Source: Candidatus Ratteibacteria bacterium
Lineage (GTDB): Bacteria > Ratteibacteria > UBA8468 > B48-G9 > DTJG01
Assembly: GCA_041656495.1 (NCBI GenBank)
Contig: JBBADJ010000004.1
Span: forward strand, 84,644 to 148,643
Length of the DNA stretch: 64,000 nt
Reading direction: 5' to 3'
In this document: positions 1 to 64,000 of the stretch, piece by piece
How the letters are laid out: the number at the start of each line of letters is the position of its first letter
Position numbering within the stretch: the first letter of the stretch is position 1
Position numbers and translations under genes: made by a program
Notes under the pieces: generated by a model
The model's input: only the letters and a program-made list of their open reading frames with translations
Told to the model about the DNA's origin: nothing
Database searches by the model: none

Positions 1-61
1 AGAAAAAGGCGGTCTTGCGGGAAAACTCTTTCTCGGACTCCCCGCCTCTGCGGTTGTTAAC

Positions 62-250
62 TTGCTTAAAGAAGAAAATGGTACTATTGTGCTTGATTTT
101 ACTGTATCGGGACCATTTGAAACAATACGAACAGAATTGAAAAAAGCGATTGCAGTCTCTCTTGAAAAAAGTTTCAAACAGAACTTCTCAAACCGCGTAT
201 CTGGTTTTTTTAGAAGGATCGGAGAAAAGATTAGAAAACCATTCCGATAG
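62..250 (+). CDS. small hypothetical ORF at window edge (TTG start); may be spurious
   Basis: 62-aa ORF in track. No recognisable motif. Lies upstream of a consensus promoter. Confidence 0.15.
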   Translation: MLKEENGTIVLDFTVSGPFETIRTELKKAIAVSLEKSFKQNFSNRVSGFFRRIGEKIRKPFR

Positions 251-272
251 TCAGCCATTTTTGAAAAAAAGT

Positions 273-302
273 TTGACACTCTTTTTCTCCCCGCATTATA
301 AT
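273..302 (+). promoter_or_regulatory. sigma70-like promoter TTGACA-N18-TATAAT upstream of PEPCK gene
   Basis: TTGACA at 273-278 and TATAAT at 297-302 read directly from the sequence. About 100-130 bp upstream of the pckG start. Confidence 0.4.
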
Positions 303-430
303 AGCAATTAATCTTCAAATAAGTGGTCCTCTTTAAACTATAGAGATTTCTTCCAAACCTTTTTTTTGAAGAAAAAGTATAGGCCCTAAAAAAAAAGAAT
401 AAAAGATTGTTTTTACGTCGGAGAATTCCT

Positions 431-2338
431 ATGAAAGATTGTAGTGGGTTTTTAAGAAATCATCTTGATAAAGATAATTTTTCTGCGCTTGCCGCCATTG
501 CCAATAAAGAGCTTCACGCATTCATCGCAGATGCGATAGAACTCTGTGAACCTGAATCTGTATGGATTTGTACGGATTCCTCGGAAGATTTAAAAAAAGC
601 CAGAACCATGGCTGTTGAACTTAAAGAAGAAACTCCTCTCGCCATAGAAGGACATACAATCCATTTTGATGGAATAGATGATCAGGGGCGTGATCGCGAA
701 GTAACAAAGTACCTTGTCCCGCACGGTCAATTACTTGAAAAAAATCTTAATCAGATTGAACGGGAAGAGGGACTTACCGAGGTTCGCGGCCTTTTGAAAG
801 GCTCCATGAAAAACCGAACCATGATTGTACGGTTTCTAACGCTCGGTCCCAACAACTCTGTCTTCAGCATTCCCTGCGTTGAATGTACAGATTCCGCGTA
901 TGTTTCTCACAGCCTTGATCTACTCTATCGGCCTGGATATGAAGAGATGAAAAATGCAGGCAACCGCACTTCTTTCTTTGCCATCCTTCATTCTGCTGGA
1001 AAACTTGATAGTAGAATGGTCAGCGCGGAACCTGACAAAAAACGGATCTATATTGACCATACCACAGAAAGAGTGTATAGCGTCAATACACAGTATGCGG
1101 GAAATACGGTCGGACTAAAAAAACTTGCTTTGCGGCTTGCTATCAGAAAAGCCGACCGAGAAGGATGGCTTGCGGAACATATGTTTCTTATGGGTGTAAA
1201 AGGACCAAAAGGAAGAAAAAGCTTTTTTGCGGGCGCATTTCCAAGCGCATGCGGCAAAACTTCAACCGCTATGCTTCCCGGAGAAGAAATTATTGGCGAT
1301 GATCTTGTCTATTTTCATGTAATAAACGGAAAGTGCAGAGCAGTCAATGCCGAAGCAGGAATCTTCGGTATAATCCAAAATGTTAATGCAAAAGACGATC
1401 CTGCCATCTGGGAAGTTCTTACAAAACCCGGAGAAGTTATTTTTTCCAATGTTCTTGTAAATAACGGGAAACCGTACTGGCTTGGAATGGGAGAGCCATT
1501 GCCAAAAACCGGAGAAAATTTTTCCGGGCAATGGAAGAAAGGAAAGAAAACCAGTTCCGGAGAAGAAATTCCTCCCGCACATAAAAATGCAAGATACACG
1601 GTTTCGCTTCACCGCCTTAATAATTGCGGAAAAGAACTCAATGATCCTCAGGGAGTAGAACTTGCGGGAATCGTCTATGGAGGACGCGACGCAAATGCGT
1701 ACATTCCTGTCCAACAGAGTTTTTCATGGAACCATGGTATTGTTGCCTATGGCGCTGCCCTTGAAACAGAAACAACCTTCGCCACCATCGGAAAAGAAGG
1801 AGTTGCAGAAATAAATCTTATGAGTATCCAGGATTTTGTCTCTATTCCTCTTGGAAAATATCTACATAACAACCTTGAGTTCGGAAAAAAACTTACACAA
1901 CCTCCCCATATCTTTGGAGTAAATTATTTTCTCAGGAACTCGGAAGGAAATTTTCTCAATGAAGTACGCGACAAACATATCTGGATAAAATGGATGGAAC
2001 TCCGAGTACATGGAGAAGCTGATGCAATTATGGGACCAACAGGATGGATTCCCCTCTATAAAGATCTTGCAAAAATCTTTAAGGACTTGACAGGTAAAGA
2101 GTACGCAAAAGATGCATACCTTCAACAATTTTCAATCAGGATTCCTGAAAATATTGCAAAAATGGAACGGGTGATGGAATTTCACAGAAACTTTATTTCA
2201 GATACTCCTGAAGAAATTATTCGTATCCTGCAAGCACAAAAAAAACGCCTTGAAGAAACAGGTGAAAAATGCGGAACAATCGCCTCTCCGGAACAAATCG
2301 CCGTGGAATCGTTTCAATGGCAGAGAGAAGAGATATAA
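431..2338 (+). CDS. pckG: phosphoenolpyruvate carboxykinase (GTP)
   Basis: Full-length similarity to GTP-dependent PEPCK. The kinase-1a P-loop FPSACGKTS is present. The track ORF begins at a TTG at 407; the first ATG (MKDCSGF) is at 431. Confidence 0.9.
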   Translation: MKDCSGFLRNHLDKDNFSALAAIANKELHAFIADAIELCEPESVWICTDSSEDLKKARTMAVELKEETPLAIEGHTIHFDGIDDQGRDREVTKYLVPHGQLLEKNLNQIEREEGLTEVRGLLKGSMKNRTMIVRFLTLGPNNSVFSIPCVECTDSAYVSHSLDLLYRPGYEEMKNAGNRTSFFAILHSAGKLDSRMVSAEPDKKRIYIDHTTERVYSVNTQYAGNTVGLKKLALRLAIRKADREGWLAEHMFLMGVKGPKGRKSFFAGAFPSACGKTSTAMLPGEEIIGDDLVYFHVINGKCRAVNAEAGIFGIIQNVNAKDDPAIWEVLTKPGEVIFSNVLVNNGKPYWLGMGEPLPKTGENFSGQWKKGKKTSSGEEIPPAHKNARYTVSLHRLNNCGKELNDPQGVELAGIVYGGRDANAYIPVQQSFSWNHGIVAYGAALETETTFATIGKEGVAEINLMSIQDFVSIPLGKYLHNNLEFGKKLTQPPHIFGVNYFLRNSEGNFLNEVRDKHIWIKWMELRVHGEADAIMGPTGWIPLYKDLAKIFKDLTGKEYAKDAYLQQFSIRIPENIAKMERVMEFHRNFISDTPEEIIRILQAQKKRLEETGEKCGTIASPEQIAVESFQWQREEI

Positions 2339-2509
2339 GATATAGAGAGAAAAAAAATATCAGTATCAGAATACATCATGCGAATATAGTGAAATCATCT
2401 CTCTCTTGCGAAAAATTCCCGATCTTCTAAAAATTCTCCGAAACGCCATGCTTTCGTATTTGAAGATCTCTCTATAATAAGAGTATGTACTAAAAAAAAA
2501 TAGCGATCT

Positions 2510-3394
2510 TCAATCATTGAACGTGGTAAATGGCTCCTCTGGTTTTTCAGGTGCAAATTTCGCACATTCCCGCAGAAAATGAAGAGACCTTTTTAATGTT
2601 GATTCAAGATCAGAAGAATCTTTGAAAAATTCTTCCAGCGAAAACCATCCGCGGTATCCCACCTTTTTTAATCCGAAAAAAACCTCTATCCAGTCCAAAA
2701 TTCCACATTCAAGGGCGCAGGATTTTGTATACCATTTTACCCGCGGAACCGGACCAGGATGAAAATCGCCCGAAGGAACAAAAAGAATGTTTTTCGCATG
2801 CACATACGAAAGATAGGGAAGAAGCATTTCTACGGCTCCCCGGGGACGGATCCCTCCTTCAACAACTCCATTGGCAGGGTCATAAATTATTCCCACATAC
2901 GCGGGATCAAGTCCATCCATTAAGTAACGAATAAGAGGAATAGAGGCAGAGATTCCGGAAGCATGGGTCTCCACCACATAGGTAATGCCATACTCTTTCC
3001 CTAATGGAAGGAGATTTTCCAGACCTTCTCTTGTTATCTTCACCATTTCAGGATACGATGCTCGTTGGTGAAGGGATTCATCAAAATTCCACGCAATCCA
3101 CGGAGGAGAAACCCGTAACATTTTTCCTCCATTAGGAGCAATCGCATCGCTCCATCGACGGATTACATCGCTCTTCCAAAGATGACCGGCATTTAGATAA
3201 CCAACGATGTCAAGGCCGTAATCATCACTTATTTTCCGCATCTCGCGAGAGGCTTCTGGTGCCTTGTCCAATGGCGGAAGTCCCCATTCAATTCCCTGGG
3301 CTCCAATTTTTTTTGCAAGAATCGCAATTTCTTCGTACGACATTCCCTTTAAGCTATTAGTATTAATAGCGTACTGAAAGCGATCTGCCGGCAT
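2510..3394 (-). CDS. sugar phosphate isomerase/epimerase (xylose-isomerase-like TIM barrel) family protein
   Basis: 294 aa with a TIM-barrel pattern typical of the AP-endonuclease-2/xylose-isomerase-like family. GGAGG ribosome-binding site before the ATG. Confidence 0.55.
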   Translation of the reverse strand: MPADRFQYAINTNSLKGMSYEEIAILAKKIGAQGIEWGLPPLDKAPEASREMRKISDDYGLDIVGYLNAGHLWKSDVIRRWSDAIAPNGGKMLRVSPPWIAWNFDESLHQRASYPEMVKITREGLENLLPLGKEYGITYVVETHASGISASIPLIRYLMDGLDPAYVGIIYDPANGVVEGGIRPRGAVEMLLPYLSYVHAKNILFVPSGDFHPGPVPRVKWYTKSCALECGILDWIEVFFGLKKVGYRGWFSLEEFFKDSSDLESTLKRSLHFLRECAKFAPEKPEEPFTTFND

Positions 3395-3568
3395 ATATCC
3401 TCCCTCCTATATAAAAAAAAAGAAAAAAGGTCTCTTCTTCCTTCCCAAAGGAAAGAAGTTCTGAAAATTTCTAAAAAAAAATAGAGAATTTGTCACTCTG
3501 CATAAGCCAGTATATAATAGATAAACAAAAAAATGAATTCTTGAAAAATATTCTCACTGGAGGATCTA

Positions 3569-4609
3569 ATGCACAAATGGAAAATCGGAACTATCATAGG
3601 AATATTCATTCTTTCCGCGTTCCTTCTTTCTTCTCCTTCCGCATACAGCCAAAGAAAGAGCACCGCAAAACCGATTGAATTGGCATACTCCATCTTCTTT
3701 CCTACAAACCATACGCTCTCTCTTTCTGCGGCGGCATGGGCGAAAGAAATAGAAAAAAGGAGTAATGGAAGAGTCAAAATCAACCTCTTTTATGGCGGAA
3801 CCTTGACCCCTGCCGACAAATGTTACGATGGCGTGGAAAAAGGTATTTCCGACCTTGGACAGTCCTGTATGGCATACTCTCGGGGACGCTTTCCCTTGAG
3901 CGAAGTTATAGATCTTCCCCTCGGCTACCAGAACGGGCTTCAGGCAACCAGAGTAATCAATGCCTTTTACCGTAAGTTTAAACCTGCGGAATATGCGGGT
4001 GTTCAGGTAATGTATTTTCATGCCCATGGACCAGGACTTCTTCATACCAAAAGTCCTGTCCGCTCTTTGGAACAGGTAAAAGGAAAAAAAATACGCTGTA
4101 CGGGTCTTGCCGCAAAAGTGGTAACTTCTCTCGGAGGAGTACCGGTGGCAATGCCTATGGGAGAAACCTATGATGCATTAAGCCGAGGTATTGTCAATGG
4201 TTCAATGGCGCCTGTGGAATCTCTTGAAAACTGGAAGTGGGGAGAAGTTGTCGGATGTACCACAGAAAATTATGGCTCTTCTTACACAACCGGAATGTTT
4301 GTTGTAATGAATAAAAATAAATGGAATAGCCTTCCTGCGGATATCAAACAGATCTTTCTCAGAGTCAATAATGAATGGATTGATAAGAGCGGAAGAGCAT
4401 GGGACGAAGCTGACGCAAAAGGAAGAATCTTTATCAAAAAACTCGGCAATACAGTTGTTCCCATTTCAAAAAAAGAAAATGCGCGATGGGCGAAAGCTGT
4501 AAAACCGATTATGGATGAATATGTAACCGCAATGCAAGCAAAAAGACTTCCGGGAAAAGAAGCGCTTGACTTCTGTCTTTCACAGGTAAGACGATTTGCG
4601 CCTAAATAA
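3569..4609 (+). CDS. TRAP transporter solute-binding protein, DctP family (paralogue 1)
   Basis: N-terminal signal peptide. DctP-family similarity over the full length. Near-identical stretches to the second copy at 6386-7411. Confidence 0.8.
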   Translation: MHKWKIGTIIGIFILSAFLLSSPSAYSQRKSTAKPIELAYSIFFPTNHTLSLSAAAWAKEIEKRSNGRVKINLFYGGTLTPADKCYDGVEKGISDLGQSCMAYSRGRFPLSEVIDLPLGYQNGLQATRVINAFYRKFKPAEYAGVQVMYFHAHGPGLLHTKSPVRSLEQVKGKKIRCTGLAAKVVTSLGGVPVAMPMGETYDALSRGIVNGSMAPVESLENWKWGEVVGCTTENYGSSYTTGMFVVMNKNKWNSLPADIKQIFLRVNNEWIDKSGRAWDEADAKGRIFIKKLGNTVVPISKKENARWAKAVKPIMDEYVTAMQAKRLPGKEALDFCLSQVRRFAPK

Positions 4610-4672
4610 GAAAAGATAGAATCAATAAAAGGTATACCCAACCCAGAAGGCAGAGAAAAAAATCTTCTCTAT

Positions 4673-6139
4673 TCAGGCGGAAGAATTCTTCCAGAATGTA
4701 GAAAGAATCTCTACGGTTCGTTCCGCAACCTTCCAGCCACCGTCGCTTCCTACAGGATTACTTGCAGGCACTGAACCATATCCGCCTCCTGCCACAGAAC
4801 GATTGCTCGGCACATACGTACCCGCGCCCGCAAGTTGTACCAGAAAGGTCTGCACCGCCTTGCTTTGAGCTTTAATGTAAATCCCGAAATCAAGGTAGTA
4901 TTCAAAACAGTTGGTTGCAATAGCAATATCGCCAAGACGGATGATATGAAGTTCAGTAGGAATTGTCGGCTTCTGTTGCTGATTGTTGAAACGATCAATA
5001 ACACGGCGGTACCACCTCATTCTCCGATAGAAAGAAGAAAGAGTACAGTACCACCGCGATTCCTTTCTATATGAATCGGGATCTTCCATAAAACGTTTTT
5101 TCTCTTCTTCATATTGAGAGTAAAACCTGTCCGCCTCCTTTCTCGCATATTCCATATCTTTACTTGTTAAGAAAGATTGCGGAAGATCCATTCTTTCCAC
5201 ATGATGAAGAAGGAAAGGAAGGTTTGGCGAAGCATGGTTCAAGGCATGCATAATATCCTCAACTGAAGAAAGAATACGATGGGCAATTTCTTCACGGTTG
5301 CTTCTTCCATGTAATGAAGCCATCCGCGCATCTGCCTCTTTTTCATATAACAAATGAGGAGATTGATCTCCTGCCGCAGAGCACTGTGCAAGAATAAAAA
5401 GCTTTTCTCCAAACCTTTTACGTAACGCGACGCGAACATCATGCCAGTAATCTGCGCTTATACGAAACTCTCCTTCCTCTTCCTGCGAAGGACAAGGAAT
5501 GTTTACCACCAATCCGGTTACAAGGCCTTCGCTATTCTTTGTGACCAAAAGGTTCACGCTATGATCTTCGTATCCTTCTATATGGCTGAAGAGTTCAGTA
5601 TCGGTCTTTCCATACATTGTAGAGATTCCCTCTCTATTTACCCATCTTCGGTTTCTTCCCACAACCGCATATCCTTTCCCATACAAGGTACTTCCCTCTT
5701 TACGAGAATTCCATGCCTCTTTAATCACATCTGCAATACGCTCAGTGGCAAAAGCGACATATTCCTCCACAGACATCACAGGAAGCGCAAGAAATTCTCC
5801 TTCATTATGAATATCCAATTTATTCTCTATTGAAACCTCGGGAGCAGTATGAGTATGGGTCGCATGAAGAATAATCTTCATCGGATCAATCTCTCTATTT
5901 CTCTGGGAAACCAAGGTACGAACCGCATCACGAAAAGAATTCGGAATAGAAACAAGATCACAACTTACCAGAAGAAGATGATCTTTGGAAGAGTCTATTG
6001 CCAATACTGTTATTGTAACAGGGTCCTTCACTCCTTCAGAAACCCTGGAATGAAATTGTCCCGCTAACAAAACCGGCTGATCCGGAGTAATATCGGCTTG
6101 CGCCCATCCAATCTTCAGGATTTCACTATTATCCTTCAT
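4673..6139 (-). CDS. neutral/alkaline ceramidase-like hydrolase family protein
   Basis: LHATHTHTAP motif resembles the ceramidase HTHSGP zinc site. Length and N-terminal-domain pattern fit. The likely start is the ATG after the AAGGGGG ribosome-binding site (MKDNSEIL), inside the 4673-6211 ORF. Confidence 0.45.
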   Translation of the reverse strand: MKDNSEILKIGWAQADITPDQPVLLAGQFHSRVSEGVKDPVTITVLAIDSSKDHLLLVSCDLVSIPNSFRDAVRTLVSQRNREIDPMKIILHATHTHTAPEVSIENKLDIHNEGEFLALPVMSVEEYVAFATERIADVIKEAWNSRKEGSTLYGKGYAVVGRNRRWVNREGISTMYGKTDTELFSHIEGYEDHSVNLLVTKNSEGLVTGLVVNIPCPSQEEEGEFRISADYWHDVRVALRKRFGEKLFILAQCSAAGDQSPHLLYEKEADARMASLHGRSNREEIAHRILSSVEDIMHALNHASPNLPFLLHHVERMDLPQSFLTSKDMEYARKEADRFYSQYEEEKKRFMEDPDSYRKESRWYCTLSSFYRRMRWYRRVIDRFNNQQQKPTIPTELHIIRLGDIAIATNCFEYYLDFGIYIKAQSKAVQTFLVQLAGAGTYVPSNRSVAGGGYGSVPASNPVGSDGGWKVAERTVEILSTFWKNSSA

Positions 6140-6385
6140 ATGCGCCCCCTTTATTCTCTGAACCATGCTATTGTATTTTTTTGATTCTATCCTTTTTCTC
6201 ATCTTACACAAAAAGGGAAAAAAAACAATACTTTGAGCAATTCTCTAAAATAACAGAGGTATAATCTTTTAAGAATAAAAAGTTTCAAACCTACACTATT
6301 ACAGATCAAAGCGATTTGTACTTCAAGAGAAAGAAGGTATAATAAAATTTTAATGTATACGGTTCAACCTAGGGGGGGCCGAGTT

Positions 6386-7411
6386 ATGAAAAAAAGAGTC
6401 AGTGTTTTTGTTGCAATTGCTATACTCTTTTCTGTTTCTGTCGCGTCCGCCCAGCGTGCGCCGCGAACAAAGCCCATTGAACTTGCCTACTCCATCTTCT
6501 TCCCCTCCAACCATCTTGTCGCAATAGCCTCGGCAGAATGGGCAAAAGAGGTAGAAAAACGGACCAATAGACGCGTAAGGATCAATATTTTTTATGGCGG
6601 GACCCTCACACCTGCAGATAAATGTTATGACGGAGTAGAAAAAGGAATTTCTGATCTAGGGCAGTCGTGTATGGCATATACGCGAGGAAGATTTCCATTA
6701 AGCGAGGTTATAGACCTTCCACTCGGATACCAAAACGGTCTACAAGCAACCAGGGTAATCAATGCCTTTTACCAAAGGTTCCAACCCGCAGAGTATGCGG
6801 GAGTGAAAGTAATGTATTTTCATGCCCATGGTCCAGGACTCCTCAGTTCCAAAAGTCCTGTCCGCACACTGGAAGATCTAAAAGGAAAAAAAATCCGCTG
6901 TACTGGTCTTGCCGCCAAAGTTATCAGCGCGCTTGGAGGAATCCCAGTCGCAATGCCTATGGGAGAAACTTATGATGCGTTAAGCAGAGGTATTGTTCAA
7001 GGTTCAGTATCTCCTATTGAATCCTTAAAAAGTTATAAATGGGGCGAAGTGGTAAACAGTACCACTGAAAATTATGGCTCTGCTTACACAACCGGAATGT
7101 TCGTAGTAATGAATAAAAATAAATGGAATAGCCTTCCTGCGGATATCAGGCAGATTATTGAAAAAATTAACCGAGAATGGATTGATAAAAGCGGAAGAGC
7201 ATGGGACCAGGCAGATAAAGAAGGAAGAGAATTTTTGACAAAACGCGGCAATTCTATCCTGTCTCTCTCTAAAAATGAAAATGACCGTTGGCGCAATGCG
7301 ATAAAACCGATTATGGACGAATATGTGGCGGATATGAAGGCAAAGGGTCTTCCGGGACAAAGGGCGCTTGATTTCTGTCTTTCTCAGATAAAAAAAGGGT
7401 CCGCGAAATAA
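6386..7411 (+). CDS. TRAP transporter solute-binding protein, DctP family (paralogue 2)
   Basis: Signal peptide MKKRVSVFVAIAILF. High identity to the 3569-4609 product. Directly followed by dctQ and dctM. Confidence 0.85.
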   Translation: MKKRVSVFVAIAILFSVSVASAQRAPRTKPIELAYSIFFPSNHLVAIASAEWAKEVEKRTNRRVRINIFYGGTLTPADKCYDGVEKGISDLGQSCMAYTRGRFPLSEVIDLPLGYQNGLQATRVINAFYQRFQPAEYAGVKVMYFHAHGPGLLSSKSPVRTLEDLKGKKIRCTGLAAKVISALGGIPVAMPMGETYDALSRGIVQGSVSPIESLKSYKWGEVVNSTTENYGSAYTTGMFVVMNKNKWNSLPADIRQIIEKINREWIDKSGRAWDQADKEGREFLTKRGNSILSLSKNENDRWRNAIKPIMDEYVADMKAKGLPGQRALDFCLSQIKKGSAK

Positions 7412-7476
7412 AGATCTTTTATCCTTCAAAGAAAAAAAACTTTGAATGTTGCCACAGTTATCTTTAGGAGAAAGCT

Positions 7477-7962
7477 ATGATAAAGGGAATTGAATCATTT
7501 GTATTTCAATCAAGTAAAGCATTGCGGCTCATCTCAGGAGTCGCCTTAACATTTTTAATGTTATTAACAATAGCGGATGTTATCCTTCGCGCATTTGGAA
7601 AACCCATAGTCGGCGCCTATGAGTTGGTCGCCTTCTCAGGCGCGATTGTCATTGGATTTGCGCTTCCGATTACTTCATGGCACCGCGGCCATATCTACGT
7701 TGAATTTATAACAGATATTCTTCCGAAAAAAATCAGAAATGCCTTTCATATCATTACCCGTCTGATGGGAATTATCTTCTTCTTGCTTGCAGGATGGAAC
7801 CTTTTTTTAGTAGGAATGGATCTTAAACGAAACCAGGAGGTCTCCCTTACTCTACGGCTTCCTTTTTATCCTATCGCCTATGGACTTGCGGTGAGCGCTT
7901 TTCTTCTCTGTTTAGTCTTATGTGTCGATATTTTCAAAATAGTAAGAGGTGAATATGAATGA
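7477..7962 (+). CDS. dctQ: TRAP transporter small permease subunit DctQ
   Basis: 161 aa with four predicted transmembrane helices. Position between dctP and dctM. Confidence 0.8.
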   Translation: MIKGIESFVFQSSKALRLISGVALTFLMLLTIADVILRAFGKPIVGAYELVAFSGAIVIGFALPITSWHRGHIYVEFITDILPKKIRNAFHIITRLMGIIFFLLAGWNLFLVGMDLKRNQEVSLTLRLPFYPIAYGLAVSAFLLCLVLCVDIFKIVRGEYE

Positions 7963-9256
7963 AGTACTTTTTGGTATCATCGGACTCTGCACCGCACTCC
8001 TGCTCTTTCTCACCGGCATAGAATTGGGTTTCGCCATGGCGATTGTTGGATTTCTTGGATTTTCTCTGCTACGATCCTTTGAAGCTGGTCTTAATATGGT
8101 CGCAAAAGATCTTTTTGATGTTTTTTCTTCCTATAGTTTTACTGTTATCCCTCTCTTTGTCTTAATGGGACAGATCGCTTTTAATGCGGGAATCGCACGC
8201 AGGCTCTATAAAGCCGCCTATAGATTCTTCGGCCATATTCCTGGCGGGCTCGCTGTCGCTACTGTGGCAGGCGCCACCATTTTCAAGGCAATTTGCGGAT
8301 CGTCTCCTGCCACCGCCGCTACATTCGCCAGTGTCGCTGTTCCTGAAATGGATAGATACGGATATGCAAAAAAGCTTTCTACCGGCATTGTTGCGACAGT
8401 AGGAACCCTTGGAATACTTATTCCTCCAAGCGTTACGCTGATTATCTTTGGAGTTATTACCTCCCAATCCATTGGAAAACTCTTTCTTGCAGGTTTTTTT
8501 CCAGGGCTTATCATTGCATTTCTCTTTATCGTAATTATCATCGGTTGGTGCAAAATAGACCCTTCCCTCGGACCTCACGGAGAACGGTCTACATGGCAAG
8601 AACGGTTCAAAACATTGCCTGAAGTCTTCTTTGTGGGAATTGTTTTTTTACTGGTAATCGGCGGTATGATGAAAGGATTTTTTTCTCCCACAGAAGCTGG
8701 AAGCGTAGGCTGCCTTGCAGTACTCCTTTTGGCGATTGGAGAACGTGCATTTTCTTTCAGAAAGTTCTTTACATCGTTGGATGAATCAATCAAGATCGCC
8801 TGCATGGTTCTTATGCTCATTGCCGGATCAACCATTCTTGGCCATTTTCTCGCAGTAACACGGATTCCGATGATTGCCGCAGAATGGGTCGCAAACCTTC
8901 CCCTCCATCGGTACCTGATTATGACAATTATCGCCTTTATCTATCTGATTGGAGGATCTTTTATTGATGATCTTGCCTTTATGGTTCTTGCGACTCCTAT
9001 CTTCTATCCTGTTGTATTAAAGCTGAACTTTGATCCTATCTGGTTCGGTATTCTTATCGGTATCACGGTTATGATCGGAGTGGTAATTCCGCCTGTAGCA
9101 ATGAATGTCTTCATTGTAAAGAAAATTACTAAAACACCGCTTAGTGTAATTTACAGCGGTGTGTATCCATTCCTCTTAAGCCTTATTCTCTGTGCGATTC
9201 TTCTCTTTATTTTTCCGCAGATCGCCACATTCCTGCCATCGGTGCTAATGAGGTAG
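7955..9256 (+). CDS. dctM: TRAP transporter large permease subunit DctM
   Basis: About 430-aa polytopic membrane protein with DctM-family similarity. The ATG lies after an AGAGGTGA ribosome-binding site and overlaps the dctQ stop. Confidence 0.85.
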   Translation: MNEVLFGIIGLCTALLLFLTGIELGFAMAIVGFLGFSLLRSFEAGLNMVAKDLFDVFSSYSFTVIPLFVLMGQIAFNAGIARRLYKAAYRFFGHIPGGLAVATVAGATIFKAICGSSPATAATFASVAVPEMDRYGYAKKLSTGIVATVGTLGILIPPSVTLIIFGVITSQSIGKLFLAGFFPGLIIAFLFIVIIIGWCKIDPSLGPHGERSTWQERFKTLPEVFFVGIVFLLVIGGMMKGFFSPTEAGSVGCLAVLLLAIGERAFSFRKFFTSLDESIKIACMVLMLIAGSTILGHFLAVTRIPMIAAEWVANLPLHRYLIMTIIAFIYLIGGSFIDDLAFMVLATPIFYPVVLKLNFDPIWFGILIGITVMIGVVIPPVAMNVFIVKKITKTPLSVIYSGVYPFLLSLILCAILLFIFPQIATFLPSVLMR

Positions 9257-9343
9257 TACTGATAAACCAAGAAACCGGGGAAAAGGGTGGAAGAACTTAA
9301 AGGAATGAAAAAGAGAGCCGCGGAATTACAATACGATTCTCAT

Positions 9344-9964
9344 TCACTCCCGCTGAAAAAGAGATTGAAACGCAAGAATCGTTCCATATACATCGGAAGA
9401 GGAGACTACCGCGGAAATAGCGCATATTGAATCAGCTCCCGCGGAAATAACTTTTCCGGCATTTTCTAATGTAATGCCTCCGATTGCCACAAGAGGCAGG
9501 GAAAATTTAGTTTTAATGTCGCGAAGCAACCCAATACCCGCGGGTATCCCTGCATCTTCCTTGGTAGAGGTAGAAAAGATCGGAGAAACCCCGAGATAGT
9601 CGGCGCCATCGTTCACTGCCTGTTCTGCCTCTTCCACGGTATGCACGGTAACACCAATAATTTTTTCTGATCCAAGAAGTTGTCGCGCTCTTTTACAGGG
9701 CATGTCATCCTGGCCTAAATGCACACCATCCGCATGTACCGAAGAGGCAATATCAACCCTATCATTCACTAAAAAAAGTACAGGAGGAGAGATCATCTTC
9801 CGAAGAAGAAGTGCCTCGTTCAATAAATCAAGGGTTGAACCGATTTTCTGGCGGTACTGAATAACCGAAACTCCCGCCTTGCAAGCCTGTTCTACATCAT
9901 AAAGAGTTCCTTTTCTGCTTAGCGTTGAATCAGTAATAAAATAATATCCTGCCACATTCTTCAC
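9344..9964 (-). CDS. thiE: thiamine-phosphate synthase
   Basis: 206 aa with ThiE family similarity (YYFITD and VAIGGI motifs). GTG start after an AGGAGG ribosome-binding site. Confidence 0.8.
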   Translation of the reverse strand: MKNVAGYYFITDSTLSRKGTLYDVEQACKAGVSVIQYRQKIGSTLDLLNEALLLRKMISPPVLFLVNDRVDIASSVHADGVHLGQDDMPCKRARQLLGSEKIIGVTVHTVEEAEQAVNDGADYLGVSPIFSTSTKEDAGIPAGIGLLRDIKTKFSLPLVAIGGITLENAGKVISAGADSICAISAVVSSSDVYGTILAFQSLFQRE

Positions 9965-10006
9965 ATTACCTCCTGAATAATATGCTTTTTTTTCTTCTGT
10001 CCTCTT

Positions 10007-11512
10007 CTATTTCTTCTTGGGAGGATCCCCGGAAATACTTCCGAGAATGCCCCGAAACACTTTTCCTTTTACCTGTTTTCCAATCTCCCTGCCCACATGA
10101 CTTCCTATGGTTCGCATTGTCTGTTTTGCCAGAGTTTCTACCATACCCTGGCGCCGTTTTGTCCCCCACATAAATTCATTCAACGTATCTTTAACGCTCC
10201 TGGCATCTTCTCCCGGCCTTCTTTCAGAAGAGGAAGAAGAAGGAGACTTTGAAAGAAGTTCATGGGCAGATTCTCGGTTAATACGGGTGTCGTATTTTCC
10301 CGCGATCGGACTTCTGTTCAGAACCATCTTTCTTTCTTCTTCCTGAATCGTGCCAATCCGTGAACGAGGCGGTGCAACCAAAATCTCTTCTACGGGAGAA
10401 GGCACTCCTTTTTCTTGCAGAGTAGAAACAAGCGCTTCTCCTACCCCCAGTTGTGAAATCCGTGAAACAATATCAATTTTCGGGTTTGCGGCAAAAGTTT
10501 CAGCGGCTGTTTTTACTGCTTTCTGATCGCGCGGAGTATAAGCACGAAGCGCGTGTTGAACACGATTTCCAAGTTGCCCCAAAATTTCACCGGGGATATC
10601 ATCGGGAAATTGAGAACAAAAATAAATTCCTACTCCTTTAGAACGAATAAGCCGAACCACCTGTTCCACTTTTTTTCGTAATGCCGGAGATACATCGGAA
10701 AATAAAAGATGCGCTTCATCAAAGAAAAAGGCAAGACGCGGCTTTTCTAAATCACCGGATTCCGGAAGTTTTTCAAAAAGCTCGGAAAGAAGCCACAAGA
10801 GAAAGGTAGAATAAAGACGTGGATGAAGAATCAACCGGTCAGCGGAAAGAATATTCACAACTCCACGGCCATTAAGATCTCTTCGCATAAGGTCGTTTAG
10901 TTCAAGGGCGGGTTCTCCGAGCATTGTGGTTCCCCCTTCTCGTTCAAAGGTTAAAAGAGCCCGCTGTATCACGGAAATTGTCTGTGTACTTACCAAGCCA
11001 TACCGAGACGATATTTCTTGACGGTTCTCTGCCGCAAAAACAAGAAGAGTTCTAAGATCGTCAAGATCAAGAAGGAGGAGGTTCTGCTCATCGGCAAACG
11101 TAAAGAGAATTTCAAGGGTTCCTGCCTGTGTATCGTTCAACGCAAGCATTCTTCCAAGAAGAACTGGTCCTATCTGGCTTATTGTTGCCCGGATCGGATG
11201 GCCAGCCGCACCATAAAGGTCCCAGAAAATAACAGGGTTCGCCTCAAAAAGATAGTCAGAAATAGCAAGTTGAGAAAGGCGTTGCTGAATTTTTGCATTA
11301 TCAGTTCCAGGCATCGCCATTCCCGCCACATCTCCTTTAACATCCGCCATAAATACCGGAATTCCATGGCGTGAAAATCCTTCTGCTAAAAGCATCAAAG
11401 AAACAGTCTTTCCTGTTCCGGTAGCTCCTGTTACCAAGCCATGACGGTTTGCATATTTTACAAGGAGAGAAACAGAAGATCCGTCTCCTTTACCAAGAAG
11501 AATCTGATCCAT
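10007..11512 (-). CDS. DUF853 / HerA-like P-loop NTPase (YjgR-like)
   Basis: Walker A GATGTGKT. Length and layout of the DUF853 helicase-like ATPase family. ATG after a GAGGAG ribosome-binding site. The track ORF extends to 11590. Confidence 0.6.
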   Translation of the reverse strand: MDQILLGKGDGSSVSLLVKYANRHGLVTGATGTGKTVSLMLLAEGFSRHGIPVFMADVKGDVAGMAMPGTDNAKIQQRLSQLAISDYLFEANPVIFWDLYGAAGHPIRATISQIGPVLLGRMLALNDTQAGTLEILFTFADEQNLLLLDLDDLRTLLVFAAENRQEISSRYGLVSTQTISVIQRALLTFEREGGTTMLGEPALELNDLMRRDLNGRGVVNILSADRLILHPRLYSTFLLWLLSELFEKLPESGDLEKPRLAFFFDEAHLLFSDVSPALRKKVEQVVRLIRSKGVGIYFCSQFPDDIPGEILGQLGNRVQHALRAYTPRDQKAVKTAAETFAANPKIDIVSRISQLGVGEALVSTLQEKGVPSPVEEILVAPPRSRIGTIQEEERKMVLNRSPIAGKYDTRINRESAHELLSKSPSSSSSERRPGEDARSVKDTLNEFMWGTKRRQGMVETLAKQTMRTIGSHVGREIGKQVKGKVFRGILGSISGDPPKKK

Positions 11513-11537
11513 CGCGATATCTCCTCTCTTCTTTTCT

Positions 11538-13043
11538 TTAGGGGTTTTTACAACCCCAGGATGCCTGCCCCGCAAAGACAACACCTGCAAAATAAGCCTC
11601 TACAGGCATTGGGTACCAGTTCGTGGAAATAAGCCCCATAGAACCTGATTCTCCCGCTCGTTCTCCAAACGTAAAAAGATTCTCCGCAAAACGGGGATAG
11701 TCAGAAAGTCCGCGCCACTGTGTATGGTTTGCCGAAGAAGCACCTGCGCAAATAACCCTAAAGCCATGATCCATATAATATTCAAGGTAAGGAAAGGCCT
11801 TTATCCGTTTAGGAAATTCAGAACCAAGATAAGGAGCAAACTTCCTCAAAAAATGCTGAGAGAGTTCTGTCTCAAAATCAAGGTAATGACCAAACGTATC
11901 CAACATACTTCGTTCCACAGGGTCAAGCTCTCCACGCCAGAGATCACGCCACCTTTTGTCCGCCGCCTGTCCCTTCCCCGCAGGTCTCGCAACAAACATC
12001 GCGCTCGGGTTGGCAACAGTCCAGTAATCCCAATACATTAAAACAGCGTCGCGAGAAAGATCGTTAAATGTCTCGCTATGCCTGCAAAGCATATCATCCC
12101 ATAAAATCGGAGTCATCCCTAAAGAACGAACATAGGATATTACCATATTCATATAGTCTGTATAGAGTTTTCCCGCTCCTTCTTTCCGAACTTTTTCCGC
12201 ACATTTTTCGCATTGTCCTAAACGCCGGGTTTCATCTCCACCAATATGGAGATAGGGCAATGAACCGTGAAGATCAAGAATTTGATCAAGCAACTCCTTA
12301 AAAAGAGAAAAGGAATCAGGATTAAGAGGACACCATTGATCCATTGCAACCTCTTCTTCCCGAAGAGAAGCATATGCCGAATGACGAAGGATATGGTTCA
12401 CATGGCCGAGAGATTGATGTAATGGTATTACCTGAAGTCCCAACCCAGCCGCATGAGAAAGAAGTTTCTGAATCTCCTTTACAGAAAAAGCGCCCGGAGC
12501 CTTGATAACTCGGTGTTTACGAAAAGGAAAACGGTTCTCATATTCAAAAATTACTGTATTCATATTCCATTTTGCCATTGCATCAAGAAGATTCAACAAA
12601 TCCTTAAAAGAAAGGTGGCGCATCGCGGGAAGATAAAAATGCATGCCTCGCATCGGAAGAAGAGGAGCATCGGAAATATCTTGAAACTGAAGACGACCAG
12701 AACCTGTAATAGGACCTGTCCCATTCCATTCCTTGGCAAAAGAGGATTTCGCCTCAAGAAGAAGGATCTTAAGTCGATTCGCCGCATAACGAAATCCCTC
12801 AGGATCTCCCGCAAAAACAGAAATTCCTTTTTCATCAATCTGTAATTGGTATGCGCCCGTGCAAGAAAACTTTTTTTGCATAGCCCGAAGTTGTGCAGGA
12901 CCTTTTCCATTAAAGAGAGAGAAGAAGTTTACCGCATCTTCAGGGACCAAGAGATCGCAAGAGGTTTTTTGCACTTCTGAGACAGGAAGAAATCCTTCAG
13001 AAAATAGAGGCTCGGAATTTCCGGGAACCATAAGATAGTTCAT
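11538..13043 (-). CDS. beta-N-acetylhexosaminidase, glycoside hydrolase family 20
   Basis: GH20 catalytic signature HIGGDE (in HIGGDETRR). Size is consistent with a GH20 catalytic domain. Confidence 0.75.
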   Translation of the reverse strand: MNYLMVPGNSEPLFSEGFLPVSEVQKTSCDLLVPEDAVNFFSLFNGKGPAQLRAMQKKFSCTGAYQLQIDEKGISVFAGDPEGFRYAANRLKILLLEAKSSFAKEWNGTGPITGSGRLQFQDISDAPLLPMRGMHFYLPAMRHLSFKDLLNLLDAMAKWNMNTVIFEYENRFPFRKHRVIKAPGAFSVKEIQKLLSHAAGLGLQVIPLHQSLGHVNHILRHSAYASLREEEVAMDQWCPLNPDSFSLFKELLDQILDLHGSLPYLHIGGDETRRLGQCEKCAEKVRKEGAGKLYTDYMNMVISYVRSLGMTPILWDDMLCRHSETFNDLSRDAVLMYWDYWTVANPSAMFVARPAGKGQAADKRWRDLWRGELDPVERSMLDTFGHYLDFETELSQHFLRKFAPYLGSEFPKRIKAFPYLEYYMDHGFRVICAGASSANHTQWRGLSDYPRFAENLFTFGERAGESGSMGLISTNWYPMPVEAYFAGVVFAGQASWGCKNP

Positions 13044-13468
13044 CTTCTCCTCCTCGTTTCAAAAAAATAGATTGGAAGCAGAGTTCACTTCATCCTTAAT
13101 TCTTGTAGATCTAAAAATATCAGCGTTACTATTCTATTATGCAGTTTTTTCAGGATTGCGTAAAGTTTTTAGGAATTGGAAGCACATATTACTGGAAGAG
13201 AGTATCTCCAGAAAGAAACCCTTTACTATACGATGAGGAAGAAAGGCGAGCGACCCCAAAATATCTTAAGGAAAAAAGATTGCAAAACCACCTCCTTCCT
13301 ACATAAAACGAGCTCTCAACGGATCTCTGCCAAAAACTATAAGAATCACGGAAAGAAAGAATAATATTCAAACCTTCTCTGTATAAAAAAATCAATACTG
13401 CCAAAAATTGTTGTCTCTAAAAGAATCCTGAAATAAAAGGAGAAAATAGATAGGAGCGAACTCTTCTC

Positions 13469-14086
13469 TTATAGATTATTGTTATCTTTTTTTGAAAGAT
13501 CTGTCTTCATGCCATACAAGAGGTATTCGGGAAGAACACGGCCTTTAGAATCAAAGGTAATTCCCTCTTTCTGAAGTAAAAGACGTTTCAGAACAATTCC
13601 TCCGCCAAAGCCAGTCAAAGAACCATCTGATCCAACAACTCGGTGACAGGGAATAATAAGAGGAAAAGGGTTTGCAGATAAAGAAGCTCCCACGCCTCTT
13701 GATAGGTGTTTTCCGCCCAATTCCATTGCAATCGCGGCATAACTTGTTACTTTTCCGCGGGGAATGTGCCGAGTAACATACAACACCTTTTTCTGAAAAA
13801 GCGATTGCGAAGATCTATCTAATCTCACGGAAAAATCAATAGATTTCCCCTCGCAATAGGCTGAGATCTTCTTAAGAAGAGGATAAATAACGCGAGAAGA
13901 AGAAAAACTTGCCCGAGGAAAGGTGTGAAGTACAGAGCGCATTGCTACTACTCCGTCTTCAGGCAGAAAAAGATGTATCAATACCACGGTTGTTCCGCGC
14001 AAACCCCAGACCACAACAATCGGACCGCATACAGTATCCACTAAAGAAAAAAAAGAAGAGTCCCGCTCTTTCAATGTCATCGACAT
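13469..14086 (-). CDS. ogt: methylated-DNA--protein-cysteine methyltransferase (Ogt/MGMT family)
   Basis: Active-site motif PCHRVV and surrounding C-terminal DNA-binding domain pattern. The N-terminus is longer than typical Ogt. Confidence 0.75.
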   Translation of the reverse strand: MSMTLKERDSSFFSLVDTVCGPIVVVWGLRGTTVVLIHLFLPEDGVVAMRSVLHTFPRASFSSSRVIYPLLKKISAYCEGKSIDFSVRLDRSSQSLFQKKVLYVTRHIPRGKVTSYAAIAMELGGKHLSRGVGASLSANPFPLIIPCHRVVGSDGSLTGFGGGIVLKRLLLQKEGITFDSKGRVLPEYLLYGMKTDLSKKDNNNL

Positions 14087-14648
14087 AAACCACCTGAAAA
14101 TTTGTCCAGAAAAAATTTCCCCTTAATACCTACTTTTCTCTAAAAAGGGATATAGCGCTTTAATGGTATCTTCCGAAGCATACAAAAAATCATCTCTCAT
14201 CTCTTTGCTTTTCACCTGCCTTAAGAAATCTCTTTTTCAAGATCAGAGTTTCGCAATCTATGACAGACTTAATCTAATAAAATTGTAGAAGAACTTATAG
14301 AAGGTGTCAAGAAAAAAATATAGGCATTTCACCTTTTTTTTCGCGCTACTGCGACATTTTTCTGATAGGCTGTGTTAGTACACTTTTAATTTTTCAATGA
14401 CACATTTTTCCGATATACTTTGTTTGACAAAAAAACTCACTCCTGTATACTAAATTGTAAGACTTTTTTTCTTATGATAAATAGAACAATGACTTGAAAC
14501 ACATTATAGATATAGAATCTCCCAAGAAATAAAAAAAACCTTGTTGCTTCTCAATTACTCAATCCCCTGTAAAAAATCATTACACAATCTATTTTTCTAT
14601 CGTATCAATAGAACTAAAGAAAATCTCCCTCACCATAGGAGAAAATCT

Positions 14649-15794
14649 ATGAACCCAAAAATCAACAAAATTCTGGAGAAAACCATTCAAACAACCTACT
14701 CAAAAGATTCTCCCCTGTCATTTTGTGTGGTAGGCGCTGGAAACGGAGGGCTTGCCATGGCGGGATATCTTGGACTCCTTGGCTTTCCCACCACACTCTA
14801 TAATAGAAGCAGAGAAAAACTTCATGCGGTCCAATGGCATAAAGGAATTGAGCTATCCGGTGTTATGGAAGGATTTGGGAAAATTACTCTTGCAACAACC
14901 TCAATGGAAGAAGCAATTAAAGATGCAGATATTATTATGGTTACAGTTCCCGCTACCGGACATTACGAAGTAGCAAAAAGCATGGCTCAGTATCTCCGTA
15001 CAGGACAAATTGTAACACTTAATCCAGGAAGAACCGGCGGAGCTCTCGCATTCAACCATGCTCTTAGTAAAAATGGTTGCTGCACACATCCGCTTATAGC
15101 AGAAACCTCTACATTTATTTTTGCTTCAAGATCAATCGGCGGAGGAAAAGCAAAAATTTTCAGAATTAAGAACTCTGTCCGATTTGCCACACTACCTGCA
15201 CATTTTATCCCACAAACCCTTCCTCTTCTCAATAAAGCCTTTCCTCAATTCATTCCAGGAGATAATGTCCTTTCCACAGGAATGGAAAATATCGGCGCTA
15301 TCTTTCATCCTGCCCTCACCCTATTGAACGCAGGTTGGATTGAAAGAACAAAAGGCAATTTTGATTACTATAGCGATGGTATTACTCCATCTATTGCAAA
15401 CGTATTAGAAGTAATTGATGCAGAACGAGTTAAGGTCGCCTCTGGATTTGGCATGCATACAGTTTCTGCCCGCGAATGGCTCTACCTTACCTATGACGCG
15501 CCAGGACGAAACCTTTACGAAGCAATAAAAAATACCTCTGCGTACAGAGGCATAAGCGCTCCTCCCACAATTCTCCATCGTTATGTCTTTGAAGATATTC
15601 CTATGAGCCTTATTCCCTTAGCATCTTTAGGAAGCATGATCAATATCAAAACTCCCTGGATAGAAAAAATCATTGATCTTGCAAACTTAATGCACAAGAA
15701 AGATTACCGAAAAGAGGGACGTACCATTACACACATGGGTCTGCAAAAACTCTCAATGCAACAACTCCATAAAATAGTTTTAGGAATAGATTAA
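14649..15794 (+). CDS. NAD(P)-dependent opine dehydrogenase family protein
   Basis: Rossmann motif VVGAGNGG at the N-terminus. Length and pattern of octopine/nopaline (opine) dehydrogenase family. AGGAGA ribosome-binding site before the ATG at 14649. Confidence 0.6.
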   Translation: MNPKINKILEKTIQTTYSKDSPLSFCVVGAGNGGLAMAGYLGLLGFPTTLYNRSREKLHAVQWHKGIELSGVMEGFGKITLATTSMEEAIKDADIIMVTVPATGHYEVAKSMAQYLRTGQIVTLNPGRTGGALAFNHALSKNGCCTHPLIAETSTFIFASRSIGGGKAKIFRIKNSVRFATLPAHFIPQTLPLLNKAFPQFIPGDNVLSTGMENIGAIFHPALTLLNAGWIERTKGNFDYYSDGITPSIANVLEVIDAERVKVASGFGMHTVSAREWLYLTYDAPGRNLYEAIKNTSAYRGISAPPTILHRYVFEDIPMSLIPLASLGSMINIKTPWIEKIIDLANLMHKKDYRKEGRTITHMGLQKLSMQQLHKIVLGID

Positions 15795-15946
15795 TCTACT
15801 TTCACAAAACGAAAAATAGGGGATAAAACTCTTAATGAATAAGCTTTTTTTAGATTCATTAACAAAAGAGACGCAAAACACCTACAAGAAAAGTAATGGT
15901 TAACTGTTTCGTAAGAATGCAATTGATTACTACAAGGAGAAGCATT

Positions 15947-16621
15947 ATGAATCCTATCTATCCGTTTATAATAAAAAGTCCTATCGGATTAGTCGCTCTA
16001 TTAGTAATTGTCACAGGATGGATTCTGGCGTGGATCACTCGTATTCTGTTGACTTCTCTTTTGGAATTATTCCAATTTAATAAACTTTCCGTACGGCTTG
16101 GTATCCATGAGTTTCTCAAAAAAGGTGAAGTTTCTCGTTCTGCATCAGAACTTACCGGAAGATTTGTATACTGGCTTATTCTGATGGTAACTTTTTTGAA
16201 AGCAGCCAACCTTCTTGACAATGAAGTATCTACAGAACTTCATCGTCAAACTATCGCGGCAATACCTGCTTTTATAAGCGCACTATTAATCCTTGCAGTT
16301 GGATTGATCGCTATTTTTTTTCTTGCGGGCTTTGTTCGGACACTTGTCCGTAACGCGGGCAATCCTTATGCAAATCTCTGGTTTCAGATAACACGCGGAA
16401 TCGGAGTAACTTTAGTTTTGATTTTTGCCATTGAACAAACTAGAGTACAAAGTATGGTTATTACTGGAATTTTTTTCATTCTCTTTGCTGCGGCTGCCTT
16501 TGGAACAGCGCTTGCCTTTGGATTAGGTTCTCGGGAAATAGCAGGAACCGCTATGCAACAGTGGCTTGAGGAGCTGAAAGAGCGTCATCGCGATCTCTCT
16601 CAACCAGATATGGATGAATAA
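15947..16621 (+). CDS. multi-pass membrane protein (mechanosensitive-channel-N-terminal-like 'conserved TM helix' type)
   Basis: About 225 aa with several hydrophobic helices. AGGAGA ribosome-binding site. Lies 14 bp upstream of the next gene. Confidence 0.4.
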   Translation: MNPIYPFIIKSPIGLVALLVIVTGWILAWITRILLTSLLELFQFNKLSVRLGIHEFLKKGEVSRSASELTGRFVYWLILMVTFLKAANLLDNEVSTELHRQTIAAIPAFISALLILAVGLIAIFFLAGFVRTLVRNAGNPYANLWFQITRGIGVTLVLIFAIEQTRVQSMVITGIFFILFAAAAFGTALAFGLGSREIAGTAMQQWLEELKERHRDLSQPDMDE

Positions 16622-16635
16622 AGCAAGGAGGAAGA

Positions 16636-18492
16636 ATGAGTATCTATCTTACCAAAGATGATTGTGTTGGACTTATTCGATCGGGAATTGACGCCCATAC
16701 ACTTGGATTAATTTCTCTCACAGAACTACTCCATGAATGCGGGTACCGTTCCATTTATGCACACGAAGATCTCTGTACACTCTTGAATAATCCTGACCAA
16801 CCTAAAAGTATTCGCGAACTCTCAAACTGGATCCTTGCATACAAGATTACTGTACTTGGATATAGCTGGCGTCTTGATCCAGAAAAAGGAGTTTACCTTA
16901 TGGCAAGCCTTATCCATGGATTAAAACAAGGACAACTTTTTAGAGAGCAAGGCGGTCCGATTAGAGCTATCTGTTTTGGAGGACTCCCCAGAACATGTCT
17001 ACTTATAGAAAAAAAAATACGAGAAGCTGATGCGGTCTTCAATGGCGACGAAAGCGCAAATGAGACCCTTGAACGGTTTGGTATTTCCAAGTTTTCACTT
17101 CCCCATGAATTCAGCAAAGAACTTAACTACGATAATGATAGATTTTCTTTTGGAAAAGAAATCGTAAAAAAAGAGGCGTGGAGAAACGTACAACCTGTTG
17201 AGTATAAAGAATACCCTATATTAGGAAAAAGAGAAGAAACAGTCCTTACACGATTGGAACATAGGAAAAAATATCGTCTTCCACCTCTTATACGCTGTCA
17301 TGCGGGTCCTTTTCTCCCTCATAGAGAAGAAGCGGTCCGTCTCTTTTTGGAGTGGACAAAAAACCTTGCGGAAAGAAGATTGCTCGACATACTTTCCATA
17401 GGTATTTCACAACGGGCACAATCCAATTTTGGCGAAAATTGGGAAGATAAACCTGATGGTGGAGGAGTACCGATTAATTCGCCAGAAGAGTTTCATGAAG
17501 TCTGGAAAACCGCAAGACCAATGCTCGTCCGTTCTTATGCAGGTACAAAAAATATTCGCGCTATGGCAAAAATGTATGAGCGCACCATTCATATCGCATG
17601 GCACGCGCTTTCTCTATGGTGGTTCAGCCATATAGATGGAAGAGGTCCCTATTCTGTTCAGGAAAACCTTCATCATCATCTTGATACATTTCGCTATATT
17701 GCAAAAACACAAAAACCATACGAACCTAACATTTCCCATCACTTCGCTTTTCGTGGATCAGATGATGCAACCTCCATCGCAGCCACTGTTCTTGCTGCCC
17801 GCACCGCAAAAGCAATGGGAATCCAATCCCTTATTCTACAGGTTATGCTAAATACGCCTCGCTCTATCTGGGGAATACAAGATCTCGCCAAAGCGCGTGC
17901 CACTCTTCAACTCATACAACCATTGGAAGATTCCTTATTTCACACTATTCTTCAACCACGAGCTGGATTAAACTCTCTCTCTCCTTCTCCTGAAAAAGCT
18001 ATGGCACAACTTGCCGCAGCCACTGCTCTTATGGATGATATAGAACCGTACAATCCTCTGAGCCCCCCTATAATCCATGTTGTTAGTTACTCCGAAGGAT
18101 CTGAACTTGCAAATCCAGATATTATCCATGAAAGCATTCAAATTACCCGTCATGCCCTTGAGAAATATAGAACCTTAAGAAAAAAAGGTGAAATAAACGA
18201 TATGTCTTCTGACCCAGAGCTGCATAACCGAACAGAAGAACTTCTCGCAGAGACCAAAACCATACTTTCTGCTATTGACTCTGCAATTCCAAACCCTTAT
18301 TCCGCAGAAGGATTGTATGAAACCCTCCATCGCGGATTTTTTGCAGTTCCTCATCTTCTTTCTCAACGCGATGAATTTAAAAAGGCAGTCCAATGGAGAA
18401 CCAGAACTATCCGAGGATCTGTTAAAACAATCGACATCAATAATAATCCGATCTCATTATCACGAAGAAAAGAGATGCTAGCGCAACTATAA
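16636..18492 (+). CDS. cobalamin(B12)-binding-domain protein fused to a large uncharacterised C-terminal domain
   Basis: The N-terminal ~130 aa fit a B12-binding Rossmann-like domain (DAHTLG = DxHxxG). No CxxxCxxC motif, so not a radical SAM enzyme. The C-terminal ~480 aa were not recognised. AGGAGG ribosome-binding site. Confidence 0.45.
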   Translation: MSIYLTKDDCVGLIRSGIDAHTLGLISLTELLHECGYRSIYAHEDLCTLLNNPDQPKSIRELSNWILAYKITVLGYSWRLDPEKGVYLMASLIHGLKQGQLFREQGGPIRAICFGGLPRTCLLIEKKIREADAVFNGDESANETLERFGISKFSLPHEFSKELNYDNDRFSFGKEIVKKEAWRNVQPVEYKEYPILGKREETVLTRLEHRKKYRLPPLIRCHAGPFLPHREEAVRLFLEWTKNLAERRLLDILSIGISQRAQSNFGENWEDKPDGGGVPINSPEEFHEVWKTARPMLVRSYAGTKNIRAMAKMYERTIHIAWHALSLWWFSHIDGRGPYSVQENLHHHLDTFRYIAKTQKPYEPNISHHFAFRGSDDATSIAATVLAARTAKAMGIQSLILQVMLNTPRSIWGIQDLAKARATLQLIQPLEDSLFHTILQPRAGLNSLSPSPEKAMAQLAAATALMDDIEPYNPLSPPIIHVVSYSEGSELANPDIIHESIQITRHALEKYRTLRKKGEINDMSSDPELHNRTEELLAETKTILSAIDSAIPNPYSAEGLYETLHRGFFAVPHLLSQRDEFKKAVQWRTRTIRGSVKTIDINNNPISLSRRKEMLAQL

Positions 18493-18525
18493 GAAAGATA
18501 TTTCATATAACTATGGAGAAAAGCT

Positions 18526-20034
18526 ATGGGAGGTATAGTAGTTGTTACTGGAAAAGATAAGAAGAACCTTTTACATACAATAGCACCAAAATTATCACAT
18601 CGGGGGGATCTAAAACAAACCACGCACACTTCGCACAACGCTCTTCTTTCTTATCTTTCTTCCTCTTCTTGTGATGTGAACAACCGATTCCAAATCCTCT
18701 CCTCGGAAAAAGAGAATTATACAGTTATCTTTGATGGAAAAATGTATAACCATAATTATCTTAAAAAAAATCTCAAGGTCCACCATTCTTTCTCTACAAC
18801 AGGAGATGCAGAACTTCTTCTCCGTCTCTATCAGGAATCTGGCACAGATATGTTGAGAAAGCTCGATGGTCCCTTTGCATTAGTAATTGCAACTCCACAC
18901 ACTCTTCTTTTGGCGCGAGACCAATTCGGAATAAAACCTCTTTATTATACATGGAACTCAAATCAATTCATTGCAGCAAGTGAAATCAAGGCATTTCCTC
19001 CCTTTTCAAATGTAATGGAATTACCACCAGGACATGTTATATCTACTAATACTAAAAAACCATGGATGTTTGCATCCTCTTTTTCTTCTAAAAAAAGTTC
19101 TTTTCTTTCTTGCTCGTTACAAAAAATAGAAGATGCAATCCATACACTCCTTACAAAAGCAGTAAAGAAACGGATAGATACTACTCAAGAAATCGGACTA
19201 TTTCTCTCAGGAGGATTAGATAGCAGTTTAATTGCAGCTATTCTAAAACCGCATATCTCCACTCTCCACACTTTTACTGCAGGAATTAAAGGAGCACCAG
19301 ACCTTGAATCAGCTAGAAAAGTCGCAACATTTCTCGGTACAATACATCATGAGTATACCTACACAAAAGAAAAAATAGAGAATGCATTGCCAACAATTAT
19401 CCAACACCTTGAATCCTTTGACGCGCCACTTGTTCGGTCTGCCATACCAATGTTTTTTATTTCTACTCTTATGTCAAACTATGTTCAAAACGCTCTTTCC
19501 GGAGAAGGAGCTGATGAACTCTTTGCAGGGTATGATTATCTTCACCATTTCTCTACAACAAAGAAAATGAGAGAAGAGCAGATAAAAATAATACACTCAC
19601 TCCACAAGACAGGTCTTCAACGCGTTGACAGAATAAGCATGGCTCATGGGGTCGATGTAAAAATTCCTTTCCTTGATAGGAACCTTGTAAGATTCGTTCA
19701 AAAAATCCCTGTCCGTTTTTTAACAACAAACAATCACAAAGAAGCAAAATGGATCTTACGGGATGCGTTTCAAGGAATTCTTCCTCATTCCATTCTCTAT
19801 AGGAAAAAGATGAAGTTCTCCGAAGGTGCAGGTTCTGCAGAGATTGTCGCAAAAATAGTTTCAGAGAAAATCAACCCTCGTGAATTTCAAAGAGAACAAG
19901 AGCTCATGCCACATCTCTGGCTCTCTTCTCCTGAAGAACTCTTTTATTATCGGATATGGAAAAAGGTCATGCCAAAAGGTCTTTCTCCCTTGATAGTTGG
20001 AAGAACTCTCGACAAAAAAGCTGTCGCATACTAA
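18526..20034 (+). CDS. asparagine synthetase (AsnB) family protein lacking the N-terminal Cys nucleophile
   Basis: Clear AsnB similarity (SGGLDSS PP-loop, SGEGADELFAGY). Residue 2 is Gly (MGGIVVV) instead of the Cys of MCGI. Glutamine hydrolysis is therefore unlikely; beta-lactam-synthetase and lasso-cyclase homologues share this substitution. Confidence 0.75.
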   Translation: MGGIVVVTGKDKKNLLHTIAPKLSHRGDLKQTTHTSHNALLSYLSSSSCDVNNRFQILSSEKENYTVIFDGKMYNHNYLKKNLKVHHSFSTTGDAELLLRLYQESGTDMLRKLDGPFALVIATPHTLLLARDQFGIKPLYYTWNSNQFIAASEIKAFPPFSNVMELPPGHVISTNTKKPWMFASSFSSKKSSFLSCSLQKIEDAIHTLLTKAVKKRIDTTQEIGLFLSGGLDSSLIAAILKPHISTLHTFTAGIKGAPDLESARKVATFLGTIHHEYTYTKEKIENALPTIIQHLESFDAPLVRSAIPMFFISTLMSNYVQNALSGEGADELFAGYDYLHHFSTTKKMREEQIKIIHSLHKTGLQRVDRISMAHGVDVKIPFLDRNLVRFVQKIPVRFLTTNNHKEAKWILRDAFQGILPHSILYRKKMKFSEGAGSAEIVAKIVSEKINPREFQREQELMPHLWLSSPEELFYYRIWKKVMPKGLSPLIVGRTLDKKAVAY

Positions 20035-20098
20035 GGAATATTGCTACCGTTAATAGATTCTCTCTTTGATACCTTCTAAAAGGGAAGCAGGGAAATTA

Positions 20099-21850
20099 TT
20101 AGCGGAAAACCCGTAAAAACCCCTGTACTTCCGGCACATCTTCCCGTGAAACAACAGGTCCGTCTGGTCCATCGTTCCATACTGTTAAGGGCGATGGTCC
20201 GTCGGCAACACCGGTAATCTCGCAGGTAAGACGAGAGTTTTCCAAATTCGCAAATGAAAGTTGGGTATCAAAAAGACGCTTGCAGATCATACTGATAAAT
20301 TCCCGGGAAGTAGGTATCGTTTCATACTCAGTGATTCCTTCTACAATACCTGAGACCACTTTTTCCCATTCCTGAAGCGCAATAACGTCAATCCGCTCTT
20401 CATGGGTCATAATCATTCCGAACGCAAGACTGTCAAATCCAATGCTTGCGGCAGTAATTCCTCGTTTCACTGCCTTTTCCATTTGTAATGAAGGCGCTTC
20501 TCCAAGGAAAGGAACATGATCCCTAAGGATTTCTGATTTAATGGACACTCTATCGCCCAGTTGATCACCAGAAGCGGAAATCATTGTAAAAGCAGGATGA
20601 TGCGGTATTCTGTCTAAAGCAAAACCATGGCGGCCAAGGGTACTTCTTTGCTGATAAGGCAAGGGACGCCATACTTTTTGATTTCCATATAACTGGCCGG
20701 GAAGACTATTATTACATAAAAAGGTTACATTGCGTTCTAAAAAATAAGGAAGAGAAGAAAGTCCTATTTCGCCATAGTGAGCATTGATAATACGGCTATG
20801 CCTAATTTTTGCGCGTGAAAAGGCTTCGTCTATCCGTTTAAAGTTATTCTGAACTGTCTTGTCATCAAGATCCCGACCAGTCTCATGGTCAAGGCCAATA
20901 CCTTCAAAACAGGTAACCTTGCCTCCCTCGGAAAGATCGGGTTTGTCAGCAAGCGTTCCAAATGGTTTCCAATCAGAATATGCTTTGTAAAAATCATCGC
21001 GAAACGCATGCGCAGAGAAATCCGCGCCGGCCTTCTGAAAAAGCCGCGAAGCTCCTTGCCAATCAGTAGGACCCAACTCATCTATAAAAAGTCCTAAATT
21101 AGGGGAAATCCCATGCTTGTTAAATATATCCACATATTGAAATGCGGTATGGGTGCCGTGGCAATCATCTATACGAGCGGAAAGATAGGGAGGAATAGAT
21201 CGTAAAGGAAAGGGTTTACGCGCAACTTGAACCAACCCACGCCAAAAAAGTCCGTCAAGCCCGCGAAGATGGCCAAAAACCTCTTCCTGATAGAGTGCGT
21301 TTCCTATACCGAAAAAAAGAGTCCGCATCTTCTCTTCTTCCCGCAAAAGAATAATCGGAACTTCTTCTGTATCTGTCGCAATAACAGAAGAATGGGCATC
21401 CTTCTTAAAACGGAGAGAAACGGTTTCTTCAAGGAATAGTATCTCTTCTCCTGATCTATGACCCACAGCAAGAGAATGACAGGGATCTGGAAACGAAAGC
21501 CCGCATATACTTCCTCTATCTTCTATGGTAGGAGCGAGATCTTTTAGGGGTTCGGGCCAAGCAAAAATTTCACGGTCAAATGAGATCAAGCCAACTCCTG
21601 CTGTAACCGCCTCTTTTATCTCTGTTGCCCTTTCTTTTGAAAGAGCCGCTCCAGCGCCGTCATGACCTATAATAATAAGAGCGCGATCAAAATATCCTTC
21701 AGGAACTTCCCACCTATTCGCAGAATCAAATACCTCCCAAGCTGCGCCAAAATGGTCAAGTGCGGCACATACTGTTACATCAACAGTTTTACGAGATGCA
21801 ACTCTGGCGCTATCAATTACTACAAGAACGCTCCGATTCCCTGCAGACAT
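20099..21850 (-). CDS. hypothetical protein (583 aa)
   Basis: Long ORF with a good ATG context. No family recognised by eye. Confidence 0.4.
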   Translation of the reverse strand: MSAGNRSVLVVIDSARVASRKTVDVTVCAALDHFGAAWEVFDSANRWEVPEGYFDRALIIIGHDGAGAALSKERATEIKEAVTAGVGLISFDREIFAWPEPLKDLAPTIEDRGSICGLSFPDPCHSLAVGHRSGEEILFLEETVSLRFKKDAHSSVIATDTEEVPIILLREEEKMRTLFFGIGNALYQEEVFGHLRGLDGLFWRGLVQVARKPFPLRSIPPYLSARIDDCHGTHTAFQYVDIFNKHGISPNLGLFIDELGPTDWQGASRLFQKAGADFSAHAFRDDFYKAYSDWKPFGTLADKPDLSEGGKVTCFEGIGLDHETGRDLDDKTVQNNFKRIDEAFSRAKIRHSRIINAHYGEIGLSSLPYFLERNVTFLCNNSLPGQLYGNQKVWRPLPYQQRSTLGRHGFALDRIPHHPAFTMISASGDQLGDRVSIKSEILRDHVPFLGEAPSLQMEKAVKRGITAASIGFDSLAFGMIMTHEERIDVIALQEWEKVVSGIVEGITEYETIPTSREFISMICKRLFDTQLSFANLENSRLTCEITGVADGPSPLTVWNDGPDGPVVSREDVPEVQGFLRVFR

Positions 21851-22039
21851 AAGCCGCTCCTTTCAATGAGAAAATTATCTGCGTTGCCTTATATTTTGTC
21901 TCATTCCCCCTTCTCACATAAAAAATAGGTTACCACGCGTATCAGGGATTAACGAAAGGCGGTATCTAAAAAGGTTTTATTCAATAATAATAAAAGTATA
22001 ATGGATCCTCACAAAAAACAAGATTGGCCTTATACTTTT

Positions 22040-22900
22040 TCAGCGACCATCCCATCCAGCAAGGCGTGCCAACATCCACCAGAACGCCCGTCCCTTCAAT
22101 GCGCCATTCAATGGTCTGGTATGAGCCGCGGAAGGAGGAAGAGCAATACGATGATTAGGGTTTCTTCTCATCCATTCATCTGCCCAATTTTTTACAACTC
22201 CCGCTTCCTTGTAATCACAGGTATCCCGCGCATAGAGTTCCATATAATTTATTCTGGCGTCAGGATCGTAACTTTCAATATCTGCAAAATCAAAAAGAAC
22301 CTTGCTGTTATTTTTGCAAAAGATACGGATCTGTTCGTTACGCCGGTTAAGGTTTCCTTCTTTTCCTGAACCATCAAGGTGTCCTGTCATATACACAAAG
22401 GTTACTTTAGGAAATTCCCGTTCAAGCTGGTGCATTAGTTCAAGATAGGTTCTGATATTCTCTTCAGAAGCATTGCTTACCTGGCCGCACCACGACCAAA
22501 TCATAAGAGTTCTGTCTCTTCCCGGTCCATTAAGAAAATCTCGTGTCTTACGAGCCCACTCGGTTCTATTAGGATTACCGAGATCTCCGCTCGGCGTAGT
22601 ATCAAAAAGGGATAAGCTTCCCTCTTTCTTCTGATTAAAGCCAAAACAGGCTGGATCTTCCTTCATAAGAGCGCGCATCCCCGCCACAATCTGACTTCCA
22701 TGCGAAGTATGTCCATACGCAACCCGAAAGAGCTCTTTTGCTTTTGAAAAATATTCTACTGGAATTTTTTCAATATCTGTACAAGTATGATCAATAATAA
22801 GCGCCTTCCCCACAGCCGCAACCGATACCGGTACACTCCACCACAACAGGGAAATTCCTCCCATTACCAACAAAGAGCGCTTCACCCAGCCTTTTTTCAT
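22040..22900 (-). CDS. secreted hypothetical protein (286 aa)
   Basis: N-terminal signal peptide. AGGAGA ribosome-binding site. No family recognised. Confidence 0.4.
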   Translation of the reverse strand: MKKGWVKRSLLVMGGISLLWWSVPVSVAAVGKALIIDHTCTDIEKIPVEYFSKAKELFRVAYGHTSHGSQIVAGMRALMKEDPACFGFNQKKEGSLSLFDTTPSGDLGNPNRTEWARKTRDFLNGPGRDRTLMIWSWCGQVSNASEENIRTYLELMHQLEREFPKVTFVYMTGHLDGSGKEGNLNRRNEQIRIFCKNNSKVLFDFADIESYDPDARINYMELYARDTCDYKEAGVVKNWADEWMRRNPNHRIALPPSAAHTRPLNGALKGRAFWWMLARLAGWDGR

Positions 22901-23080
22901 AATCTTCTCCTATGATAAAGAGAGGTTCAATCATTGCGCCTGTCAGAATTTCATCATAAAAAGTATGCACTTCACAGGCTGTTATGTCAATATGATTCTC
23001 TCTTGTATAGTAAGTAAAAGATAGTCTGGTATTTTTTTTAGAAGTTCTGTACAATAATAAAAAACAAAGGAGTGAAAAAA

Positions 23081-23863
23081 ATGGAATTTAAAGGATTTTT
23101 AAAAGCTCTAAAAGAAAAGGCGCAGTTGGGGTTCTGTTCAATGTATCCTGCGCCAGGCATTATTGAACGTATCGGACAAGACTGGGACTGGTGCTGGATA
23201 GACAGTCAGCATGGACAATGGAAGATAGTAGAAGTTATGGATGCGGTGCGTGTATGCGACCTTATAGGAATATTTTCAATGGTTAGGGTTCCAGGATATG
23301 AATCAGGAACCATTGGCAAGATTCTTGATACAGGATGTCATGCAATCATGGTTCCAATGATTGATACGCAAAAACTTGCGAAGGAAGCAGTAAAAGCAAC
23401 AAAATTTCCGCCTCTCGGGAAACGTTCGTATGGAGGCCGACGACCTATAGATCTGTATGGACGGGCATATTCACACCTTGATAGACCGCAACCTCTGCTT
23501 GTCTGCCAAATTGAAAGCGAAGAAGCCCTTCAAAACATTGAACAGATTGCGCAAGTAGAGGGAGTAGATGCACTTTTTTTCGGACCTGACGACCTAGCAC
23601 AACATAGAAAAATTCCCATGGATTCAGAAAGACCCGCTAGGCTTTTTTATCCTGAAATAGATAAAGTGGCGGAAACTGCAAAGAAAACCGGAAAAATCGC
23701 CGCAGGAGTCTTTACCACTTCCGATGATCTACTCTATGCGCTCAATAGAGGATTTCGGCTTATTGCCTGTTCCGGAGATGTGCCACTGCTTGCCGCAGGA
23801 TCACGAACCGCCGCGCGTAACGCTAGAGAAATTTTTGCCACGCACCTCAAAGAAAGAACCTAA
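23081..23863 (+). CDS. HpcH/HpaI aldolase family protein (2-keto-3-deoxy sugar-acid aldolase-like)
   Basis: About 260 aa with the pattern of the HpcH/HpaI/citrate-lyase beta family. The ATG at 23081 lies within a track ORF that starts from a GTG at 23072. Confidence 0.6.
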   Translation: MEFKGFLKALKEKAQLGFCSMYPAPGIIERIGQDWDWCWIDSQHGQWKIVEVMDAVRVCDLIGIFSMVRVPGYESGTIGKILDTGCHAIMVPMIDTQKLAKEAVKATKFPPLGKRSYGGRRPIDLYGRAYSHLDRPQPLLVCQIESEEALQNIEQIAQVEGVDALFFGPDDLAQHRKIPMDSERPARLFYPEIDKVAETAKKTGKIAAGVFTTSDDLLYALNRGFRLIACSGDVPLLAAGSRTAARNAREIFATHLKERT

Positions 23864-23925
23864 AAAAAGAGCGCTTTTACAGATAATAGATCACAATATG
23901 CCGGCTCTCTTTCTCTATCAACTAA

Positions 23926-26082
23926 TTATTTCGGCAGTTCTATTGGACGGCCCTGTTCGTCTGCATCCATTACCGTAGGAACCTTGACGTTCGGATCCAA
24001 GGAAGTTGATTTTTCTCCAGCAGAAGGAGACTTATCAAGGCCCAAAGATTTCCTCATCTCTTCAAAACTATTCTCACGGCCTGTAAGGCTATACTGTTGG
24101 GCTTGTTCTACTCTCTCTTTCGCGGGACGATATCCTCTTCCGCGAATTGCCGTCCATCCGGCATAATCCCCACTGCCCCACATTAGATAAGGACCGTGAA
24201 CAACGCCATTGTGATGTAAAGCAATATCTCGCAAGACAATATAGTTCAATTCCAAAAGTTGTTGACTGAGATCCTTATCAAAAGCAGGATCTTTGGCAAG
24301 AGCCTGCTGTACCATACGGTCAATGGCATACTGAAGATCAGTAAAATTTAAGCCCAGCCGAAGAAATGCAATACGGGCTAAAATTTTTGTATCGGATCCA
24401 ACTGCTTTCTCTGCCTCGTTTAAAGATTTTCTAAGGGAAGTAAAAAGGTCCGGAGTAAAAAGATTCTTGGGGTCAGAAGTTGCCTTCTGCAATAGAAGAA
24501 AATATTGTTTAACCTGTTCCGCGCCTTTTCCAAATCCAGGAGAACAATATTCATCAAGAATCTGCGATTCTGTAAGAGAAGGATTCCAGTTAAGACGAGC
24601 CGCCGCATAATAGTTCAATCCGTGAACAGCCCAGTTATCAAGAATAGAATCAAAATCCGTGGCGAGTATTCCCTTCTCCGCCATATAACTCATAATATCT
24701 GTAAGTCGCCCCAAAAGAACATTCGCCTTGCCATCTCGTCTTCCGGCAAGAAGAATATTAGGTCTCCAGTAAATATATTTACATCCTGCTTTTTGCCATC
24801 CCTCTAATCCTTCCTTTTCTTCGGGAACGTACCGTATCACTAAATTGGGATGGAGCTTTTCACGAACAGGCGGGTTTCCCCAAGCACTATACGCTTCTCC
24901 AAGTAAGAGAAGGTCGGGATGTACCTTTACAACACGCTGGGCAATCTGATTCCAATACCATACCATACGATCAGTAAGAGAAACATACTCCATTTGATGA
25001 CGCTGAGGTTGTCCAACCTTCTCAAAGATGGTAAGTTGTATCTTCGGACCATCCGCTGGATCAAGTTTTTTACAATTATCGCACAAACAAAAATTGGAAT
25101 ATCCGCCATCGTTGGGACAGAGCGAAATAGATTTTAGGTTTGGGTTGGCATTCATCCTTTCAATAATAGTCTTAGCAACATAATCAATGAGTTCAAGATT
25201 TGATTTGCAAAGCCGCCATCGTTCTCCTGCTTTGCTTTGGTCCCGCGTACCATCGGGCTGAAGCGCAAACCATTCCGGATGTTGCGCACCATGTTCTTTC
25301 CAGCCTCCGGGAAGCCCTCCGCCAGCATGCCCTCCGGCAATACCAAGCCTTCCGCCTAACCGATGCCACACGCTCCAACCAATCCCCATATCCGTGGCAT
25401 AACTCTTTTGCTGTGCGTTCGTCCATTCCTCTTCTGTAATCTGAAGGCGGGAAAGTCCCGTTTGCGAACGGTCTGTGATCCGAGTAGACCAACGAACAGT
25501 TCTCTGGCCAATCTGCGGCGTAAATGAATAATCAAGGGAAGCAACAGAAACTGTTGGTAGAACAGGAATTACTCTTCCTATCTCTCCGGGCCAAAGGTAT
25601 CGTACACCAAGCGAAGAAAGAAATTCAATGACCGCATACCGCGTACCGGCATTGTCTGTTGCGGCAGTTGACCCTAAAAGTACAAGACTGTTTTCACCGC
25701 TCTTTAAGCGAATCCCTCCAGGACCAAGACCTTCCACACTAACTCCGAGCGCCTTTGTAACCGCGCTCTCTCCCACCAATATAAAGCTACTGATTCCCTC
25801 AGGAACTTTTGCGGAATCAAAGGAAAGAACTCCTTTTTCAATCGTAAAGGCGCCAAGATCGTTTTCTCTCTTTATATCAAGACGACCGCCTGAAATTAAA
25901 AAAAGATGGTCGGAAAGCGTTTTTGCCGCTTGAGCTTCCAAAGAACGGAGCCCAGCCTTTTCTGAAAGAACAATCAAAGATTTAGCACGCCCCTTTTCAA
26001 TGAGCGTTACTCCCTCGGTCGCAAAAGATATAAAAAAAGAAAGTAATACCGCCACCACTGCTATCATAGAACCTTTTCTCAT
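23926..26082 (-). CDS. DUF4838-like secreted protein (putative glycoside-hydrolase-associated)
   Basis: Signal peptide after the internal ATG that follows a GAGGAGG ribosome-binding site. Size and sequence character of DUF4838 proteins. The family call is tentative. Confidence 0.35.
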   Translation of the reverse strand: MRKGSMIAVVAVLLSFFISFATEGVTLIEKGRAKSLIVLSEKAGLRSLEAQAAKTLSDHLFLISGGRLDIKRENDLGAFTIEKGVLSFDSAKVPEGISSFILVGESAVTKALGVSVEGLGPGGIRLKSGENSLVLLGSTAATDNAGTRYAVIEFLSSLGVRYLWPGEIGRVIPVLPTVSVASLDYSFTPQIGQRTVRWSTRITDRSQTGLSRLQITEEEWTNAQQKSYATDMGIGWSVWHRLGGRLGIAGGHAGGGLPGGWKEHGAQHPEWFALQPDGTRDQSKAGERWRLCKSNLELIDYVAKTIIERMNANPNLKSISLCPNDGGYSNFCLCDNCKKLDPADGPKIQLTIFEKVGQPQRHQMEYVSLTDRMVWYWNQIAQRVVKVHPDLLLLGEAYSAWGNPPVREKLHPNLVIRYVPEEKEGLEGWQKAGCKYIYWRPNILLAGRRDGKANVLLGRLTDIMSYMAEKGILATDFDSILDNWAVHGLNYYAAARLNWNPSLTESQILDEYCSPGFGKGAEQVKQYFLLLQKATSDPKNLFTPDLFTSLRKSLNEAEKAVGSDTKILARIAFLRLGLNFTDLQYAIDRMVQQALAKDPAFDKDLSQQLLELNYIVLRDIALHHNGVVHGPYLMWGSGDYAGWTAIRGRGYRPAKERVEQAQQYSLTGRENSFEEMRKSLGLDKSPSAGEKSTSLDPNVKVPTVMDADEQGRPIELPK

Positions 26083-26186
26083 ACTATACCTCCTCGTAGC
26101 TGTAATAAAAATATCTTTACCGCTTGCTTCCCAAAAGGTCATACGAAAAAAGATATCTTAAAAGATCACAGTAGCGCAAAGTTAAT

Positions 26187-27290
26187 TTATGAATACAGTT
26201 CTTTTTCAGCAAAACGAAAAAGAAAATTCCATCCTTCTTCAAGAGAATCTATTTCAAGGTATTCATCCTCGCGATGTGTATTTCCTCCGCGAGTAATCCC
26301 AGAACAGATCGCGGGCCATCCTTTTGCCAAAGGTATATTAATGTTCGTACTCCTGCAGGCAGAAAGAGGAGAAATGCCATCTATTGTCCAGAGATCCACT
26401 ATGCTCTTCTCATACCAAGAGGTTTTTTTATCCGAAAAAGCAGCTGGACGTTCTCCCAAAAGTTTTAAAGTAATAGTACATTCACTACTCTTTTTTTGTA
26501 TGGAAAGCTCTTTCAAAAGGGTTTTTGCCGCGGAAAGCATCTCTGGATCTGGAGAACGAAACTCAAAGACCGATTCAGCGTGTCTCGCAATACAATTAAC
26601 TCCTTCACCTCCAGAGATAGTCCCTATATTAAAAGAAAACTTTTCTTTGGATTGTTGCGAGAGCACACAATACCTCTCTTTGAGACGGAAAAGATAGTCT
26701 ACCAAAGATTCTATCGCATTTGGCTTTCCAAAACCGCCCCAGGAATGTCCGCCTTCTCCGGAAAAGACGACCTGATACCGAATTGAACCAAGCCCTGAAA
26801 CAGAGTAAAAGTTCGGAGAAAGGTCCAGAGCTAAAAAAAGATGCGGAGGCGTTGAGTGAGAATCCACAATAGCACGTACTCCCTTCAAATTTCCAAGCCC
26901 TTCCTCTCCTACAGAAAAAAGGAAAAGAGCCGGTCTTACAGGAGGATTCTTTGATAGATAAACCGCAAACATAGCCAACAACGCAACCGTACCAAGGTTA
27001 TCGTAAACTCCAGCGCCCACCAATCTTCCATCGATTCTTTCCACTTTATCCGCTACTCCCTTTCCCACTACATCCACATGAGCGTCCAATACAATGGTAT
27101 CTTCCCAGGAACCTTCGCCAATCAAAACAAGAAGATTTCCGGCAGAATCAACCTGAAAAGGAATAGAACGAGAAGAAAAAAATTCCGCAAGAAAGGATAT
27201 ACGAGGCTCTTCCTTTAATGACGGACCCGGAACAGTAGCGAGGTCTTTAATAAGGTCCAATGCCGCAGAAAGATCTAATTTCTGTTTCAC
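26187..27290 (-). CDS. M20-family metallopeptidase (ArgE/DapE/peptidase T-like)
   Basis: Metal-binding patterns LDAHVDVV and GAGVYDNLG. About 367 aa. Confidence 0.6.
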   Translation of the reverse strand: MKQKLDLSAALDLIKDLATVPGPSLKEEPRISFLAEFFSSRSIPFQVDSAGNLLVLIGEGSWEDTIVLDAHVDVVGKGVADKVERIDGRLVGAGVYDNLGTVALLAMFAVYLSKNPPVRPALFLFSVGEEGLGNLKGVRAIVDSHSTPPHLFLALDLSPNFYSVSGLGSIRYQVVFSGEGGHSWGGFGKPNAIESLVDYLFRLKERYCVLSQQSKEKFSFNIGTISGGEGVNCIARHAESVFEFRSPDPEMLSAAKTLLKELSIQKKSSECTITLKLLGERPAAFSDKKTSWYEKSIVDLWTIDGISPLSACRSTNINIPLAKGWPAICSGITRGGNTHREDEYLEIDSLEEGWNFLFRFAEKELYS

Positions 27291-28396
27291 AACTCCTCCT
27301 GATACACAGTATATTCTGCTAAACGGGTTCTATCAACATCTATCCCAAGTCCAGGACTCCAAGGAACACGCAATTCACATCTGTTGCGCATTACAAACGG
27401 CGTAGTAAGAAGATCATCTTCTACATAGGCCATTTCCGCGCCCGCATCAGTTGGAAAAAGAACATTCGGTAAAGAGGCTGCCGCAAGCCGAGCCGCGGTC
27501 GCCACGCCTGTGCCGAGCCTACTTCCAATCCAGACCGGAACCTTATTTTTTGCGCAAAGATTATGAATGCGCTGACTCTCCGCAAGGCCTCCCACGCGGC
27601 ACACCTTAATATTCACAATATCTGCGGCTTTCATACGCATCGCGCACAACGCAAGATGTCTTGTTTCAATACTCTCATCCAAACAGATCGGAGTATCCAT
27701 GATTTCACAAAGACGAGAGTGAAAATAAAGGTCGTGTTCATCAAAAGGTTGTTCAATCATCAACAAATTGTATTGATCCCACTCCGAAATATAATTCAAG
27801 TCATCGGGAAAATAAGCGCTGTTCGCATCCACCATCAAAGAAATGGAAGGGAATTCCTTTCTTACGGCCTCTATGTAAAGATTATCTTTGCCCGGAGCAA
27901 CCTTAATCTTAATCCGCTTAAAACCCTGATCAAGTTCACTCTTAACTTTCTCTACCAACTCTTCCGGCGATAGAGAAATTCCGATACTTGGACCAAACTC
28001 CACCCAATCCCGTGTACCGCCGAGCATTCTTGCCACGCTCTTTCCTTCCTGTTTTCCCACAATATCCCAACATACAGATTCAAGAGCGGCCATTGCAAAA
28101 CGATGTCCCCGATACTTCATAAATGCCTCTATTACTTCAGAAACATTATTCCAACTACGGCTTTGAAGCAAGGGAGATAATACATTTTTCACAACATCCA
28201 ATACACTTCCCACTGTTTCAGTAGCGTAAAAAGGAATTCCATCTACAGCGGCTTCTCCCCAACCCACAATATCTCCAGCTCTTCCTTCAAAAATAATACC
28301 GTCTTTTATCCGTATTTCTCCCACGCTGATCTTAAAACTTTTCTTCAGAGGAATTTTAATCACATGCGCGGTAAGGGAATCTATTTTGAATGCCAT
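27287..28396 (-). CDS. enolase-superfamily enzyme, mandelate racemase/muconate lactonizing family (dipeptide-epimerase-like)
   Basis: Pattern of the MR/MLE N-terminal capping domain plus a TIM barrel. Overlaps the M20 peptidase start by 4 nt. Confidence 0.65.
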   Translation of the reverse strand: MAFKIDSLTAHVIKIPLKKSFKISVGEIRIKDGIIFEGRAGDIVGWGEAAVDGIPFYATETVGSVLDVVKNVLSPLLQSRSWNNVSEVIEAFMKYRGHRFAMAALESVCWDIVGKQEGKSVARMLGGTRDWVEFGPSIGISLSPEELVEKVKSELDQGFKRIKIKVAPGKDNLYIEAVRKEFPSISLMVDANSAYFPDDLNYISEWDQYNLLMIEQPFDEHDLYFHSRLCEIMDTPICLDESIETRHLALCAMRMKAADIVNIKVCRVGGLAESQRIHNLCAKNKVPVWIGSRLGTGVATAARLAAASLPNVLFPTDAGAEMAYVEDDLLTTPFVMRNRCELRVPWSPGLGIDVDRTRLAEYTVYQEEL

Positions 28397-28585
28397 AGAT
28401 TATTTCTCCTTCTCGTATAAAAACATTTCTCCACAAACCATTACTATTATAAAGCTCTCTAAAGTTCTCAAAAACGAACCTTTCAATCCTTTCTGATTGT
28501 ACCATACTTCCGCACCAAAGATTCCAAAAAACCTTTTCTCCTCTCAAAAAAGGAATCCTTCTATAGAAACAGCCCTGAAGTCGTA

Positions 28586-29803
28586 TTAATCAATAGAAAG
28601 ATCTGGTTCCCGACGAATCCATTTTCCATTGGTAAAATCAGGAAAAGCCACAGGTGCGCTTCCAAGAGCAATAGATTGTTCGGAGAGGATGGTTACCGCC
28701 ATCCATGCCGCAATATCATAGACATCAATGGGAGGCTCTTCCTTCTTCTCCGCGGCATTCAGGAAAGCACGCAACACAAGGGTATCACTGCCTCCATGAC
28801 CACCAACAGGATTATTGCGAAAATCTCTCCAGGTCGGATGTTCATATTCTTCATAAAAATCGTCAATAGAACTCCATTTATGGACAAAATAGGGATTCCC
28901 CGCAATGTCAATGTTCTGAAAATGAGGACTGATCCCTTCAATATACATGCTCTTCGCCTCTTCAATCCAAATGCCCCGAGTTCCTTGTACCCTGCGAGAG
29001 AGAGAATGAGGCCGTGGAAGTGAAATACTATGTGTTACCACAATGGTTTCTCCATTGGCACATTTAATAACAGTGGTAATAATATCTCCTTCGTTGAATA
29101 TACGGGAATCTCCCCGTTTTTGCGCCGCCTCCGCAAACCCACGCGCCTTAGAAGCAGTGGAGGTAAGTGTTAAAAATCTGTTCCCGCGATTAATCTGCAA
29201 GATCTTTGCGATCGGACCCAATCCATGGGTAGGATAGAGATCTCCATTTCTGCAAACATTATGAAAAACTCTCTCAATTCCACGATCAAATTCTCCCACA
29301 AGCCGATCCGCTATATAATGTTCATATCCGCACTGACAATGAATCAGCTCTCCAAAAAGACCTAAACGCACCATGCGCGTTACCATCATTATATTTCGAC
29401 CAAAACAACTGTTTTCCAGCATCATACAGGGAGTTTTTGTTGATTCCCATGCATATACCAATCGCCATAATTCTTCAAGAGAAGGAGCGCCGCCTACTTC
29501 AATGCCAACAAATTTTCCCGCGCACATCGCATCGTACGCAATGGGAAGATGGGTATTCCAGGAGGTAGTCACAATAACCACATCAACCTCTTTTGAAGAT
29601 AAAAGTTTGCGATAATCCTGATATACCGCAGGTTTTGGCTTGTTTTTGGAGTCAAGTAAAGAAAGAATCTTATCGCACTTTTCTGTAGAAAGATCGCAAA
29701 TGGCGGTTACCTCGGACTGCATCAAAAAAAGCGTTGCAAGCAATGTCTCTGCGCGAGGACCAAGTCCAATCATACCAATTCTTACTATTCCAGAATTATT
29801 CAT
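28586..29803 (-). CDS. Gfo/Idh/MocA family NAD-dependent oxidoreductase (GH109-like size)
   Basis: N-terminal Rossmann motif IGMIGLGPRA. 405 aa. AGGAGG ribosome-binding site. Confidence 0.65.
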   Translation of the reverse strand: MNNSGIVRIGMIGLGPRAETLLATLFLMQSEVTAICDLSTEKCDKILSLLDSKNKPKPAVYQDYRKLLSSKEVDVVIVTTSWNTHLPIAYDAMCAGKFVGIEVGGAPSLEELWRLVYAWESTKTPCMMLENSCFGRNIMMVTRMVRLGLFGELIHCQCGYEHYIADRLVGEFDRGIERVFHNVCRNGDLYPTHGLGPIAKILQINRGNRFLTLTSTASKARGFAEAAQKRGDSRIFNEGDIITTVIKCANGETIVVTHSISLPRPHSLSRRVQGTRGIWIEEAKSMYIEGISPHFQNIDIAGNPYFVHKWSSIDDFYEEYEHPTWRDFRNNPVGGHGGSDTLVLRAFLNAAEKKEEPPIDVYDIAAWMAVTILSEQSIALGSAPVAFPDFTNGKWIRREPDLSID

Positions 29804-29980
29804 TCCCCTGCCTCCTTTTTTTTGTAAAGAATATTATTCTATTATCTTTCATCTAAAAAAAATAACAAGTGGAAAAGAAAAAAGTGAAAATCTGCCACAG
29901 AACCTTTTCTATATGCGAAAGGCTCGTACCTTTTCAAGAAGATTACAGATATATCTTATTACTTAAGAAGTGAGGAAAGA

Positions 29981-32431
29981 ATGACATCCAAAAGATATCA
30001 TATTATTGGGATGAGTTGCACTGCTTGTGCATCCCATATTCAAAAAGCGGTTGAGAAACTTGAAGGGGTGCATACATGCGAAGTAAATTTCGCGACAGAA
30101 TCTCTCTATATACAGTATGATGAAGAAAAACTTTCTTTTCAAACATTACAGGATACTGTAAAAAAAGCCGGGTACCGTCTTATATCTCACGAATCTTCCC
30201 AAACCACAGAACTTTCTATCAAAGGAATGACCTGCGCCTCTTGCGCCGCCGCGATAGAACGGGCAGTGAAAAAAGTGGAGGGAGTTTCCGAGATGCGGGT
30301 TAATTTAGCAACAAATCAAGGGACTGTTTCATATAACCCGTCTATCGCCTCTGTTGACCAAATACAATTAGCAATTCACAATGCAGGATATGACTCCTCT
30401 ATCAGAGAAGAAAGCAGTACAGAAAAGGAGGATACCCGCGAAATACAATCGCTGAAAAAGCGAGTTGTAATCGCAACGTTTTTTTCCATCCCTTTGCTCT
30501 ATCTTGCAATGCCCCACATGATTCCAAAACTTTCTTTTCCTCTGCCCTTCTTCTTTTCTATGGAGAACTCTCCTTTCCTTTTTGCATTCCTGCAGTTTTC
30601 TCTTACGATTCCTGTACTTATAGCTGGAAGCAATTTTTATACAAGAGGATTTTCCGCTCTTTTCAAAGCCTCTCCCACCATGGATTCCCTAGTAGCAATC
30701 GGCACTGGAAGCGCCTTTCTTTACAGTACATTCGCAATGATCGCATTAATGGCGGGAAAATCTTCCTATATCCATTCCCTTTACTTTGAATCAGCGGCAG
30801 TGGTCATCACATTGGTAATGACGGGAAAATATCTTGAAGCAAAAAGTAAAGGAAAAACCTCTGAAGCGATCCAAGCGCTCATACGGCTTATGCCTGCAAC
30901 CGCCACTATCCAAAAACAAGGGAAAGAATATGAAGTTCCTCTCCATCAGGTCAATGTAGGTGATCTCCTTGTGGTTCGACCGGGCGCAACATTTTCCGTG
31001 GATGGAATTATTACAAAAGGAAGTAGTACGGCAAATGAATCTATGATTACCGGAGAAAGCCTTCCTGTAGAAAAATCTCCGGGAAGTGAAGTAATCGGAG
31101 GAAGCATCAATAATGAAGGCTTTATTTTCTTCACAGCAACCCATACTGGTCAAAATACAGCCCTTGCAAAAATTATCCGTCTGATTGAAGAGGCGCAGGG
31201 AAAGAAAGCACCTATTGCAAAAATCGCCGATATTGTTTCTGGATACTTTGTGCCCTTTGTTATCATTATTGCGTTTTTGTCGTCAATCGCATGGGCGTTA
31301 GCAGGAAAAGATTTCAATTTTATCCTCACTATATTTGTCTCAGTCCTTATTATTGCATGTCCCTGCGCTCTTGGGTTAGCTACTCCAACAGCCATTTTAG
31401 TAGGTACCGGAAAAGGAGCGGAATCTGGAATTCTTATCAAAGGCGGTGAAACCCTTGAAACTGCTCATACTCTTACCACTGTTGTATTTGATAAAACAGG
31501 AACCATTACCGAGGGCTCCCTCAAAATGACAGAACTTATCCTCTTCTCTAATGCCACTGAAAAAGAAGCCCTTTTTTTTGCGGCTTCTGCGGAGCAAGGA
31601 TCAGAACATCCCGTTGCAAAAGCTATTGTGGAAGCAGCTGAAAAACAGGAAATAAAACCAGTATCTCCCATACAGTTTCAGGCAATACCCGGAAAAGGAG
31701 TAACCGCTTCAATAGAAGGAAAAAAAGTCTTAGCAGGCACTGCCGGACTAATGAAAGAGAATGGAATTATTCTACAGAACTCCGCAAAAGATGCAAAACA
31801 ACTTTCTTCTTCTGGAAACACCCTTGTCTACCTTGCGGTGAATGGAATCCTTATTGCATTGATCGGTGTGGCAGATGCCCTTAAACCATCAAGCGAAAAA
31901 GCTATACAGAAAGTGCAAGATCTCGGGCTTGAGGTTTTAATGATTACTGGAGACAATACCGCCACCGCACAATCTATCGCAGAACAGGTCGGAATAAAAA
32001 CTGTTCTTGCGGAACTTCTTCCTCAGGAAAAAGCAAAAGCAATAGAGAACCTTCAAAAAAATGGAAAAAAGGTTGCCATGGTAGGAGATGGTATCAATGA
32101 TGCGCCCGCTCTCATACAGGCTAATATAGGAATCGCACTTGCCAGCGGAACCGAGGTTGCGATTGAATCAGCAGATATTATTCTTATTCAAGGCGATCTT
32201 CACAAGGTTGCGGAAGCAATCGCATTAAGTCGCGCCACCATCAGAAATATCCGCCAAAATCTCTTCTGGGCATTTTCATACAACACATTAGGAATACCCA
32301 TTGCAGCCGGAATACTTTATATCTTTGGAGGACCACTACTAAACCCGATCTTTGCCGGAGCCGCCATGGCATTTAGTTCGGTCTCTGTGGTAACCAATGC
32401 CCTACGTCTTAAAAAGTTTACAATGAAATAA
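29981..32431 (+). CDS. copA: copper-translocating P-type ATPase
   Basis: Two N-terminal HMA domains (GMSCTACA and GMTCASCA). CPC motif, DKTGT phosphorylation site, GDGINDAP. Confidence 0.9.
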   Translation: MTSKRYHIIGMSCTACASHIQKAVEKLEGVHTCEVNFATESLYIQYDEEKLSFQTLQDTVKKAGYRLISHESSQTTELSIKGMTCASCAAAIERAVKKVEGVSEMRVNLATNQGTVSYNPSIASVDQIQLAIHNAGYDSSIREESSTEKEDTREIQSLKKRVVIATFFSIPLLYLAMPHMIPKLSFPLPFFFSMENSPFLFAFLQFSLTIPVLIAGSNFYTRGFSALFKASPTMDSLVAIGTGSAFLYSTFAMIALMAGKSSYIHSLYFESAAVVITLVMTGKYLEAKSKGKTSEAIQALIRLMPATATIQKQGKEYEVPLHQVNVGDLLVVRPGATFSVDGIITKGSSTANESMITGESLPVEKSPGSEVIGGSINNEGFIFFTATHTGQNTALAKIIRLIEEAQGKKAPIAKIADIVSGYFVPFVIIIAFLSSIAWALAGKDFNFILTIFVSVLIIACPCALGLATPTAILVGTGKGAESGILIKGGETLETAHTLTTVVFDKTGTITEGSLKMTELILFSNATEKEALFFAASAEQGSEHPVAKAIVEAAEKQEIKPVSPIQFQAIPGKGVTASIEGKKVLAGTAGLMKENGIILQNSAKDAKQLSSSGNTLVYLAVNGILIALIGVADALKPSSEKAIQKVQDLGLEVLMITGDNTATAQSIAEQVGIKTVLAELLPQEKAKAIENLQKNGKKVAMVGDGINDAPALIQANIGIALASGTEVAIESADIILIQGDLHKVAEAIALSRATIRNIRQNLFWAFSYNTLGIPIAAGILYIFGGPLLNPIFAGAAMAFSSVSVVTNALRLKKFTMK

Positions 32432-32584
32432 CAGGTCATTCTTATCCTCTGCCGGTTCTTCATTGAAGACCATAATAAAACCCTGTAAAAATTTTTATCT
32501 CTTTTCCTTTAGATAACTCTGATACCATGCTATACTTATTGGAATACATAACCTCATCTACATTCAGTCACAAAGGATTTGCCC

Positions 32585-33904
32585 ATGCGTGTTCATTTGA
32601 TTTCTCCCCGCTCTCCGGTTACTGTCATTACAAAAAGAGAGAAAGCGATCCAATTTTCTCGATTAAGTTTAACAACAGTTGCCGCCCAATTCCCCATAGA
32701 TACCGATATCCATATTATTAACGACAGCCTTGATGAAATTAATTTTAACGATACGCCCGATATGGTTGGCATAACCTGCATCACCTCCACTGCACCCCGC
32801 GCATACGAAATTGCCGATAGGTACAGAGAAAAAGGCGTGCCGGTAATTCTCGGAGGTATCCATCCCACCGCAATGCCGCAAGAAGCCGCAAAACATGCCG
32901 ATGCGGTAGTTATGGGTGAAGCCGAGGCTACAATGCCGCAATTACTGCAAGATTTTCATGCGGGGAAATTGCAACAATTCTACCGTGCCACTGAAAGGCC
33001 AAACCTGATACATCTTCCCCTTCCCAGAAAAGAGCTTCTCTTTGGAAACAGGTATTACCGGGAAATGGATATGGTTCAAACCACAAGAGGATGCCCTTTT
33101 GCCTGTGATTTTTGCAGTGTCTCTGATTTTTTCGGCCGTACCTACCGAACAAGACCTATTGAAGAGGTGGTAAGAGAGGTCAAATTACTAAAAAACCGCA
33201 CCATACTCTTTTTCGTAGATGATAATATCGCAGCCCACCCTACCTATGCTAAACAACTCTTCACCGCACTGCTTCCACTGAAAATACGATGGTTCGGACA
33301 GGCATCCATTGCTATCGCACAAAATAAAGAATTGCTTAAACTCGCCGCTAAAAGCGGATGTAAAGGACTTTTTATCGGGTTTGAAACCCTCTCTGATTTT
33401 AATTTACAACAGGTCCATAAAAAAGTGAACCTTGCCTTTGATTTCCAGGAAGGAATAAAAAAAATTCATGATAGCGGCATTGGTATCATCGGTGCATTTA
33501 TCTTCGGATTTGATGGAGATAATGAAGGCGTCTTTGAAAACACCGTGCAGTTTATAGAACAAAACAGGATAGAATTGGCGAGTTTTTCAATCCTTACTCC
33601 TCTTCCCGGAACCCGACTATACGAACAATTTAATTCTCAGGGAAGAATTTTTGATCGCAACTGGGAAAAATATACATGCGGCGAAGTGGTATTTAAACCA
33701 GCGTTGCTAACTGTTGATCAGTTACAAGAAGGATATTACTGGGCAAGAAAACATATATCAACCTATGGATCTATTGCAAAAAGAACCATGTATCTCAACA
33801 AGATCGCCCTTCTTTCAATTCCTGTAAATTTAGTGATGCGTAAAGCCAGCAGAGCATCCCTGAAAAATATAAAAGCCAGAAAAGACCACGAAAAAAAAAG
33901 GTAG
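32585..33904 (+). CDS. B12-binding domain-containing radical SAM protein
   Basis: N-terminal cobalamin-binding-like domain. CxxxCxxC (CPFACDFC) radical SAM cluster motif. The track ORF starts at a TTG at 32579. Confidence 0.75.
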   Translation: MRVHLISPRSPVTVITKREKAIQFSRLSLTTVAAQFPIDTDIHIINDSLDEINFNDTPDMVGITCITSTAPRAYEIADRYREKGVPVILGGIHPTAMPQEAAKHADAVVMGEAEATMPQLLQDFHAGKLQQFYRATERPNLIHLPLPRKELLFGNRYYREMDMVQTTRGCPFACDFCSVSDFFGRTYRTRPIEEVVREVKLLKNRTILFFVDDNIAAHPTYAKQLFTALLPLKIRWFGQASIAIAQNKELLKLAAKSGCKGLFIGFETLSDFNLQQVHKKVNLAFDFQEGIKKIHDSGIGIIGAFIFGFDGDNEGVFENTVQFIEQNRIELASFSILTPLPGTRLYEQFNSQGRIFDRNWEKYTCGEVVFKPALLTVDQLQEGYYWARKHISTYGSIAKRTMYLNKIALLSIPVNLVMRKASRASLKNIKARKDHEKKR

Positions 33905-34008
33905 AAGCAATAAATAAAGATTCTTAAAGTAACGTGGCAATCCCACTTTTTACGCTATAATAATATAGCCATGATTCCTCGTTAGAAAATGAAATTCTCT
34001 CTTCCATA

Positions 34009-35232
34009 TCACCGCGTATACGCCTTCGCCACTTTATGAAATGCTTCAATATATTGTTCCATATGAAGTAGTTCATATACAGGATGAGTAAAAAACGAAA
34101 TGGTTCTTTCGGAAAGCCACTTTGCAGTTTTACATTCTATATCGGGATTATAAAGACCGCGTGCATCCATATACGAAACAAATGCCTTTTCTTTATAAAG
34201 TTCTGGCCATAACGCCCCATAAACAGGAACTCCTTCTGCTTCCATCGCCTTCCGAAACTCTTGAATGGAAACTGTCAGGTTCTCTGTATCTAAAACAAAA
34301 GGAGCCCACCAGAATGAATTCTGCCGTTCGTCAGAATCAAAGGGAACATGAAGCACAAGGGGATTCTCTTTAAGAGTAGCGCTTAAAAAACGTCCATTTT
34401 TTATTCTTGCGGGAAGGTTCCAAGAATCCATCCGTTCCAATTCGCTTAACCCTATCGCCGACTGAATTTCTGTCATCCGATAATTAAAACCCAGTGTATC
34501 GTGAATATAGACCAACTCCTGCTCCTGGCCTATCATATCTAAATTTTTCTTACTATTAAATCCATAATCCCGCAAAGAAAAAGAGTTTAGATATAATTCT
34601 CGGTTATCAGTAATAATCGCGCCGCCCTCGCCTCCTGTTACTAAATGTTTTGTATGACAAAGGTTGAAACAGCCCGCATCTCCCACAGTTCCTGTTTTTT
34701 TCCCTTTATAGATACCTCCAAAACATTCAGTACAATCTTCCATTACAAAGAGATTATGCGCCGCGGCAATATCCATAATAGGCGACATATCAGCCACGAC
34801 CCCATACATATGGGCAACAATGATTGCTTTAGTTTTATCGGTAATCTTTTCTGTAATGGCTTGAGGATCAATCGTATGGGAAAAATCTGTATCCACAAAT
34901 ACTGGAATCGCTCCGATATTTAAAACCGCAAATAACGGAGGAAAATAGAGATAGGAGGGAATAATAACCTCTTCTCCGGGTTTTATGCCGGCTGCGGCAA
35001 GAGCCAAATGAAACGCTCCATACTCATTCACTGTTGTCACACAATATTCTGAACGATGCCACTGCGCAAGAGCATTTTCAAATTCTCTTCCATACTCGCC
35101 AGACCAGTAATTTAGTTTCCGTGTTTTTAATGGTTCAAGAACCCTCTGAAAGGTCTTTTCCGAAAAAGAAGGCCATCCTGGAAACGGTTCGGTATTTACT
35201 GGTTTTCCGCCATGAATCGCCAAGGTTTTCAT
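34009..35232 (-). CDS. DegT/DnrJ/EryC1/StrS family PLP-dependent aminotransferase
   Basis: About 400 aa with family pattern including the GEGG region. AGGAGA ribosome-binding site. Confidence 0.7.
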   Translation of the reverse strand: MKTLAIHGGKPVNTEPFPGWPSFSEKTFQRVLEPLKTRKLNYWSGEYGREFENALAQWHRSEYCVTTVNEYGAFHLALAAAGIKPGEEVIIPSYLYFPPLFAVLNIGAIPVFVDTDFSHTIDPQAITEKITDKTKAIIVAHMYGVVADMSPIMDIAAAHNLFVMEDCTECFGGIYKGKKTGTVGDAGCFNLCHTKHLVTGGEGGAIITDNRELYLNSFSLRDYGFNSKKNLDMIGQEQELVYIHDTLGFNYRMTEIQSAIGLSELERMDSWNLPARIKNGRFLSATLKENPLVLHVPFDSDERQNSFWWAPFVLDTENLTVSIQEFRKAMEAEGVPVYGALWPELYKEKAFVSYMDARGLYNPDIECKTAKWLSERTISFFTHPVYELLHMEQYIEAFHKVAKAYTR

Positions 35233-35264
35233 AGATTATCTTTCTCCTGTTAGAATAGATCTTC

Positions 35265-36614
35265 TTACAGATCCTTCATAATCATCTTTATTCCTTCTTC
35301 AACCAAAGTCAGAATTTCATCCGCCTCTTCTTTTGTAATAATAATGGATGGCGCAATAACAAGAATATCCGCATTATTTCTTAATATCATTCCGCGGTCC
35401 CAACAAAAATCTCGGATTCTATTGCCAACTTTCAATGCAGGATCAAAGGAGGTCTTGTTTTTTCTATCCTTCATCAATTCCATTGCCCACAAAGTACCCA
35501 TACCTCTAAAATTACCTACAATGGGATATTTTTCATATAAACCCTCAAGTCTGCGTTGGATATAGTCTCCCATGGTACTGGCATATTCAATGAGGTTTTC
35601 CCTTTCAATAATCTCCAGTGTCTTTAATGCGGCCACACAAGAAGCAGGATGACCGCCAAATGTTGAACCCGAACGAAACTCGCTTCCAGATTTTCTGAAT
35701 GGCTCGTAGATTTCAGGCCTTGTCATGGTAATTCCAAGAGGAAGATAGGCAGAAGTAATAGCTTTTCCGATAGTAAGGATATCTGGAACCACATTCCAAT
35801 GCTCACAAGCAAACCATTTTCCTGTCTTTGCAATTCCTGTTTGGATCTCATCAAAAATCAGAAGAATATCGTTCTTCGTACAGAACTCCCTTATGCGTTG
35901 CAAATAGCCATCTGGCGGCACAGGGTAACCAGTATTGGAACCCGGAATAGGATCCATAATAATAGCGGCAACGGTTTCAGGACCTTCCCATTCAATTAAT
36001 TGTTCCAATCTTTTTGCGCACATAAGATTGCAATTTGACGGATCAAGACCAAACTCGCAGCGAAAACAGTTTGCGGAAGGAGCAAAAAGGTATCCAGGCA
36101 TTAAAGGTTCAAAAGGAGTTCGGAAATAAGGAAGCCCGGTAGCAGAAACCGCACCAAGGGTAGTTCCATGATAGGAGTAACGCCTGGCGATAATTTTATA
36201 TTTTTCACGCTCTCCTTTCTCCCAAAAATATTGTCTCGCTAACTTAAAAGCTGTTTCATTAGCTTCAGAACCACTATTTACAAAGAAAGAAACATCCAAA
36301 TCTCCCGGAGTAATCTCGGTAAGTTTATTGGCAAGTTTTACCAAAGGAAGGGTAAAGGTATCTCCAATATTTGGGAAAAATTCCAGTTCCTGTATTTGAG
36401 AAAAAATAGCGTCCGCTATCTCTTTATTTCCATGGCCGAGAATAGAGGTAACCAAAGATGAAAAGGTATCAAAATATCGCTTTCCTTCTATATCATAGAT
36501 ATAAACACCCTCTCCCCTTGAAAAAATCTTGGGCTCTTTTATAAGAGACTCATAGGTTGCCCAATGAGGAATGATATTTTTAATCGCATCTTTTTTAATC
36601 TGTTTCGTTTCCAT
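35265..36614 (-). CDS. class-III (omega/aspartate-aminotransferase-fold) aminotransferase
   Basis: Signature DEIQTG...GK (LIFDEIQTGIAKTGKW...TIGKA). About 450 aa. The ATG follows an AGGAGTG ribosome-binding site. Confidence 0.75.
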   Translation of the reverse strand: METKQIKKDAIKNIIPHWATYESLIKEPKIFSRGEGVYIYDIEGKRYFDTFSSLVTSILGHGNKEIADAIFSQIQELEFFPNIGDTFTLPLVKLANKLTEITPGDLDVSFFVNSGSEANETAFKLARQYFWEKGEREKYKIIARRYSYHGTTLGAVSATGLPYFRTPFEPLMPGYLFAPSANCFRCEFGLDPSNCNLMCAKRLEQLIEWEGPETVAAIIMDPIPGSNTGYPVPPDGYLQRIREFCTKNDILLIFDEIQTGIAKTGKWFACEHWNVVPDILTIGKAITSAYLPLGITMTRPEIYEPFRKSGSEFRSGSTFGGHPASCVAALKTLEIIERENLIEYASTMGDYIQRRLEGLYEKYPIVGNFRGMGTLWAMELMKDRKNKTSFDPALKVGNRIRDFCWDRGMILRNNADILVIAPSIIITKEEADEILTLVEEGIKMIMKDL

Positions 36615-37213
36615 CTCCACTCCTGTGTAAAATAGGTTAGCTAGTCAATTAATTTACTTAGTGAACTATTTAATTGTAAAAAAAGGGATCTCTTTTCTGC
36701 CTTGTTTTTTTCACCTTACCATAAAACTTTTTTTTGTCAAATTCCAATGGAGGTGAAAAAGGCATCGCTTTCCCTATAATGAAATAGACTCATTCCTTCT
36801 GCACAACATCTCACCAAATAGATATCAAAGAAAAACTAAAGCTCTGCACACCATAGAAAGTATCTTGCCGAATACGCCTGTGTAACATTCACAACAAAGA
36901 ACAGGTGATAAAAAAATCGCTACCCCTTTTCTTTTGATATTGTTAGAAAACAAAAAAAATTCATAGAAATACCTTCAAAAAAACTATCTGCGTACATTTA
37001 CACGCAAGCATTCCACAAAAACAAGATCTCCATAGCGAAAAAAGATTGCAAAGCCCTGTATTATTGACATTTCAGATGAGATAATGTTTACTGTTACTAT
37101 TACCATAATATAGTAATTCAAGCATTTTATGTATTAAAAAAACAATCAATCTATATCTGGCTATAAAACAGAAGAACATGTAACTTTTCCACCAACACAT
37201 GGAGGATAAGATC

Positions 37214-38836
37214 ATGGTTAAAAAAAGAACGGTTCCTAATCTCTCATTTGACCATTTTCTGAAGTATGATGACATAACCTCATTCCTTTCACAGTTACAT
37301 GGATCTTCGCCAACCCTTAGCAAAATTGGCTCTATCGGAAAATCCCGTGAGGGCCGAGACATTCCTCTTATTACCATTACTGACTTTACAACTGGAGATC
37401 CAGAAAATAAACCCGCTTATCTAATCCATGCCAATATCCATGCGAGCGAAGTCTCAGGAACTCATGCGGCTCTCTATACCGCGCGCCAGCTGATTGCGGA
37501 AAAAAATGATCTCCTTCAACGGATAGCATTTTATATCGTACCAAGATTAAACCCGGATGGCGCTGAATTTGTTCTTACCACCCGCGGTATGATCCGCAGC
37601 AGAAGCGACGAAAGCAAAAAACTTCCCAATACTCTTTACCAACAAGATATTGACGGCAATGGAATAATACTAACCATGCGTCAGGAACATCCTAATGGAG
37701 CTTTCATTAAGGATCCGAAAGACCCCCGGTTAATGATACCAAGAAAATTTGATTCCACAGGACCTTTTTATAGGGTCTTTCCAGAGGGATTGCTTCATCA
37801 ATGGGATGGGAGCGATAAAATTGAAATAGGCGGCCGAAGTTTTGATTGGAACCGCAACTGGCCATATAACTGGCGACCAGAACCTGACCAGCCAGGTGCC
37901 GGAGATTTCCCTTTCAGTGAACAGGAAACACGGCATTTGGGAGAATTTATGCACCGCCATTCTAATATTTTCGGAGTTCTTGCATATCACACAGGCGCGG
38001 CGGCAGTATTACGGGCTCCTACTTCAGGACCAGACGAGGATATTGATGAAAATGACCTTATTTTAATGCAAGAATTTACAGCCATTGGTTCACGCGAAAC
38101 AAAATTTCCCATTGTTCCAGTACTCAAATACCGTAAAATCAACCGCCGGGACGTTAACTATACTGGAACATTTCTTGATTTCGTCTATCAGCATTTAGGA
38201 CTCTTTTGCTTTGAATTTGAACTCGGCACCATTCGTAACAGTGCGGGTATTTCTTCTGAAGAATGGTTCCAAACTATTGGAGAGGAAGAAAACGAAGCCT
38301 TGATGAGAAGAGTAATGCAATGGTGGGACCGCAAAAAAAAGAATGTTCCTCTTTTTATAGATTGGAAATGGTTTTCTCATCCCCAGTTAAAAAAGGTAGA
38401 AATCGGGGGATTCTTAAACCCGCATCTTAATAATCCAACTCTGCAGGATCTTAAAAAAACTTCTGCGGGAACCTATCGTTTTACCATTGCGCATGCGAAA
38501 AAACATCCTTATATCGTCATTGAAGAAGTTACCACCGAGGCTATCGGAAACTCTATATACAAAATACGGGCAAAAGTTGCCAATAAAGGCGCATTGCCCA
38601 CCAATATTACCAATAAAGCCCTCTCGCTTGCAAGGTTCAAAGGCGTAAAGGTACAATTTTTCCCTGCGGAAAAAAGTGAACTCATCTCTCTTCATTCCCA
38701 TTTTGATATAGGACATATACAGGGAATCTCTTTCCACACAGTAGAATGGTTTGTAAAAAGCAAAGGGAAAGAGTTAGGCGAAATTTCTGTCCACGGAGAA
38801 ACCGGCGGAAACCTCTGCTATCCTGTATCTCTATAA
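37214..38836 (+). CDS. M14-family zinc carboxypeptidase
   Basis: Zinc-ligand motif HANIHASE (HxxE). An M14-like domain followed by a C-terminal extension. The ATG follows a GGAGGA ribosome-binding site; the track ORF starts at 37199. Confidence 0.6.
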   Translation: MVKKRTVPNLSFDHFLKYDDITSFLSQLHGSSPTLSKIGSIGKSREGRDIPLITITDFTTGDPENKPAYLIHANIHASEVSGTHAALYTARQLIAEKNDLLQRIAFYIVPRLNPDGAEFVLTTRGMIRSRSDESKKLPNTLYQQDIDGNGIILTMRQEHPNGAFIKDPKDPRLMIPRKFDSTGPFYRVFPEGLLHQWDGSDKIEIGGRSFDWNRNWPYNWRPEPDQPGAGDFPFSEQETRHLGEFMHRHSNIFGVLAYHTGAAAVLRAPTSGPDEDIDENDLILMQEFTAIGSRETKFPIVPVLKYRKINRRDVNYTGTFLDFVYQHLGLFCFEFELGTIRNSAGISSEEWFQTIGEEENEALMRRVMQWWDRKKKNVPLFIDWKWFSHPQLKKVEIGGFLNPHLNNPTLQDLKKTSAGTYRFTIAHAKKHPYIVIEEVTTEAIGNSIYKIRAKVANKGALPTNITNKALSLARFKGVKVQFFPAEKSELISLHSHFDIGHIQGISFHTVEWFVKSKGKELGEISVHGETGGNLCYPVSL

Positions 38837-38897
38837 AAAAATAGGAGAAAAGCTTCCCCTCTGCTCTAAAAGATCTAAAAGATAAAAATAGTGAAAA

Positions 38898-40115
38898 ATG
38901 AAAAAGAATATAAAAACCGCCAATCGTAAATTCATGAGGGAATGGAACCGAAAATTGGTCTTACAACAAATTCGGTCCAGTGGCGAGACTTCGCAAATCA
39001 AACTTGTCAAAAAAACCAAATTAAGCGCTGGTACAATTGTCAATATTACAAAAGAACTCTATAAAGAAAACTTTATCAGATATACAAAGAAAGGAGCCTC
39101 TCTTCGAGGAAGAAAACCGGAAAACTTTACCCTCAATCCTAATGCACGATATGTCATAAGCGTAGCGCTTTTTGCGCTTGAAACACGGATCGCTATTATT
39201 AACTTAAACGAAGAGATACTCCATAAAATCGCATATCCCACAAAATCTCGGCAAGGAGCCAAAGCAGTATTGAAAATTCTTGCGGCAAGAGTAGAAAAAC
39301 TGCTTCAGCAACATTCTATACCCAAAAACAAAGTTCATTCTATTGCAATCGCCATGGAAGGAAGCGTGGATGCGGAAGAAGGCACTTTGAAAATTTCTTC
39401 CCATTTTGGATGGAACAATGTTCCGGTCAAAGATATTCTCGCCACACTTCTTGGTCTTAAAACCTTTGTGGAATCAGAAAACCGAGCAATGGCTATTGGA
39501 GAATATTGGTTTGGAGCAGGAAAAAATACAAATAGTATGCTTTGCGTAGATATAGATTCCGGGATTGGCGCCGCCTTTATAAAAAATGGAGAAGTACATC
39601 ATGGAGCCCACAATTTAGAAGCAGAATTAGGCCATAGTTTGGTATTCACCAATGGCGAGATATGCCGCTGTGGAAGAAAAGGATGTCTTGAGGTGGTAAG
39701 TTCTGGATCAGCAATGATCAAAAAAGTCGCATCCTCTATGACATCGGAACGTGCTAAAAAGTATGGGATTACAAAAAAACTCTCTTCTTTCTCGGAAAGA
39801 GAGGCAATGCGCATCATCTTTCAAATGGCGCAACAGGATGATACTGTCGCAAAAATGGTCCTTAAAGAAGCTGGCTATTATTTAGGATTGAGTATTGCCA
39901 ATATGATTACTTATATTGACCCTGAAATCATTGTACTTGCCGGCTATGTTGCCGAGGAAGATCCAGGGATTCTGCTGAACTTTATACAGGAAACTTATAA
40001 TCAAAAGGTCTTTTTGCCAGATCTGAGAAAGACCCAGATAGTAAAAAGTATTCTCGGCGAAAACAGTGTTCTGATAGGTGGCGCAGAAATTTCTTACAGA
40101 GACATTTTTGAATAG
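38898..40115 (+). CDS. ROK family transcriptional regulator/sugar kinase-like protein
   Basis: N-terminal winged-helix domain. ROK zinc motif CxCGxxGC (CRCGRKGCLE). Confidence 0.75.
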   Translation: MKKNIKTANRKFMREWNRKLVLQQIRSSGETSQIKLVKKTKLSAGTIVNITKELYKENFIRYTKKGASLRGRKPENFTLNPNARYVISVALFALETRIAIINLNEEILHKIAYPTKSRQGAKAVLKILAARVEKLLQQHSIPKNKVHSIAIAMEGSVDAEEGTLKISSHFGWNNVPVKDILATLLGLKTFVESENRAMAIGEYWFGAGKNTNSMLCVDIDSGIGAAFIKNGEVHHGAHNLEAELGHSLVFTNGEICRCGRKGCLEVVSSGSAMIKKVASSMTSERAKKYGITKKLSSFSEREAMRIIFQMAQQDDTVAKMVLKEAGYYLGLSIANMITYIDPEIIVLAGYVAEEDPGILLNFIQETYNQKVFLPDLRKTQIVKSILGENSVLIGGAEISYRDIFE

Positions 40116-40558
40116 AAAAAGCATTGTATTGTTACGATCTGTGATGTTGTAATATTCCACTGTAAATCAGATATTGTTCTTCCCCTTTTTCAATACTCTT
40201 TTTGCACTCTTTTTATCTTGCAATCTTTTCTCTAACTGTAGGATTAAGACAGAAAGAACCAGTGATGGGCTTGCTAAAAAAACACGGGTTTAATCGCAAA
40301 AATCTTTCCTCTTACGTTTATTAAGAATATAAATCTCGCCTGCAAATGTAAAATTCGCTGCATTCTCTATATACAAAACAGGTATATCGGAAGGTAGTGG
40401 AACCAACCAGCATTGAGAATATGACTAAAGCCGAAATTGGTTCGATAGATAATACGGACATGAAATCTTTTTGTTATACGTTTAAAATAAAAAAAAAGTA
40501 TATCGAAAAAGCTTTAAGAAACTTAATAAACGTCCTTTTATTACAGAAAAAACTCATC

Positions 40559-43453
40559 TTAATCTACTACGATTTCATAAACATGTGTTCCGTACCCTTC
40601 AAAGTTATCAGTGAAAAATTTCCCTGAAGCGTGAAGATTTCTGTCCTCAAATAAAATCTTTATTGCCTTGATATTATTAATCAAAGTAAACTTTACTTTT
40701 ATTGGGTTAGTATCTCCATTTACAGCGATAAGGTATTTTTTTCCTTGATATTTTTTCAACATTGTATAAATTTGGTTGTTCTCTGGCAAGATAGAAATAT
40801 TTCCGCACATACTCCCGTTACTAAGCATTGGAGTAAGCTCATTAATTTCACCAATCGGCAAAACTTGTTTATATCTTTCAAGCTGTCCTCTCCAAAGATA
40901 AGGTTGAAATCCTTTTGCACCATTAACTAAGGCTAAATAGTACATAGCCCTTGATTCTATTTTGTTAGGGTATCTTTTTTCTCCATTTGGTCGTGGATGA
41001 GGGCCAAACTCTTCAGGCATAAACCAAACAGGTTTTTTATCTCCAGAAGCTTTCACGGCATGATTAACCATATCTGCCACTAAAGTAATCGGATGCTTTT
41101 CATGTTTATTTTCAGGATCTCTCTGCCTAAGAAAATCAGGATAGTTGTAAAACGGATACGCATCTGGAAAAAGAAAATCTGAACATCTGGCAAAAACAGG
41201 ATAGGCAAGAGGCCACCAATTAGTAACACCAATAGGTCTATAAGGATCTATCTTTTTAAGAAATTGATAAGCCTTATTGTAAATAACTATGTCACTACCT
41301 ATTTCCGGCTCATCAAAAACCCAACACAAAAGGGCTGGATGCGCCATCATGGCAACTACCCACTTGCCAATTATCTCATAATTGCACTCATACATTGCCG
41401 AACGAGGTATCTCCATGGAAACAAAAAGCCCGTTATCTCTTGCTTCATCCAAATATTTAATGGCATTTTCTAAATTCTGTTCATAACTGAGTTTCTTATC
41501 TTGGAAACCCCAGTGATGAATAAAATTTATTCCTAGTGTTTTAGCCCTAGCAACTTGAGTAGGATAAACTCCATAAAATCCGTTAGGAAAAAAAGGCTTA
41601 TTATTTACTAGAAGTATATTATCCTTTCTTACGTTAACCTTGGTTGAGATATCCTCGGTAAGAGTAAAGTACCATTCTTCTTTAACAAGGTTACCCACAT
41701 TATCTTTAATCTCTAAAATTACTTTATGCAAGCCTCTCTGTAATGGTTCTTTCGGAATGTACTTTATTCCCGTCGTAGTGATTTTCAAATCTTCACTAAT
41801 ATTTTTTCCATTAAGTGACAACTTAATGCTCTCTGTATCAATACCACTACCCTTTTGGTTATCTTGAAAATTGGCCGAAATGATTGGTCTGCTATTACTG
41901 GTAGTCCATGGAAATACATTCAAAATGTACGGAGGAGTTGTATCCTTTGCTTCATTCTTTAAGGTAAAGGAAAAAACAGGTGAATTTAACTCTTTTACCT
42001 CAAAAGAAGAACAAAGCGAAATTCGCCAATAATAAGTACCGTCAGATAATTCTTTCAATGGTCTATAACTATCAGAGAGTAAATCGTTTACTCGAAAAAC
42101 TTCTTCTTTGAAATTCTTATCCTTGGAATAGCACAATTGATAAGAAGGATAAATATCTATACCTGCCCATCTTTTATAGTCAGCCCAATTAATAACTCGG
42201 TTAGTCGGAATTGTCCTTTCCCATGAAAAAAGAGGAAAAGAGGTTTGAATTATACTCTTATTAGAAGGAGAAAGCAGACTTATAAAAAATTGAGACGCAA
42301 CTGCTGGTTCTATTCTAAAAAAACTATACCTTGCTGTAGTAGGTCCATTTGCAGCGTAAAGTCCCACTTCCTTAACTGAAAAAGAAGAAGCAAGCCCCAT
42401 GATAGTATAGTTTTCCCCATCTTCACTATACTTAAAAACAATCTTTTCCTTGTGTTTTTCTATCTGAAAATAGATCTCTGATTGAGTATAGACTACTGGC
42501 GGTAAAGTAGTGAACTTCCCTTCTTGAGGACCTCCACAATTTAGTTCATGCGCTGTCCCGTTATAAGTTCTACTAAACTTAAGCCAATTATTCTCATCAC
42601 TCCAGAAATATATACCGGTTTCTTCCCATGCTTTCTGAGGGAAATAGTCCTTTAGTGCCGTAGTTATAACAAATATATCTTCTTTAATTTCATAGGAAAG
42701 TTTAGGGGCGGTAATATTGTCTTTCCACATCCCTGCTTTTGGGGGTGCTTTTATGGTTAAAAACCCCTCTTTCTCTGTCAAACTATAACTACTCCCCTCA
42801 ATAAAGGAATGCTTCCACTTCCATTCGGACGCAAGAGAAAATTTTCTAAAAGTATCTTCAAAAATAAGACCTTTATCCAAACTTGCTGTTTCAGTATCAG
42901 TAAATTCCACATCATCAAACCAGACTGTGCCAGAAGAATCATAGATTTGTATTAAAATAGAAACTCCGGTTGTCCCAGCTGGAGGGCTTATTTCAGTGGT
43001 ACGAAAGGTCCAATTTTTACTTCCCTGCATATCCAGGTTAAATATTCTTCTGCCCTTTGGGGCATAATGAAAAAAAACGGTTGCTAATCCTCCGCTATAG
43101 CCTTTAAGATTATCACTCTTACACCAAAGGCTGAATTTGTATTTCTTCCCTTCTTCTATTAGAACATTATCGTAGATTAATGCCCCTCTCCCTTGTGTAG
43201 GAGATTCAATGCGCATAGATTGTTTCCCACCGTGATAAACTTCTTTGTCAATTGTAAAACATAAACCTGAAGTTCCGCGCCAATTATGAGTTCTCCAATT
43301 TTCAAGACGGCTTTCACTGTCACTTTTTTCAAATCCAGGATTTTTAATAAGGTTTTCTCCCGCATAAACAAAAGAAAAAAGAGTCTGAAAAAAAACCCCT
43401 GTTAACAACATTATTCTTGTTGTTCCAATAAATCTCTTTCCCTTTTTTTCCAT
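40559..43453 (-). CDS. secreted multidomain glycoside hydrolase (clan GH-A-like catalytic domain) with N-terminal CBM4/9-like module
   Basis: Signal peptide. The N-terminal ~170 aa resemble a CBM_4_9 beta-sandwich. The C-terminal ~350 aa look like a (beta/alpha)8 hydrolase with an EP acid/base motif. The GH family is not assigned. Confidence 0.45.
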   Translation of the reverse strand: MEKKGKRFIGTTRIMLLTGVFFQTLFSFVYAGENLIKNPGFEKSDSESRLENWRTHNWRGTSGLCFTIDKEVYHGGKQSMRIESPTQGRGALIYDNVLIEEGKKYKFSLWCKSDNLKGYSGGLATVFFHYAPKGRRIFNLDMQGSKNWTFRTTEISPPAGTTGVSILIQIYDSSGTVWFDDVEFTDTETASLDKGLIFEDTFRKFSLASEWKWKHSFIEGSSYSLTEKEGFLTIKAPPKAGMWKDNITAPKLSYEIKEDIFVITTALKDYFPQKAWEETGIYFWSDENNWLKFSRTYNGTAHELNCGGPQEGKFTTLPPVVYTQSEIYFQIEKHKEKIVFKYSEDGENYTIMGLASSFSVKEVGLYAANGPTTARYSFFRIEPAVASQFFISLLSPSNKSIIQTSFPLFSWERTIPTNRVINWADYKRWAGIDIYPSYQLCYSKDKNFKEEVFRVNDLLSDSYRPLKELSDGTYYWRISLCSSFEVKELNSPVFSFTLKNEAKDTTPPYILNVFPWTTSNSRPIISANFQDNQKGSGIDTESIKLSLNGKNISEDLKITTTGIKYIPKEPLQRGLHKVILEIKDNVGNLVKEEWYFTLTEDISTKVNVRKDNILLVNNKPFFPNGFYGVYPTQVARAKTLGINFIHHWGFQDKKLSYEQNLENAIKYLDEARDNGLFVSMEIPRSAMYECNYEIIGKWVVAMMAHPALLCWVFDEPEIGSDIVIYNKAYQFLKKIDPYRPIGVTNWWPLAYPVFARCSDFLFPDAYPFYNYPDFLRQRDPENKHEKHPITLVADMVNHAVKASGDKKPVWFMPEEFGPHPRPNGEKRYPNKIESRAMYYLALVNGAKGFQPYLWRGQLERYKQVLPIGEINELTPMLSNGSMCGNISILPENNQIYTMLKKYQGKKYLIAVNGDTNPIKVKFTLINNIKAIKILFEDRNLHASGKFFTDNFEGYGTHVYEIVVD

Positions 43454-43513
43454 TTGCACTGCTCCTTCCTTGATTTTTATTCTGAAAAAGATTTGAATAC
43501 ATAATAAAATGGC

Positions 43514-44143
43514 TTATCTCCAGATAATATCGCTTCCAAACATTTTACCGTCAATATTATAGTGGGTATATTTTTTCCAATCTGAATGTCCATCTATAAA
43601 AAGAATATTGTTCCCTCCGTTATGTGGTCCCTGTGCAACATTAACATATTCTGGATATGCAACATTGAAAAAATCAGTACAGCGCCAAGGATAGTTTCTG
43701 TTAGCAGGATCAATATCTGTCAAAAGCAACCATCTATGTGAATTGTTTACACGATCTATCTTTTTCCGAGATAACCAACGATTCATTGTATAGCCTACCT
43801 GATTTGAATATGAATGTTTTAATACAGACGGACATCGGAAAACAGTGTTTCTTTTTCCAGAAGAATCATGAGAGCCTACATATTTTCCAATATAGTTTCC
43901 CCAGTGATCAGCACCTTCTGTAGCAAGTGGTAAATACCCATTGTTTTCTTGAGTATACATAAAAAAAGCTAAATATAGTTGTTTTAAATTATTCACACAT
44001 ACAACGGTTCTTGCTCTTTCTCTTGCTCGTGAGAGCGCGGGCAGAAGCATTGCCGCTAAAATAGCAATGATCGAAATCACTACAAGGAATTCTATCAAGG
44101 TGAATCCATGTGATTTGCGAGAAATCACTTTTCCATTAAACAT
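43514..44143 (-). CDS. prepilin-type N-terminal cleavage/methylation domain protein with H-X9-DG motif
   Basis: [26 protein letters not shown]-terminus. C-terminal [13 protein letters not shown]. Confidence 0.85.
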
Positions 44144-44165
44144 TTTTCACCTCTAAACAGAATGG

Positions 44166-45260
44166 TTACTTATATAATTCGGTTTTTAATCTTAAATACG
44201 GAGAGAGCACTATTTGTGTACTCTTAACTTCCTTTTTTACTATTTTCTCCAATTCTTCAGCAGCAATTTTCCCCAATTCAACGAGAGGCTGTAGTACTTC
44301 GTGTATATATTGTTTTTCTTCATACTTTTGCTCAATTTCATCAAACGTGGCAATCTCTAATTTTGCTGGAAATAAACTTGGGTTCTGTTTTAACCATGGC
44401 AAGATCGCTTCTAAAAACTTCATTCCAGCAACAAGTATGGCTGAGGGTTGATAATCGTCATACATCTTTTCAAATTTCTTATTAAAACCTTCTTTGCTTG
44501 ATAAAAAATCCCAAGCCGCATAACTCTTACTTTCAATTTTTACCACTCCCTCACAGGGAAAATTTTCTTCTATGTTTCCACAGGCTTTCAAAAAACCTTT
44601 AAACCTCTGACGGTAACAAGAAATCTCTTCAATCAATCCAACAAAACCTATTTTTTCATGCCCCTTATTAATAAGGAAATGAGTTATTTCTTCCGCACCC
44701 TTTTCATGGTCGGTGCTAACATAATTAAATTGTTGATTTTTTTCTATTCGATTAATTATAACAATAGGATATCCGATATTCTGTAATTCTTTTATCACTT
44801 CAAAATACTCGGGAAGAGGAAAAATCCACACAATTGCTTCAATCTTAAAGTCTCTGCATTTGCTAAGAAGTTCAGATTTTTGATACGTATATGGAAAAAC
44901 ATGAATACTAATATTGTTCTTTCTAGCATGAATAAGACATCCAGAAATAATAGGGTGAATAAAGGAAACTTCTACATATTCCTGCGGTGGCTGAATAACA
45001 AGCATGTGTAACATTTCAGAGTTCTTGCTTTTATAATTTTTTCTTATAAAGGTACCTTTACCTTGCAATCTAATAACAGCAAATTCTTTTTCAAGTTCTA
45101 CAAGAGCCTTACGAACAGTAATATGGCTAACCGAAAAAAGAGAAGCCAACTGTCTTTCTGTTGGTAATTGTTCTCCTTCCATACCCTTTTCGATCAGTTC
45201 TAAAAGGTAATTCTTAATTTTTTCATAAAGAAAAATCTTACGAGTTGAAAGCTTTTCCAT
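44166..45260 (-). CDS. GntR-family transcriptional regulator with C-terminal periplasmic-binding-protein-like (LacI-type) sensor domain
   Basis: N-terminal GntR HTH (QLPTERQLASLFSVSHITVRKAL). About 360 aa. Confidence 0.65.
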   Translation of the reverse strand: MEKLSTRKIFLYEKIKNYLLELIEKGMEGEQLPTERQLASLFSVSHITVRKALVELEKEFAVIRLQGKGTFIRKNYKSKNSEMLHMLVIQPPQEYVEVSFIHPIISGCLIHARKNNISIHVFPYTYQKSELLSKCRDFKIEAIVWIFPLPEYFEVIKELQNIGYPIVIINRIEKNQQFNYVSTDHEKGAEEITHFLINKGHEKIGFVGLIEEISCYRQRFKGFLKACGNIEENFPCEGVVKIESKSYAAWDFLSSKEGFNKKFEKMYDDYQPSAILVAGMKFLEAILPWLKQNPSLFPAKLEIATFDEIEQKYEEKQYIHEVLQPLVELGKIAAEELEKIVKKEVKSTQIVLSPYLRLKTELYK

Positions 45261-45530
45261 ACTTATATTATATATTATAAATAAAAATAGTCAAGTGTTA
45301 AAATAGAAAGAACAAATGGATTTCGGTTCTGTCAAGATTTTTCTGTAACTTGCCTTCTGTTATGGTGTTATTGTGATAAATTCATGATCTCTGATCTTCT
45401 GTAGCTATGCCTTCTGGCGATACTTCTTTTTCAAGTAGTCTATAGTACCCCTTGTTGTAAGCCTATCCTACAAACATCCCTCTTCTCTATCCTTGATCTA
45501 TTCCCGTAATAGTGAAAACTTCCTCTCTTG

Positions 45531-46280
45531 TTACGGATAGACTGCAGGAGGATCTCTAGGAACTGTTTTATCAGGCCGTGGATCAATCCGTACTGTTCTG
45601 TCAATTACATAGCCGGTCTGGTAGGTGCCTGTCATCATATCATTCATTTCGCAGGGCCTCCACTCTACATGGCCGTCGCAGAAGAGAATATTGGTTCCTC
45701 CATTATGGTTTGCCGCGCTTACATCACTGCGAAGACGGGAAGGTTCCCGTATATAAAATGTCCAAGAGTAGCCGCTGAGAGAGACACAGGCAACAAGAAG
45801 CGTATTTCCCGGTTCTTTCAGATTGCCTGCTTTTATCCATGGATAGGTGTACCAATTAGTTGATACCTGGGGAAGCTGTACATTATATCCATAACTACCG
45901 AAAGATTGAGTAACAGATTGGTGAATTTTATCAGATCCGCACCAGAAGGGAAGATTGCTCCGTTTTGCTACAGGAACTTGATAAGCATAGGTGTAAGCTC
46001 CAAGATATTTTCCATTCCTTTTCACGCCCATTGCTTCGGCGATAAGGTCAAACCAGTAGAAAGCTTGATAATATCTTGAAGGAGGATAAAAATCATCATA
46101 ATCATTATTATAGACCGCGAATCCTATTGCCATCTGTTTCAGATTGCTCATACAGACTGCCTGACGCGCCTTTTCTCTTGCTCGTGAGAGCGCGGGCAGA
46201 AGCATTGCCGCTAAAATAGCAATAATCGCAATAACAACCAAGAGTTCTATTAAGGTAAAACCACTGCATTTTTTTTTCAT
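45531..46280 (-). CDS. prepilin-type N-terminal cleavage/methylation domain protein with H-X9-DG motif (paralogue)
   Basis: [26 protein letters not shown]-terminus. [13 protein letters not shown] near the C-terminus. Shares a 51-bp identical DNA stretch with 43514-44143. Confidence 0.85.
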
Positions 46281-47155
46281 TCATCCCTCCATAGATAGAA
46301 AGAAATTCTTTCTATACATTTATTTTAACTATTGTTTTGGCATCCCTCCTTGTCGCTCAAAAAATGGAAACAAATTATCTTCATCTTTATTTCCTAATAG
46401 AATCGCCTCGCACAATGCAATAGCTCAACTCCTTTCCTGCAGTTACAATCCCTGTTCTACAAGATCTTTTACATTTGCCGGACTTCGGCTCCAAAAGCAC
46501 AATCAAAAGCAATTCAGGAACAATGCTACTTTTCAGCAGAATGGTTATTATGCGAAAGAAAGGAACTCTTTCTATTCCGAAGATTTAGAAGATAATCTCT
46601 TTTTGCGACAACTCTTTTCATTTCTATAACCATTGAATCACCCGTAAAACAGGTCATATTATGGGAAAAAATGTTTTTCAAAGAGAATCTCTCTGACGAC
46701 ATACCATACTTCAAAGTAGTGGCAGTGATACCATGAGAAAAGAGAAGTTTTGTTTGTGGAAAAGTGTAAAAGGGTAGAAGAATAGAAGTGCGAAAAATCT
46801 GGAAACTATGAAAAAAGATAAAGGAAGTAGAGAAAGAGCGAAGCTGAATAACGGAAAAAGAGAATAATGCCTTAATAAAAGAAATACTTTGACTCTCTAT
46901 CTGTCTATGCATTGGCCTCATCCTTTCTGCTTTTATCAGAGGCTACTCGCAATGGCTTCCTTGATAAATTCACTGTACCATGCCAAGAGATTTTGTCAAA
47001 CACCACTGCCCTCATTAGAAATCTATAGGAAAATGTTCGCCTGTAAAAAGAAGCGAATATAAATAAGAGGAAATATCCATACGGATTCCTATTTTTTTAT
47101 CCGATCTGCAGGATGTCTTGTTTCTTATGAAATTCTTAAGAAAAACAGAGAAAAC

Positions 47156-47184
47156 TTGACAATACAATTTTTTGTTAGTATAAA
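47156..47184 (+). promoter_or_regulatory. sigma70-like promoter TTGACA-N17-TATAAA upstream of hicB
   Basis: Read directly from the sequence: TTGACA at 47156-47161 and TATAAA at 47179-47184. Confidence 0.35.
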
Positions 47185-47196
47185 ATAAGAAAAAAG

Positions 47197-47514
47197 GTGC
47201 GATGGGGAGATATGAAAAATAAATATACTTATTATTTTGCTATAATAATAGAGAAGGGAGAAGATGGATATATGTCTTATGCTCCTGGCGTGGGTGGCGT
47301 GTATGAAGAAGGGGCAACAAAAAAAGAAGCTATAGAAAACGCATACAAAGCAGCATGCGCTATTTTAGAAACTCGGATACAACGTAACGACCCACTTACT
47401 GAAAATAATAAATACCTTAGAGTTATAACTTCCGTACCAAACTATAAAGAAATTAATGAGTTTAGTAATATCATTCCTGATGGTTATATTTATACATCTT
47501 TTTGTACCCCCTAA
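47197..47514 (+). CDS. hicB: HicB-family antitoxin (UPF0150)
   Basis: Small protein with HicB-like pattern (YAPGVGGVYEEGATKKEAIENAYKA). Overlaps the downstream hicA-like gene. The start is either GTG 47197 or ATG 47212. Confidence 0.6.
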   Translation: MRWGDMKNKYTYYFAIIIEKGEDGYMSYAPGVGGVYEEGATKKEAIENAYKAACAILETRIQRNDPLTENNKYLRVITSVPNYKEINEFSNIIPDGYIYTSFCTP

Positions 47515-47804
47515 CTATGTTTCCTTTCATAAAAAAAGAATGGAGTAAATCTGAGTGGGGGCAATTAAAAAATCTTACCCCGAAAGATTTAATTACTCTT
47601 CTCAAGAAAGATACTCGTTGGGAATTGGTAAAAACAAAAGGTTCACGTTATATATTTTATAATGTAAAATTGGAAACACCTTACCAATATTTAGAAATTC
47701 ACCACCATAAAAAAGGGTATAGAAACAAAGGTTTACTGAAAAGTATTTTAGATCAATGGTGTTGCACGAAAAATGATTTTAAAAAATGGAATGTAATTAA
47801 ATAG
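47502..47804 (+). CDS. hicA: HicA-like (YcfA family) mRNA-interferase toxin
   Basis: YcfA/HicA pattern LLKKDTRWELVKTKGSRYIF...HHHK...LLKSIL. The canonical GSHH is replaced by GSRY. Confidence 0.5.
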   Translation: MYPLTMFPFIKKEWSKSEWGQLKNLTPKDLITLLKKDTRWELVKTKGSRYIFYNVKLETPYQYLEIHHHKKGYRNKGLLKSILDQWCCTKNDFKKWNVIK

Positions 47805-48002
47805 ATGTTTTACTTATAAAGATTTTGAACCTATTATGCTTGACAAGAGTTTCACAAACCTCATCAGATGAAAATACCTTGATTTTCCTTTCTCCTCTTA
47901 GTTGTTCTTTGGACAACCACTGCTGTAATAACTGCAATTATAGTCCTTTGGATTTTTATAAAATCTTTCTATTGGGATTCTCTACTTAATTAAACCAGTT
48001 TT

Positions 48003-48306
48003 GGGTGGGTGAGGAGATGTTGGCGCCCCTCACTTTCGGAACGTTCGGGGTCGGACACACGTTGGCAATCCTGCCTCTTCGTCGGGTTTCCTGACTTCGC
48101 TCCTTTCAAATCCCCTGAAGGAAATCTTTTTTGGGTCAATGGGAAGAAATAGTTCAAACCTCTAAGATAACCTGTCCGGAGTTTTTGAAGAAGATAAATA
48201 CATTTTGTACATCTATCACTTAAAAGAATAAAATCAGCTCGTGTAACCTCCTCCTCTTTGTAAACTATCCAATCTTCATACACTTACTTCCAATTTCTGT
48301 ATGAGA
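48003..48306 (+). repeat. att-like repeat copy A: tRNA-His 3'-end core (GGGTGGGTGAGGAGA) plus ~290 bp extension
   Basis: Direct repeat of copy B (49935-50183) with a ~65-bp insertion. Contains the hairpin GTGAGGAG / CCCCTCAC. Confidence 0.7.
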
Positions 48307-48522
48307 CTATCTCCTATGCTTAGAGAAAAAGTAGTAGTCTTATAGGTAAAAAAAACTAAAACCACCGAGCTATAAATGTTTCGCTATCTCTTCTTCTCAT
48401 TTTGCCCCCTTTAATACTTTTAAATTATTATACATCTAAAAGCCCTGTCCAGTTTTGAAGACAACTTCATTTTTTCGTCTAAATTTATTATGAGGTAATT
48501 CGTTTTCTTGACAAAAAGAATA

Positions 48523-49140
48523 ATGTCAGTTAAAATATTTAGCAATATGGCTAAATTACTGAATTGGATAAATGCTGAAAAAAAAATAAGAGATTGCGGA
48601 ATTACAATATTCTCTCCTGTTGATCTGAAACGAATATTTGGAGTTTCAGAAGTATCTGTCCGTTTTTTTCTAACGAGATATGTCAAAAAAGGAGCAATTG
48701 TTAAGTTGCGTAACAGCCTTTATACGTTAAATAACAATATCCCTTCAGAGGTTGAGATTGCGAACGCTCTTTATCGTCCGTCATATATTTCTCTTACTTA
48801 TGCACTTGCATATTACCATATTATTCCGGAAATGGTTTACTCTATTACATCAGTAACTACTCTTCCGACAGCAAGATTTAACGCTATAAACAAGGAATTT
48901 CGTTACCATAAAATAAAGGCATCTGTTTTTACTGGATATTCGCCTGTGAAAATTGAAGGCAAAACAATACTTTTTGCATGTAAAGAAAAAGCTTTTGTGG
49001 ATTATCTTTATTTTGTTCTAAGAAAATCCTATAAATTAAATGAAAGAATTGATATTTCTGGACTTGATAAAAAAGAATTAACTAAATATGTTAAATTGTT
49101 TAACAATAAAGGAATAAATGAATTAATTGAGAGGATATAA
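48523..49140 (+). CDS. AbiEi-family antitoxin/transcriptional regulator (type IV TA)
   Basis: About 200 aa with AbiEi-like architecture. Its stop overlaps the start of the AbiEii gene (ATAATG). The track ORF starts at a TTG at 48508. Confidence 0.5.
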   Translation: MSVKIFSNMAKLLNWINAEKKIRDCGITIFSPVDLKRIFGVSEVSVRFFLTRYVKKGAIVKLRNSLYTLNNNIPSEVEIANALYRPSYISLTYALAYYHIIPEMVYSITSVTTLPTARFNAINKEFRYHKIKASVFTGYSPVKIEGKTILFACKEKAFVDYLYFVLRKSYKLNERIDISGLDKKELTKYVKLFNNKGINELIERI

Positions 49141-49865
49141 TGTTAGGTAGAGAGATTATAAAGCAGATGGCTATTCAAAAAAAAACAACTGAGATAAATA
49201 TTGCTCGAGAATATATTCAACATCTATTTTTGTCTTTTTTTTATCAAGAAAGAAAGTCAGAACAGGTGCTTTTTAAGGGCGGAACTGCTTTGCGGATTGC
49301 TTACCTTAGCCCTCGTTTTTCTGAAGACCTTGATTTTTCAGGGTTTAATATAAAAATAGAAGAGTTAGAAACAATATTGATAAATATAATGAGCAAACTA
49401 GATAAAATGGGCGTTATTGTGGATTTATCAGAGAGTAAAAAAACTTCAGGAGGATATATTGGAGCTATCAATGCAGAATTTTCTGGGTATAAGACTCGGA
49501 TACTTCTTGAGGTTTCATTTCGTAAAAGAAAGACAAAAATTGCTGGAGAGCCAATGCTAATAGCGAGTGATTTTCTGCCTCCTTATACAATTTCTATACT
49601 TCCATCTAAAGACTTAATTGATGAAAAACTCTCAGCTGTGTTAACACGGGCAAAGGCGAGGGATTATTACGACCTTTATTTTCTTCTTCGTAAAGGTCTT
49701 ATTACAGTTGAACAGAGAAAGTGTCTTAATAGTATCAAAGAAAAAATAAAAAATGACAAAGTATATATAGAAAAAGAGCTAAAAGATTTTCTCCCTGCTG
49801 ACCAACAAAAACTTATTAGAAATTTTAATGAAATCTTGCTAAGAGAAGTTTCTCAATACGTGTAG
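49140..49865 (+). CDS. AbiEii/AbiGii-family nucleotidyltransferase toxin (DUF1814)
   Basis: Motifs GGTALRIAYLSPRFSEDLDF and RDYYDLYFLL. 241 aa. Confidence 0.7.
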   Translation: MLGREIIKQMAIQKKTTEINIAREYIQHLFLSFFYQERKSEQVLFKGGTALRIAYLSPRFSEDLDFSGFNIKIEELETILINIMSKLDKMGVIVDLSESKKTSGGYIGAINAEFSGYKTRILLEVSFRKRKTKIAGEPMLIASDFLPPYTISILPSKDLIDEKLSAVLTRAKARDYYDLYFLLRKGLITVEQRKCLNSIKEKIKNDKVYIEKELKDFLPADQQKLIRNFNEILLREVSQYV

Positions 49866-49934
49866 TATATGATATCAGTAAACTATATTTTATTTTGCCT
49901 TCCGCTCAAAGACTTGTCTTGTAAAAAAACAAAA

Positions 49935-50183
49935 GGGTGGGTGAGGGGATGTTGGCGCCCCTCACTTTCGAAGCGTTCGGGGTCGGACATCCGCTAGCAA
50001 TCCAGTGGATCAATGGGAGGAGGTAGTTCAAACCTCTAAGATAACCTGTTCGGAGTTTTTGAAGAAGATAAATACATTTTGTGCATCTATCACTTAAAAC
50101 TATAAAATCAGCTCGTGTAGCCTCCTCCTCTTTGTAAACTATCTAATCTCCAACCATTTATTTCCAATTTCTAAAGTATGAGT
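49935..50183 (+). repeat. att-like repeat copy B (tRNA-His 3'-end core plus extension)
   Basis: About 90% identical to copy A. Has the perfect 8-bp hairpin GTGAGGGG-N9-CCCCTCAC. Confidence 0.7.
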
Positions 50184-50208
50184 TTCTCTATTGCCCAATA
50201 TCTATCTT

Positions 50209-51663
50209 TTATTTTTCTGAAAGCCCCAGAACTTTTGCTATACCTTTACCATATGCAGGATCGGCTTTCATACAATTGGATATATGTCTCTCTTTTATCT
50301 CTGTTGGTATATCTCCCATATGTCGAGCGGTATTTTCAAATAAAGTTTGCTGTTGTTCTGGAGACATTAATCTAAAAAGTTTACCTGGTTGAGTGTAATA
50401 ATCATCATCGTCTTCTCTATAATTCCATCTATCAGCTTCTCCATAAATCTTTAGAGGTGGTTCTTTAAACTCAGGCTGCTCTTTCCATTTACCATAACTA
50501 TTTGGTTCATAGTGGAGTTTACTTCCAGCATTTCCATCTACTCGCATCAGCCCGTCTCTATGATAACTGTTGGTAGGAAATTTGGGTGCATTTACAGGAA
50601 TCAAATGATGGTTGACACCCAATCTGTATCTCTGTGCGTCACCATAAGAAAATAATCTTCCTTGAAGCATTCTATCAGGAGAAAAACCTATCCCGGGCAC
50701 AACATTTGCTGGATTAAAAGCTGATTGTTCAACTTCTGCAAAATAGTTTTCTGGATTTCTGTTAAGTTCAAAATAACCAACCTCTATAAGAGGAAAATCT
50801 TTCTTATACCATATTTTTGTAAGGTCAAACGGGTTGTAAGGCATATTTTGTGCCTCTTCTTCTGTCATAACCTGTATATACATTTTCCATTTAGGAAATT
50901 TGCAGTTACGTATATTTTCAAAAAGGTCTCTCTGGTTGCTCTCTCTATCTTTTGCAATTACTGCTTCAGCTTCGGCATCAGTCAGGTTTTTAATACCCTG
51001 TTGGCAGACAAGGTGAAACTTTACCCATACCCTACAATTATTTTCGTTTATCATACTGAATGTATGACTTCCAAATCCATGCATATGCCTGTAAGAATAA
51101 GGAATACCTCTATCGCTCATCGTTATGGTAATCTGGTGGAGAGCTTCAGGAAGCAGAGTCCAAAAATCCCAATTGTTCTTAGCGCTCCTCATATTAGTGT
51201 GCGGGTCTCGCTTTACAGCGTGGTTTAGGTCTATAAATTTTAAAGGGTCCCGGAAGAAGAATACAGGCGTATTATTCCCTACAAGATCCCAATTGCCTTC
51301 TTCGGTATAAAACTTCATTGCAAAACCTCTTATATCCCTTTCAGCGTCCGCTGCTCCTCGTTCTCCTGCTACGGTTGAAAAACGCACAAACATTTCTGTC
51401 TTTTTCCCAATTTGAGAGAAGATTTTCGCTTTTGTATATTTTGTTATATCATGAGTAACAGTGAAAGTGCCGTAAGCTCCAGAACCTTTAGCGTGCATAC
51501 GCCTTTCAGGAATTACTTCTCTATCAAAGTGCGCCATCTTTTCAAGAAACCAGACATCTTGCAGAAGCATCGGTCCACGTGGACCTGCTGTCATAGAGTC
51601 CTGGTTATTTGAAACAGGAGCACCTGCTGCAGTAGTCATTTTATTCATATCTTTTTTTTCCAT
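50209..51663 (-). CDS. katA: monofunctional heme catalase
   Basis: Full-length catalase similarity (RERIPERVVHAKG-like region, [18 protein letters not shown], distal His/Asn, proximal Tyr region). GGAGGA ribosome-binding site. Confidence 0.9.
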
Positions 51664-51777
51664 AAATTTCCTCCAATTTATTCTTTGAATTGAAATTCTC
51701 TATTTTATTTGTTATAGGATTCAATCTTATATCATATAAGAAATATTATATAATTCCAATTTTTACACGTAACCTTT

Positions 51778-52158
51778 TTATTTTTTATACTTATAAGTTT
51801 TTATTATAACAATATGAACTGTAACCGCAATTACAATAAAAATTAGAATAGATTTTAGCCATAAAGGTTTTATGATAAAAAAAACAGTAAACATTATGGT
51901 TGCCCATAACAGAATAATTGTATACAATTTCTGTTTTAATGGTATTCCTTTACCTTGTAAATAGTTTCTTATGTATTGCCCACAAAACTTATTACCTATC
52001 AACCAGTTATAAAAGTTTTCAGAACTGCGAGAGTAACAAAAAGCTGCAAGTAAAAGAAAGGGGGTGGTGGGAAGAATTGGAACAAAAATACCTATGATGC
52101 CTAAGATAACAGAGAGGGTTCCTGCTATTATTAGTAGTTTTTGCTTGACTTGTTTCAT
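51778..52158 (-). CDS. DUF454 (YbaN-like) inner-membrane protein
   Basis: Hallmark ILPTTPFLLLAAFCYSRSS. 126 aa with four transmembrane helices. Directly upstream of the catalase on the same strand. Confidence 0.65.
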   Translation of the reverse strand: MKQVKQKLLIIAGTLSVILGIIGIFVPILPTTPFLLLAAFCYSRSSENFYNWLIGNKFCGQYIRNYLQGKGIPLKQKLYTIILLWATIMFTVFFIIKPLWLKSILIFIVIAVTVHIVIIKTYKYKK

Positions 52159-52431
52159 CCAATAAAATTAACATTTCAAAGAAAGAAAAACAAATTTTAA
52201 AATGAGAAATTTCTTATAAAGGCAAGTATTATATCCCCCTACACCAATGAACTACTTAGAATCTTTATTCCGTAAAAATAATTCTGTTTTGCGGCGCTTC
52301 TCAGAAGAAAAAAGCCGTTATTGCCTTCACGTTCCAACTCAAAAATTGAACAACTTTTAAGATACGCAGGAAGAAGATGGTAACCTGGCTTTCAATTTAA
52401 CAAGTGATAGCATTAACACTAAAAACTGCCA

Positions 52432-52446
52432 GGGTGGGTGAGGGGA
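52432..52446 (+). repeat. att-like core copy C (GGGTGGGTGAGGGGA)
   Basis: Exact copy of the last 15 nt of the tRNA-His gene (as read on the + strand). Sits between the DUF454/catalase cassette and the next TA-like pair. Confidence 0.6.
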
Positions 52447-52755
52447 TTGTGCGGCTGAAATACGCTACGAACGGTCTCCGCTTATAAGAGAAGTGTCTTT
52501 AGTCGGATAGAACCATTGTTCGCCCCCCTACCCCTTCAAGAAGATTACAAAACTGGGTCATTGGAGGGATAAAACTCAGAAGATACTTCTTACTGAATCT
52601 AACTTTAAAAAAAACCTAAACAGATTACCTTTTCTAACACCTTAAACTGGTTTACAACCCATAACCTGCCTGCCCTTTCTACGCATCTATTTTTGTCTAA
52701 AAAAACGTTGATAAAGTGTTACCTATATACCCATATACCCAACTGATACATATAC

Positions 52756-52784
52756 TTGGCTTATACAACAATGTTTGGTATAAT
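52756..52784 (+). promoter_or_regulatory. promoter TTGGCT-N17-TGgTATAAT (extended -10)
   Basis: Read directly from the sequence. Followed by an AGGAGG Shine-Dalgarno at 52796-52801. Confidence 0.35.
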
Positions 52785-52788
52785 ACTT

Positions 52789-53196
52789 ATGAAACAGGAG
52801 GTTATCTTGAGCATAGTAATCAAAACAATAGGGAAACAACAATATGCATATCAGGCTTATCGTAATGGGAACAGGATAGTGCAGAAATATCTGGGAAATA
52901 TTGCCGACAATAAGGTGAAAAAAATGCTGGAAGAATTAAAAAGAACGAATCAAGTGCAACAACGATTCTATCCCTTATTCTGGGACGTAGAACCTAACAA
53001 GATTAACATTCGCAAAAATGCCAGATATATTATTGAGCGTGTCCTGGAAGTGGGAGACACAGCCGCATTTCAATGGATACAAAATATGTATCCAACGCGT
53101 TTGATTCTGGATACATGCAACACAAGCCGAAAAATATCCGAAAAATCAAGAATATTCTGGAAAATCTGGCTGGGGGAAATGTCCAATGCACAATGA
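52789..53196 (+). CDS. small protein, putative antitoxin/regulator partner of the downstream nucleotidyltransferase
   Basis: Overlaps the downstream AbiEii-like gene by 11 nt. No HTH recognised. The start is uncertain: ATG 52789, or TTG 52807 after the SD. Confidence 0.35.
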   Translation: MKQEVILSIVIKTIGKQQYAYQAYRNGNRIVQKYLGNIADNKVKKMLEELKRTNQVQQRFYPLFWDVEPNKINIRKNARYIIERVLEVGDTAAFQWIQNMYPTRLILDTCNTSRKISEKSRIFWKIWLGEMSNAQ

Positions 53197-53839
53197 ATGT
53201 TTTCCAAAAAAAGGTATAGACGTTTTAAAACGATTGAAACCTATTATCAAGACACGCCGTTTCATTTTAGCCGGTGAAACCGCCGCCGCAATACAGATTG
53301 GACATAGGATATCTGAAGATCTTGATTTCTTTGCCGCTCAGTCGTTTTCAACCGATGAAATTCTCAATGAAATTAAACAACAGAAACTTAATTTTTCACT
53401 TCTACAGGAAGAACAGAATACATTGACAAGCATTATAGAAAATACCAAGGTATCTCTATTTTGCTACCCCTACCCTTTCATTGAGAAATACGTCAGTTGG
53501 CAAGGCATTTCAGTTGCCAGTCTTACGGATATCGCCTCCATGAAGGTTATTGCCATAAGCCAACGAGGGGCGAAAAGAGATTTTGTTGATATGTATTTTA
53601 TTCTACGTTCAATACCATTTTGGAGAATTGCCGATAATATGATTCAACGCTTTGGAACTGCCAGAATCAACCCCGTGCATATTGGTAAATCGTTGGTATA
53701 CTTTCATGATGCTGAAGTTGACCCAGACCCTCATTACTGTTTGGGATACGAAACAAATTGGCAAGCTATCAAAGTATTTTTCATAAACCATGTTCAGCAA
53801 TTGGTAATAGATTTGCAGAGAGCAAAAGAAACAGGATAA
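53186..53839 (+). CDS. AbiEii-like nucleotidyltransferase (short form)
   Basis: Shares GxTAxxxxxxxRxSEDLDFF and (K/A)RDF(V/Y)DMYF(I/L)L motifs with the 49140-49865 product. Confidence 0.55.
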   Translation: MHNECFPKKGIDVLKRLKPIIKTRRFILAGETAAAIQIGHRISEDLDFFAAQSFSTDEILNEIKQQKLNFSLLQEEQNTLTSIIENTKVSLFCYPYPFIEKYVSWQGISVASLTDIASMKVIAISQRGAKRDFVDMYFILRSIPFWRIADNMIQRFGTARINPVHIGKSLVYFHDAEVDPDPHYCLGYETNWQAIKVFFINHVQQLVIDLQRAKETG

Positions 53840-53909
53840 CTGTTTATATCAAAACGTAATGTTCCAACTAAATCCTCCAGAAATAAGTGCACCGCAACGA
53901 TTTCAGGCT

Positions 53910-54296
53910 GGGTGGGTGAGGGGATGTTGGCGCCCTCGCTTCCCACTACAGCTCGGGTCGGCCACTCGCTGGCAATCCTGCCTCTTCGTCGGATTGCCTG
54001 ACTTCGCTCAATTCAAATCCCCTGAAGGAAAACTTTTTGGGTGGGTGAGGGGATGTTGGCGCCTTCGCCTTTCGATACGGCTCAGGTCGGCCACTCGCTG
54101 GCAATCCTGCCTCTTCGTCGGATTGCCTGACTTCGCTCAATTCAAATCCCCTGAAGGAAAACTTTTTGGGTGGGTGAGGGGATGTTGGCGCCCCTCACTT
54201 TCGGAACGTTCGGGGTCGGCCATCCGCGAAGATTGCTGCGCTCACTCGCAATCTTTCCACTTCGCTCCTTTCAAATCCCCTGAAGGAAAACTTTTT
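53910..54296 (+). repeat. three tandem 129-bp repeat units, each beginning with the tRNA-His 3'-terminal 15-16 nt
   Basis: Unit starts at 53910, 54039 and 54168. Each ends with TTCAAATCCCCTGAAGGAAAACTTTTTG. The first third of each unit is variable. Confidence 0.8.
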
Positions 54297-54370
54297 GGGT
54301 GGGTGAGGGGATTTGAACCCCCGACATCCAGAGCCACAGTCTGGCGCTCTGCCCCTGAGCTACACCCACC
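54297..54370 (-). tRNA. tRNA-His (anticodon GUG) with encoded G-1
   Basis: Manual fold of the reverse complement: acceptor GUGGGUG/CACCCAC with G-1:C73, D-stem GCUC/GAGC, anticodon stem CCAGA/UCUGG, loop CUGUGGC (GUG), T-arm GGGGG-UUCAAAU-CCCCU. Confidence 0.85.
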
Positions 54371-54477
54371 ATATAACTGTAAACTACTATATCTTACCTT
54401 GTTTCAGTGATTTGTAAAGATACTACTGTGTTCTAAGAAAAAACTCTTCTCTGCAAGAAAAAAATGAAGTTATGATA

Positions 54478-55434
54478 TTATTTTTGCGGAACGCAGAACA
54501 ATGCGAAGTTTTCTTCTGAAACATTTCCGCCGCTTACGATACATACCACCTTCTTTCCCGCGCAAGGAATTTTTCCCAACATCACCGCGGCAAGAGATGC
54601 CGCACCTGCAAATTCCGCCACAATTTTCATCTCCTTAAATAAGGTCTTTGCGGCAAAAGCAATCTCCTCGTCGCTTACTAAAACAATATCATCCACCAAT
54701 CTATTCACGATAGAAAAGGTAAGGTCCCCTGGACGTTTTACAGCGATACCTTCTGCGATAGTGGAAATATCTGAAAGTGTTTGAACAACTCCCGACTCTC
54801 TTGAACGATACATAGATGGAGATCCCTCTGCCTGTACTCCGATTACTGTAATATCAGGTCTTTGCTCCTTTAATGCGAGAAGAACGCCAGAAATAAGCCC
54901 TCCTCCTCCCACAGGAGAAAGCACGATATCAGCATCCGGAAGGTCTTCTGCTATCTCAAGCCCTATTGTTCCCTGGCCTTCAATAATACGGGGATCGTCA
55001 AAAGAATGGATAAAGGTTCTTTTCTCCTCCAGCGACCGTTTCAATGCATAGGTATGACTTTCAAAATAGGTAGCGCCCTCCACATGAACAGGTGCAAATC
55101 TGGCAAGCGCTTCTTGTTTATTGGATGGAGTATGTTCTGGAATCACAACCAGCGCATCTATCCCTTCTTTATATGATACATAAGCAACTCCGAGCCCATG
55201 ATTCCCCGAAGTAGCACAGATTACGCCCTGTTTTCTCTCTTCAGATGAAAGAGACGCAATCTTCCATGTTACACCGCGTACCTTGAAAGCACCTGTCCTT
55301 TGAAGATTTTCAAGTTTGAAAAAAACTTCTGCTCCAAATTGTTCGCCAAGGTATTCAGAAGAGAAAAGCGGAGTACGGATAATTTTCCCCTTCAAATATT
55401 CTTGAGCTTTTTTTATTTCAGAAAATTGAACCAC
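54478..55434 (-). CDS. PLP-dependent serine/threonine dehydratase family protein
   Basis: PALP-fold motifs FKVRG and SGNHG. GTG start immediately after the upstream gene's TGA. Confidence 0.7.
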   Translation of the reverse strand: MVQFSEIKKAQEYLKGKIIRTPLFSSEYLGEQFGAEVFFKLENLQRTGAFKVRGVTWKIASLSSEERKQGVICATSGNHGLGVAYVSYKEGIDALVVIPEHTPSNKQEALARFAPVHVEGATYFESHTYALKRSLEEKRTFIHSFDDPRIIEGQGTIGLEIAEDLPDADIVLSPVGGGGLISGVLLALKEQRPDITVIGVQAEGSPSMYRSRESGVVQTLSDISTIAEGIAVKRPGDLTFSIVNRLVDDIVLVSDEEIAFAAKTLFKEMKIVAEFAGAASLAAVMLGKIPCAGKKVVCIVSGGNVSEENFALFCVPQK

Positions 55435-57015
55435 TCATCCCTCCCTTGAAAGAATTTTTCCTGGGGTTACTCCAGTATGAGTTCCTTCTTCAACCACAAC
55501 AGTTCCTCCCACAAGCACCCATTCAATACCCGCAGGAGGCAAATGAGTATCTTGAAAAGTTGCACGATCCCGTACTGTGTCAGGATTAAAAATAACAATA
55601 TCAGCGATATAATCTTTGGAAATTGCCCCCCGTTTCTTCAATCCAAGCCGTTGTGCGGGTCCTGTGCTTAATTTCCAGATTGCTTCTGTCCAAGAAAGGA
55701 CAGCCTCTTCGCGAACATACATACCAAGTATCCGAGGGAAACTTCCACATAATCTTGGATGCACTCCCGGCACTGGAAGACCATCGCTTCCTCCGAAAAC
55801 AAAAGGAAGTTTCATAATAGTACGAAGAGATTCCTCACTTACAAGATCCATTGCCATCGTTGCCCTACCCTTCTCTGCAAGAAGAAAATCACAAAGAAAT
55901 GTAAATGGACTTTTTTTCATACTATCAGCTGACTGGGCAATACTGGCGCCCACAAAAGGAAGATTTTCAGGAAAAGAGGCATTCCTGAGAAAAATGCGAT
56001 CCCATCCACACAATGCAACAGAATCTTCCCATATAGGGTTTCTCCTTCCAACCTCTGCCTCGGCTCTTTTTCGAGAAGAAGGGTCTTCAAGTCTTCCAAG
56101 GAATGCACTCATCCCTCCTTCATGCATCCATCCGGGAAAGAGCGAAGTAAGAGTGGTTGCCGCAAAAGTATAGGGATATTGATCGCAAAAGAGCTCTATT
56201 CCTTTTTGACGCGCGGATTCAAGAAGATCTATCGCGCTTTCAAGGGTTTTTCCAGCATTGTGACCTGCTGACTTGAAATGGGAAATCTGAAGAGAAACTC
56301 CGCTATCAACCGCAACTGACACTGCTTCTGCAAGGGCTTCTGTTAAGGCATTCCCTTCGTTTCTTATATGGGTCGCATAGATTCCATTCCAACGCGCGAC
56401 CACACGGCAAAGAGAGTTTAATTCTTCAAAAGAAGCAAAAATTCCTGGAGGATAGGTCAATCCAGAAGAGAGCCCGCCACAACCTCTCTTCATAATTTTT
56501 TCAAGTAAAGATTCCATAGAACTGAGTTCTTCCTGAGAAAGTGGCCCAGAGTTACAGCCACGGACCATGGTTCTAAGGTTTCCATGTCCGACAAGAGGAA
56601 GAATATTGGTGCAAAGTGGCGCCGAGGAAATAATCTCAAGAAATTCGTTCCAGGAACATTCCTTTCTCATCTGAGAAAGTTCTCCGAGAACCGCCCTATT
56701 CTGCATAAGAAAAAAACTATTCTTCTCATTGAAAGGAGCGGCGGAAATACCGCAGTTTCCTGTTACAACAGTAGTAATTCCCTGAAGAATTTTTGGTAAG
56801 TACGGTTCATCTTCCATCAGCATAAGATCATCATGGCTATGGATATCAATAAAACCCGGAGAAACATACATACCCGAAGCATCAATTTCTCTTCTCGCCC
56901 GAACAGAAGAAAGCTCTCCAATTGCAACGATACGGCCATGAGATATGCCGATATCTGCCTGAAATAGGGAGGAATCCGAAAGAACCGTTCCATTTCTTAT
57001 AAGAAGATCAACCAT
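55435..57015 (-). CDS. N-acyl-D-amino-acid deacylase (D-aminoacylase), amidohydrolase superfamily
   Basis: Motifs GFIDIHSHDD, QGITTVVTGNCG. 526 aa. Confidence 0.75.
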   Translation of the reverse strand: MVDLLIRNGTVLSDSSLFQADIGISHGRIVAIGELSSVRARREIDASGMYVSPGFIDIHSHDDLMLMEDEPYLPKILQGITTVVTGNCGISAAPFNEKNSFFLMQNRAVLGELSQMRKECSWNEFLEIISSAPLCTNILPLVGHGNLRTMVRGCNSGPLSQEELSSMESLLEKIMKRGCGGLSSGLTYPPGIFASFEELNSLCRVVARWNGIYATHIRNEGNALTEALAEAVSVAVDSGVSLQISHFKSAGHNAGKTLESAIDLLESARQKGIELFCDQYPYTFAATTLTSLFPGWMHEGGMSAFLGRLEDPSSRKRAEAEVGRRNPIWEDSVALCGWDRIFLRNASFPENLPFVGASIAQSADSMKKSPFTFLCDFLLAEKGRATMAMDLVSEESLRTIMKLPFVFGGSDGLPVPGVHPRLCGSFPRILGMYVREEAVLSWTEAIWKLSTGPAQRLGLKKRGAISKDYIADIVIFNPDTVRDRATFQDTHLPPAGIEWVLVGGTVVVEEGTHTGVTPGKILSREG

Positions 57016-57026
57016 AAGAGTATCTG

Positions 57027-57100
57027 TGCGCCTGGCGCGACTCGAACGCGCGGCCGCTGGATTCGAAGTCCAGCGCTCTATCCATCTGAGCTACAGGCGC
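57027..57100 (-). tRNA. tRNA-Arg (anticodon UCG)
   Basis: Manual fold: acceptor GCGCCUG/CAGGCGC, D-stem GCUC/GAGC, anticodon stem CUGGA/UCCAG with loop CUUCGAA, T-stem GCGCG/CGCGC. No encoded CCA. Confidence 0.85.
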
Positions 57101-57508
57101 AACTCTCCCAAAACTCTGTTCTGCGCTTATCAAGGCGCAAGAATCAACTAAGAAAGTAATCAAATATGACTTTTTCCCACTACTCTTCCGCACTATCACG
57201 CACATTATCAACCTTCAGAAAAATAGTACGGAGGTTACAAGTGAAGAGTTACCACACTCTATTTCACTCCACATAAAGGGAAAAGAATATTATACCATAT
57301 TGCTATAGGGCTTCTTATTAGAAAAAACCGCTCCTATCATAATCTATGCTATGAAATCATCTGCAAAAAGAAGGTAAGTGACTGTTGCTATGGAAATAAG
57401 AGAGAAAAAAAGTTCAAAGTTTCTTTATTCACGCGGTATGGTATGATATGATTCACTATGATGGAAAAGTCCATACCATACCTTGACCACAAATAACCTT
57501 CGGATACC

Positions 57509-59407
57509 ATGCTTCAGATTACTCATCTTACAAAACGGTTCGGCGCCACAACTCTTTTCAACAAAACCTCCTTTTTTTTGAATGTAGGAGACAGGGTTGC
57601 TCTTCTTGGACCGAATGGATCTGGAAAAACAACCTTCTTTCGTATAATCCTTGGAAAAGAGAGGCCAGATTCAGGAGAAATCTCCTTGCGTAAGGGTGTA
57701 CGAATTGGGTTTCTTGCGCAGGAAGATGTTACCACAATCCATCGCACGGTGATCTCTGAAACCTTGGCATTTTCTCCGGAAATTGTTTTACTTCAAAAAA
57801 AAATAATGAAAACTGCGGAAACAATGGCAACATCCTCCGGAAAAAAGAATGAAGAGCTTCTTAAAGAGTATGGAGCGCTCCACACTGCCTTTGAAAATCT
57901 TGGCGGATATTCCATTGAACATCGCGCAAAAATTGCGCTTGCTGGTCTTGGCTTTAAGGAGAAGGATTTTTTTCGGCCCATTGAAGAATTCAGTGGCGGC
58001 TGGAAAATGCGGATTGCTCTTGCCAAACTTCTTGTACATCCTCCAGACTTGCTTATTCTTGATGAACCCACAAACCATCTTGATCTTCATGCGGTTCTCT
58101 GGCTTGAATCATATCTTGTGGGAGCAAAAAAAACTCTTCTATTTACCTCCCATGATCGCGAATTTATAGACCATGTAGCTACACGAATTATTGATATTGA
58201 TCAAAAAAAACTTGTGGGATATAAGCCGCCGTGGGAACTGTTTCAGCAAGAAAAGAATAAAATGCGGCAAACAATAGAAGCTGCCAAAAAAAATCAGGAG
58301 AAAAAAATTGCAGAAGCGCAAAGATTTATTGAACGGTTCCGGGCAACCGCCACAAAAGCGCGGTCAGTACAGAGCCGTATCAAAATGGTAAAGAAGATGG
58401 AAACCATTGAGCTTCCTCAAAAGCTCCATACAATGACATTGAAACTTCCTCAACCTATACGAAGCGGACTACAGGTAATCACTCTTTCGGATTTATATAA
58501 AAGTTATGGCGAAACCTCTGTATATCAAGGAATAGATTTTTCTGTAACCAGAGGAGAAAAAATCGCATTTTTAGGAGCCAACGGCGCTGGAAAATCTACT
58601 TTGTTGAAAATTCTTGCAGGCGTTGTTCCTGTAGATTCCGGAAGAAGAATCGTGGGACATAATGTACATATTGGATATTATCCTCAAAATCGTATTGAGC
58701 TTCTTCATCCGAAAAAAAGTTCTTTTGAAGAGATCGCCGAAGTATATCCCGATGGTAAAGAATCAAAGATACGAGGACTTCTTGGAAGGTTTCTCTTTTC
58801 AGGAGACGATGCGGATAAACCAGTACATGTTCTCAGCGGCGGTGAAAAAAGCCGATTGGTTATGGCAAAAATCCTTGCAAACCCGCCAAACTGTATTCTT
58901 CTTGACGAACCAGTGAACCATCTTGATATTCCCTCTCGAGACATTCTTATCAACGCACTGAAGGAATTTGAAGGAACCCTCTGTTTCATTAGCCATGATC
59001 TTCATTTTATTAAAAAGGTAGCAACCAAAATTGTAGAAATTAATAACGGCATTCTTACACAGTACCCTGGAAATTATGATTACTATATTCAGAAGAAAAA
59101 GAATCAAGAAGTATTGAAAGAAGAGAAGAAAAAAGAGCAAAAACCTTCAACTATTCTAAAAAAGAAAAAAAACCTTAAAAAAGAATCTACTTCCTCCCAA
59201 ATCACTCTCATAGAAGAAGAATTTCGTTCTTTATTAGAAAAAATCGATTCTATCAACCAATCTCTCGCAGATCCTAAAACCTATCAGAAACCTGGCTTTG
59301 AAGACCTTGCGCGCGAAGAAAAACATCTTCGTCGAAAAAGCGATCTTCTTTTTGAAAAATGGGAGTGCCTTATAGAAGAATCTGAAAAAAAAGAAAAAGA
59401 AGAATAA
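57509..59407 (+). CDS. ABC-F family ATPase (tandem ABC domains; translation-factor-type)
   Basis: Two Walker A sites (GPNGSGKTT, GANGAGKST), two signature motifs (LSGGWKMR, LSGGEKSR), a linker and a C-terminal charged extension. No transmembrane domain. Confidence 0.85.
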   Translation: MLQITHLTKRFGATTLFNKTSFFLNVGDRVALLGPNGSGKTTFFRIILGKERPDSGEISLRKGVRIGFLAQEDVTTIHRTVISETLAFSPEIVLLQKKIMKTAETMATSSGKKNEELLKEYGALHTAFENLGGYSIEHRAKIALAGLGFKEKDFFRPIEEFSGGWKMRIALAKLLVHPPDLLILDEPTNHLDLHAVLWLESYLVGAKKTLLFTSHDREFIDHVATRIIDIDQKKLVGYKPPWELFQQEKNKMRQTIEAAKKNQEKKIAEAQRFIERFRATATKARSVQSRIKMVKKMETIELPQKLHTMTLKLPQPIRSGLQVITLSDLYKSYGETSVYQGIDFSVTRGEKIAFLGANGAGKSTLLKILAGVVPVDSGRRIVGHNVHIGYYPQNRIELLHPKKSSFEEIAEVYPDGKESKIRGLLGRFLFSGDDADKPVHVLSGGEKSRLVMAKILANPPNCILLDEPVNHLDIPSRDILINALKEFEGTLCFISHDLHFIKKVATKIVEINNGILTQYPGNYDYYIQKKKNQEVLKEEKKKEQKPSTILKKKKNLKKESTSSQITLIEEEFRSLLEKIDSINQSLADPKTYQKPGFEDLAREEKHLRRKSDLLFEKWECLIEESEKKEKEE

Positions 59408-59459
59408 AAAGCCGTCAATCAGTCTGGACAGAAAGAGTATCCTCTCATACAATAGTTTA

Positions 59460-61328
59460 ATGAAATATAGAGAAACAACACTTGTGGTAAACTCGCTGAT
59501 TACATTTTCAAAGACCTCTGCGCTTGTAGCAATAGTCGTGGGATGTGCGGCACTCGCGGGAAAGATGTGGAATACCTCTGCGATAATCACCATTCTTCAG
59601 CATCTTAACCTTACCCATCCTATTACTGCCTTTATTCTTCTTCTTACAGGCATCAATATACGGCTCTTTTATTGTAACTGCAGATACTCCATATTCTTTT
59701 CAAGCGTTGCATTTCTTCTTCTTTTTGTGGGAATAATCCTTTTCTTTCATCGGTTTACTCTTCCAATACACTTTTCTGCTGCCACTGATCTGAGAATCGC
59801 TATTATTACAATACTTTTTGCTCTTTCAATGCTCTTTTCTCGCTTTCCTAAGGCAGGACTTTTTTCGCAATTGCTTGCATTATCCGCAATTCTTGTGCTT
59901 CTGGTTCTTCTTCTTCAAACATCAACTCCTGTTCTTAGTGGAATAACAACACCATTGCCATCACATGATATTCTGTCAGTGGCAATCTTTCTTTTGCTCG
60001 GGTTCAGTATTCTTTTTTTGAATACAAGCACGGGAATTATAAAGATTATTACTGATTCTGGCACAGGAAGCACTATCGCCCGAAGGCTTTTACCCACACT
60101 TATTGCCGTGCCCTTTCTTCTTCGTTGGCTTATACTTTTAGGACAGCGAGCAAATCTGTACAACGTTGAAACTGGTGCCACTATTTTAACCCTTACAAGT
60201 ATTCTTATTTTTTCTACTATCATACTTCGGGATGCTTATTTTCTTAATAAATCTGATTTTTATCGTAAGGAAGCAGAAGAAAAAGGATTGGAAACAAACC
60301 TTCGTCTTGAAGCCCTCGTGGAAAAAATGAAAGAACAAAGTAGAAAAAATATGCTTCTTGCAGAAATGAAAAATCTTCTGCAAGCATGTGAAACCATTGA
60401 AGAATCTCCGCCTATCATTAGTTCTTATATGAATCAGATCTTTTCCAATGAACATGGCGCACTCTATCTTTTTAACCCTTCTCGCAACAACCTTGAGTTA
60501 ATAAGCAAATGGGGAGCTTTTCCCGAGGAACCAGAAGCTCAGGCTATTATTCCAGACGAATGCTGGGCTTTGAAAAAAGGCGCACCTCATACAAGCGAAC
60601 ATTGGGAAGGACTTCGGTGTCCGCATATTCCTAAATCTTTTTTGCGTGGGAACCGCTGTATACCACTCTCAGCAAAGGGATCAACACTAGGACTTCTCTG
60701 TTTTTTAACCTCTCTTGAAATGAGTAATACAGATACTGCTACAGAAAACAAAAATTTTGCAATAGATCTGGCAAGCCAGATTTCCCTCTCTCTTGCCAAC
60801 CTTCAATTACGTGAAGATCTCAAACAACAATCAATCCGTGACAGTCTAACAGGACTATTTAACAGGAGATACCTTGAAGAAACCCTTGAAAGAGAGTTGT
60901 TGAGAGCGCAAAGGAAAGAATATCCCATAGGAGTTATGATGATTGATATAGATCATTTTAAGGATTTTAATGACACCCACGGCCATAGTGCAGGAGATAC
61001 CGTCCTTGCACAGGTAGGAAAGTTTTTGAAACAGAGCCTGCGAAGCAGTGATATTGCCTGCAGATATGGAGGTGAAGAATTTACTCTTATTCTTCCTGAA
61101 GCAAATTTAGAACAGACCGCGGCCCGTGCCGAGAAAATTCGGATTGCGGTAAAATCTCTTGCATACCCTCAGGGAACAAAACCACTGCCGGGTATTACCT
61201 TTTCCATTGGAGTCGCTCTCTTTCCCGACCATGGAGAAAACTCTAGCGCAATTCTTGCTTCTGCCGACAGAGCGCTATATCGCGCAAAAAAAGAAGGAAG
61301 AGATAGGGTTAAAATCTATACTTTGTAA
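59460..61328 (+). CDS. membrane-anchored sensor diguanylate cyclase (GGDEF)
   Basis: N-terminal multi-transmembrane region. Central GAF-like region. C-terminal GGDEF domain with RYGGEEF. Confidence 0.8.
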   Translation: MKYRETTLVVNSLITFSKTSALVAIVVGCAALAGKMWNTSAIITILQHLNLTHPITAFILLLTGINIRLFYCNCRYSIFFSSVAFLLLFVGIILFFHRFTLPIHFSAATDLRIAIITILFALSMLFSRFPKAGLFSQLLALSAILVLLVLLLQTSTPVLSGITTPLPSHDILSVAIFLLLGFSILFLNTSTGIIKIITDSGTGSTIARRLLPTLIAVPFLLRWLILLGQRANLYNVETGATILTLTSILIFSTIILRDAYFLNKSDFYRKEAEEKGLETNLRLEALVEKMKEQSRKNMLLAEMKNLLQACETIEESPPIISSYMNQIFSNEHGALYLFNPSRNNLELISKWGAFPEEPEAQAIIPDECWALKKGAPHTSEHWEGLRCPHIPKSFLRGNRCIPLSAKGSTLGLLCFLTSLEMSNTDTATENKNFAIDLASQISLSLANLQLREDLKQQSIRDSLTGLFNRRYLEETLERELLRAQRKEYPIGVMMIDIDHFKDFNDTHGHSAGDTVLAQVGKFLKQSLRSSDIACRYGGEEFTLILPEANLEQTAARAEKIRIAVKSLAYPQGTKPLPGITFSIGVALFPDHGENSSAILASADRALYRAKKEGRDRVKIYTL

Positions 61329-61357
61329 AAAATATCTCTCATTACGCTATCAGAGAA

Positions 61358-62452
61358 TCATTCTCCAATCCGTACAGGAGCACCCTTCTCTGCCGAGGCA
61401 TATATAGCATCAACTATCTTCATCAGAATAACTGCCTCTGCAGGTGTTGAAAGAGGTTCTTCCTTACCCAACACCGTATTAACAAAATTTACCACAGCAG
61501 ATTCTCGTCCCATCTTCTCATCAGAGCCCGCCAGAATATCTTTGTTTACAGGCTTTCCATGTTCCATTGTATAAAGTTGACATGTATCAATCGCGGTCTC
61601 ATCTATACCGTCAATATCAAAAAACCTACGTATCATTCCACCAGCTTTCGTTCCCTGGAAAGTAACAGAAACCTCTTCACGTTTATTCATTTCAGCCCAA
61701 CTATTACGCGTAAAGAGAACCTGACCTGTTTTGAATCTAATGAACGCGTGAGCAGCGGTCTCAACATCCATCACTCCATCCTTTACATCAGGAATGCCCC
61801 ATGGTCCTTTGAAGGAAGAATCAGAGGCAAACTCGCGAAAAGTCTGAGCAATCACCCATTCTGGTTCAGGAAATCCCATAAAATAAAGGGCAAGATCAAG
61901 CATGTGGAGCAGGTCTATCACCGGACCACCTCCAGAAAGATCTTTCTGAGTAAACCAACCACCAAAACCCGGTATTCCGCATCTGCGAATCCAAAGAGCC
62001 TGACAAGAATTGATAGGACCGGTTTCTCCAGCAACAATATAGCGCATGATAGCCTGCGCTTCAGGACGGGCTCTATTATTGAAATCAAACATCAAGACCC
62101 TTCCTGCTTTCTCAGCAGCAGCTTTCATCTTTAAAACTCCCATAGCATCAAGAGCTGGAGGTTTTTCACAAAAAACATGCATCCCTGCTTCAAGACAGGT
62201 TATTGAAGCAAGAGAATGAAAACTATTCGGAGTGCACACACTCACAAGGGAAATATCTCTACTTTTTTTACAGAACTCTTCAACAGAAGAGAAGACCCTT
62301 TTTATTCCATACTTGCGTGCCTGTGCCTCGGCTCTAGAGGTATCTGGATCAACAATTGCCTCAACCTCTATCCCTGCAACACGATATCCTCCAATATGAT
62401 AGTTGGAAATACCTCCTGCGCCTATGATTCCCGCTAAAACATTTTTCATCAT
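61358..62452 (-). CDS. Gfo/Idh/MocA family oxidoreductase
   Basis: N-terminal GIIGAGGIS Rossmann motif. 364 aa. Confidence 0.7.
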   Translation of the reverse strand: MMKNVLAGIIGAGGISNYHIGGYRVAGIEVEAIVDPDTSRAEAQARKYGIKRVFSSVEEFCKKSRDISLVSVCTPNSFHSLASITCLEAGMHVFCEKPPALDAMGVLKMKAAAEKAGRVLMFDFNNRARPEAQAIMRYIVAGETGPINSCQALWIRRCGIPGFGGWFTQKDLSGGGPVIDLLHMLDLALYFMGFPEPEWVIAQTFREFASDSSFKGPWGIPDVKDGVMDVETAAHAFIRFKTGQVLFTRNSWAEMNKREEVSVTFQGTKAGGMIRRFFDIDGIDETAIDTCQLYTMEHGKPVNKDILAGSDEKMGRESAVVNFVNTVLGKEEPLSTPAEAVILMKIVDAIYASAEKGAPVRIGE

Positions 62453-62636
62453 TGCCTCCGGTATCTATGATATTGAATTCTAAACTAAAAGCTTTCGAAA
62501 ATAAGAAGATTTGTAAAGGCAAGCATAATGAACTTTTTTACATTTCAGATATTCTCTCAATCATCTACGGAAATAAGAGTTGAAAGAATGACACACTTCA
62601 ATCGTCTTACTCTTATCAAGCGTTTTATTTTCCGCC

Positions 62637-63896
62637 TTACAATCTCTTCAACTCAAGTTTTACAACCGTATCTATAGGATCAGGAAGAGCGTGTCCCGAA
62701 AGGGTTAAAAATGCGTCGTGGGAATCAAGAGTGTTCCAAGGCAAGGTAATCGAAACCTCTGATCCATCGGAGAGCAACCGAGCTCGAGAAACCTTACCCG
62801 CAAGGTTCCGAAGGCGCACAGAACCAATCGACTTATCAAGAATGTGCGCATAAAGAGTGCTTCCTTTTCGTGTATAAAACCCCCAATCAGGTTTTGGAAG
62901 ACCCGCGGCGCCACATCCAAAAATACTCTCTCCATTATGATCCATCCAGGTTCCGACCTCTCTTAGAATATCTATGGATTTCTGCGGTATTCTTCCAAGG
63001 GGATCTGGTCCTACATTAAGCAGAAGGTTGCCATCCTTACTTACACATTCCACAAGCATTCGTATTACTGAACTTGAACTTTTGTAACCATCAGCATGGT
63101 TTACATAGCCCCATGTTTCATTAAGAGTAATACAGGCTTCCCAGGGAAGAGGTTTCCCTGCGGAATTTACTGGAGTTTCTGCGGGAAGAATCTGTTCCGG
63201 AGAAATAAAATCGCCAAAGATAAGATCCTTTTTTAATGAATATATTCCTGCAACAAGCCTATCGTCTATTAAAATATCGGGCTGAAGAGAACGGACTGTC
63301 TTTACCAGTTCTTCAGCATTCCACTTATCTCCAGACATCTCGTCATACGAAAAATCAAACCAGATCACATCAATTTTTCCATAGTTGGAAAGAAGTTCCT
63401 TTACCTGTGCATGCATATACTCAAGATAACGGGAAAAATCTCGGGGCTTCTTTGCATATTCCGCATTGCCACGCATAGGATGTAAACGGTCAACAGGATA
63501 GTCGGGATGATGCCAATCAATCAGCGAATAGTAAAGACCTGTCTTCAATCCTTCTGCCCGAAAAGCATCTAAATATTCTCTCACAAAATCTTTTCCCGAA
63601 GGAGTACGGGTAGATTTAAAATCAGTATATGCGCTGTCAAACATACAAAAACCATCGTGATGCTTTGCAGTCATCACTGCATATTTTTGGCCGGCCTTGT
63701 TTGCAATCCTCGCCCACAAAGATGGATCAAAACGGGTAGGATTAAACTCCTGAAAAAAAGGAAGATACTCTTCTTCGGGAATCTTTTCATTGCTTCTTAC
63801 CCACTCGCCCCGAGCGGGAATTGCATAAATTCCCCAATGGATAAACATCCCAAATCTATCGTGAAGAAACCAATCTAATCTATTTTTATTCTCCAT
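62637..63896 (-). CDS. alpha-L-fucosidase, glycoside hydrolase family 29
   Basis: GH29 N-terminal pattern (FGMFIHWGIYAIPARGEW...TAKHHDGFCMFDS). 419 aa. GGGAGGG ribosome-binding site. Confidence 0.8.
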   Translation of the reverse strand: MENKNRLDWFLHDRFGMFIHWGIYAIPARGEWVRSNEKIPEEEYLPFFQEFNPTRFDPSLWARIANKAGQKYAVMTAKHHDGFCMFDSAYTDFKSTRTPSGKDFVREYLDAFRAEGLKTGLYYSLIDWHHPDYPVDRLHPMRGNAEYAKKPRDFSRYLEYMHAQVKELLSNYGKIDVIWFDFSYDEMSGDKWNAEELVKTVRSLQPDILIDDRLVAGIYSLKKDLIFGDFISPEQILPAETPVNSAGKPLPWEACITLNETWGYVNHADGYKSSSSVIRMLVECVSKDGNLLLNVGPDPLGRIPQKSIDILREVGTWMDHNGESIFGCGAAGLPKPDWGFYTRKGSTLYAHILDKSIGSVRLRNLAGKVSRARLLSDGSEVSITLPWNTLDSHDAFLTLSGHALPDPIDTVVKLELKRL

Positions 63897-64000
63897 TATC
63901 CCTCCCTTTATTTTGAGATGTTTTTTTTCTTCTCTTCTTACGCCACATCTTACCTTGCGAAACCTATTCCTTCAAATCTTCCAACGTGATTTTTCAATCC

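What the first reader, a model, noticed from the sequence alone, without database searches (positions are those of the whole stretch)
14649..20034. Operon of membrane protein, B12-binding-domain protein and AsnB homologue with Cys1 replaced by Gly, downstream of an opine-dehydrogenase-family gene
Three co-directional genes run from 15947 to 20034, with 14-bp and 33-bp gaps and good ribosome-binding sites. The AsnB-family protein has an intact synthetase PP-loop (SGGLDSS). It begins MGGIVVV rather than MCGI, so it cannot use glutamine through the canonical Ntn cysteine. The same substitution is seen in beta-lactam synthetase, carbapenam synthetase and lasso-peptide cyclases; all of these perform ATP-dependent intramolecular amide formation. 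The middle gene has a DxHxxG B12-binding-like domain, but no radical SAM motif and an unassigned ~480-aa C-terminal domain. The upstream opine dehydrogenase would catalyse reductive condensation of an amino acid with a keto acid. Together this could be an uncharacterised small-molecule (N-carboxyalkyl amino-acid amide or lactam-like) pathway.
Basis: partly seen in the sequence, partly recalled or inferred. Interest (0 to 1): 0.7.

Follow-up and report, generated by a model that had tools for sequence, protein, structure and literature searches.

The report
Opine dehydrogenase plus new B12 mutase operon
This is a four-gene operon built around a very widespread but unstudied enzyme pair, an opine dehydrogenase and a new vitamin-B12 mutase-like enzyme, and it probably makes an unknown amidated amino-acid-derived small molecule, possibly for osmotic protection.

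Summary
All four ORFs, the 14- and 33-bp gaps, the ribosome-binding sites, MGGIVVV, SGGLDSS and DAHTLG are present, and the starts equal NCBI's gene calls for a Candidatus Ratteibacteria MAG.

The interpretation needs three corrections.
2. The opine dehydrogenase is the mutase's core partner, not a bystander. It lies adjacent on the same strand in 69 of 80 genomes across many phyla, and next to all four distant relatives checked.
3. The AsnB homologue is not beta-lactam-synthetase-like. It is a decayed member of a canonical clade (107 of 119 nearest homologues start MCG/VCG), and two sister operons looked up keep a Cys-type AsnB. Amidation is therefore likelier than lactam formation.

ATP-dependent amide-forming enzymes accompany the pair in 39 of 80 loci. 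MscS channels or the MscS-like membrane protein accompany it in 25 of 80. The best reading is a new B12-dependent pathway to an amidated amino-acid or opine solute, perhaps osmoprotective. The substrates are unknown.

The parts
14424..14451 (+). Sigma-70-like promoter candidate (TTGACA-16-TATACT, 11/12) upstream of the first gene
   Evidence: This is a consensus match only; the number of such sites in the region is not above shuffle expectation.
14649..15794 (+). Opine dehydrogenase family gene (381 aa, CENDH-like), the core partner of the mutase-like gene
   Evidence: Pfam Octopine_DH 1e-43. PDB 1bg6 CENDH 1.6e-75. Catalytic H220, R311 and D316 (CENDH H202, R292, D297) and the GxGxxG motif are at least 97% conserved in 53 sequences (the window protein plus 52 orthologues). 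The gene is adjacent on the same strand in 69 of 80 loci. The start equals the NCBI call. RBS AGGAGA.
15947..16621 (+). Small polytopic membrane protein (224 aa) with MscS-type TM-helix repeats but no MscS beta or vestibule domains
   Evidence: Pfam PF05552, 29.5 bits against a cut-off of 22, two stretches. NCBIfam 'msc' is below its cut-off. The hydropathy profile shows four hydrophobic segments, some long enough for two helices. An orthologue lies in the same operon position in 21 of 80 loci and in L090 and L091.
16636..18492 (+). 618-aa fused B12-binding domain plus glutamate-mutase-E-type TIM barrel, a member of a large conserved family with no Pfam, NCBIfam or PDB sequence match
16690..16707 (+). 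DAHTLG (residues 19-24), the DxHxxG lower-axial-ligand motif of B12-binding domains
   Evidence: His21 and Gly24 are invariant in 24 close homologues and in 30 sequences that include distant ones. In the superfamily profile this His aligns with the corresponding motif His of solved B12 domains (4jgi_A 2.8e-7, 2yxb_A 1.4e-6, MetH 2.4e-5).
18526..20034 (+). AsnB-family synthetase (502 aa) with a decayed glutaminase domain and an intact synthetase domain
   Evidence: TIGR01536 325.8 bits (cut-off 267.1); PRK09431 428.7 bits (cut-off 499). PDB 1ct9 9.4e-69. It keeps 98 of 122 conserved C-domain positions but only 42 of 70 N-domain positions.
18526..19095 (+). Degenerate Ntn-glutaminase domain (residues 1-190): C2G, G42S, H43Y, R45S, N70D, E72K relative to the nearest homologues
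19207..19227 (+). PP-loop SGGLDSS (residues 228-234) of the synthetase domain
   Evidence: The motif is invariant in 14 operon-linked homologues.

Best explanation
Positions 14649-20034 form one four-gene operon built on an ancient two-enzyme module.

Module component (i) is a CENDH-like opine dehydrogenase. Enzymes of this kind use NAD(P)H to interconvert an amino acid plus a 2-oxo acid with an N-(1-carboxyalkyl) amino acid through an imine.

Module component (ii) is a previously unrecognised family of single-chain cobalamin enzymes. An N-terminal His-on B12-binding domain is fused to a glutamate-mutase-E-type TIM barrel. By analogy with its nearest structural relatives, it most likely catalyses an adenosylcobalamin radical 1,2-rearrangement of an amino-dicarboxylate such as glutamate, or of the polycarboxylate opine itself.

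In this genome the module has two additions. The first is an AsnB-type synthetase whose glutaminase domain has decayed. I infer that it adenylates a carboxylate of the product and amidates it with free ammonia. Sister operons use a glutamine-hydrolysing version, and other lineages use D-Ala-D-Ala-ligase-like or glutathione-synthetase-like ATP-grasp ligases instead. The second addition is a small MscS-related membrane protein. Sister operons also carry a full MscS channel.

The most likely product is a small, nitrogen-rich, charge-reduced solute: an amidated opine or a branched amino-acid amide. The MscS association suggests a compatible-solute (osmostress) role.

Shown: gene structure, folds, motifs, and co-conservation. 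Inferred: B12 radical chemistry, order of steps, substrates, amidation, and physiological role.

For: B12 binding. The DxHxxG His and Gly are invariant. The superfamily profile hits solved B12-binding domains at 2.8e-7 to 1e-3.

Distant relatives. They carry PF02310 and PF06368, and are fused to the MutL/GlmL domain (PF13941) or to an ATP-grasp ligase.

Pairing. The opine dehydrogenase is adjacent on the same strand in 69 of 80 species loci. It also immediately precedes all four distant relatives looked up. Its catalytic His, Arg and Asp are conserved.

Amide-forming partners. AsnB-like in 26 loci and Ddl-like in 14, union 39 of 80. L085 has a fused ATP-grasp followed by a class-I GATase.

Amidation rather than cyclisation. 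L021, L090 and L091 carry Cys-type AsnB in the operon.

Osmotic hint. The membrane protein is present in 21 loci and MscS in 9, union 25 of 80. L090 has the order opine DH, membrane protein, mutase-like gene, AsnB, MscS; L091 has opine DH, membrane protein, mutase-like gene, MscS, AsnB. A Na+/H+ exchanger and a P-type cation ATPase are neighbours in some loci. A PTS-EIIA(Ntr)-type domain is fused to the opine dehydrogenase in 19 loci. MscS genes are known to co-localise with ectoine biosynthetic clusters (PMC13342039).

Literature. None of the 10 literature searches returned a description of this pair.
Against: No biochemical datum exists, and the barrel has no sequence-level match to any characterised mutase. 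No MutL-like reactivase gene lies in the window or within 10 kb in any of the 80 loci. No cobalamin riboswitch or B12-related gene was seen in the window, although only about 20 of the window's ORFs were scanned. In about half of the loci the pair stands alone, without a ligase or a membrane protein, including in amino-acid-fermenting Firmicutes. That fits a catabolic role equally well. The osmotic link rests on neighbourhood only, and only in some lineages. A slow radical enzyme is an unusual choice for bulk solute synthesis, although the aminomutase route to N-epsilon-acetyl-beta-lysine is a precedent (my own knowledge). The window operon itself lacks a full MscS.
Confidence: 0.5

Rival explanations
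1. The Cys-less AsnB homologue acts like beta-lactam synthetase, carbapenam synthetase or a lasso cyclase, closing an intramolecular amide (lactam) on an N-carboxyalkyl amino acid made by the opine dehydrogenase.
For: The Ntn Cys is replaced by Gly while the PP-loop is intact. Most operon-linked AsnB homologues elsewhere also lack Cys, with N-termini M[A/S/P/T/N]GIAGI. An opine carries both a secondary amine and carboxylates, so it could cyclise (inference).
Against: The protein is far closer to AsnB (9.4e-69) than to BLS or CarA (about 1e-21). The lasso-cyclase and macrolactam models are far below their cut-offs. Of the nearest homologues, 107 of 119 have Cys and intact glutaminase motifs. 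The orthologous operon position is filled by Cys-type, glutamine-hydrolysing enzymes in L021, L090 and L091, which implies that ammonia is the nucleophile.
Confidence: 0.1
2. The opine dehydrogenase and mutase-like pair is catabolic. It would form a B12-dependent fermentation or salvage route that rearranges an amino acid (or cleaves an opine) and oxidises it. In that case the AsnB homologue and the membrane protein are only loosely associated neighbours in some lineages.
For: Known glutamate mutase and the ornithine and lysine aminomutases act in anaerobic amino-acid fermentation, each followed by a dehydrogenase or lyase (established knowledge). The pair stands alone in many loci, including Acidaminobacter, Tissierella, Alkaliphilus and Clostridium. 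Carriers are mostly anaerobes.
Against: ATP-consuming amide ligases sit in the same co-directional cluster in 39 of 80 loci, and one is fused to the mutase in P0163. No lyase, CoA-transferase or other typical fermentation gene recurs among the neighbours. The pair also occurs on L084, a contig that looks like a small, gene-dense genome (my impression from the gene content), next to ribosomal and cell-wall genes.
Confidence: 0.2
3. The module makes an unusual (D- or branched) amino-acid building block for the cell envelope, for example for a peptidoglycan stem peptide. The Ddl-like or AsnB-like enzymes then ligate or amidate it.
For: Ddl-like ligases in 14 loci score 132-188 bits on D-Ala-D-Ala ligase models, below cut-off. 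FemAB-like and Mur-ligase genes lie nearby in L060 and L084. AsnB-family enzymes are known to amidate diaminopimelate in peptidoglycan (my own knowledge). Opine dehydrogenases create a D-centre (established for CENDH).
Against: The Mur and FemAB genes are on the opposite strand or are sporadic (2 loci). No recurrent mur or mra genes appear among 101 neighbours. The MscS, EIIA and ion-transporter associations are not explained. The module is absent from most bacteria that have ordinary peptidoglycan.
Confidence: 0.12
4. The product is an opine-type metallophore (staphylopine or pseudopaline-like) that is exported through the membrane protein.
For: Opine dehydrogenases (CntM) finish opine metallophores (PMC9774294, listed; my own knowledge). 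A polycarboxylate or amide opine would chelate metals (inference).
Against: No nicotianamine-synthase-like gene, no Cnt-type ABC importer and no EamA or MFS exporter recurs in 80 loci. The dehydrogenase is closest to CENDH and has no PDB sequence hit to a CntM-type enzyme.
Confidence: 0.05

Closest known systems
Glutamate mutase (GlmS/GlmE = MutS/MutE, adenosylcobalamin-dependent; PDB 1cb7, 1i9c)
   Different: The window protein is a single chain with the order S then E, rather than two subunits. Structural-alignment identity is 15%, and neither the window protein nor its family profile gives any Pfam or PDB sequence hit. There is no linked MutL or methylaspartase. The obligate partner is an opine dehydrogenase. 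The substrate is unknown.
D-ornithine 4,5-aminomutase (OraS/E) and lysine 5,6-aminomutase (KamD/E)
   Different: Those enzymes need PLP held by a lysine of the Rossmann domain. The N-domain here has no invariant lysine. The partner dehydrogenase belongs to a different family (opine dehydrogenase).
N-(1-D-carboxyethyl)-L-norvaline dehydrogenase (CENDH, Arthrobacter sp. 1C; PDB 1bg6), an opine dehydrogenase
   Same: E-value 1.6e-75 over the full length, with the catalytic His, Asp and Arg conserved.
   Different: CENDH has no known B12 partner (my own knowledge). In 19 loci the orthologues carry an extra N-terminal PTS-EIIA-type regulatory domain. Substrates are untested.
Asparagine synthetase B (E. 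coli AsnB, PDB 1ct9) and the NAGGN amidotransferase AsnO
   Same: Two-domain architecture, PP-loop and the SGEGxDE motif. The protein passes TIGR01536. AsnO amidates a compatible solute precursor in an osmoregulated operon (my own knowledge), which is the same logic proposed here.
   Different: Cys1 and the glutamine-binding residues are lost. The protein is below the PRK09431 and TIGR03104 cut-offs. The acceptor substrate is unknown.
Pyrrolysine biosynthesis (PylB radical mutase, PylC ATP-grasp ligase, PylD NAD dehydrogenase)
   Same: The same three-part logic: a radical carbon-skeleton mutase that makes a methyl-branched amino acid, an ATP-dependent amide ligase, and an NAD-dependent C-N oxidoreductase. 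One partner ligase (L064) weakly matches PylC.
   Different: PylB is radical SAM, not B12. PylD is not an opine dehydrogenase. There is no homology beyond the ATP-grasp fold. This is an analogy only.
Ectoine gene clusters with co-localised MscS genes
   Same: Solute-biosynthesis genes co-localise with an MscS-type channel gene (PMC13342039). L090 and L091 here show the same arrangement.
   Different: The enzymes are entirely different. The window operon has only the MscS-like TM protein, not a full channel.

Membership tests
Opine dehydrogenase family (Pfam PF02317, CENDH or octopine DH type) | Octopine_DH helical domain above Pfam's gathering score, plus an N-terminal Rossmann GxGxxG | tested here: met
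   149.4 bits against a cut-off of 30. GAGNGG at residue 29, and G29, A30 and G31 are at least 97% conserved.
Opine dehydrogenase family (Pfam PF02317, CENDH or octopine DH type) | Catalytic His-Asp pair and carboxylate-binding Arg (CENDH H202, D297, R292) | tested here: met
   H220, D316 and R311 align to them. They are at least 97% conserved in 53 sequences (the window protein plus 52 orthologues).
Opine dehydrogenase family (Pfam PF02317, CENDH or octopine DH type) | NAD(P)H-dependent reductive condensation of an amino acid with a 2-oxo acid | not testable with these tools
   Needs an enzyme assay.
Adenosylcobalamin-dependent carbon-skeleton mutases (glutamate mutase type) | B12-binding Rossmann domain with the DxHxxG His-on motif | tested here: met
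Adenosylcobalamin-dependent carbon-skeleton mutases (glutamate mutase type) | E-type TIM-barrel substrate domain | tested here: met
Adenosylcobalamin-dependent carbon-skeleton mutases (glutamate mutase type) | Sequence membership of Pfam PF06368 (Met_asp_mut_E) | tested here: not met
   No Pfam hit for the window protein. Only the distant relative P0163 passes, at 27.5 bits against 26.6. The protein is therefore fold-related but not a member of the glutamate mutase family proper.
Adenosylcobalamin-dependent carbon-skeleton mutases (glutamate mutase type) | Substrate 'arginine claw' and catalytic Glu of GlmE (R66, R100, R149, E171) | tested here: inconclusive
   Invariant R220, R336, E363 and near-invariant R373, R442 lie on the barrel.
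Adenosylcobalamin-dependent carbon-skeleton mutases (glutamate mutase type) | Associated MutL/GlmL-type protein | tested here: not met
   No MutL-like sequence in the window or in the 80 loci. The domain is fused to the mutase only in the distant relatives P0184, P0226 and P0213.
Adenosylcobalamin-dependent carbon-skeleton mutases (glutamate mutase type) | AdoCbl binding and radical isomerisation | not testable with these tools
   Needs spectroscopy and an assay.
PLP- and B12-dependent aminomutases (OAM, 5,6-LAM) | PLP-binding lysine in the Rossmann (B12) domain | tested here: not met
   No invariant or near-invariant Lys in residues 1-140 of 24 homologues.
B12-dependent radical SAM enzymes | CxxxCxxC cluster motif and a radical SAM domain | tested here: not met
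   No such motif, only 6 Cys, and no Pfam Radical_SAM hit.
Glutamine-hydrolysing asparagine synthetase (AsnB; TIGR01536, PRK09431) | N-terminal Cys nucleophile and glutamine-binding residues (E. coli R49, N74, E76) | tested here: not met
   C2G, R45S, N70D and E72K, plus G42S and H43Y, relative to 57 Cys-bearing nearest homologues.
Glutamine-hydrolysing asparagine synthetase (AsnB; TIGR01536, PRK09431) | Synthetase domain with the PP-loop SGGxDS and conserved catalytic motifs; HMM cut-offs | tested here: met
   SGGLDSS at residues 228-234, and SGEGADELFAGY conserved. TIGR01536 325.8 bits against 267.1; PRK09431 428.7 bits, below its 499 cut-off.
Beta-lactam synthetase, carbapenam synthetase and lasso-peptide cyclase clade | Closer to these than to AsnB; passes their models | tested here: not met
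   BLS 3.1e-21 and CarA 1.4e-21 against AsnB 9.4e-69. NF033535 121.6 bits against 525; NF033561 53.4 bits against 300.
MscS mechanosensitive channel family (for the 224-aa membrane protein) | Pore-lining TM3 plus beta-domain and C-terminal vestibule (PF00924, PF21082) | tested here: not met
   Only the PF05552 TM-helix repeat is found. The protein is MscS-related, not a full channel. Full MscS genes are present in the sister operons L090 and L091.

The most novel reading that the evidence does not exclude
The opine dehydrogenase and the single-chain mutase together form a new class of adenosylcobalamin chemistry. In this reading the B12 enzyme rearranges an opine (a secondary-amine polycarboxylate) or its imine. 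The keto-acid imine made on the dehydrogenase would then serve as a PLP-independent handle for a 1,2-shift. The amidated product would be a hitherto unknown compatible solute, widespread across many mostly anaerobic bacterial phyla (PVC, Planctomycetota, Spirochaetota, Acidobacteriota, Bacillota and others).
Probability: 0.15. Interest if true: 0.92.

Novelty: new variant of a known kind. Interest (0 to 1): 0.76.

Why it matters
Only about a dozen adenosylcobalamin-dependent isomerases are known, and each defined new radical chemistry. Here is a candidate additional one. Its family is very large: more than 2295 proteins in one search, with relatives in at least 401 species genomes. It is unusually conserved, at about 50-60% identity across phyla, and has no Pfam or NCBIfam model. 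It is always coupled to an opine dehydrogenase, a pairing not found in the searchable literature.

The finding makes three things directly testable:
- a new B12-dependent reaction;
- a bacterial physiological role for CENDH-type opine dehydrogenases, whose natural function is obscure;
- possibly a new osmolyte of anaerobic and uncultured phyla.

Cultured carriers exist for experiments: Acidaminobacter hydrogenoformans DSM 2784, Rectinema subterraneum SURF-ANA1 and Alkalibacterium iburiense JCM 12662.

Tried and rejected
- Sequence searches of the 618-aa protein against Pfam, NCBIfam and PDB gave nothing, either as a single sequence or as the family profile A1. Only the structure search and a wider superfamily profile were informative.
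- The AlphaFold-database fold library was not available.
Nine combined opine dehydrogenase, cobalamin, mutase, ATP-grasp or osmolyte terms, and none returned a description of the pair. The tenth looked for the ectoine-MscS precedent.
- Rfam found no cobalamin or other riboswitch in the window.
- A MutL-like partner was not found in the window or in the 80 loci.
- A radical SAM B12 enzyme is rejected (no cluster motif).
- A PLP-dependent aminomutase is rejected (no conserved Lys in the B12 domain).
- A beta-lactam-synthetase-like cyclase is rejected (see the rival explanations).
- The immediate window context gives no functional clue: a TRAP transporter, a HerA-like ATPase, GH20, Ogt, an HpcH aldolase, and a 583-aa protein with no family match.

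Full report
**1. Observation**

The four co-directional ORFs are real. They lie at 14649-15794 (381 aa), 15947-16621 (224 aa), 16636-18492 (618 aa) and 18526-20034 (502 aa).

Their exact translations are on record as NCBI gene calls of a Candidatus Ratteibacteria MAG. NCBI names them 'NAD/NADP octopine/nopaline dehydrogenase family protein', 'hypothetical protein', 'cobalamin-binding protein' and 'asparagine synthase-related protein'.

- The gaps are 152, 14 and 33 nt.
- Each start has a Shine-Dalgarno-like AGGAG or GGAG.
- A TTGACA-16-TATACT site lies at 14424-14451. No + strand terminator-like site separates the first two genes. This is a consensus scan only.

**2. The 618-aa protein**

It has no hit in Pfam, NCBIfam or PDB sequences, even when searched with a 24-sequence family profile. 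Yet it belongs to a very large and strongly conserved family.

- More than 2295 homologues were scored. The best 120 are 52-60% identical over the full length, and they come from Kiritimatiellia, Verrucomicrobiota, Planctomycetota, Armatimonadota, Sumerlaeota, Lentisphaeria and others.
- A scan of one genome per species confirmed relatives in 401 stretches. The sources include Bacillota (Acidaminobacter, Alkaliphilus, Tissierella, Alkalibacterium), Spirochaetota (Rectinema, Treponema), Acidobacteriota, Bacteroidota and one Aenigmatarchaeota genome.
- An AlphaFold2 model built on the alignment is confident: pLDDT 83.5 and pTM 0.86. It shows an N-terminal Rossmann-like domain followed by an eight-stranded beta/alpha barrel and a helical tail.

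An exhaustive profile search found 571 cluster representatives. These include more distant subfamilies that bridge to known families at the sequence level:

- PF02310 B12-binding (P0179, 33.0 bits against a 32.1 cut-off);
- PF06368 Met_asp_mut_E (P0163, 27.5 bits against 26.6);
- C-terminal fusions to the MutL/GlmL domain PF13941 (P0184, P0226, P0213);
- a fusion to a glutathione-synthetase/RimK-type ATP-grasp ligase (P0163).

A profile spanning close and distant members hits solved B12-binding domains significantly: 4jgi_A 2.8e-7, the 'coenzyme B12-dependent mutase' 2yxb_A 1.4e-6, and MetH 2.4e-5. The family's invariant His aligns with the motif His of those domains, which I take from established knowledge to be the cobalt ligand.

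I conclude that the 'unassigned C-terminal domain' is a GlmE-type barrel. The protein is a single-chain S+E cobalamin mutase-like enzyme of a new sequence family. It is not a member of the glutamate mutase family proper (PF06368 is not met), and it is not an aminomutase of the PLP type (there is no conserved Lys in the B12 domain).

**3. The opine dehydrogenase is the core partner**

The first gene is a genuine opine dehydrogenase relative.

- It scores Pfam Octopine_DH 1e-43 and 1.6e-75 to CENDH 1bg6 over the full length.
- CENDH's H202, R292 and D297 align to H220, R311 and D316. These are at least 97% conserved in 53 sequences, the window protein plus 52 orthologues.
- In the 80 best species loci, an orthologue (33-62% identity) lies on the same strand next to the mutase-like gene in 69. 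In most it is within about 250 nt; elsewhere it is separated by only the membrane or AsnB gene. It can lie upstream or downstream.
- Of the 11 loci without it, four or five have too little flanking DNA on one or both sides to tell.
- All four distant relatives I looked up are immediately preceded by an Octopine_DH gene. These relatives are only about 25-30% identical, and some are fused to MutL or to an ATP-grasp domain.
- One metagenomic ORF (P0270) even reads through from an Octopine_DH domain into the mutase N-domain. This could be a real fusion or a sequencing artefact.

The pairing is therefore ancient and close to obligate.

**4. Accessory genes**

Counts within 6 kb on the same strand in the 80 loci:

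| Accessory gene | Loci |
|---|---|
| AsnB-like | 26 |
| D-Ala-D-Ala-ligase-like ATP-grasp | 14 |
| Either ligase (union) | 39 |
| 224-aa membrane protein | 21 |
| Full MscS channel | 9 |
| Either membrane protein (union) | 25 |

Other neighbours are sporadic. The Ddl-like proteins score 132-188 bits on Ddl models, below the cut-offs. In L085 the mutase is fused to an ATP-grasp domain and followed by a class-I glutamine amidotransferase or gamma-glutamyl hydrolase-type protein.

The closest relatives of the window operon have these orders:

- L090 (Kiritimatiellia): opine DH, membrane protein, mutase-like gene, AsnB (510 aa), MscS.
- L091: opine DH, membrane protein, mutase-like gene, MscS, AsnB (507 aa), a 61-aa ORF, a second AsnB-like (445 aa).

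Nineteen orthologous dehydrogenases carry an N-terminal PTS-EIIA-2 domain of about 150 aa. A Na+/H+ exchanger, a TauE-type exporter and a P-type cation ATPase are neighbours in some loci.

**5. The AsnB homologue**

- It is AsnB-like, not BLS-, CarA- or McjC-like. It scores 9.4e-69 to E. coli AsnB against about 1e-21 to BLS and CarA.
- It passes TIGR01536, falls just below PRK09431, and is far below the lasso-cyclase and macrolactam models.
- Its 119 nearest homologues are only 43-48% identical. Of these, 107 begin MCG or VCG and have intact GHVRL...NGEIYNH glutaminase motifs.
- Two of these homologues are shown to lie in the same operon as a mutase-family member: P0317 in L090 and P0283 in L091. 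A further one, P0315, shares its contig length with the L004 contig, where tblastn finds a Cys-type AsnB about 4 kb downstream of the mutase gene on the same strand. Several more share contig lengths with mutase hits; this is suggestive only.
- Relative to 57 Cys-bearing homologues, the window protein has C2G, G42S, H43Y, R45S, N70D and E72K. It keeps only 42 of 70 conserved N-domain positions but 98 of 122 C-domain positions. The glutaminase domain is decaying while the synthetase domain is maintained.
- A second operon-linked type, common in Planctomycetota and others, has a deletion of about 55 aa in the Ntn domain and starts M[A/S/P/T/N]GIAGI. The L021 partner, in contrast, has MCGIAGI.

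The same operon slot is filled in different lineages by glutamine-hydrolysing and by Cys-less enzymes. The simplest chemistry is therefore carboxylate amidation by ammonia, channelled from glutamine or taken free, rather than intramolecular lactam formation.

**6. Mechanistic proposal**

Shown:

- a cobalamin-type His-on domain;
- a GlmE-type barrel with a dense set of invariant Arg, His, Asp and Glu residues (R220, H222, Y301, D334, R336, E363, D377, E487; near-invariant R373, K419, R442, H481);
- an intact opine-dehydrogenase catalytic set;
- an intact adenylating PP-loop domain;
- the co-conservation described above.

Inferred:

- (i) The mutase performs an AdoCbl radical 1,2-rearrangement of an amino-dicarboxylate (the glutamate to 3-methylaspartate type) or of the polycarboxylate opine.
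- (ii) The dehydrogenase links or unlinks an amino acid and a 2-oxo acid through an imine.
- (iii) The AsnB homologue amidates a carboxylate with NH3.

One concrete, low-confidence scheme is: Glu, then 3-methyl-Asp, then 3-methyl-Asn, then N-(1-carboxyethyl)-3-methyl-Asn.

The recurrent MscS and MscS-like genes, the ion-transport neighbours and the EIIA(Ntr)-type fusion point to an osmostress or ion-homeostasis role. This parallels the documented co-localisation of MscS genes with ectoine clusters (PMC13342039). As a rough estimate of my own, a handful of MscS genes among a few thousand genes gives about 1% chance adjacency per locus. The observed 9 of 80, plus L090 and L091, is well above that.

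**7. Weaknesses**

- There is no biochemistry.
- The barrel shows no sequence-level link to a characterised mutase.
- No MutL or adenosyltransferase gene lies nearby.
- About half of the loci have the bare pair, including in amino-acid fermenters, which fits a catabolic role.
- Cell-wall-flavoured neighbours (Ddl-like, FemAB, Mur ligase) occur in a few loci.
- The window operon lacks a full MscS.

These points are carried as the rival explanations.

**8. Verdict**

It is not a Cys-less AsnB curiosity. It is a pan-bacterial, unannotated, B12-mutase-like family locked to an opine dehydrogenase. The searchable literature describes neither the pairing nor the family. Novelty: a new variant of a known kind, meaning a known fold class with a new family, a new partnership and an unknown reaction.

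Noticed in passing
L008-L038 (19 loci, e.g. L009:8181-8630, L022:8319-8753); L082:6374-7978: In 19 of 69 loci the orthologous opine dehydrogenase carries an N-terminal PTS-EIIA-2 (EIIA-Ntr-like) domain of about 150 aa. This suggests phosphorylation-dependent regulation of the module. The window protein lacks the domain.
   Followed up: partly
L084:8001-11801 (P0184); also P0226 and P0213: Distant relatives of the mutase-like protein are fused to a MutL/GlmL domain (PF13941), and P0184 is still preceded by an Octopine_DH gene. In L084 a Mur-ligase gene and a FemAB gene lie on the opposite strand nearby.
   Followed up: partly
L085:35-4463 (P0163): The gene order is Octopine_DH, then a single protein combining B12-binding, MutE-like and GSH-synthetase/RimK ATP-grasp domains, then a Peptidase_C26/class-I GATase. 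This is a third, independent solution for an ATP-dependent amide-forming step next to the pair.
   Followed up: partly
L091:12916-15988: Two different AsnB-family genes lie in one operon with the pair: a 507-aa Cys-type and a 445-aa type with a truncated N-domain. The two types may therefore not be redundant; one possibility is two separate amidations.
   Followed up: no
P0270 (460 aa, metagenomic fragment): A single ORF reads from an Octopine_DH domain (residues 133-277) straight into the mutase N-domain (residues 296-404). It may be a natural dehydrogenase-mutase fusion or an assembly or sequencing artefact.
   Followed up: no
L049:9950-11842 (Candidatus Aenigmatarchaeota chromosome): This is the only archaeal locus. 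My crude ORF caller splits the mutase-like gene into two ORFs (253 and 343 aa), and no opine dehydrogenase lies within 10 kb. The gene may be a pseudogene or a recent transfer.
   Followed up: no
window 20099-21850 (-): A 583-aa protein convergent with the operon has no Pfam or NCBIfam match at all. Its function is unknown.
   Followed up: partly
window 4673-6211 (-) and 22040-22900 (-): Two further ORFs, of 512 aa and 286 aa, have no Pfam match. The 286-aa ORF begins with a hydrophobic stretch that could be a signal peptide.
   Followed up: no
window 40001-52000: G+C drops to 0.34-0.37 here, against 0.37-0.46 over the rest of the window. This may be a foreign or otherwise distinct segment. 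The genes were not examined.
   Followed up: no
window 3569-9256: A TRAP transporter locus with two DctP-type binding-protein paralogues (3569-4609 and 6353-7411), a DctQ gene (7477-7962) and a large permease-like ORF (7949-9256). A 512-aa gene with no family match lies on the opposite strand between the two DctP genes.
   Followed up: no
window 54298-54369 and 57027-57100 (-): Two tRNA genes. They are the only Rfam matches in the window.
   Followed up: no

Follow-up and report, generated by a model that had tools for sequence, protein, structure and literature searches.

Core copies and cargos at the tRNA-His gene

The locus lies in a 64,000-nucleotide window (the whole stretch of DNA that was analyzed) from a Candidatus Ratteibacteria bacterium, and it raises the question of why the 3' end of one tRNA-His gene recurs over several kilobases with small gene cassettes between the copies. 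The original prediction placed the 15-nt tRNA 3' end at seven positions, and this was confirmed, with one mismatch in a single copy. The exact sequence GGGTGGGTGAGGGGA occurs on the plus strand at 49935, 52432, 53910, 54039, 54168, and 54297, the last of these being the 3' end of tRNA-His(GTG) itself, and the copy at 48003 reads GGGTGGGTGAGGAGA. Only 0.08 matches are expected from shuffled sequence, against the 7 observed. In the sense of the tRNA, the core is the last 16 nt of the gene, ATCCCCTCACCCACCC. The gene stands intact at the edge of the array, its upstream neighbors being a PALP dehydratase and an amidohydrolase. A consensus scan gave a promoter-like site upstream of the gene and no terminator-like site between it and the repeats.

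54297 to 54369, minus strand: tRNA-His (GTG), array anchor (ARAGORN; Rfam tRNA, 66.8 bits)
54391 to 54418, minus strand: promoter-like site TTTACA-16-TAAGAT, upstream of tRNA-His (consensus scan only)

Three cargos of 1.4 to 2.5 kb are found in the array, and the gene content first proposed for them was borne out by Pfam.

52551 to 53909, unstranded: cargo A, AbiEii-like/DUF6922; in tRNA sense it directly follows core C3, and its end reads ...CCAATGACCC
52756 to 53196, plus strand: DUF6922 protein, cargo A (Pfam)
53186 to 53839, plus strand: AbiEii-like nucleotidyltransferase, cargo A (Pfam)
50006 to 52431, unstranded: cargo B, DUF454/catalase and a D3 copy (Pfam; repeat search)
51778 to 52158, minus strand: DUF454/YbaN, cargo B (Pfam)
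50209 to 51663, minus strand: catalase, cargo B (Pfam)
48132 to 49934, unstranded: cargo C, AbiEi/AbiEii and a D3 copy (Pfam; repeat search)
48508 to 49140, plus strand: AbiEi, cargo C (Pfam)
49140 to 49865, plus strand: AbiEii, cargo C (Pfam)
48132 to 48298 and 50006 to 50172: two copies, 91% identical, of D3, a 167-nt repeat that precedes two modules
47197 to 47804, plus strand: HicB-like and HicA-like pair, just beyond the last core (Pfam matches below curated cut-offs)

On the left, all three cargos begin at the 3' edge of a perfect 16- to 17-nt core, abutting ...CACCCACCC. The right ends show a weak core-like motif, CCA(A/T)TGA(C/T)CC, and no perfect repeat; the next perfect core belongs to the module that follows. 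The cargos are flanked by cores, whose att function is putative, and carry no mobility genes. The gene pair of cargo B is 75% identical in nucleotides to a pair in genome L057, where it is an ordinary chromosomal pair with no tRNA, core, or module nearby. No core copy was found beyond 48003, past the HicB/HicA-like pair, which is possibly an older cargo without a recognizable distal core.

Each core copy ends a larger structured module

Each extra copy of the 15-mer proved to be the 3' end of a larger structured module, about 113 to 130 nt long, rather than a bare scar. The module consists of a closing helix, two covarying hairpins, and a free CACCCACCC tail. It begins with a T-rich spacer of 15 to 17 nt, and its 5' motif, GGGGATTTGAA, is the reverse complement of the T-loop/T-stem of the tRNA. 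Hairpin A has a conserved loop and a covarying stem, and hairpin B combines covarying stems with a tandem G.A internal loop; the 3' part is GGCGCCAA followed by a 16- to 19-nt copy of the tRNA 3' end. Because the module ends in this copy, the tRNA attachment core is repeated in every module.

54168 to 54296, minus strand: module U1, with a 16-nt spacer, closing helix, hairpin A (AAGATTGC/GCAATCTT), hairpin B, and core (TRF 129-bp period; covariance model, 137.7 bits)
54039 to 54167, minus strand: module U2, hairpin A GGCAATCC/GGATTGCC (129-bp repeat; covariance model, 140.5 bits)
53910 to 54038, minus strand: module U3, hairpin B loop GTAGTGGGA, the same in other species (129-bp repeat; covariance model, 140.9 bits)
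52432 to 52550, minus strand: module U4, divergent, with a perfect core at its end (covariance model, 16.5 bits, E 0.04)
49935 to 50005, minus strand: module U5, the 3' 70 nt of the module plus core, 5' part deleted (covariance model, 52.3 bits)
48003 to 48131, minus strand: module U6, the most distal full copy, core with one mismatch (ATCTCC...) (covariance model, 123.9 bits)

The stretch from 53910 to 54296 is a 129-bp tandem repeat of the module in three copies without cargo (TRF). The 3' tail of U4 is seen again in genomes L061 and L062, and U6 is a mosaic, resembling U2 in its 5' half and U1 in its 3' half. The larger repeat around the core copies (the threefold tandem, U4, U5, and U6) and the D3 repeat had been overlooked earlier. 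The proposal that the extra copies are marks of serial integration thus stands in part: the cargos do start at core edges, but the copies themselves are the ends of a conserved module, three of them in a cargo-free tandem repeat.

Double compensatory changes affect 10 of the 25 base pairs in the module, and the covariation score is 0.232, compared with 0.101 in shuffles (0/500) and 0.03 to 0.08 in slid controls. Folding brought 7 of 9 module variants independently to the same architecture, and the predicted fold is a multi-branched, three-way (or larger) junction. Where stem pairs depart from Watson-Crick, they are for the most part G.T as read on the tRNA-sense strand. The loop of hairpin B, GUAGUGGGA, contains GUGGG, which equals nucleotides 1 to 5 of tRNA-His and is complementary to the module tail, a complementarity absent from most modules of the window lineage. 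The closing helix mirrors the duplex of the tRNA gene, not the structure of the tRNA. No family of Rfam 15 matched the module; the only matches were to tRNA, and the best others had E values of at least 1.5, far below gathering scores.

Modules and cargos vary among related genomes

At least six further genome types of Ratteibacteria have the same module 3' of tRNA-His, usually without cassettes. Across Ratteibacteria it is about 110 to 175 nt long and is found in one or more copies in the orientation of the tRNA. Between species, modules of equal length are 0.81 to 0.90 identical, versus 0.65 to 0.76 for the adjacent coding genes, and intergenic DNA also falls below the module; the SDR genes of the species compared are about 72% identical in nucleotides. 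The order I42, tRNA-His, module, LemA is shared by two species, with no cargo. Window module U2 and the module of L009 run for about 70 nt without a difference, next to a flank that is 90% identical. Many of the public assemblies retrieved are broken at the array.

Module copy number differs between close strains. Genomes L055 and L056, about 99% identical, share the three cassettes of the window but carry four tRNA-proximal modules, one more than the window; the additional copy is identical in its 113-nt body and differs in its 16-nt spacer. L018 has one more full module than L015. The distal cores are degenerate in U6 and in L009. L038 has the SDR protein as in L037 and L039, but unrelated DNA right after the tRNA end.

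The original prediction asked for cassette variation among relatives, and cargo A provides it. In a species 90% identical to the window, L061, L062, and L063 carry a 95.8% identical copy of cargo A with different modules on both sides, and L009 lacks it; L009 and the occupied L063 come from one sample, ERZ27249272. The left junction, core/AG(C/T)CTGAAATCG, is common to the window and L062/L061, whereas the neighbors differ: U3 in the window versus composite X on the left, and U4 versus unit_b on the right. A fusion of the 5' portion of L062 unit_a with the 3' portion of unit_b gives the L009 allele. The crossover between L062 and L009 falls in the 41 nt of module body that they share, to the left of the core variants and not in the 15-mer/16-nt core; ordinary homologous recombination is therefore enough to explain this polymorphism, the only one that could be resolved.

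Composition and search for a recombinase

A compositional scan, which had been suggested for 48 to 54 kb, found that region atypical, within a longer zone.

40121 to 54296, unstranded: compositionally atypical zone (GC 33 to 38% versus 41 to 45%; tetranucleotide distance >2 SD)

On one side the zone is cut off abruptly at the tRNA; on the other it continues past the last core, and strain L055 has other DNA in place of 40121 to 45324. The data support the view that the locus is a genuine plasticity hotspot with an abrupt start at the tRNA-His 3' end. The reported absence of integrase, excisionase, and transposase from the 6.3 kb agrees with our Pfam search, which found no such domain in any open reading frame (ORF) of 47 to 54.4 kb, and none in those ORFs of 150 or more amino acids that were tested across the 64 kb (all but two large ORFs; a few had no Pfam match). 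Neither the module nor an integrase-bearing element using the tRNA-His site was present in the viral contigs, phages, and plasmids searched.

A proposed accretion array and its alternatives

We consider it somewhat probable that the locus is an accretion hotspot anchored at tRNA-His, where islets without an integrase have gathered on reiterated, lineage-specific modules that bear the core. Small islets of one or two genes (toxin-antitoxin/abortive-infection pairs, catalase) would have inserted exactly at the 3' edges of cores, and module-to-module recombination would then delete, duplicate, and reshuffle cargo and modules. The array anatomy, the hairpin covariation, the lineage-wide conservation of the module, the cargo starts at core edges, the change in module copy number between 99%-identical strains, and the pair of occupied and empty alleles are direct observations. 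No recombinase having been found, we infer site-specific insertion, presumably by a recombinase encoded elsewhere; the direction of events, and the form in which the module works, a folded single-stranded DNA site or also an RNA, are likewise matters of interpretation. The weakly core-like right ends of the cargos count against an accretion array, and the arm sites of classical tyrosine integrases are not known to be covarying hairpins. In addition, the cargo-free syntenic modules of several species, more conserved than adjacent genes, fit a resident functional RNA gene equally well.

Such a gene would encode a trailer RNA cotranscribed with tRNA-His, a three-way junction whose tail is the acceptor 3' strand; the tandem copies would be paralogues, and the cassettes unrelated islets that target the core or recombine through it. 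We see this as possible, although on the unlikely side. The module has the orientation of the tRNA and abuts it directly in every genome, with a promoter-like site upstream and no terminator-like site before the modules (consensus scan). The doubly compensated pairs (10 of 25), the covariation score of 0.232 above both sets of controls, the common architecture of 7 of 9 variants, the predominance of G.T on the tRNA-sense strand, the conservation above coding and intergenic neighbors, the synteny in two cargo-free species, and the GUGGG of the hairpin B loop, which is complementary to the tail, all speak for RNA. Yet the module matches no Rfam family, and no module stands right after tRNA-His in the close relatives L038 (strain level), L035, and L036. 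U5 and U6 lie 4 to 6 kb from the tRNA behind antisense genes, terminal modules are often truncated (L015, L033), and the closing helix copies the tRNA-gene duplex rather than tRNA structure. Nor does RNA alone explain why cargo starts exactly at core edges. An origin of the repeats as decaying attR-side relics of former prophages or integrative and conjugative elements (ICEs), amplified by slippage or unequal crossing-over and now without function, is much less probable. Integration classically leaves behind direct repeats of a tRNA 3' end, unequal crossing-over could yield the extra module of L018 over L015, and the distal cores of U6 and L009 are degenerate. Decay is at odds with the compensatory changes in both hairpins, with conservation above neighboring coding DNA in species whose SDR genes are about 72% identical, and with the 70 or so unchanged nucleotides shared by U2 and the L009 module; moreover, the module was on no phage, plasmid, or viral contig searched.

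Integron arrays without an integrase (CALINs) exist, and toxin-antitoxin cassettes are common in them. Their attC sites are 57 to 141 nt long and conserved in structure rather than sequence; an inverse core, RYYYAAC, and a core, GTTRRRY, close a bulged hairpin. IntI adjoins attI but is not required in a CALIN, and one end of the array is regarded as the entry point for new cassettes. Such arrays are reportedly a subject of IntegronFinder, by Cury and colleagues in 2016. The present array does have one- or two-gene cassettes between structured repeats of attC-like length, stems that vary in sequence but keep their structure, and no integrase nearby. The integron-like resemblance first suggested is limited: the modules do not fit the attC consensus, end in GGGGATTTG...CAAATCCCC and lack the R''/R' pair, share a tRNA-identical core of 16 to 19 nt instead of 7 bp, fold into many branches instead of a single bulged hairpin, and are anchored at a tRNA instead of attI. 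Two of the three cargos are antisense to the module, and no IntI was found, so that attC sites recombined by an IntI-type integrase are extremely improbable here. A looser analogy is unlikely but deserves more credit, namely, that the modules represent a new class of recombination site working as a folded single strand, comparable in function to integron attC or the attP of CTXphi. The pairings GGGGATTTG/CAAATCCCC and GUGGG loop/CCCAC tail would restore the duplex found at the end of the tRNA-His gene, and the tRNA gene would be an attI-like entry used by a recombinase encoded elsewhere. The result would be a tRNA-anchored, integron-like platform that captures defense and stress genes, with new units in the tRNA-proximal block.

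Relation to known systems

Elements of the CTXphi type (IMEX) have inverted half-sites about 90 nt apart that fold to mimic a duplex target, and they encode no recombinase; these elements and the pdif modules of Acinetobacter, which are likewise exchanged with no recombinase of their own, use XerCD at dif-like 28-bp sites. The predicted GGGGATTTG/CAAATCCCC pairing may similarly recreate the tRNA gene-end duplex, although nothing here is dif-like and single-stranded recombination is putative. On the RNA side, tRNA-like structures of plant viruses have pseudoknotted acceptor stems, and 3'ETS-derived small RNAs are tRNA 3'-trailer RNAs. The module comes right after a tRNA with a tail equal to its acceptor 3' strand, and loop-tail pairing could form a pseudoknotted, acceptor-like stem; unlike those RNAs, it has no mimicry of the G-1 identity element, and most window-lineage modules lack the complementarity. 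Type III toxin-antitoxin (ToxI-like) repeats are tandem units of about 34 to 40 nt right upstream of a toxin gene and cotranscribed with it. This candidate was rejected: the repeats here are 129 nt, lie downstream of the AbiEii-like gene in an antisense-compatible position, and elsewhere have no toxin gene nearby.

A hotspot of this general kind is already known. In the ssrA islands of Dehalococcoides (McMurdie et al. 2011; PMC3146451), tandem islands lie downstream of one t(m)RNA gene with direct 3'-end repeats of about 20 bp, an insertion point in the T-loop region, and just upstream of every repeat a conserved 15-bp motif unlike the RNA gene. Many of these islands have a serine-recombinase integration module in cis; fifteen have none and were proposed to be cis-mobilizable, and the region is low in GC and strain variable (PMC3146451). 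The present locus shares the tandem islands at one RNA gene, the 3'-end repeats, the T-loop-region insertion point, a conserved element upstream of each repeat, islands without an integration module, the low GC, and the strain variability, but no recombinase at all was seen, the cargos are only 1.4 to 2.5 kb, and the motif is replaced by a covarying element of 110 to 175 nt that also occurs alone, in tandem, and syntenically across species. Cis-mobilizable elements (CIMEs) of the ICESt1 family (Pavlovic et al. 2004) are att flanked, lack recombination and transfer functions, accumulate in tandem at one att site, and rely on a recombinase in trans (PMC3146451, PMC5704250). Core-flanked cargos without mobility genes resemble them. 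CIMEs, however, derive from recognizable ICEs or IMEs that share the site, whereas here there is no known parent element and the att-bearing unit is a structured, conserved module.

Integrase-less tandem islets at t(m)RNA genes are thus familiar, and what keeps such sites competent for recombination has so far been unclear. Here the attachment core sits inside a conserved, covarying, tandemly reiterated module kept across a candidate phylum even without cargo. If the module is a landing pad, a poorly known lineage would have a dedicated, expandable (or attC-like) gene-capture site; if it is an RNA, mobile DNA would be exploiting an undescribed tRNA-linked structured RNA. In either case the module is a concrete, searchable marker, and its covariance model allows complete genomes to be scanned for such hotspots and for the missing recombinase. 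The array also gives rise to a spurious 183-amino-acid gene call.

Core copies are the ends of a larger module

The original prediction counted six extra copies of the tRNA-His 3' end, which we call cores, next to the gene itself, and this count was borne out: the + strand has the 15-mer GGGTGGGTGAGGGGA at seven positions (six exact matches and, at 48003, one with a single mismatch), compared with 0.08 matches in shuffled sequence. The occurrence at 54297 is the tRNA-His gene's own 3' terminus. In the tRNA sense, five of the six extra copies make up the terminal 16 nt of a unit of ~129 nt, the module. The window matches ENA contig ERZ27247346:k141_1418383 at 100% identity, and NCBI assigns the encoded proteins to Candidatus Ratteibacteria.

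Array features in outward order from tRNA-His
54297-54369, - strand: tRNA-His(GTG)
53910-54296: modules U1, U2, and U3, a perfect-period 129-bp tandem repeat of three units
Between U3 and U4: cargo A, 1.36 kb, AbiEii-like gene with a DUF6922 partner
52432-52550: U4, a divergent relative of the unit (covariance model score, 16.5 bits; E value, 0.04)
Between U4 and U5: cargo B, in outward order DUF454, catalase, and D3 (a 167-nt repeat)
49935-50005: U5, a shortened unit that keeps only the 3' 70 nt
Between U5 and U6: cargo C, in outward order AbiEii, AbiEi, and D3
48003-48131: U6, the fourth full copy
47197-47804: HicB/HicA-like pair directly past the last core, with Pfam scores just under the cut-offs

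A covariance model built from the units found no further copies anywhere in the 64 kb. Pfam confirmed the predicted genes, namely AbiEi/AbiEii, catalase with DUF454, and the AbiEii-like protein with its DUF6922 partner. The left edge of every cargo directly abuts ...CACCCACCC, and the motif CCA(A/T)TGA(C/T)CC, which may be a degenerate core, is common to all three right ends just ahead of the next spacer, the T-rich 5' lead of a module. The cargo was said to lack its own recombinase, and indeed none of the open reading frames (ORFs) tested across the window matched an integrase, excisionase, or transposase domain. A composition scan marked the sequence as atypical, starting at the tRNA edge and continuing to about 40.1 kb, past the last core.

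Several other readings of these repeats were rejected. The D3 copies, 91% identical to each other, precede U5 and U6; a coding remnant, such as an integrase fragment in the ORF at 47990-48283, does not account for them, since a stop interrupts the frame in the second copy. In L061, a contig of the 90%-identical species represented by L009, the related sequence also appears by eye to carry a stop, and there is no Pfam match. A primer-binding site, in which the + strand would be complementary to the mature tRNA 3' end, does not fit because the repeat is the gene sequence CACCCACCC followed by A/T and not the CCA-tailed mature end. A public gene table calls a 183-aa ORF at 53859-54410 on the + strand (11025-11576 in contig L001), which spans the three modules of the tandem repeat plus the tRNA in antisense; this gene call is almost certainly spurious. 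Both AbiEii-family genes stop 69 to 70 nt short of the next + strand core (49866-49934 and 53840-53909), but the sequences in between are unrelated, and we treat the spacing as coincidence.

The module occurs without cargo in other Ratteibacteria

The extra copies are real tRNA-His 3'-end repeats, as predicted, except that they belong to a larger module that is present without cargo in other Ratteibacteria. In L009, whose flank is 90% identical, tRNA-His has a single module behind it, beyond which the DNA is unrelated. A 22-nt module motif retrieved JGI and ENA contigs of another Ratteibacteria species, and tracking the short-chain dehydrogenase (SDR) gene that flanks tRNA-His in that second species led to five more genome types. 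One to three modules in the same orientation, of 125, 126, 127, or 192 nt, follow tRNA-His in nearly all genome types found, and in two species the order I42-inhibitor gene, tRNA-His, module(s), LemA is kept and cargo is entirely absent. Module bodies of equal length are 81 to 90% identical between species that share ~72% nucleotide identity in the SDR gene, above adjacent genes (65 to 76%) and also above intergenic DNA. The module is under selection or spreading horizontally. From these comparisons, it is a feature of the lineage and no by-product of the cassettes in the window.

Many of the retrieved public contigs stop inside the array; therefore, the repeat breaks assemblies. An exact-pattern scan for the module/core junction in species-representative genomes gave nothing but chance matches in coding sequence of high-GC metagenome-assembled genomes from Bacteroidota and Anaerolineae. 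No module was found in viral contigs, GenBank phages, or PLSDB plasmids, and the core 16-mer matched viral contigs only by chance, apart from one phage tRNA-His. Synteny through PALP homologues was abandoned: the lineage is sparse, identity steps directly from 93% to 57%, and there is no tRNA-His near the 57% homologue. In L033 (ERZ27247713), one full module is followed by a ~28-nt remnant of a second, and the next gene, ~0.6 kb downstream of the tRNA-His module, is marked by its N-terminal sequence as a candidate type I restriction-modification HsdM-like methyltransferase. If so, a different species would have a further defense gene at this hotspot.

The module is predicted to fold as a single strand

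All modules begin, after a 15- to 17-nt T-rich spacer, with GGGGATTTGAA..GAGCGAAG and end with a GA-internal-loop hairpin followed by GGCGCCAA(C)ATCCCCTCACCCACCC. The start GGGGATTTGAA is the reverse complement of TTCAAATCCCC in tRNA-His itself. Independent folding gave the same architecture in 7 of 9 module variants: a closing helix (GGGGATTTG/CAAATCCCC), hairpin A, hairpin B, and a free CACCCACCC tail; RNAalifold recovered the closing helix and hairpin B. When 15 distinct modules were aligned on the basis of the model, 90.2% of cells were paired and 10 of 25 pairs had changed on both sides, with a covariation score of 0.232 versus 0.101 for shuffled alignments (0 of 500) and 0.03 to 0.08 for slid partners. 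Pairing in hairpin B is 100%, with covariation at four pairs; hairpin A shows covariation at six, and no variation is seen in the closing helix. The covarying hairpins argue for a module that functions as a folded single strand. Mismatches in the stems are mostly G.T on the tRNA-sense strand, which favors that strand as the relevant one, and this bias is compatible either with cotranscription with the tRNA or with a defined DNA strand. The folded module may be a DNA recombination site or an RNA.

The hairpin B loop GTAGTGGGA, at 53946-53954 in U3 and in modules of L015, L028, L033, and L039, contains GTGGG, which equals nucleotides 1 to 5 of tRNA-His and is complementary to CCCAC in the free tail; a pseudoknot or duplex mimic is possible on this complementarity. 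Loops of the GT(T/A)(T/C)CGAAA type take its place in U1, U2, U5, U6, and the L009 module, and GTGAGGGG could pair with CCCCTCAC in U1, U5, U6, and L009.

Cassettes and modules vary between strains

Two contigs that are ~99% identical to the window, L055 and L056, have the same three cassettes in the same order but four tRNA-proximal modules versus three. The extra module has an identical 113-nt body and a different 16-nt spacer, which makes simple slippage an unlikely origin. Presence/absence variation of the cassettes, expected of a hotspot, was seen for cargo A: L009 lacks it, while L061, L062, and L063 of the same species carry it, 95.8% identical to the window copy and flanked by a composite module and a U1-type module. 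The left junction of cargo A is the same in the window and in this species, and the modules differ on both sides. The single L009 module consists of the 5' part of the first L062 module and the 3' part of the last, with the crossover within a 41-nt shared stretch that lies to the left of where the cores vary. One sample yielded both L009 and L063, and therefore both alleles coexist in one population.

In the 195-nt composite module (L062 reverse complement 546-740; L061 reverse complement 1-120), a U1-type body and the 3' tail of a U4-type module are joined at GGCGCCAAC; therefore, recombination between modules takes place at or close to the conserved GGCGCC. Contig L057 has an ordinary chromosomal gene pair with 75% nucleotide identity to the DUF454-catalase pair; there the homology stops at the gene boundaries and both core and module are absent.

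How the array may have formed

The original prediction read the locus as an accretion hotspot built by serial site-specific integration. The hotspot was right; the mechanism is only partly visible, and the only fully resolved event, a module-to-module crossover, could be produced by homologous recombination. Site-specific insertion of cargo at reiterated cores by a recombinase supplied in trans would fit because cargo junctions lie at core edges, the same cargo has differing module neighbors, the tRNA-proximal module number changes, and chromosomal genes have been captured. We lean toward an accretion array in which the modules are core-bearing recombination units. That the module is primarily an RNA gene we consider less likely; the covarying fold, and the absence of any intrinsic terminator found between tRNA and modules, stand beside a search in which no Rfam family matched, even at permissive thresholds.

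The closest described system is the Dehalococcoides ssrA array, in which tandem islands are bounded by 20-bp repeats of the ssrA 3' end with a conserved motif upstream of each, and fifteen islands without integration modules were interpreted as cis-mobilizable elements (PMC3146451). In contrast, the conserved motif at tRNA-His is a covarying structure of 110 to 175 nt, the module is found alone and in tandem in several species, and no recombinase is visible. A tRNA-anchored integron-like platform is quite doubtful, and the module does not meet the attC sequence definition.

Toxins of the DUF1814/MenT family reportedly modify the acceptor ends of tRNAs (PMC7450476, PMC10435456). The modules carry a copy of the tRNA-His acceptor 3' strand, and a functional link between it and the AbiEii-family toxins would be pure speculation.

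Other variable segments

In the L009 species the array is followed by an Amidohydro_2 gene. Downstream of this gene, L061 has a D3-like element (reverse complement 3081-3229) with 76% identity to the window D3, and past the element is a second copy of a ~90-nt sequence found after the degenerate core of L009; together these suggest that Amidohydro_2 is itself a cassette. L038 (ERZ27245470) encodes an SDR protein identical to that of L037 and L039, but its DNA is unrelated from the end of the tRNA onward: the gene immediately behind tRNA-His codes for a TPR protein and is higher in GC, and the 1.6 kb that follow contain no module. Either another insertion took place at the tRNA end or the contig is chimeric. 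The HicB/HicA region is the least conserved stretch between the window and L055 (96.6% identity), and the HicB-like gene is the only one called there in L055. A 5.2-kb low-GC segment at 40121-45324, with no core copies at its edges, encodes a GntR/LacI-type regulator, a DUF1559 prepilin-like protein, and a 966-aa CBM/GH-like protein; in the 99%-identical L055 it is replaced by 1.4 kb (16382-17819) encoding a TylF-type methyltransferase.

Follow-up and report, generated by a model that had tools for sequence, protein, structure and literature searches.

The 6.3-kb segment at positions 48003–54312 of the window (the whole 64-kb stretch of Candidatus Ratteibacteria DNA that was analyzed) has the architecture of a known island type and is not a new mobile cassette. 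Anchored on the 3′ end of a tRNA-His gene, this island was probably built by successive site-specific integrations, the recombinase genes of which would since have been lost. We regard it as reasonably probable that the segment holds the remnants of serial site-specific integration at tRNA-His, accreted as modules that resemble cis-mobilizable elements. The first-pass annotation had proposed that an AbiEi/AbiEii toxin–antitoxin pair and the two direct repeats around it, copies A and B, form a self-contained cassette; the tRNA-His 3′ end recurs in seven copies that split the island into six segments, and A and B are only two of these.

Seven copies of the tRNA-His 3′ end

The array is anchored by the tRNA-His (GTG) gene at 54297–54369 on the minus strand (ARAGORN; Rfam tRNA, 66.8 bits), which is intact. 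Its last 16 nt constitute the repeated core, which extends from the end of the T-loop through the 3′ strands of the T-stem and the acceptor stem to the discriminator and one base past it. Read as its reverse complement, the tRNA-His 3′ end gives the 16-mer GGGTGGGTGAGGGGAT, which occurs in seven copies, all in one orientation and all within 48003–54312, against an expectation of zero from shuffles. Core identity is 100% in six of the seven copies, while identity between the adjacent 53-nt arms runs from 17–30%, where core copy S is compared with the others, up to 89% for A and B. Core S, at 52432–52448 on the minus strand, comprises 17 nt identical to the tRNA 3′ end, and the identity of its adjacent arm to the repeated unit described below is at chance level. 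At least two unrelated arm types thus share only the core, a pattern that segmental duplication does not predict. The position of the core also agrees with reported island integration in ssrA and tRNA genes (PMC3146451), which supports the integration reading. A 183-aa "gene" that spans the tRNA and the repeat units is a spurious call and represents an annotation artifact.

Between the intact tRNA gene and the direct repeats of its 3′ end, a boundary by which islands are recognized, lie three cargo modules and three cargo-less 129-nt tandem units. Counted from the tRNA side, these are the three units, a DUF6922/AbiEii-like pair, a module with DUF454 and catalase genes, and the AbiEi/AbiEii module, and each cargo module has cores at both sides and encodes no recombinase. 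The modules have a GC content of 30.8–37.8%, compared with ~42% for the bulk of the window, and a low-GC, strain-variable tract runs 8 kb past the last core, to ~40 kb. The AT-richness that had been ascribed to the AbiE cassette was confirmed in value (30.8% GC), but it does not mark a sharp island; since the left neighbors (40–48 kb, 35.1%) and the other modules (35–38%) are also low in GC, the cassette is the extreme of a ~15-kb low-GC tract. Domains of integrases, recombinases, and transposases were found neither in any ORF of at least 90 aa in the 64-kb window nor in the related loci that were fetched. With no recombinase among the window's ORFs, the island is not classifiable as an ICE, IME, prophage, satellite, or tycheposon.

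If the island grew by integration, the 16–17-nt core would have been duplicated at each event, so that direct copies of the core now cut the island into modules, and older modules would have been pushed further from the tRNA, presumably with mobilization in trans or in cis.

The AbiE module

Farthest from the tRNA, the module carries the AbiEi/AbiEii pair, whose assignment by the first-pass annotation was upheld by profile searches. The putative antitoxin AbiEi (197 aa; 48547–49140, plus strand; alternative upstream starts at 48523 and 48508) matches the PADLOC AbiEi model over residues 27–194 (4e-43); its match to Pfam AbiEi_4 is weak (6e-4, below the cut-off), and its score against NCBIfam TAA_AbiEi, 25 bits, lies far under the 150-bit cut-off. 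The putative toxin, an AbiEii (DUF1814) nucleotidyltransferase of 241 aa at 49140–49865 on the plus strand, matches Pfam PF08843 (2.7e-28; 99.9 bits versus a cut-off of 22.5) and the PADLOC model (2.5e-28, residues 1–236), and its translation contains the motifs GGTALRIAYLSPRFSEDLDF and RAKARDYYDLYF, showing GGTAL...SEDLDF and RAKARDYYD. The stop and start codons of the two genes overlap at ATAATG, as previously noted (TAA/ATG at 49138–49142). Immediately upstream of the AbiEi ATG, a promoter-like site, TTGACA-17-TAAAAT (11/12 matching positions; 48508–48536, plus strand), is kept in the AbiE pairs of other organisms. The DNA homology to these loci (L028–L036) begins at 48507–48530, and the DNA in common, 73% identical over ~1335 nt, is confined to the promoter and the two genes, which argues that cargo and arms have separate histories. 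The AbiE pair therefore appears to be a self-contained module with its own putative promoter. Beyond the species, the closest AbiE homologs show 72% identity and are frequent in environmental MAGs, and judged from their sequences the AbiE proteins themselves look in no way unusual.

Characterized relatives of the AbiEii family act on tRNA acceptor ends (PMC7450476, PMC10435456), and such relatives among the AbiE/MenAT systems modify tRNA acceptor stems and are neutralized via antitoxin-induced auto-phosphorylation (PMC7450476, PMC10435456, PMC11375011, bioRxiv 10.64898/2026.01.19.700257). The pair described here shares with the AbiE/MenAT (DUF1814) systems the bicistronic arrangement with overlapping stop and start codons, the nucleotidyltransferase motifs in the toxin, and a promoter-like site of its own directly upstream. 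By homology, it would consist of a nucleotidyltransferase toxin, which blocks translation by modifying tRNA acceptor ends, and an autoregulating antitoxin, and it may serve in abortive-infection defense. Addiction to AbiE could, in addition, stabilize the island against deletion between A and B. The label "type IV" that had been attached to the pair is the classical one, but AbiE was moved to type VII in a 2026 preprint.

Repeat copies A and B

Copies A and B were described earlier as ~90% identical direct repeats of ~250–300 bp, and both the identity and the length hold, but the homology is split into two blocks. In direct orientation, 48003–48071 matches 49935–50003 with 90% identity over 69 nt, and 48132–48305 matches 50006–50182 with 90% identity over 177 columns, including one 3-nt gap (E = 6e-65); the intervening ~58–60 nt of A (48072–48131) are missing from B. 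Both copies lie on the minus strand and begin with the tRNA-His 3′ end. Copy A (48003–48306) opens with the array's most distal core (48003–48018, one mismatch) and continues with the complete 113-nt arm of a unit (48019–48131) and a 170-nt block (48132–48306). Copy B (49935–50183) has an exact core (49935–49950), after which the unit arm is kept only in its core-proximal half, up to 50003; a deletion of 58 nt compared with A separates this half from the 170-nt block (50006–50183), which ends 26 nt past the catalase stop codon. The initial 130 nt of A are found again at 53910–54299, in three tandem copies. In strain L003, copy B is a mosaic: of 26 diagnostic sites, 14 are of A type, and all eight of the final informative sites are of B type. 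A and B hence exchange sequence with each other.

A and B would accordingly each represent the core-adjacent arm, composed of core, unit arm, and 170-nt block, of one of two related modules that differ in cargo, which accounts for their ~90% likeness over 250–300 nt. They do flank the AbiE pair on both sides, but the bracketing is not exact as had been claimed, with ~240 nt between A and the AbiEi start and 69 nt between the AbiEii stop and B. Likewise, the proposed mobile cassette stands insofar as foreign-looking DNA lies between direct repeats with an attachment-site-like core, but it is not self-contained by a repeat pair of its own.

Several other identities for the repeats were rejected. 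Miniature inverted-repeat elements (MITEs) and insertion sequences are marked by terminal inverted repeats and a short target-site duplication of 2–10 nt; the ends of A and B carry no terminal inverted repeats, and the repeated flank is a 16-nt tRNA end. The 170-nt block is not a gene fragment such as an excisionase or integrase remnant, as the minus-strand ORF across it (47990–48283) matches nothing in Pfam or PHROG at E-values up to 10 and its frame contains a stop codon in copy B. Nor does the block end in a decayed tRNA half, since 792 of 1000 shuffles reach the score of its local alignment to the tRNA, which is therefore not significant; a positional match to the core at 9 of 15 positions of its end (background 0.24% per position) is suggestive, no more. 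Direct repeats of ~53 nt (94% identical) around AbiE homologs in other organisms belong to short palindromic interspersed repeats that are genome-specific; they have no relation to A and B and no tRNA origin.

Other cargo modules and the cargo-less units

The middle module carries a catalase gene (50209–51663, minus strand; Pfam Catalase, 3.7e-189) and, upstream of it, a gene for a DUF454 membrane protein (51778–52158, minus strand; Pfam PF04304, 1.1e-38). The module nearest to the units carries a second pair, composed of a DUF6922 protein as the putative antitoxin (52756–53196, plus strand; Pfam PF21956, 5.6e-15) and a second AbiEii-family nucleotidyltransferase of 217 aa (53186–53839, plus strand; Pfam PF08843, 1.8e-12; PADLOC AbiEii, 1.9e-10), whose gene ends 71 nt before the core of unit U3. 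The cargo genes thus face both directions relative to the repeats, and two toxin–antitoxin pairs with one stress gene are typical island cargo.

Between this pair and the tRNA gene, three tandem units on the minus strand, U3 (53910–54038), U2 (54039–54167), and U1 (54168–54296), each consist of a core and a 113-nt arm. U2 and U3 are 93% identical, and U1 is 64–66% identical to either. The number of units is two in strain L002, three in the window, and four in L003, counts that repeat collapse in assemblies could affect. An 8-bp central hairpin is present in both unit types although the arm sequences differ. At first reading, five of its eight base pairs appeared to be double-changed, but we downgraded this covariation and rejected it as proof of structure, because of a 1-nt offset between the 5′ arms and because a different alignment, in which the 5′ segment of U1 matches the loop and 3′ arm of U2 at 14 of 17 positions, explains the change as a rearrangement.

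Strains, sister species, and other organisms

Strain loci were gathered via the flanking PALP gene and via AbiEii, catalase, HicA, and DUF454. Every long contig has the modules in the same order, and short contigs simply end within the repeats. An assembly artifact was rejected, as ENA, JGI, and NCBI assemblies of different samples share this order. Among ~6–8 independent assemblies, neither a module-less strain nor an A/B-fused or circular junction was found. The suggestion that the cassette could be excised by recombination between A and B finds no support among the independently assembled strains, and with no recombinase encoded in the window and no strain that lacks the module or carries the fusion, present-day mobility is unsupported.

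A sister species, with ~90% nucleotide identity in the flanking genes, has the tRNA-His gene and one unit, followed by unrelated DNA without cargo, on a contig that ends 680 nt past the unit. The island is therefore absent from the same site of a related genome, as far as this short contig extends, and is atypical in composition. The sister unit is 87–90% conserved, about equal to the flanking coding DNA. Cargo-free copies, which the first-pass annotation had itself named as evidence against a cassette, consequently exist, since the core-proximal 130 nt of A occur three times beside the tRNA and once in the sister species.

In another organism, locus L049 holds a DUF6922/toxin pair with DNA 79.5% identical to that of the second pair. 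The pair's stop codon overlaps 18 nt that reproduce the tRNA-His 3′ end exactly. Side and orientation are as in the window, but the adjoining arm differs; this core beside a homologous toxin pair supports the integration reading. A second core beyond the far side of the L049 module was not found. Elsewhere, a scan of genome contigs for the repeat family gave only 11 chance matches in coding DNA, metagenome and viral collections gave no matches, and in plasmid and phage collections the catalase gene was the only match. No intact parent element is known, given that searches of other genome, metagenome, and viral collections did not turn up the repeat family.

Alternative explanations

The AbiE module could instead stem from a Campbell-type homologous insertion, in which AbiE arrived on DNA with ~300 nt of homology to the region downstream of the catalase gene and entered by a single crossover, or from a local segmental duplication. 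The module would then require no site-specific recombinase, and the tRNA-like 16-mer would merely be part of the duplicated block. Such an origin fits the missing recombinase, the length of the A/B homology (250–300 nt, far longer than a recombination core), the homologous exchange seen in the mosaic copy B of L003, and unit numbers that change in whole 129-nt steps, as from unequal crossing-over. We nevertheless consider it unlikely, because it leaves unexplained the core S, whose 17 nt in common with the tRNA are all that it has in common with the unit, the L049 core with an arm of yet another, third type, and the occurrence of perfect cores next to arms that differ by 10–36%, and because even so a diverged donor would be required to account for the 10% by which A and B differ. 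Serial integration, in turn, faces difficulties of its own, as plain integration and excision would not be expected to yield 129-nt units that lack cargo and are conserved in a sister species, no recombinase occurs in the window or related loci, and the low-GC variable tract continues 8 kb past the last core. The cargo-less, copy-number-variable units are the sole feature that current models explain poorly.

The units might themselves be functional, either as an RNA co-transcribed with tRNA-His or as a structured DNA site, with selection keeping the copies and cargo inserted among them. As an RNA, the unit would end in a tRNA-like acceptor/T-arm helix, GUGAGGGG-9 nt-CCCCUCAC-CCACCC. This idea draws on the conservation of the unit in the sister species, on the central hairpin kept in both unit types, on the 12 nt at the start of the unit, which are perfectly antisense to the tRNA T-loop and T-stem, and on the AbiEii-family enzymes in two of the three cargo modules, whose characterized relatives are the tRNA-modifying toxins cited above. 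It appears improbable, however, in view of an Rfam 15 scan of the unit and the 170-nt block (at the gathering threshold and at E up to 5) in which the tRNA itself was the sole match, folding energies no better than those of shuffled sequence (z from −0.04 to −1.8), a tRNA-like terminal hairpin that is broken in U2 and U3, the alignment-dependent covariation, the free variation of copy number between strains, and the partial decay or deletion of A and B. Even less credence is due to an integron-like platform, in which core and arm would form an attC-type site and a recombinase encoded elsewhere would capture promoter-bearing cassettes beside tRNA-His. Integron arrays comprise an IntI integrase with attI, attC sites with the R″/R′ consensus RYYYAAC/GTTRRRY, and co-oriented cassettes. 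The island resembles them in its small modules of one or two genes, behind each of which lies a conserved, hairpin-capable repeat of 130–300 nt with hairpin-rich arms, in its toxin–antitoxin cargo, typical of chromosomal cassette arrays, and in modules that encode no recombinase in cis. It differs in that the window contains no IntI-like gene or attI, the unit ends (GGGTGGGT... / ...CTTTTTGG) misfit the attC consensus RYYYAAC...GTTRRRY on manual check, the repeat core is a tRNA gene end, cargo genes lie in both orientations, and the same module order in all strains speaks against cassette shuffling; we therefore deem this platform very improbable.

Discussion

For the preferred reading of accreted integration remnants, the closest parallel is offered by the ssrA islands of Dehalococcoides, of which fifteen lack an integration module and were read as cis-mobilizable elements joined by accretion, while sixteen retain an integrase (McMurdie et al. 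2011, PMC3146451). Common to both are tandem islands downstream of a tRNA-like gene, bounded by direct repeats of its 3′ end (~20 bp in Dehalococcoides), an insertion point in the T-loop, a conserved motif beside each repeat, and a strain-variable, low-GC region. The present island differs in its target, tRNA-His instead of tmRNA, in its much smaller modules (1.5–2.5 kb with one or two genes), none of which retains an integrase, in its long conserved arm (130–300 nt), and in its tandem cargo-less units.

Cis-mobilizable elements (CIMEs) of Streptococcus have lost their integration and transfer genes, keep attL/attR-type repeats at the 3′ end of the target gene, and stand in tandem with other elements (PMC5704250). 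As with CIMEs and accretion at Streptococcus tRNA genes, the cargo modules lack integration and transfer genes and are bounded by repeats, but the definition of a CIME calls for functional att sites and mobilization by an ICE or IME, and no helper element or excision was observed in the assemblies. The tycheposons of Prochlorococcus (bioRxiv 10.1101/2020.12.28.424599) are similar in having tandem elements separated by partial tRNAs, degenerate remnants with scattered partial tRNAs, and cargo that includes defense and stress genes; the tyrosine recombinase and replication genes that define them are absent here, and the host belongs to another phylum.

The 129-nt unit as the working part of the island, whether as a mimic of the tRNA-His end, retained next to the tRNA in this lineage, that provides a landing pad for capture by a recombinase in trans, or as a source of tRNA-like decoy RNAs that meet the two AbiEii-family toxins, strikes us as a highly improbable scenario. 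If it were true, the landing-pad version would represent a tRNA-anchored analogue of integrons that captures small, promoter-bearing defense and stress modules.

Under accretion at tRNA-His, the island reveals how defense and stress genes are laid out in the barely studied candidate phylum Ratteibacteria, namely as separate plug-in modules behind one tRNA gene, with two AbiE-type toxin–antitoxin pairs and a catalase each delimited by a copy of the tRNA end. It supplies concrete junctions for excision tests, and it would extend the model of island growth by accretion and element decay to very small modules, of one or two genes each, from a lineage that is uncultured.

Results

The direct repeats on either side of the AbiEi/AbiEii pair, copy A (48003-48306) and copy B (49935-50183), were read in the first-pass annotation as the ends of a mobile cassette. 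When copy A was searched by BLAST in the entire window, its first 132 nt recurred three times head to tail at 83-85% identity (53910-54041, 54039-54170 and 54168-54299), without cargo and adjoining the tRNA-His (GTG) gene (54297-54369, minus strand). Each copy opens with the 16-nt core GGGTGGGTGAGGGGAT, the last 16 nt of tRNA-His in reverse complement; it spans the T-loop end, the 3' strands of the T-stem and acceptor, and the discriminator plus one base. Seven copies of the 16-mer lie in the window, all in a single orientation (48003, with one mismatch, 49935, 52432, 53910, 54039, 54168 and the tRNA itself at 54297), with no further occurrence there and none in shuffled sequence.

While the cores are identical in six of the seven copies, the adjacent 53 nt are 89% identical between A and B, 85% between the cargo-less units U2 and U3, 57-62% between the unit U1 and either of these, and 17-30%, i.e. 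at chance level, between core copy S (52432-52448) and every other copy. Perfect, sharply bounded identity of a block set in unrelated flanks is expected of a recombination core; duplication of a larger segment would not yield perfect cores beside unrelated flanks.

In the direction of the tRNA (the minus strand of the window), tRNA-His is followed by U1, U2 and U3, each of 129 nt with a 113-nt arm ending in a core. The next module, a DUF6922 gene (52756-53196) with a second AbiEii-family nucleotidyltransferase (53186-53839), ends at core S; the one after, DUF454 (51778-52158) with a catalase (50209-51663), ends in copy B; and the last, AbiEi/AbiEii, ends in copy A. The distance from stop codon to next core is 69 and 70 nt for the two toxin genes. 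The segment is bounded by an intact tRNA-His and direct repeats of its 3' end. Since the cores divide this whole array, with A and B ending adjacent modules, the two copies are not a private pair of cassette ends but the core-adjacent arms of neighbouring modules. Public assemblies annotate as a gene a 183-aa ORF (53859-54410, plus strand) that spans the three units and the antisense strand of tRNA-His; its peptide is repetitive (GWVRGCWRP...), has no family match, and is almost certainly a spurious call produced by the repeats.

The A/B similarity itself was borne out as two blocks of 90% identity (48003-48071 against 49935-50003; 48132-48305 against 50006-50182, E = 6e-65), with ~58-60 nt of copy A (48072-48131) missing from copy B. 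In L003, another assembly of the same species, copy B is mosaic. Of the 26 positions at which the window's A and B differ, 14 are A-type and cluster toward the core; the last eight informative sites are all B-type. Copies A and B therefore exchange sequence. The 170-nt block of both copies has no protein or RNA signature. Where it joins the unit, a candidate decayed core matches at 9 of 15 positions against a per-position background of 0.24%. This is only suggestive; it would be consistent with an older element having accreted onto a resident unit.

The first 12 nt of the unit are perfectly antisense to the tRNA T-loop and T-stem. The unit exists as two sequence types, each retaining an 8-bp central hairpin. 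These hairpins can be read as differing by five compensatory pair changes, but their 5' arms lie one base out of register, and 14 of 17 positions agree under an alternative alignment; structural selection on the hairpin is therefore not firmly evidenced.

The AbiE pair itself is ordinary. AbiEi (48547-49140; PADLOC AbiEi, 4e-43) and AbiEii (49140-49865; Pfam AbiEii, 2.7e-28; PADLOC AbiEii, 2.5e-28) do overlap as first described, sharing an A of ATAATG between stop and start codons, and the toxin's translation keeps the nucleotidyltransferase motifs GGTAL...SEDLDF and RAKARDYYD. By homology, AbiEii would belong to a nucleotidyltransferase family that modifies tRNA acceptor ends (PMC7450476, PMC10435456), and AbiEi would neutralise it; a 2026 preprint argues that neutralisation proceeds via induced auto-phosphorylation, a mechanism that would move AbiE from type IV to type VII. 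A near-consensus promoter-like site (TTGACA-17-TAAAAT, 48508-48536) lies directly upstream of the antitoxin start. Its -10 element ends only 10 nt before the AbiEi ATG (48536-48547), a spacing conserved in L030, a contig of another organism, so the antitoxin mRNA may have little or no leader. In other organisms, AbiE pairs match the window at 73% DNA identity only from the promoter through the toxin stop (48507-49865), and they sit in unrelated surroundings without tRNA fragments. Around AbiE pairs in unrelated organisms there are also ~53-nt direct repeats, 94% identical (L028 63-115/3692-3743; L033 4131-4182/5676-5728; L034 369-420/1914-1966). They look like genome-specific palindromic interspersed repeats, e.g. 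CCCCCTTTGAAAAAGGGGG; some of their motifs (GGATTGCC, GAGCGAAG and CGACGAAG) are also found in the 129-nt unit, and a distant kinship is possible.

The AT-richness ascribed to the cassette holds for the module (30.8% GC against ~42% for most of the window), but the left 8 kb (35.1%) and the neighbouring modules (35-38%) are low too. Directly outside copy A lies a HicB-like/HicA-like pair (47197-47804, plus strand; weak Pfam matches of 6.6e-5 and 1.7e-5, under the curated cut-offs), by these matches a putative third toxin-antitoxin pair, which would be at the island edge; in L003 the HicA part has no gene call. The low-GC (~35%) tract reaches 8 kb past the last tRNA-end copy (~39000-48000) and may be an older island part without a recognisable core. 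It is strain-variable, with a TylF-type methyltransferase in L003 (4700-6300) and a GH43/CBM protein, a pseudopilin and a GntR/LacI-type regulator in the window counterpart (40559-45260). Two DUF1559 paralogues (43514-44143 and 45531-46280) share a 92-nt repeat (44017-44108 and 46172-46263, 89% identity) at their N-terminal prepilin-type methylation regions.

The host is Candidatus Ratteibacteria bacterium, the NCBI name of a 100%-identical protein cluster. Module order is the same in independent assemblies of the species (ENA, JGI, NCBI, Logan), none of those compared having a missing module or a fused A/B junction. The tandem unit number varies, with two in assembly L002, three in the window and assembly L001, and four in L003 (two U1-type and two U2-type). 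The lineage is thinly sampled: a sister species was the single close relative recovered, with 93% identity in the flanking PALP protein and ~90% in flank DNA, and the next PALP homologue has just 57% identity. There, tRNA-His is followed by exactly one unit, conserved at 87-90% identity and ending in the slightly degenerate core ATCCTCTCACCCACC; over the 680 nt from there to the end of the sister contig lies DNA not in the window, with no cargo gene. A 29-nt match (90%, E = 3.7e-4) between the sister contig L024 (3085-3113) and the spacer separating copy A from the AbiEi promoter (48326-48354) joins DNA downstream of the sister unit to this spacer in inverted relative order, and could be chance or a trace of common flank ancestry.

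In another organism (L049), a DUF6922/toxin pair is 79.5% DNA-identical to the second AbiEii-family module, and the stop codon of its toxin gene lies partly within an exact 18-nt copy of the tRNA-His 3' end. This copy has the side and orientation seen in the window. Beyond this core copy lies a different, GC-hairpin-rich arm. Its 11-bp hairpin directly beside the core (2385-2439; CAGGAAGGGGGG-GCGGGAG-CCCCCCTCCTG) recalls the unit's core-overlapping hairpin, GTGAGGGG-9 nt-CCCCTCAC, and a hairpin next to the core may be a shared trait of the arms. In another Ratteibacteria MAG, a DUF6922/toxin pair (69% identical) is surrounded by housekeeping genes and has no core close by.

Discussion

The repeats described in the first-pass annotation are real, and its mobile-cassette interpretation is supported in part. 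The evidence best supports a tRNA-anchored island that grew through repeated site-specific integration and would later have lost its recombination genes, so that only modules between att-type cores remain; no integrase, recombinase or transposase domain was found among ORFs of at least 90 aa in the 64-kb window, and the repeat family had no match in genome, metagenome, viral, plasmid or phage collections. Given the long A/B homology, the AbiE and catalase modules would share one arm type (core, unit arm and 170-nt block) with different cargo. The cargo-less 129-nt units are not produced by integration and excision alone, and the unit may, with low probability, be a functional landing pad or an RNA that mimics a tRNA.

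In architecture, the island would conform to cis-mobilizable elements stacked by accretion, as defined in the literature (PMC5704250). A close parallel is provided by the tandem ssrA islands of Dehalococcoides, in which the gene's 3' end recurs as 20-bp repeats, insertion is in the T-loop and a conserved motif lies next to each repeat, with fifteen islands lacking integration modules (PMC3146451); tycheposons, stacked with partial tRNAs between them, are similar. The feature is a decayed, tandem, tRNA-anchored island of an already known kind, with toxin-antitoxin and stress cargo. We infer that its two toxin-antitoxin pairs stabilise it against deletion between the direct repeats, which the absence of any strain without them would fit.

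Follow-up and report, generated by a model that had tools for sequence, protein, structure and literature searches.

A DUF6922 protein in place of AbiEi beside a compact DUF1814 nucleotidyltransferase: a putative self-regulated toxin-antitoxin-like operon in Candidatus Ratteibacteria

Toxins of the AbiEii family usually have AbiEi as their antitoxin. In the window analysed here, a 64-kb stretch of a Candidatus Ratteibacteria contig, two overlapping plus-strand ORFs appear from their sequence to form a two-gene toxin-antitoxin-like module in which a nucleotidyltransferase (NTase) of that family is accompanied by a DUF6922 protein instead. We think it probable that the pair makes up a self-contained, autoregulated operon associating an NTase of the DUF1814 (AbiEii/MenT) class with a different type of antitoxin. 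The original prediction, that of a variant toxin-antitoxin pair with an antitoxin other than AbiEi, finds support in the assignment of the putative toxin to PF08843, in the DUF6922 domain of its partner and in the near-obligate pairing of the two.

The partner gene lies upstream and the NTase gene (53186-53839, plus strand, 217 aa) downstream. As first described, they overlap by 11 nt (53186-53196, plus strand, from ORF coordinates and sequence), the TGA stop codon of the partner (53194-53196) being located inside the NTase gene, which suggests translational coupling. Short overlaps or very short gaps separate the two genes in nearly all homologous loci, and the order, partner then NTase, is the same in about 150 of them. 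A scan downstream of the pair found no intrinsic terminator. The start of the partner gene had been placed at 52756. The frame is indeed open from that position, where the first in-frame TTG coincides with a -35 hexamer, but homologues begin further downstream: 37 of them have in common the N-terminus M-S-I-V-I-K, the equivalent of which in the window begins with TTG 52807. The AGGAGG Shine-Dalgarno sequence of the original prediction is present at 52796-52801 (plus strand, read from sequence), 5 nt before this TTG. In view of the N-termini of the homologues and of this spacing, the gene, coding for a putative antitoxin and autorepressor, is taken as 52807-53196 (plus strand), with a most likely product of 129 aa. 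The length of about 135 aa proposed earlier corresponds to an alternative start at the in-frame ATG 52789 (plus strand), 4 nt past the -10 hexamer and called by some annotation pipelines; the homologous N-termini favour the shorter protein.

The NTase, a putative toxin, is readily assigned to its family. It matches Pfam PF08843 (AbiEii) with 48.1 bits for a gathering score of 22.5 (E 1.8e-12) as well as 12 PADLOC AbiEii models (best 1.9e-10). A Candidatus Ratteibacteria MAG encodes a protein with 100% identity to it, listed by NCBI as 'nucleotidyl transferase AbiEii/AbiGii toxin family protein'. A sequence search of the PDB returned nothing meaningful. The AF2 model of the protein (mean pLDDT 96) displays a MenT-like two-lobed NTase fold, and Foldseek run with this model retrieves JHP933 (E 1e-7), MenT4 (1.7e-5) and MenT1 (7e-5), all with probability 1.00. 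Six residues that are invariant in an alignment of 30 homologues, S43, D45, D47, K120, R131 and D135, are present in the window copy. The order and spacing of S43/D45/K120/D135 match those of MenT4 S67/D69/K171/D186 and MenT3 S78/D80/K189/D211, as mapped by motif order, and these sets comprise the phospho-acceptor serine and the residues needed for toxicity (PMC7450476). Motif I, by contrast, departs from the G-[GS] of the MenT-type active site and reads G-E-T. Another AbiEii is encoded upstream, at 49140-49865, and both window NTases pass the Pfam AbiEii threshold. The AbiEii motifs said to be common to the two are real, within limits: BLASTP gives E 2e-5 over 34 residues around KRDFVDMYFIL, to which the eye adds a second loop, RxSEDLDF (RISEDLDFF versus RFSEDLDFS). 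The second NTase is also shorter at its N-terminus, as had been claimed, though by about 17 aa up to the G-x-T motif and not by about 25 aa; a difference of 24 aa is reached only over the whole length.

The partner of this enzyme, as anticipated, does not resemble AbiEi, nor does it fall into an established AbiEi subfamily. No AbiEi model of Pfam, NCBIfam or PADLOC matches it at E <= 1, whereas the neighbouring AbiEi (48508-49140) matches 19 PADLOC AbiEi models; BLASTP between the two proteins yields E 27, and AF2 and fold searches predict a fold that differs from that of AbiEi. Identity with AbiEi (COG5340, an N-terminal wHTH followed by a C-terminal antitoxicity domain) was rejected on HMM, BLAST and fold searches alike, and HMM searches also bear out the view that the partner has no obvious HTH. 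To be sure, one might still see in the pair an ordinary AbiE system, with a partner that would be a very divergent AbiEi: its toxin satisfies the AbiEii model, its operon layout is identical and a canonical AbiEi/AbiEii pair is found 3.3 kb upstream. A reading that fails every test run (HMM, BLAST and fold) must be seen as very improbable.

Rather than AbiEi, the partner matches Pfam PF21956 (DUF6922) at E 4e-15, with 55.4 bits for a cut-off of 27, between residues 56 and 100. The original prediction was therefore right only in part to call it unrecognised. No function is assigned to that family, the model of which spans only about 50 residues of a helical domain. Using hmmscan, PF21956 was matched by all 38 aligned homologues of the partner, and it is carried by all 119 homologues collected. 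DUF6922 is already in databases as a DUF and has never been described; a literature search found no mention of it. A search of the PDB with the partner profile returned nothing meaningful. In the AF2 model (mean pLDDT 88) the protein has two parts. The N-terminal domain (aa 1-47; 52807-52947, plus strand), a putative operator-binding module, is predicted to consist of a three-stranded antiparallel beta sheet (residues 2-31) and a helix (35-47), with Y13, Y15, R19, Y28 and G30 invariant among homologues; it has no match in Pfam and belongs to none of its families. AP2 and integrase arm-type DNA-binding domains, in which such a sheet is packed on a helix, may offer a structural parallel. The C-terminal domain (aa 52-121; 52960-53169, plus strand), delineated by AF2 and Pfam and putatively handling the toxin, comprises five helices including DUF6922, with FWD 58-60, Y74, E77, R78, W90, F117, W118 and W121 invariant. 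Two other affiliations were discarded. PF20586 (DUF6788), a precomputed mark on some of the homologues, is absent in hmmscan at E <= 0.1. Membership in Menshen (NsnABC) would rest on a lone weak PADLOC match to NsnC (E 2e-4, 18.7 bits), situated in the polymorphic region of NsnC and treated as noise; NsnA (ParB/DUF262) and NsnB (ABC ATPase) were not found nearby, the neighbours being catalase, DUF454 and PALP.

Association of the two families is nearly obligate, whichever one is taken as the starting point. When one genome per species was scanned with the partner profile, as the original prediction had proposed for exploring co-occurrence, 80 loci were kept and 76 of them had an NTase homologue directly downstream; the other four are accounted for by two truncated fragments of the partner, a short contig tail and a contig end. 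Conversely, metagenome contigs scanned with the NTase profile gave 80 loci, six of which had no room upstream, and a DUF6922 ORF directly precedes the NTase in 73 of the 74 informative ones, usually with an overlap of a few nucleotides. The NTase is therefore not commonly a solo gene. In the genome scan, carriers belong to Nitrospirota, Desulfobacterota/'Deltaproteobacteria', Elusimicrobia, Spirochaetota, Bdellovibrionota and Myxococcota, and further to Aminicenantes, Acidobacteriota, Chloroflexota, several CPR lineages and Ratteibacteria. One NTase homologue is labelled Methanosarcinales. Nearly all carrier genomes are MAGs.

The partner comes in more than one form. Long-form loci code for a protein with the beta-sheet N-terminal domain seen in the window, while in distant loci, from Aminicenantes, CPR and Acidobacteriota, the partner consists either of DUF6922 alone (75-100 aa) or of a DeoR-like wHTH fused to DUF6922. 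What always goes with the NTase is thus DUF6922; the N-terminal module can be exchanged. An exhaustive HMM search collected 1,977 partner cluster representatives at E <= 1e-3, most of them 75-105 aa long; a mere 22 reach E <= 1e-30, and it is there that full-length (long-form) matches are concentrated. Most family members have no DNA-binding domain at all, with the consequence that autoregulation is not essential to the pair. Some oddities were met along the way. One protein (P0271) has two tandem DUF6922 domains. Two ORFs (P0364 and P0387) join DUF6922 to a piece of the NTase, containing either HRISDDLDFF or VYFQDAENDP, and probably represent modules that have frameshifted or decayed. A short-form metagenome locus (L154) has a second, inverted DUF6922-like ORF downstream of its NTase (about 3737-3934, minus strand). 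A candidate relative of 1,046 aa with 15 matched stretches (P0300) was rejected as a translated simple repeat.

On another reading the pair is no toxin-antitoxin module. The NTase would be a harmless enzyme that modifies, for instance, a small molecule or an antibiotic as ANT(2'') and Lnu do, or that repairs tRNA, with the partner only as its transcription regulator or as a specificity subunit. Foldseek with the NTase model indeed also gives ANT(2'')-Ia, LnuA and CCA-adding enzymes, and searches of PLSDB plasmids, GenBank phages and IMG/VR viral contigs for the partner gave no copy, so that nothing ties the module to phage defence. However, the E-values of these enzymes are weaker, and both PF08843 and the best fold matches point to DUF1814 toxins. 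Furthermore, short-form partners that have no DNA-binding domain are still strictly paired and overlapping with the NTase, a situation that suits a partner acting by protein-protein contact better than one with a purely regulatory role, and the module changes neighbourhood between related genomes, as toxin-antitoxin modules do. We see a benign enzyme as unlikely, and a toxin-antitoxin-like pair as the better account.

A conserved promoter provides a further argument for a self-contained module. The original prediction had put the pair behind a strong, near-consensus extended -10 promoter. The site is there, with a -35-like hexamer TTGGCT (52756-52761, plus strand), the equivalent of which, TTGAC/TTGAT, is kept in homologous loci, and, after a 17-nt spacer, an extended -10 TGgTATAAT (52776-52784, plus strand). 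Taken alone, the pattern TTGGCT-17-TATAAT is not above chance (2 sites versus 3.9 expected in shuffles); its conservation across homologous loci is far above chance. A search for short repeats in the promoter region alone did not show any operator, and it is only by comparing homologous loci that one becomes visible. When 98 distinct long-form loci are aligned over the 120 nt that precede the partner start, a 24-bp motif of 30 bits emerges, TTAnnnAACAwTGTkTGgTAAtAT, directly upstream of the partner. It is found in about 95 of these 98 loci, from many phyla, against a null maximum of 16.6 bits (the best of 1,960 shuffled controls). The window copy, TTATACAACAATGTTTGGTATAAT (52761-52784, plus strand), has a PWM score of 34.7 bits, the highest of all loci, and is the sole plus-strand site above 12 bits in the 64 kb. 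All but one of the 188 sites above 17 bits in long-form loci correspond to the same upstream position, read on either strand; the motif is therefore a palindrome, TTAnnnnACA-w-TGTnnnnTAA, which occupies its first 21 bp (about 52761-52781 in the window). The right arm of this palindrome runs into the -10 hexamer, while the TTGAC-like -35 abuts its left arm.

Presence of the motif goes with that of the beta-sheet N-domain. It is absent upstream of partners devoid of this domain, none of the 40 short-form loci having it ahead of that gene, where scores peak at 7 bits. Motif and beta N-domain thus occur together and not apart, which is the principal reason for regarding this domain as the putative binder of the palindrome. 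(The short-form locus L154 has an operator-like site of 22.5 bits elsewhere, not upstream of its partner gene.) A more detailed correspondence may exist. The symmetric motif positions 7 and 15 vary together (A..T 42, C..G 20, A..G 15), and residue 18 of the partner, in the second strand next to the invariant R19, tracks them, with Tyr accompanying A..T in 34 of 36 cases. Residue 18 makes the top pair when mutual information is computed between operator and protein columns, the N-domain mean being no higher than that of other columns. This covariation is suggestive of a recognition signal; shared ancestry could also produce it. As for translation, the start codon lies 3-7 nt past the -10 hexamer in 66 of the 98 long-form loci, which implies leaderless mRNAs. 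The window and its nearest relatives instead have a leader, about 22 nt long and provided with a Shine-Dalgarno sequence, in front of a TTG start; this subclade has acquired the AGGAGG leader and the TTG start yet keeps the in-frame ATG 52789 at the leaderless position.

A plausible scheme of action can be proposed from homology. The NTase would add nucleotides to tRNA 3' ends and thereby block growth, a mode of growth arrest with precedents in MenT1, MenT3 and AbiEii (PMC7450476; PMC11375011; bioRxiv 10.64898/2026.01.19.700257). The C-terminal DUF6922 domain, to judge from its constant association with the enzyme, would bind and neutralise it. As to how, we favour the idea that the partner promotes auto-phosphorylation of the serine of the RxSxDxD loop, S43 here, because antitoxin-induced auto-phosphorylation of the toxin is documented for the mutually unrelated MenA1, MenA3 and AbiEi (PMC11375011; bioRxiv 10.64898/2026.01.19.700257) and because the acceptor serine is invariant in the present family. 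Simple stoichiometric sequestration would be equally compatible with the data. The N-terminal beta-sheet domain, presumably as a dimer, would bind the 21-bp palindrome overlapping the -10 hexamer, and in so doing make the operon repress itself.

Several known systems offer points of comparison. AbiE of Lactococcus lactis and Streptococcus agalactiae (PMC3985639; bioRxiv 10.64898/2026.01.19.700257) is likewise a bicistronic overlapping operon with the antitoxin first, a toxin of the Pfam AbiEii/DUF1814 family displaying the G-x-T ... RxSxDxD ... K ... RDxxD motifs; its promoter, too, contains a palindrome, in agreement with negative autoregulation. The AbiE antitoxin (AbiEi/COG5340) is, however, a wHTH protein of about 200 aa, whereas the partner described here has about 129 aa, a beta-sheet N-domain with DUF6922 and no wHTH; the toxin is shorter (217 aa), and the putative operator consists of one 21-bp palindrome that overlaps the -10. 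MenAT of Mycobacterium tuberculosis, with the structures of MenT4 (6Y56) and MenAT1 (8AN5), has the DUF1814 fold in common with the NTase (PMC7450476; PMC10435456; PMC11375011). MenT4 and MenT1 have the equivalent Ser-x-Asp, Lys, Asp active-site set, at an identity to the window NTase of only 13-18%. In MenAT, one toxin fold is under the control of small antitoxins that have no structural relationship to each other (MenA1, MenA3), a precedent for the present situation, even though DUF6922 is unlike MenA1, a single long helix, and unlike the AbiEi-like MenA3 and MenA4. Finally, the structure closest to the window's NTase is that of JHP933 from Helicobacter pylori (4O8S/4OK0; PMC4125220; E 1e-7, TM about 0.55, identity 16%), a protein of similarly compact size (about 230 aa); its upstream gene jhp0932 overlaps it in a toxin-antitoxin-like layout (PMC7450476). 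Unlike the window module, JHP933 belongs to a cultured pathogen, where it occupies a plasticity zone or ICE.

The module is placed among stacked direct repeats, next to a tRNA-His (GTG) gene on the minus strand (54297-54369). The 16-nt plus-strand string GGGTGGGTGAGGGGAT, reverse complement of the 3' acceptor/T-stem end of this tRNA, occurs seven times in one orientation (48003, 49935, 52432, 53910, 54039, 54168 and 54297), where none is expected by chance, and the sequence after each copy remains related over as much as about 130-300 nt. Three segments are enclosed by these copies, one with the AbiE pair, one with the catalase and DUF454 genes and one with the DUF6922/NTase pair. Such an arrangement resembles stacked att-like duplications or a hotspot of cassette accretion; within 36-56 kb no integrase was seen. 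The AbiE pair (48508-49865) is canonical (PADLOC AbiEi 5e-43, AbiEii 2.5e-28) and has on either side a repeat of about 240-300 nt, the two being some 90% identical (48003-48298 and 49935-50172). Just upstream of the first tRNA-His-like repeat, two overlapping ORFs of 105 and 100 aa (47197-47804) resemble HicB and HicA, with faint Pfam marks only, so that three toxin-antitoxin-like modules would be present within 7 kb. Directly 3' of the tRNA-His gene, three tandem 129-nt units (53909-54295), 68-94% identical to the reference copy at 53909-54037, create on the plus strand a spurious ORF of 183 aa (53859-54410). Two assemblies of the locus (L161 and L162) differ by exactly 129 nt at these units, the copy number of which therefore varies. 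In a related Ratteibacteria MAG the same module, at 66% identity, is found in an unrelated neighbourhood, consistent with a mobile cassette. Further upstream, at 43514-44143 and 45531-46280, two proteins combine a prepilin-type N-terminal methylation motif with a DUF1559/SBP_bac_10-like body. Such proteins are typical of PVC-type and candidate phyla, which fits the Ratteibacteria assignment.

This setting within stacked repeats, with its look of an accretion zone, invites the question of whether the window copy is still alive. Its motif I reads G-E-T, whereas at least 90% of the 30 NTase homologues have G-G-T, and this copy could be weakened as a result. One could go further and suppose that G31E has disabled the NTase, leaving a decayed or attenuated remnant that persists without function. 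Yet both ORFs are intact, all other invariant residues are kept, the promoter/operator outscores that of every other locus and the NTase protein is 100% identical across several independent assemblies; in addition, one other homologue has Asp at the position of the window's Glu (residue 31), which suggests that an acidic residue is tolerated there. A dead remnant is accordingly improbable.

The near-obligate pairing, the modular architecture of the antitoxin and the cross-phylum operator are what is new here. In terms of annotation, a Pfam DUF would receive a provisional role, and defence or toxin-antitoxin finders that require AbiEi will miss or mislabel DUF6922/NTase pairs. A broader picture can be sketched, tentatively, and we would not yet give it even chances: DUF6922 would be a large antitoxin class for compact DUF1814 toxins (about 2,000 clusters at 50% identity), the long form of which adds a previously undescribed beta-sheet DNA-binding domain reading a 21-bp palindrome, the whole acting as a host-independent, self-regulating cassette with a readable operator code (residue 18 versus the pairs at positions 7/15). 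If this is true, the palindrome has hardly changed while the cassette moved between at least eight phyla, and a consensus promoter and, in many cases, a leaderless start have been kept along with it. The DUF1814 toxins (AbiEii, MenT) are of interest because unrelated antitoxins all seem to silence them via auto-phosphorylation of the toxin, and DUF6922 would provide a third or fourth unrelated antitoxin architecture with which to test this idea, in a protein that is small (75-130 aa) and abundant in uncultivated Nitrospirota, Desulfobacterota, Elusimicrobia, Aminicenantes, CPR and Ratteibacteria. The promoter palindrome, conserved across phyla, makes, with the N-domain, a testable candidate protein-DNA pair and possibly a new small beta-sheet DNA-binding module.
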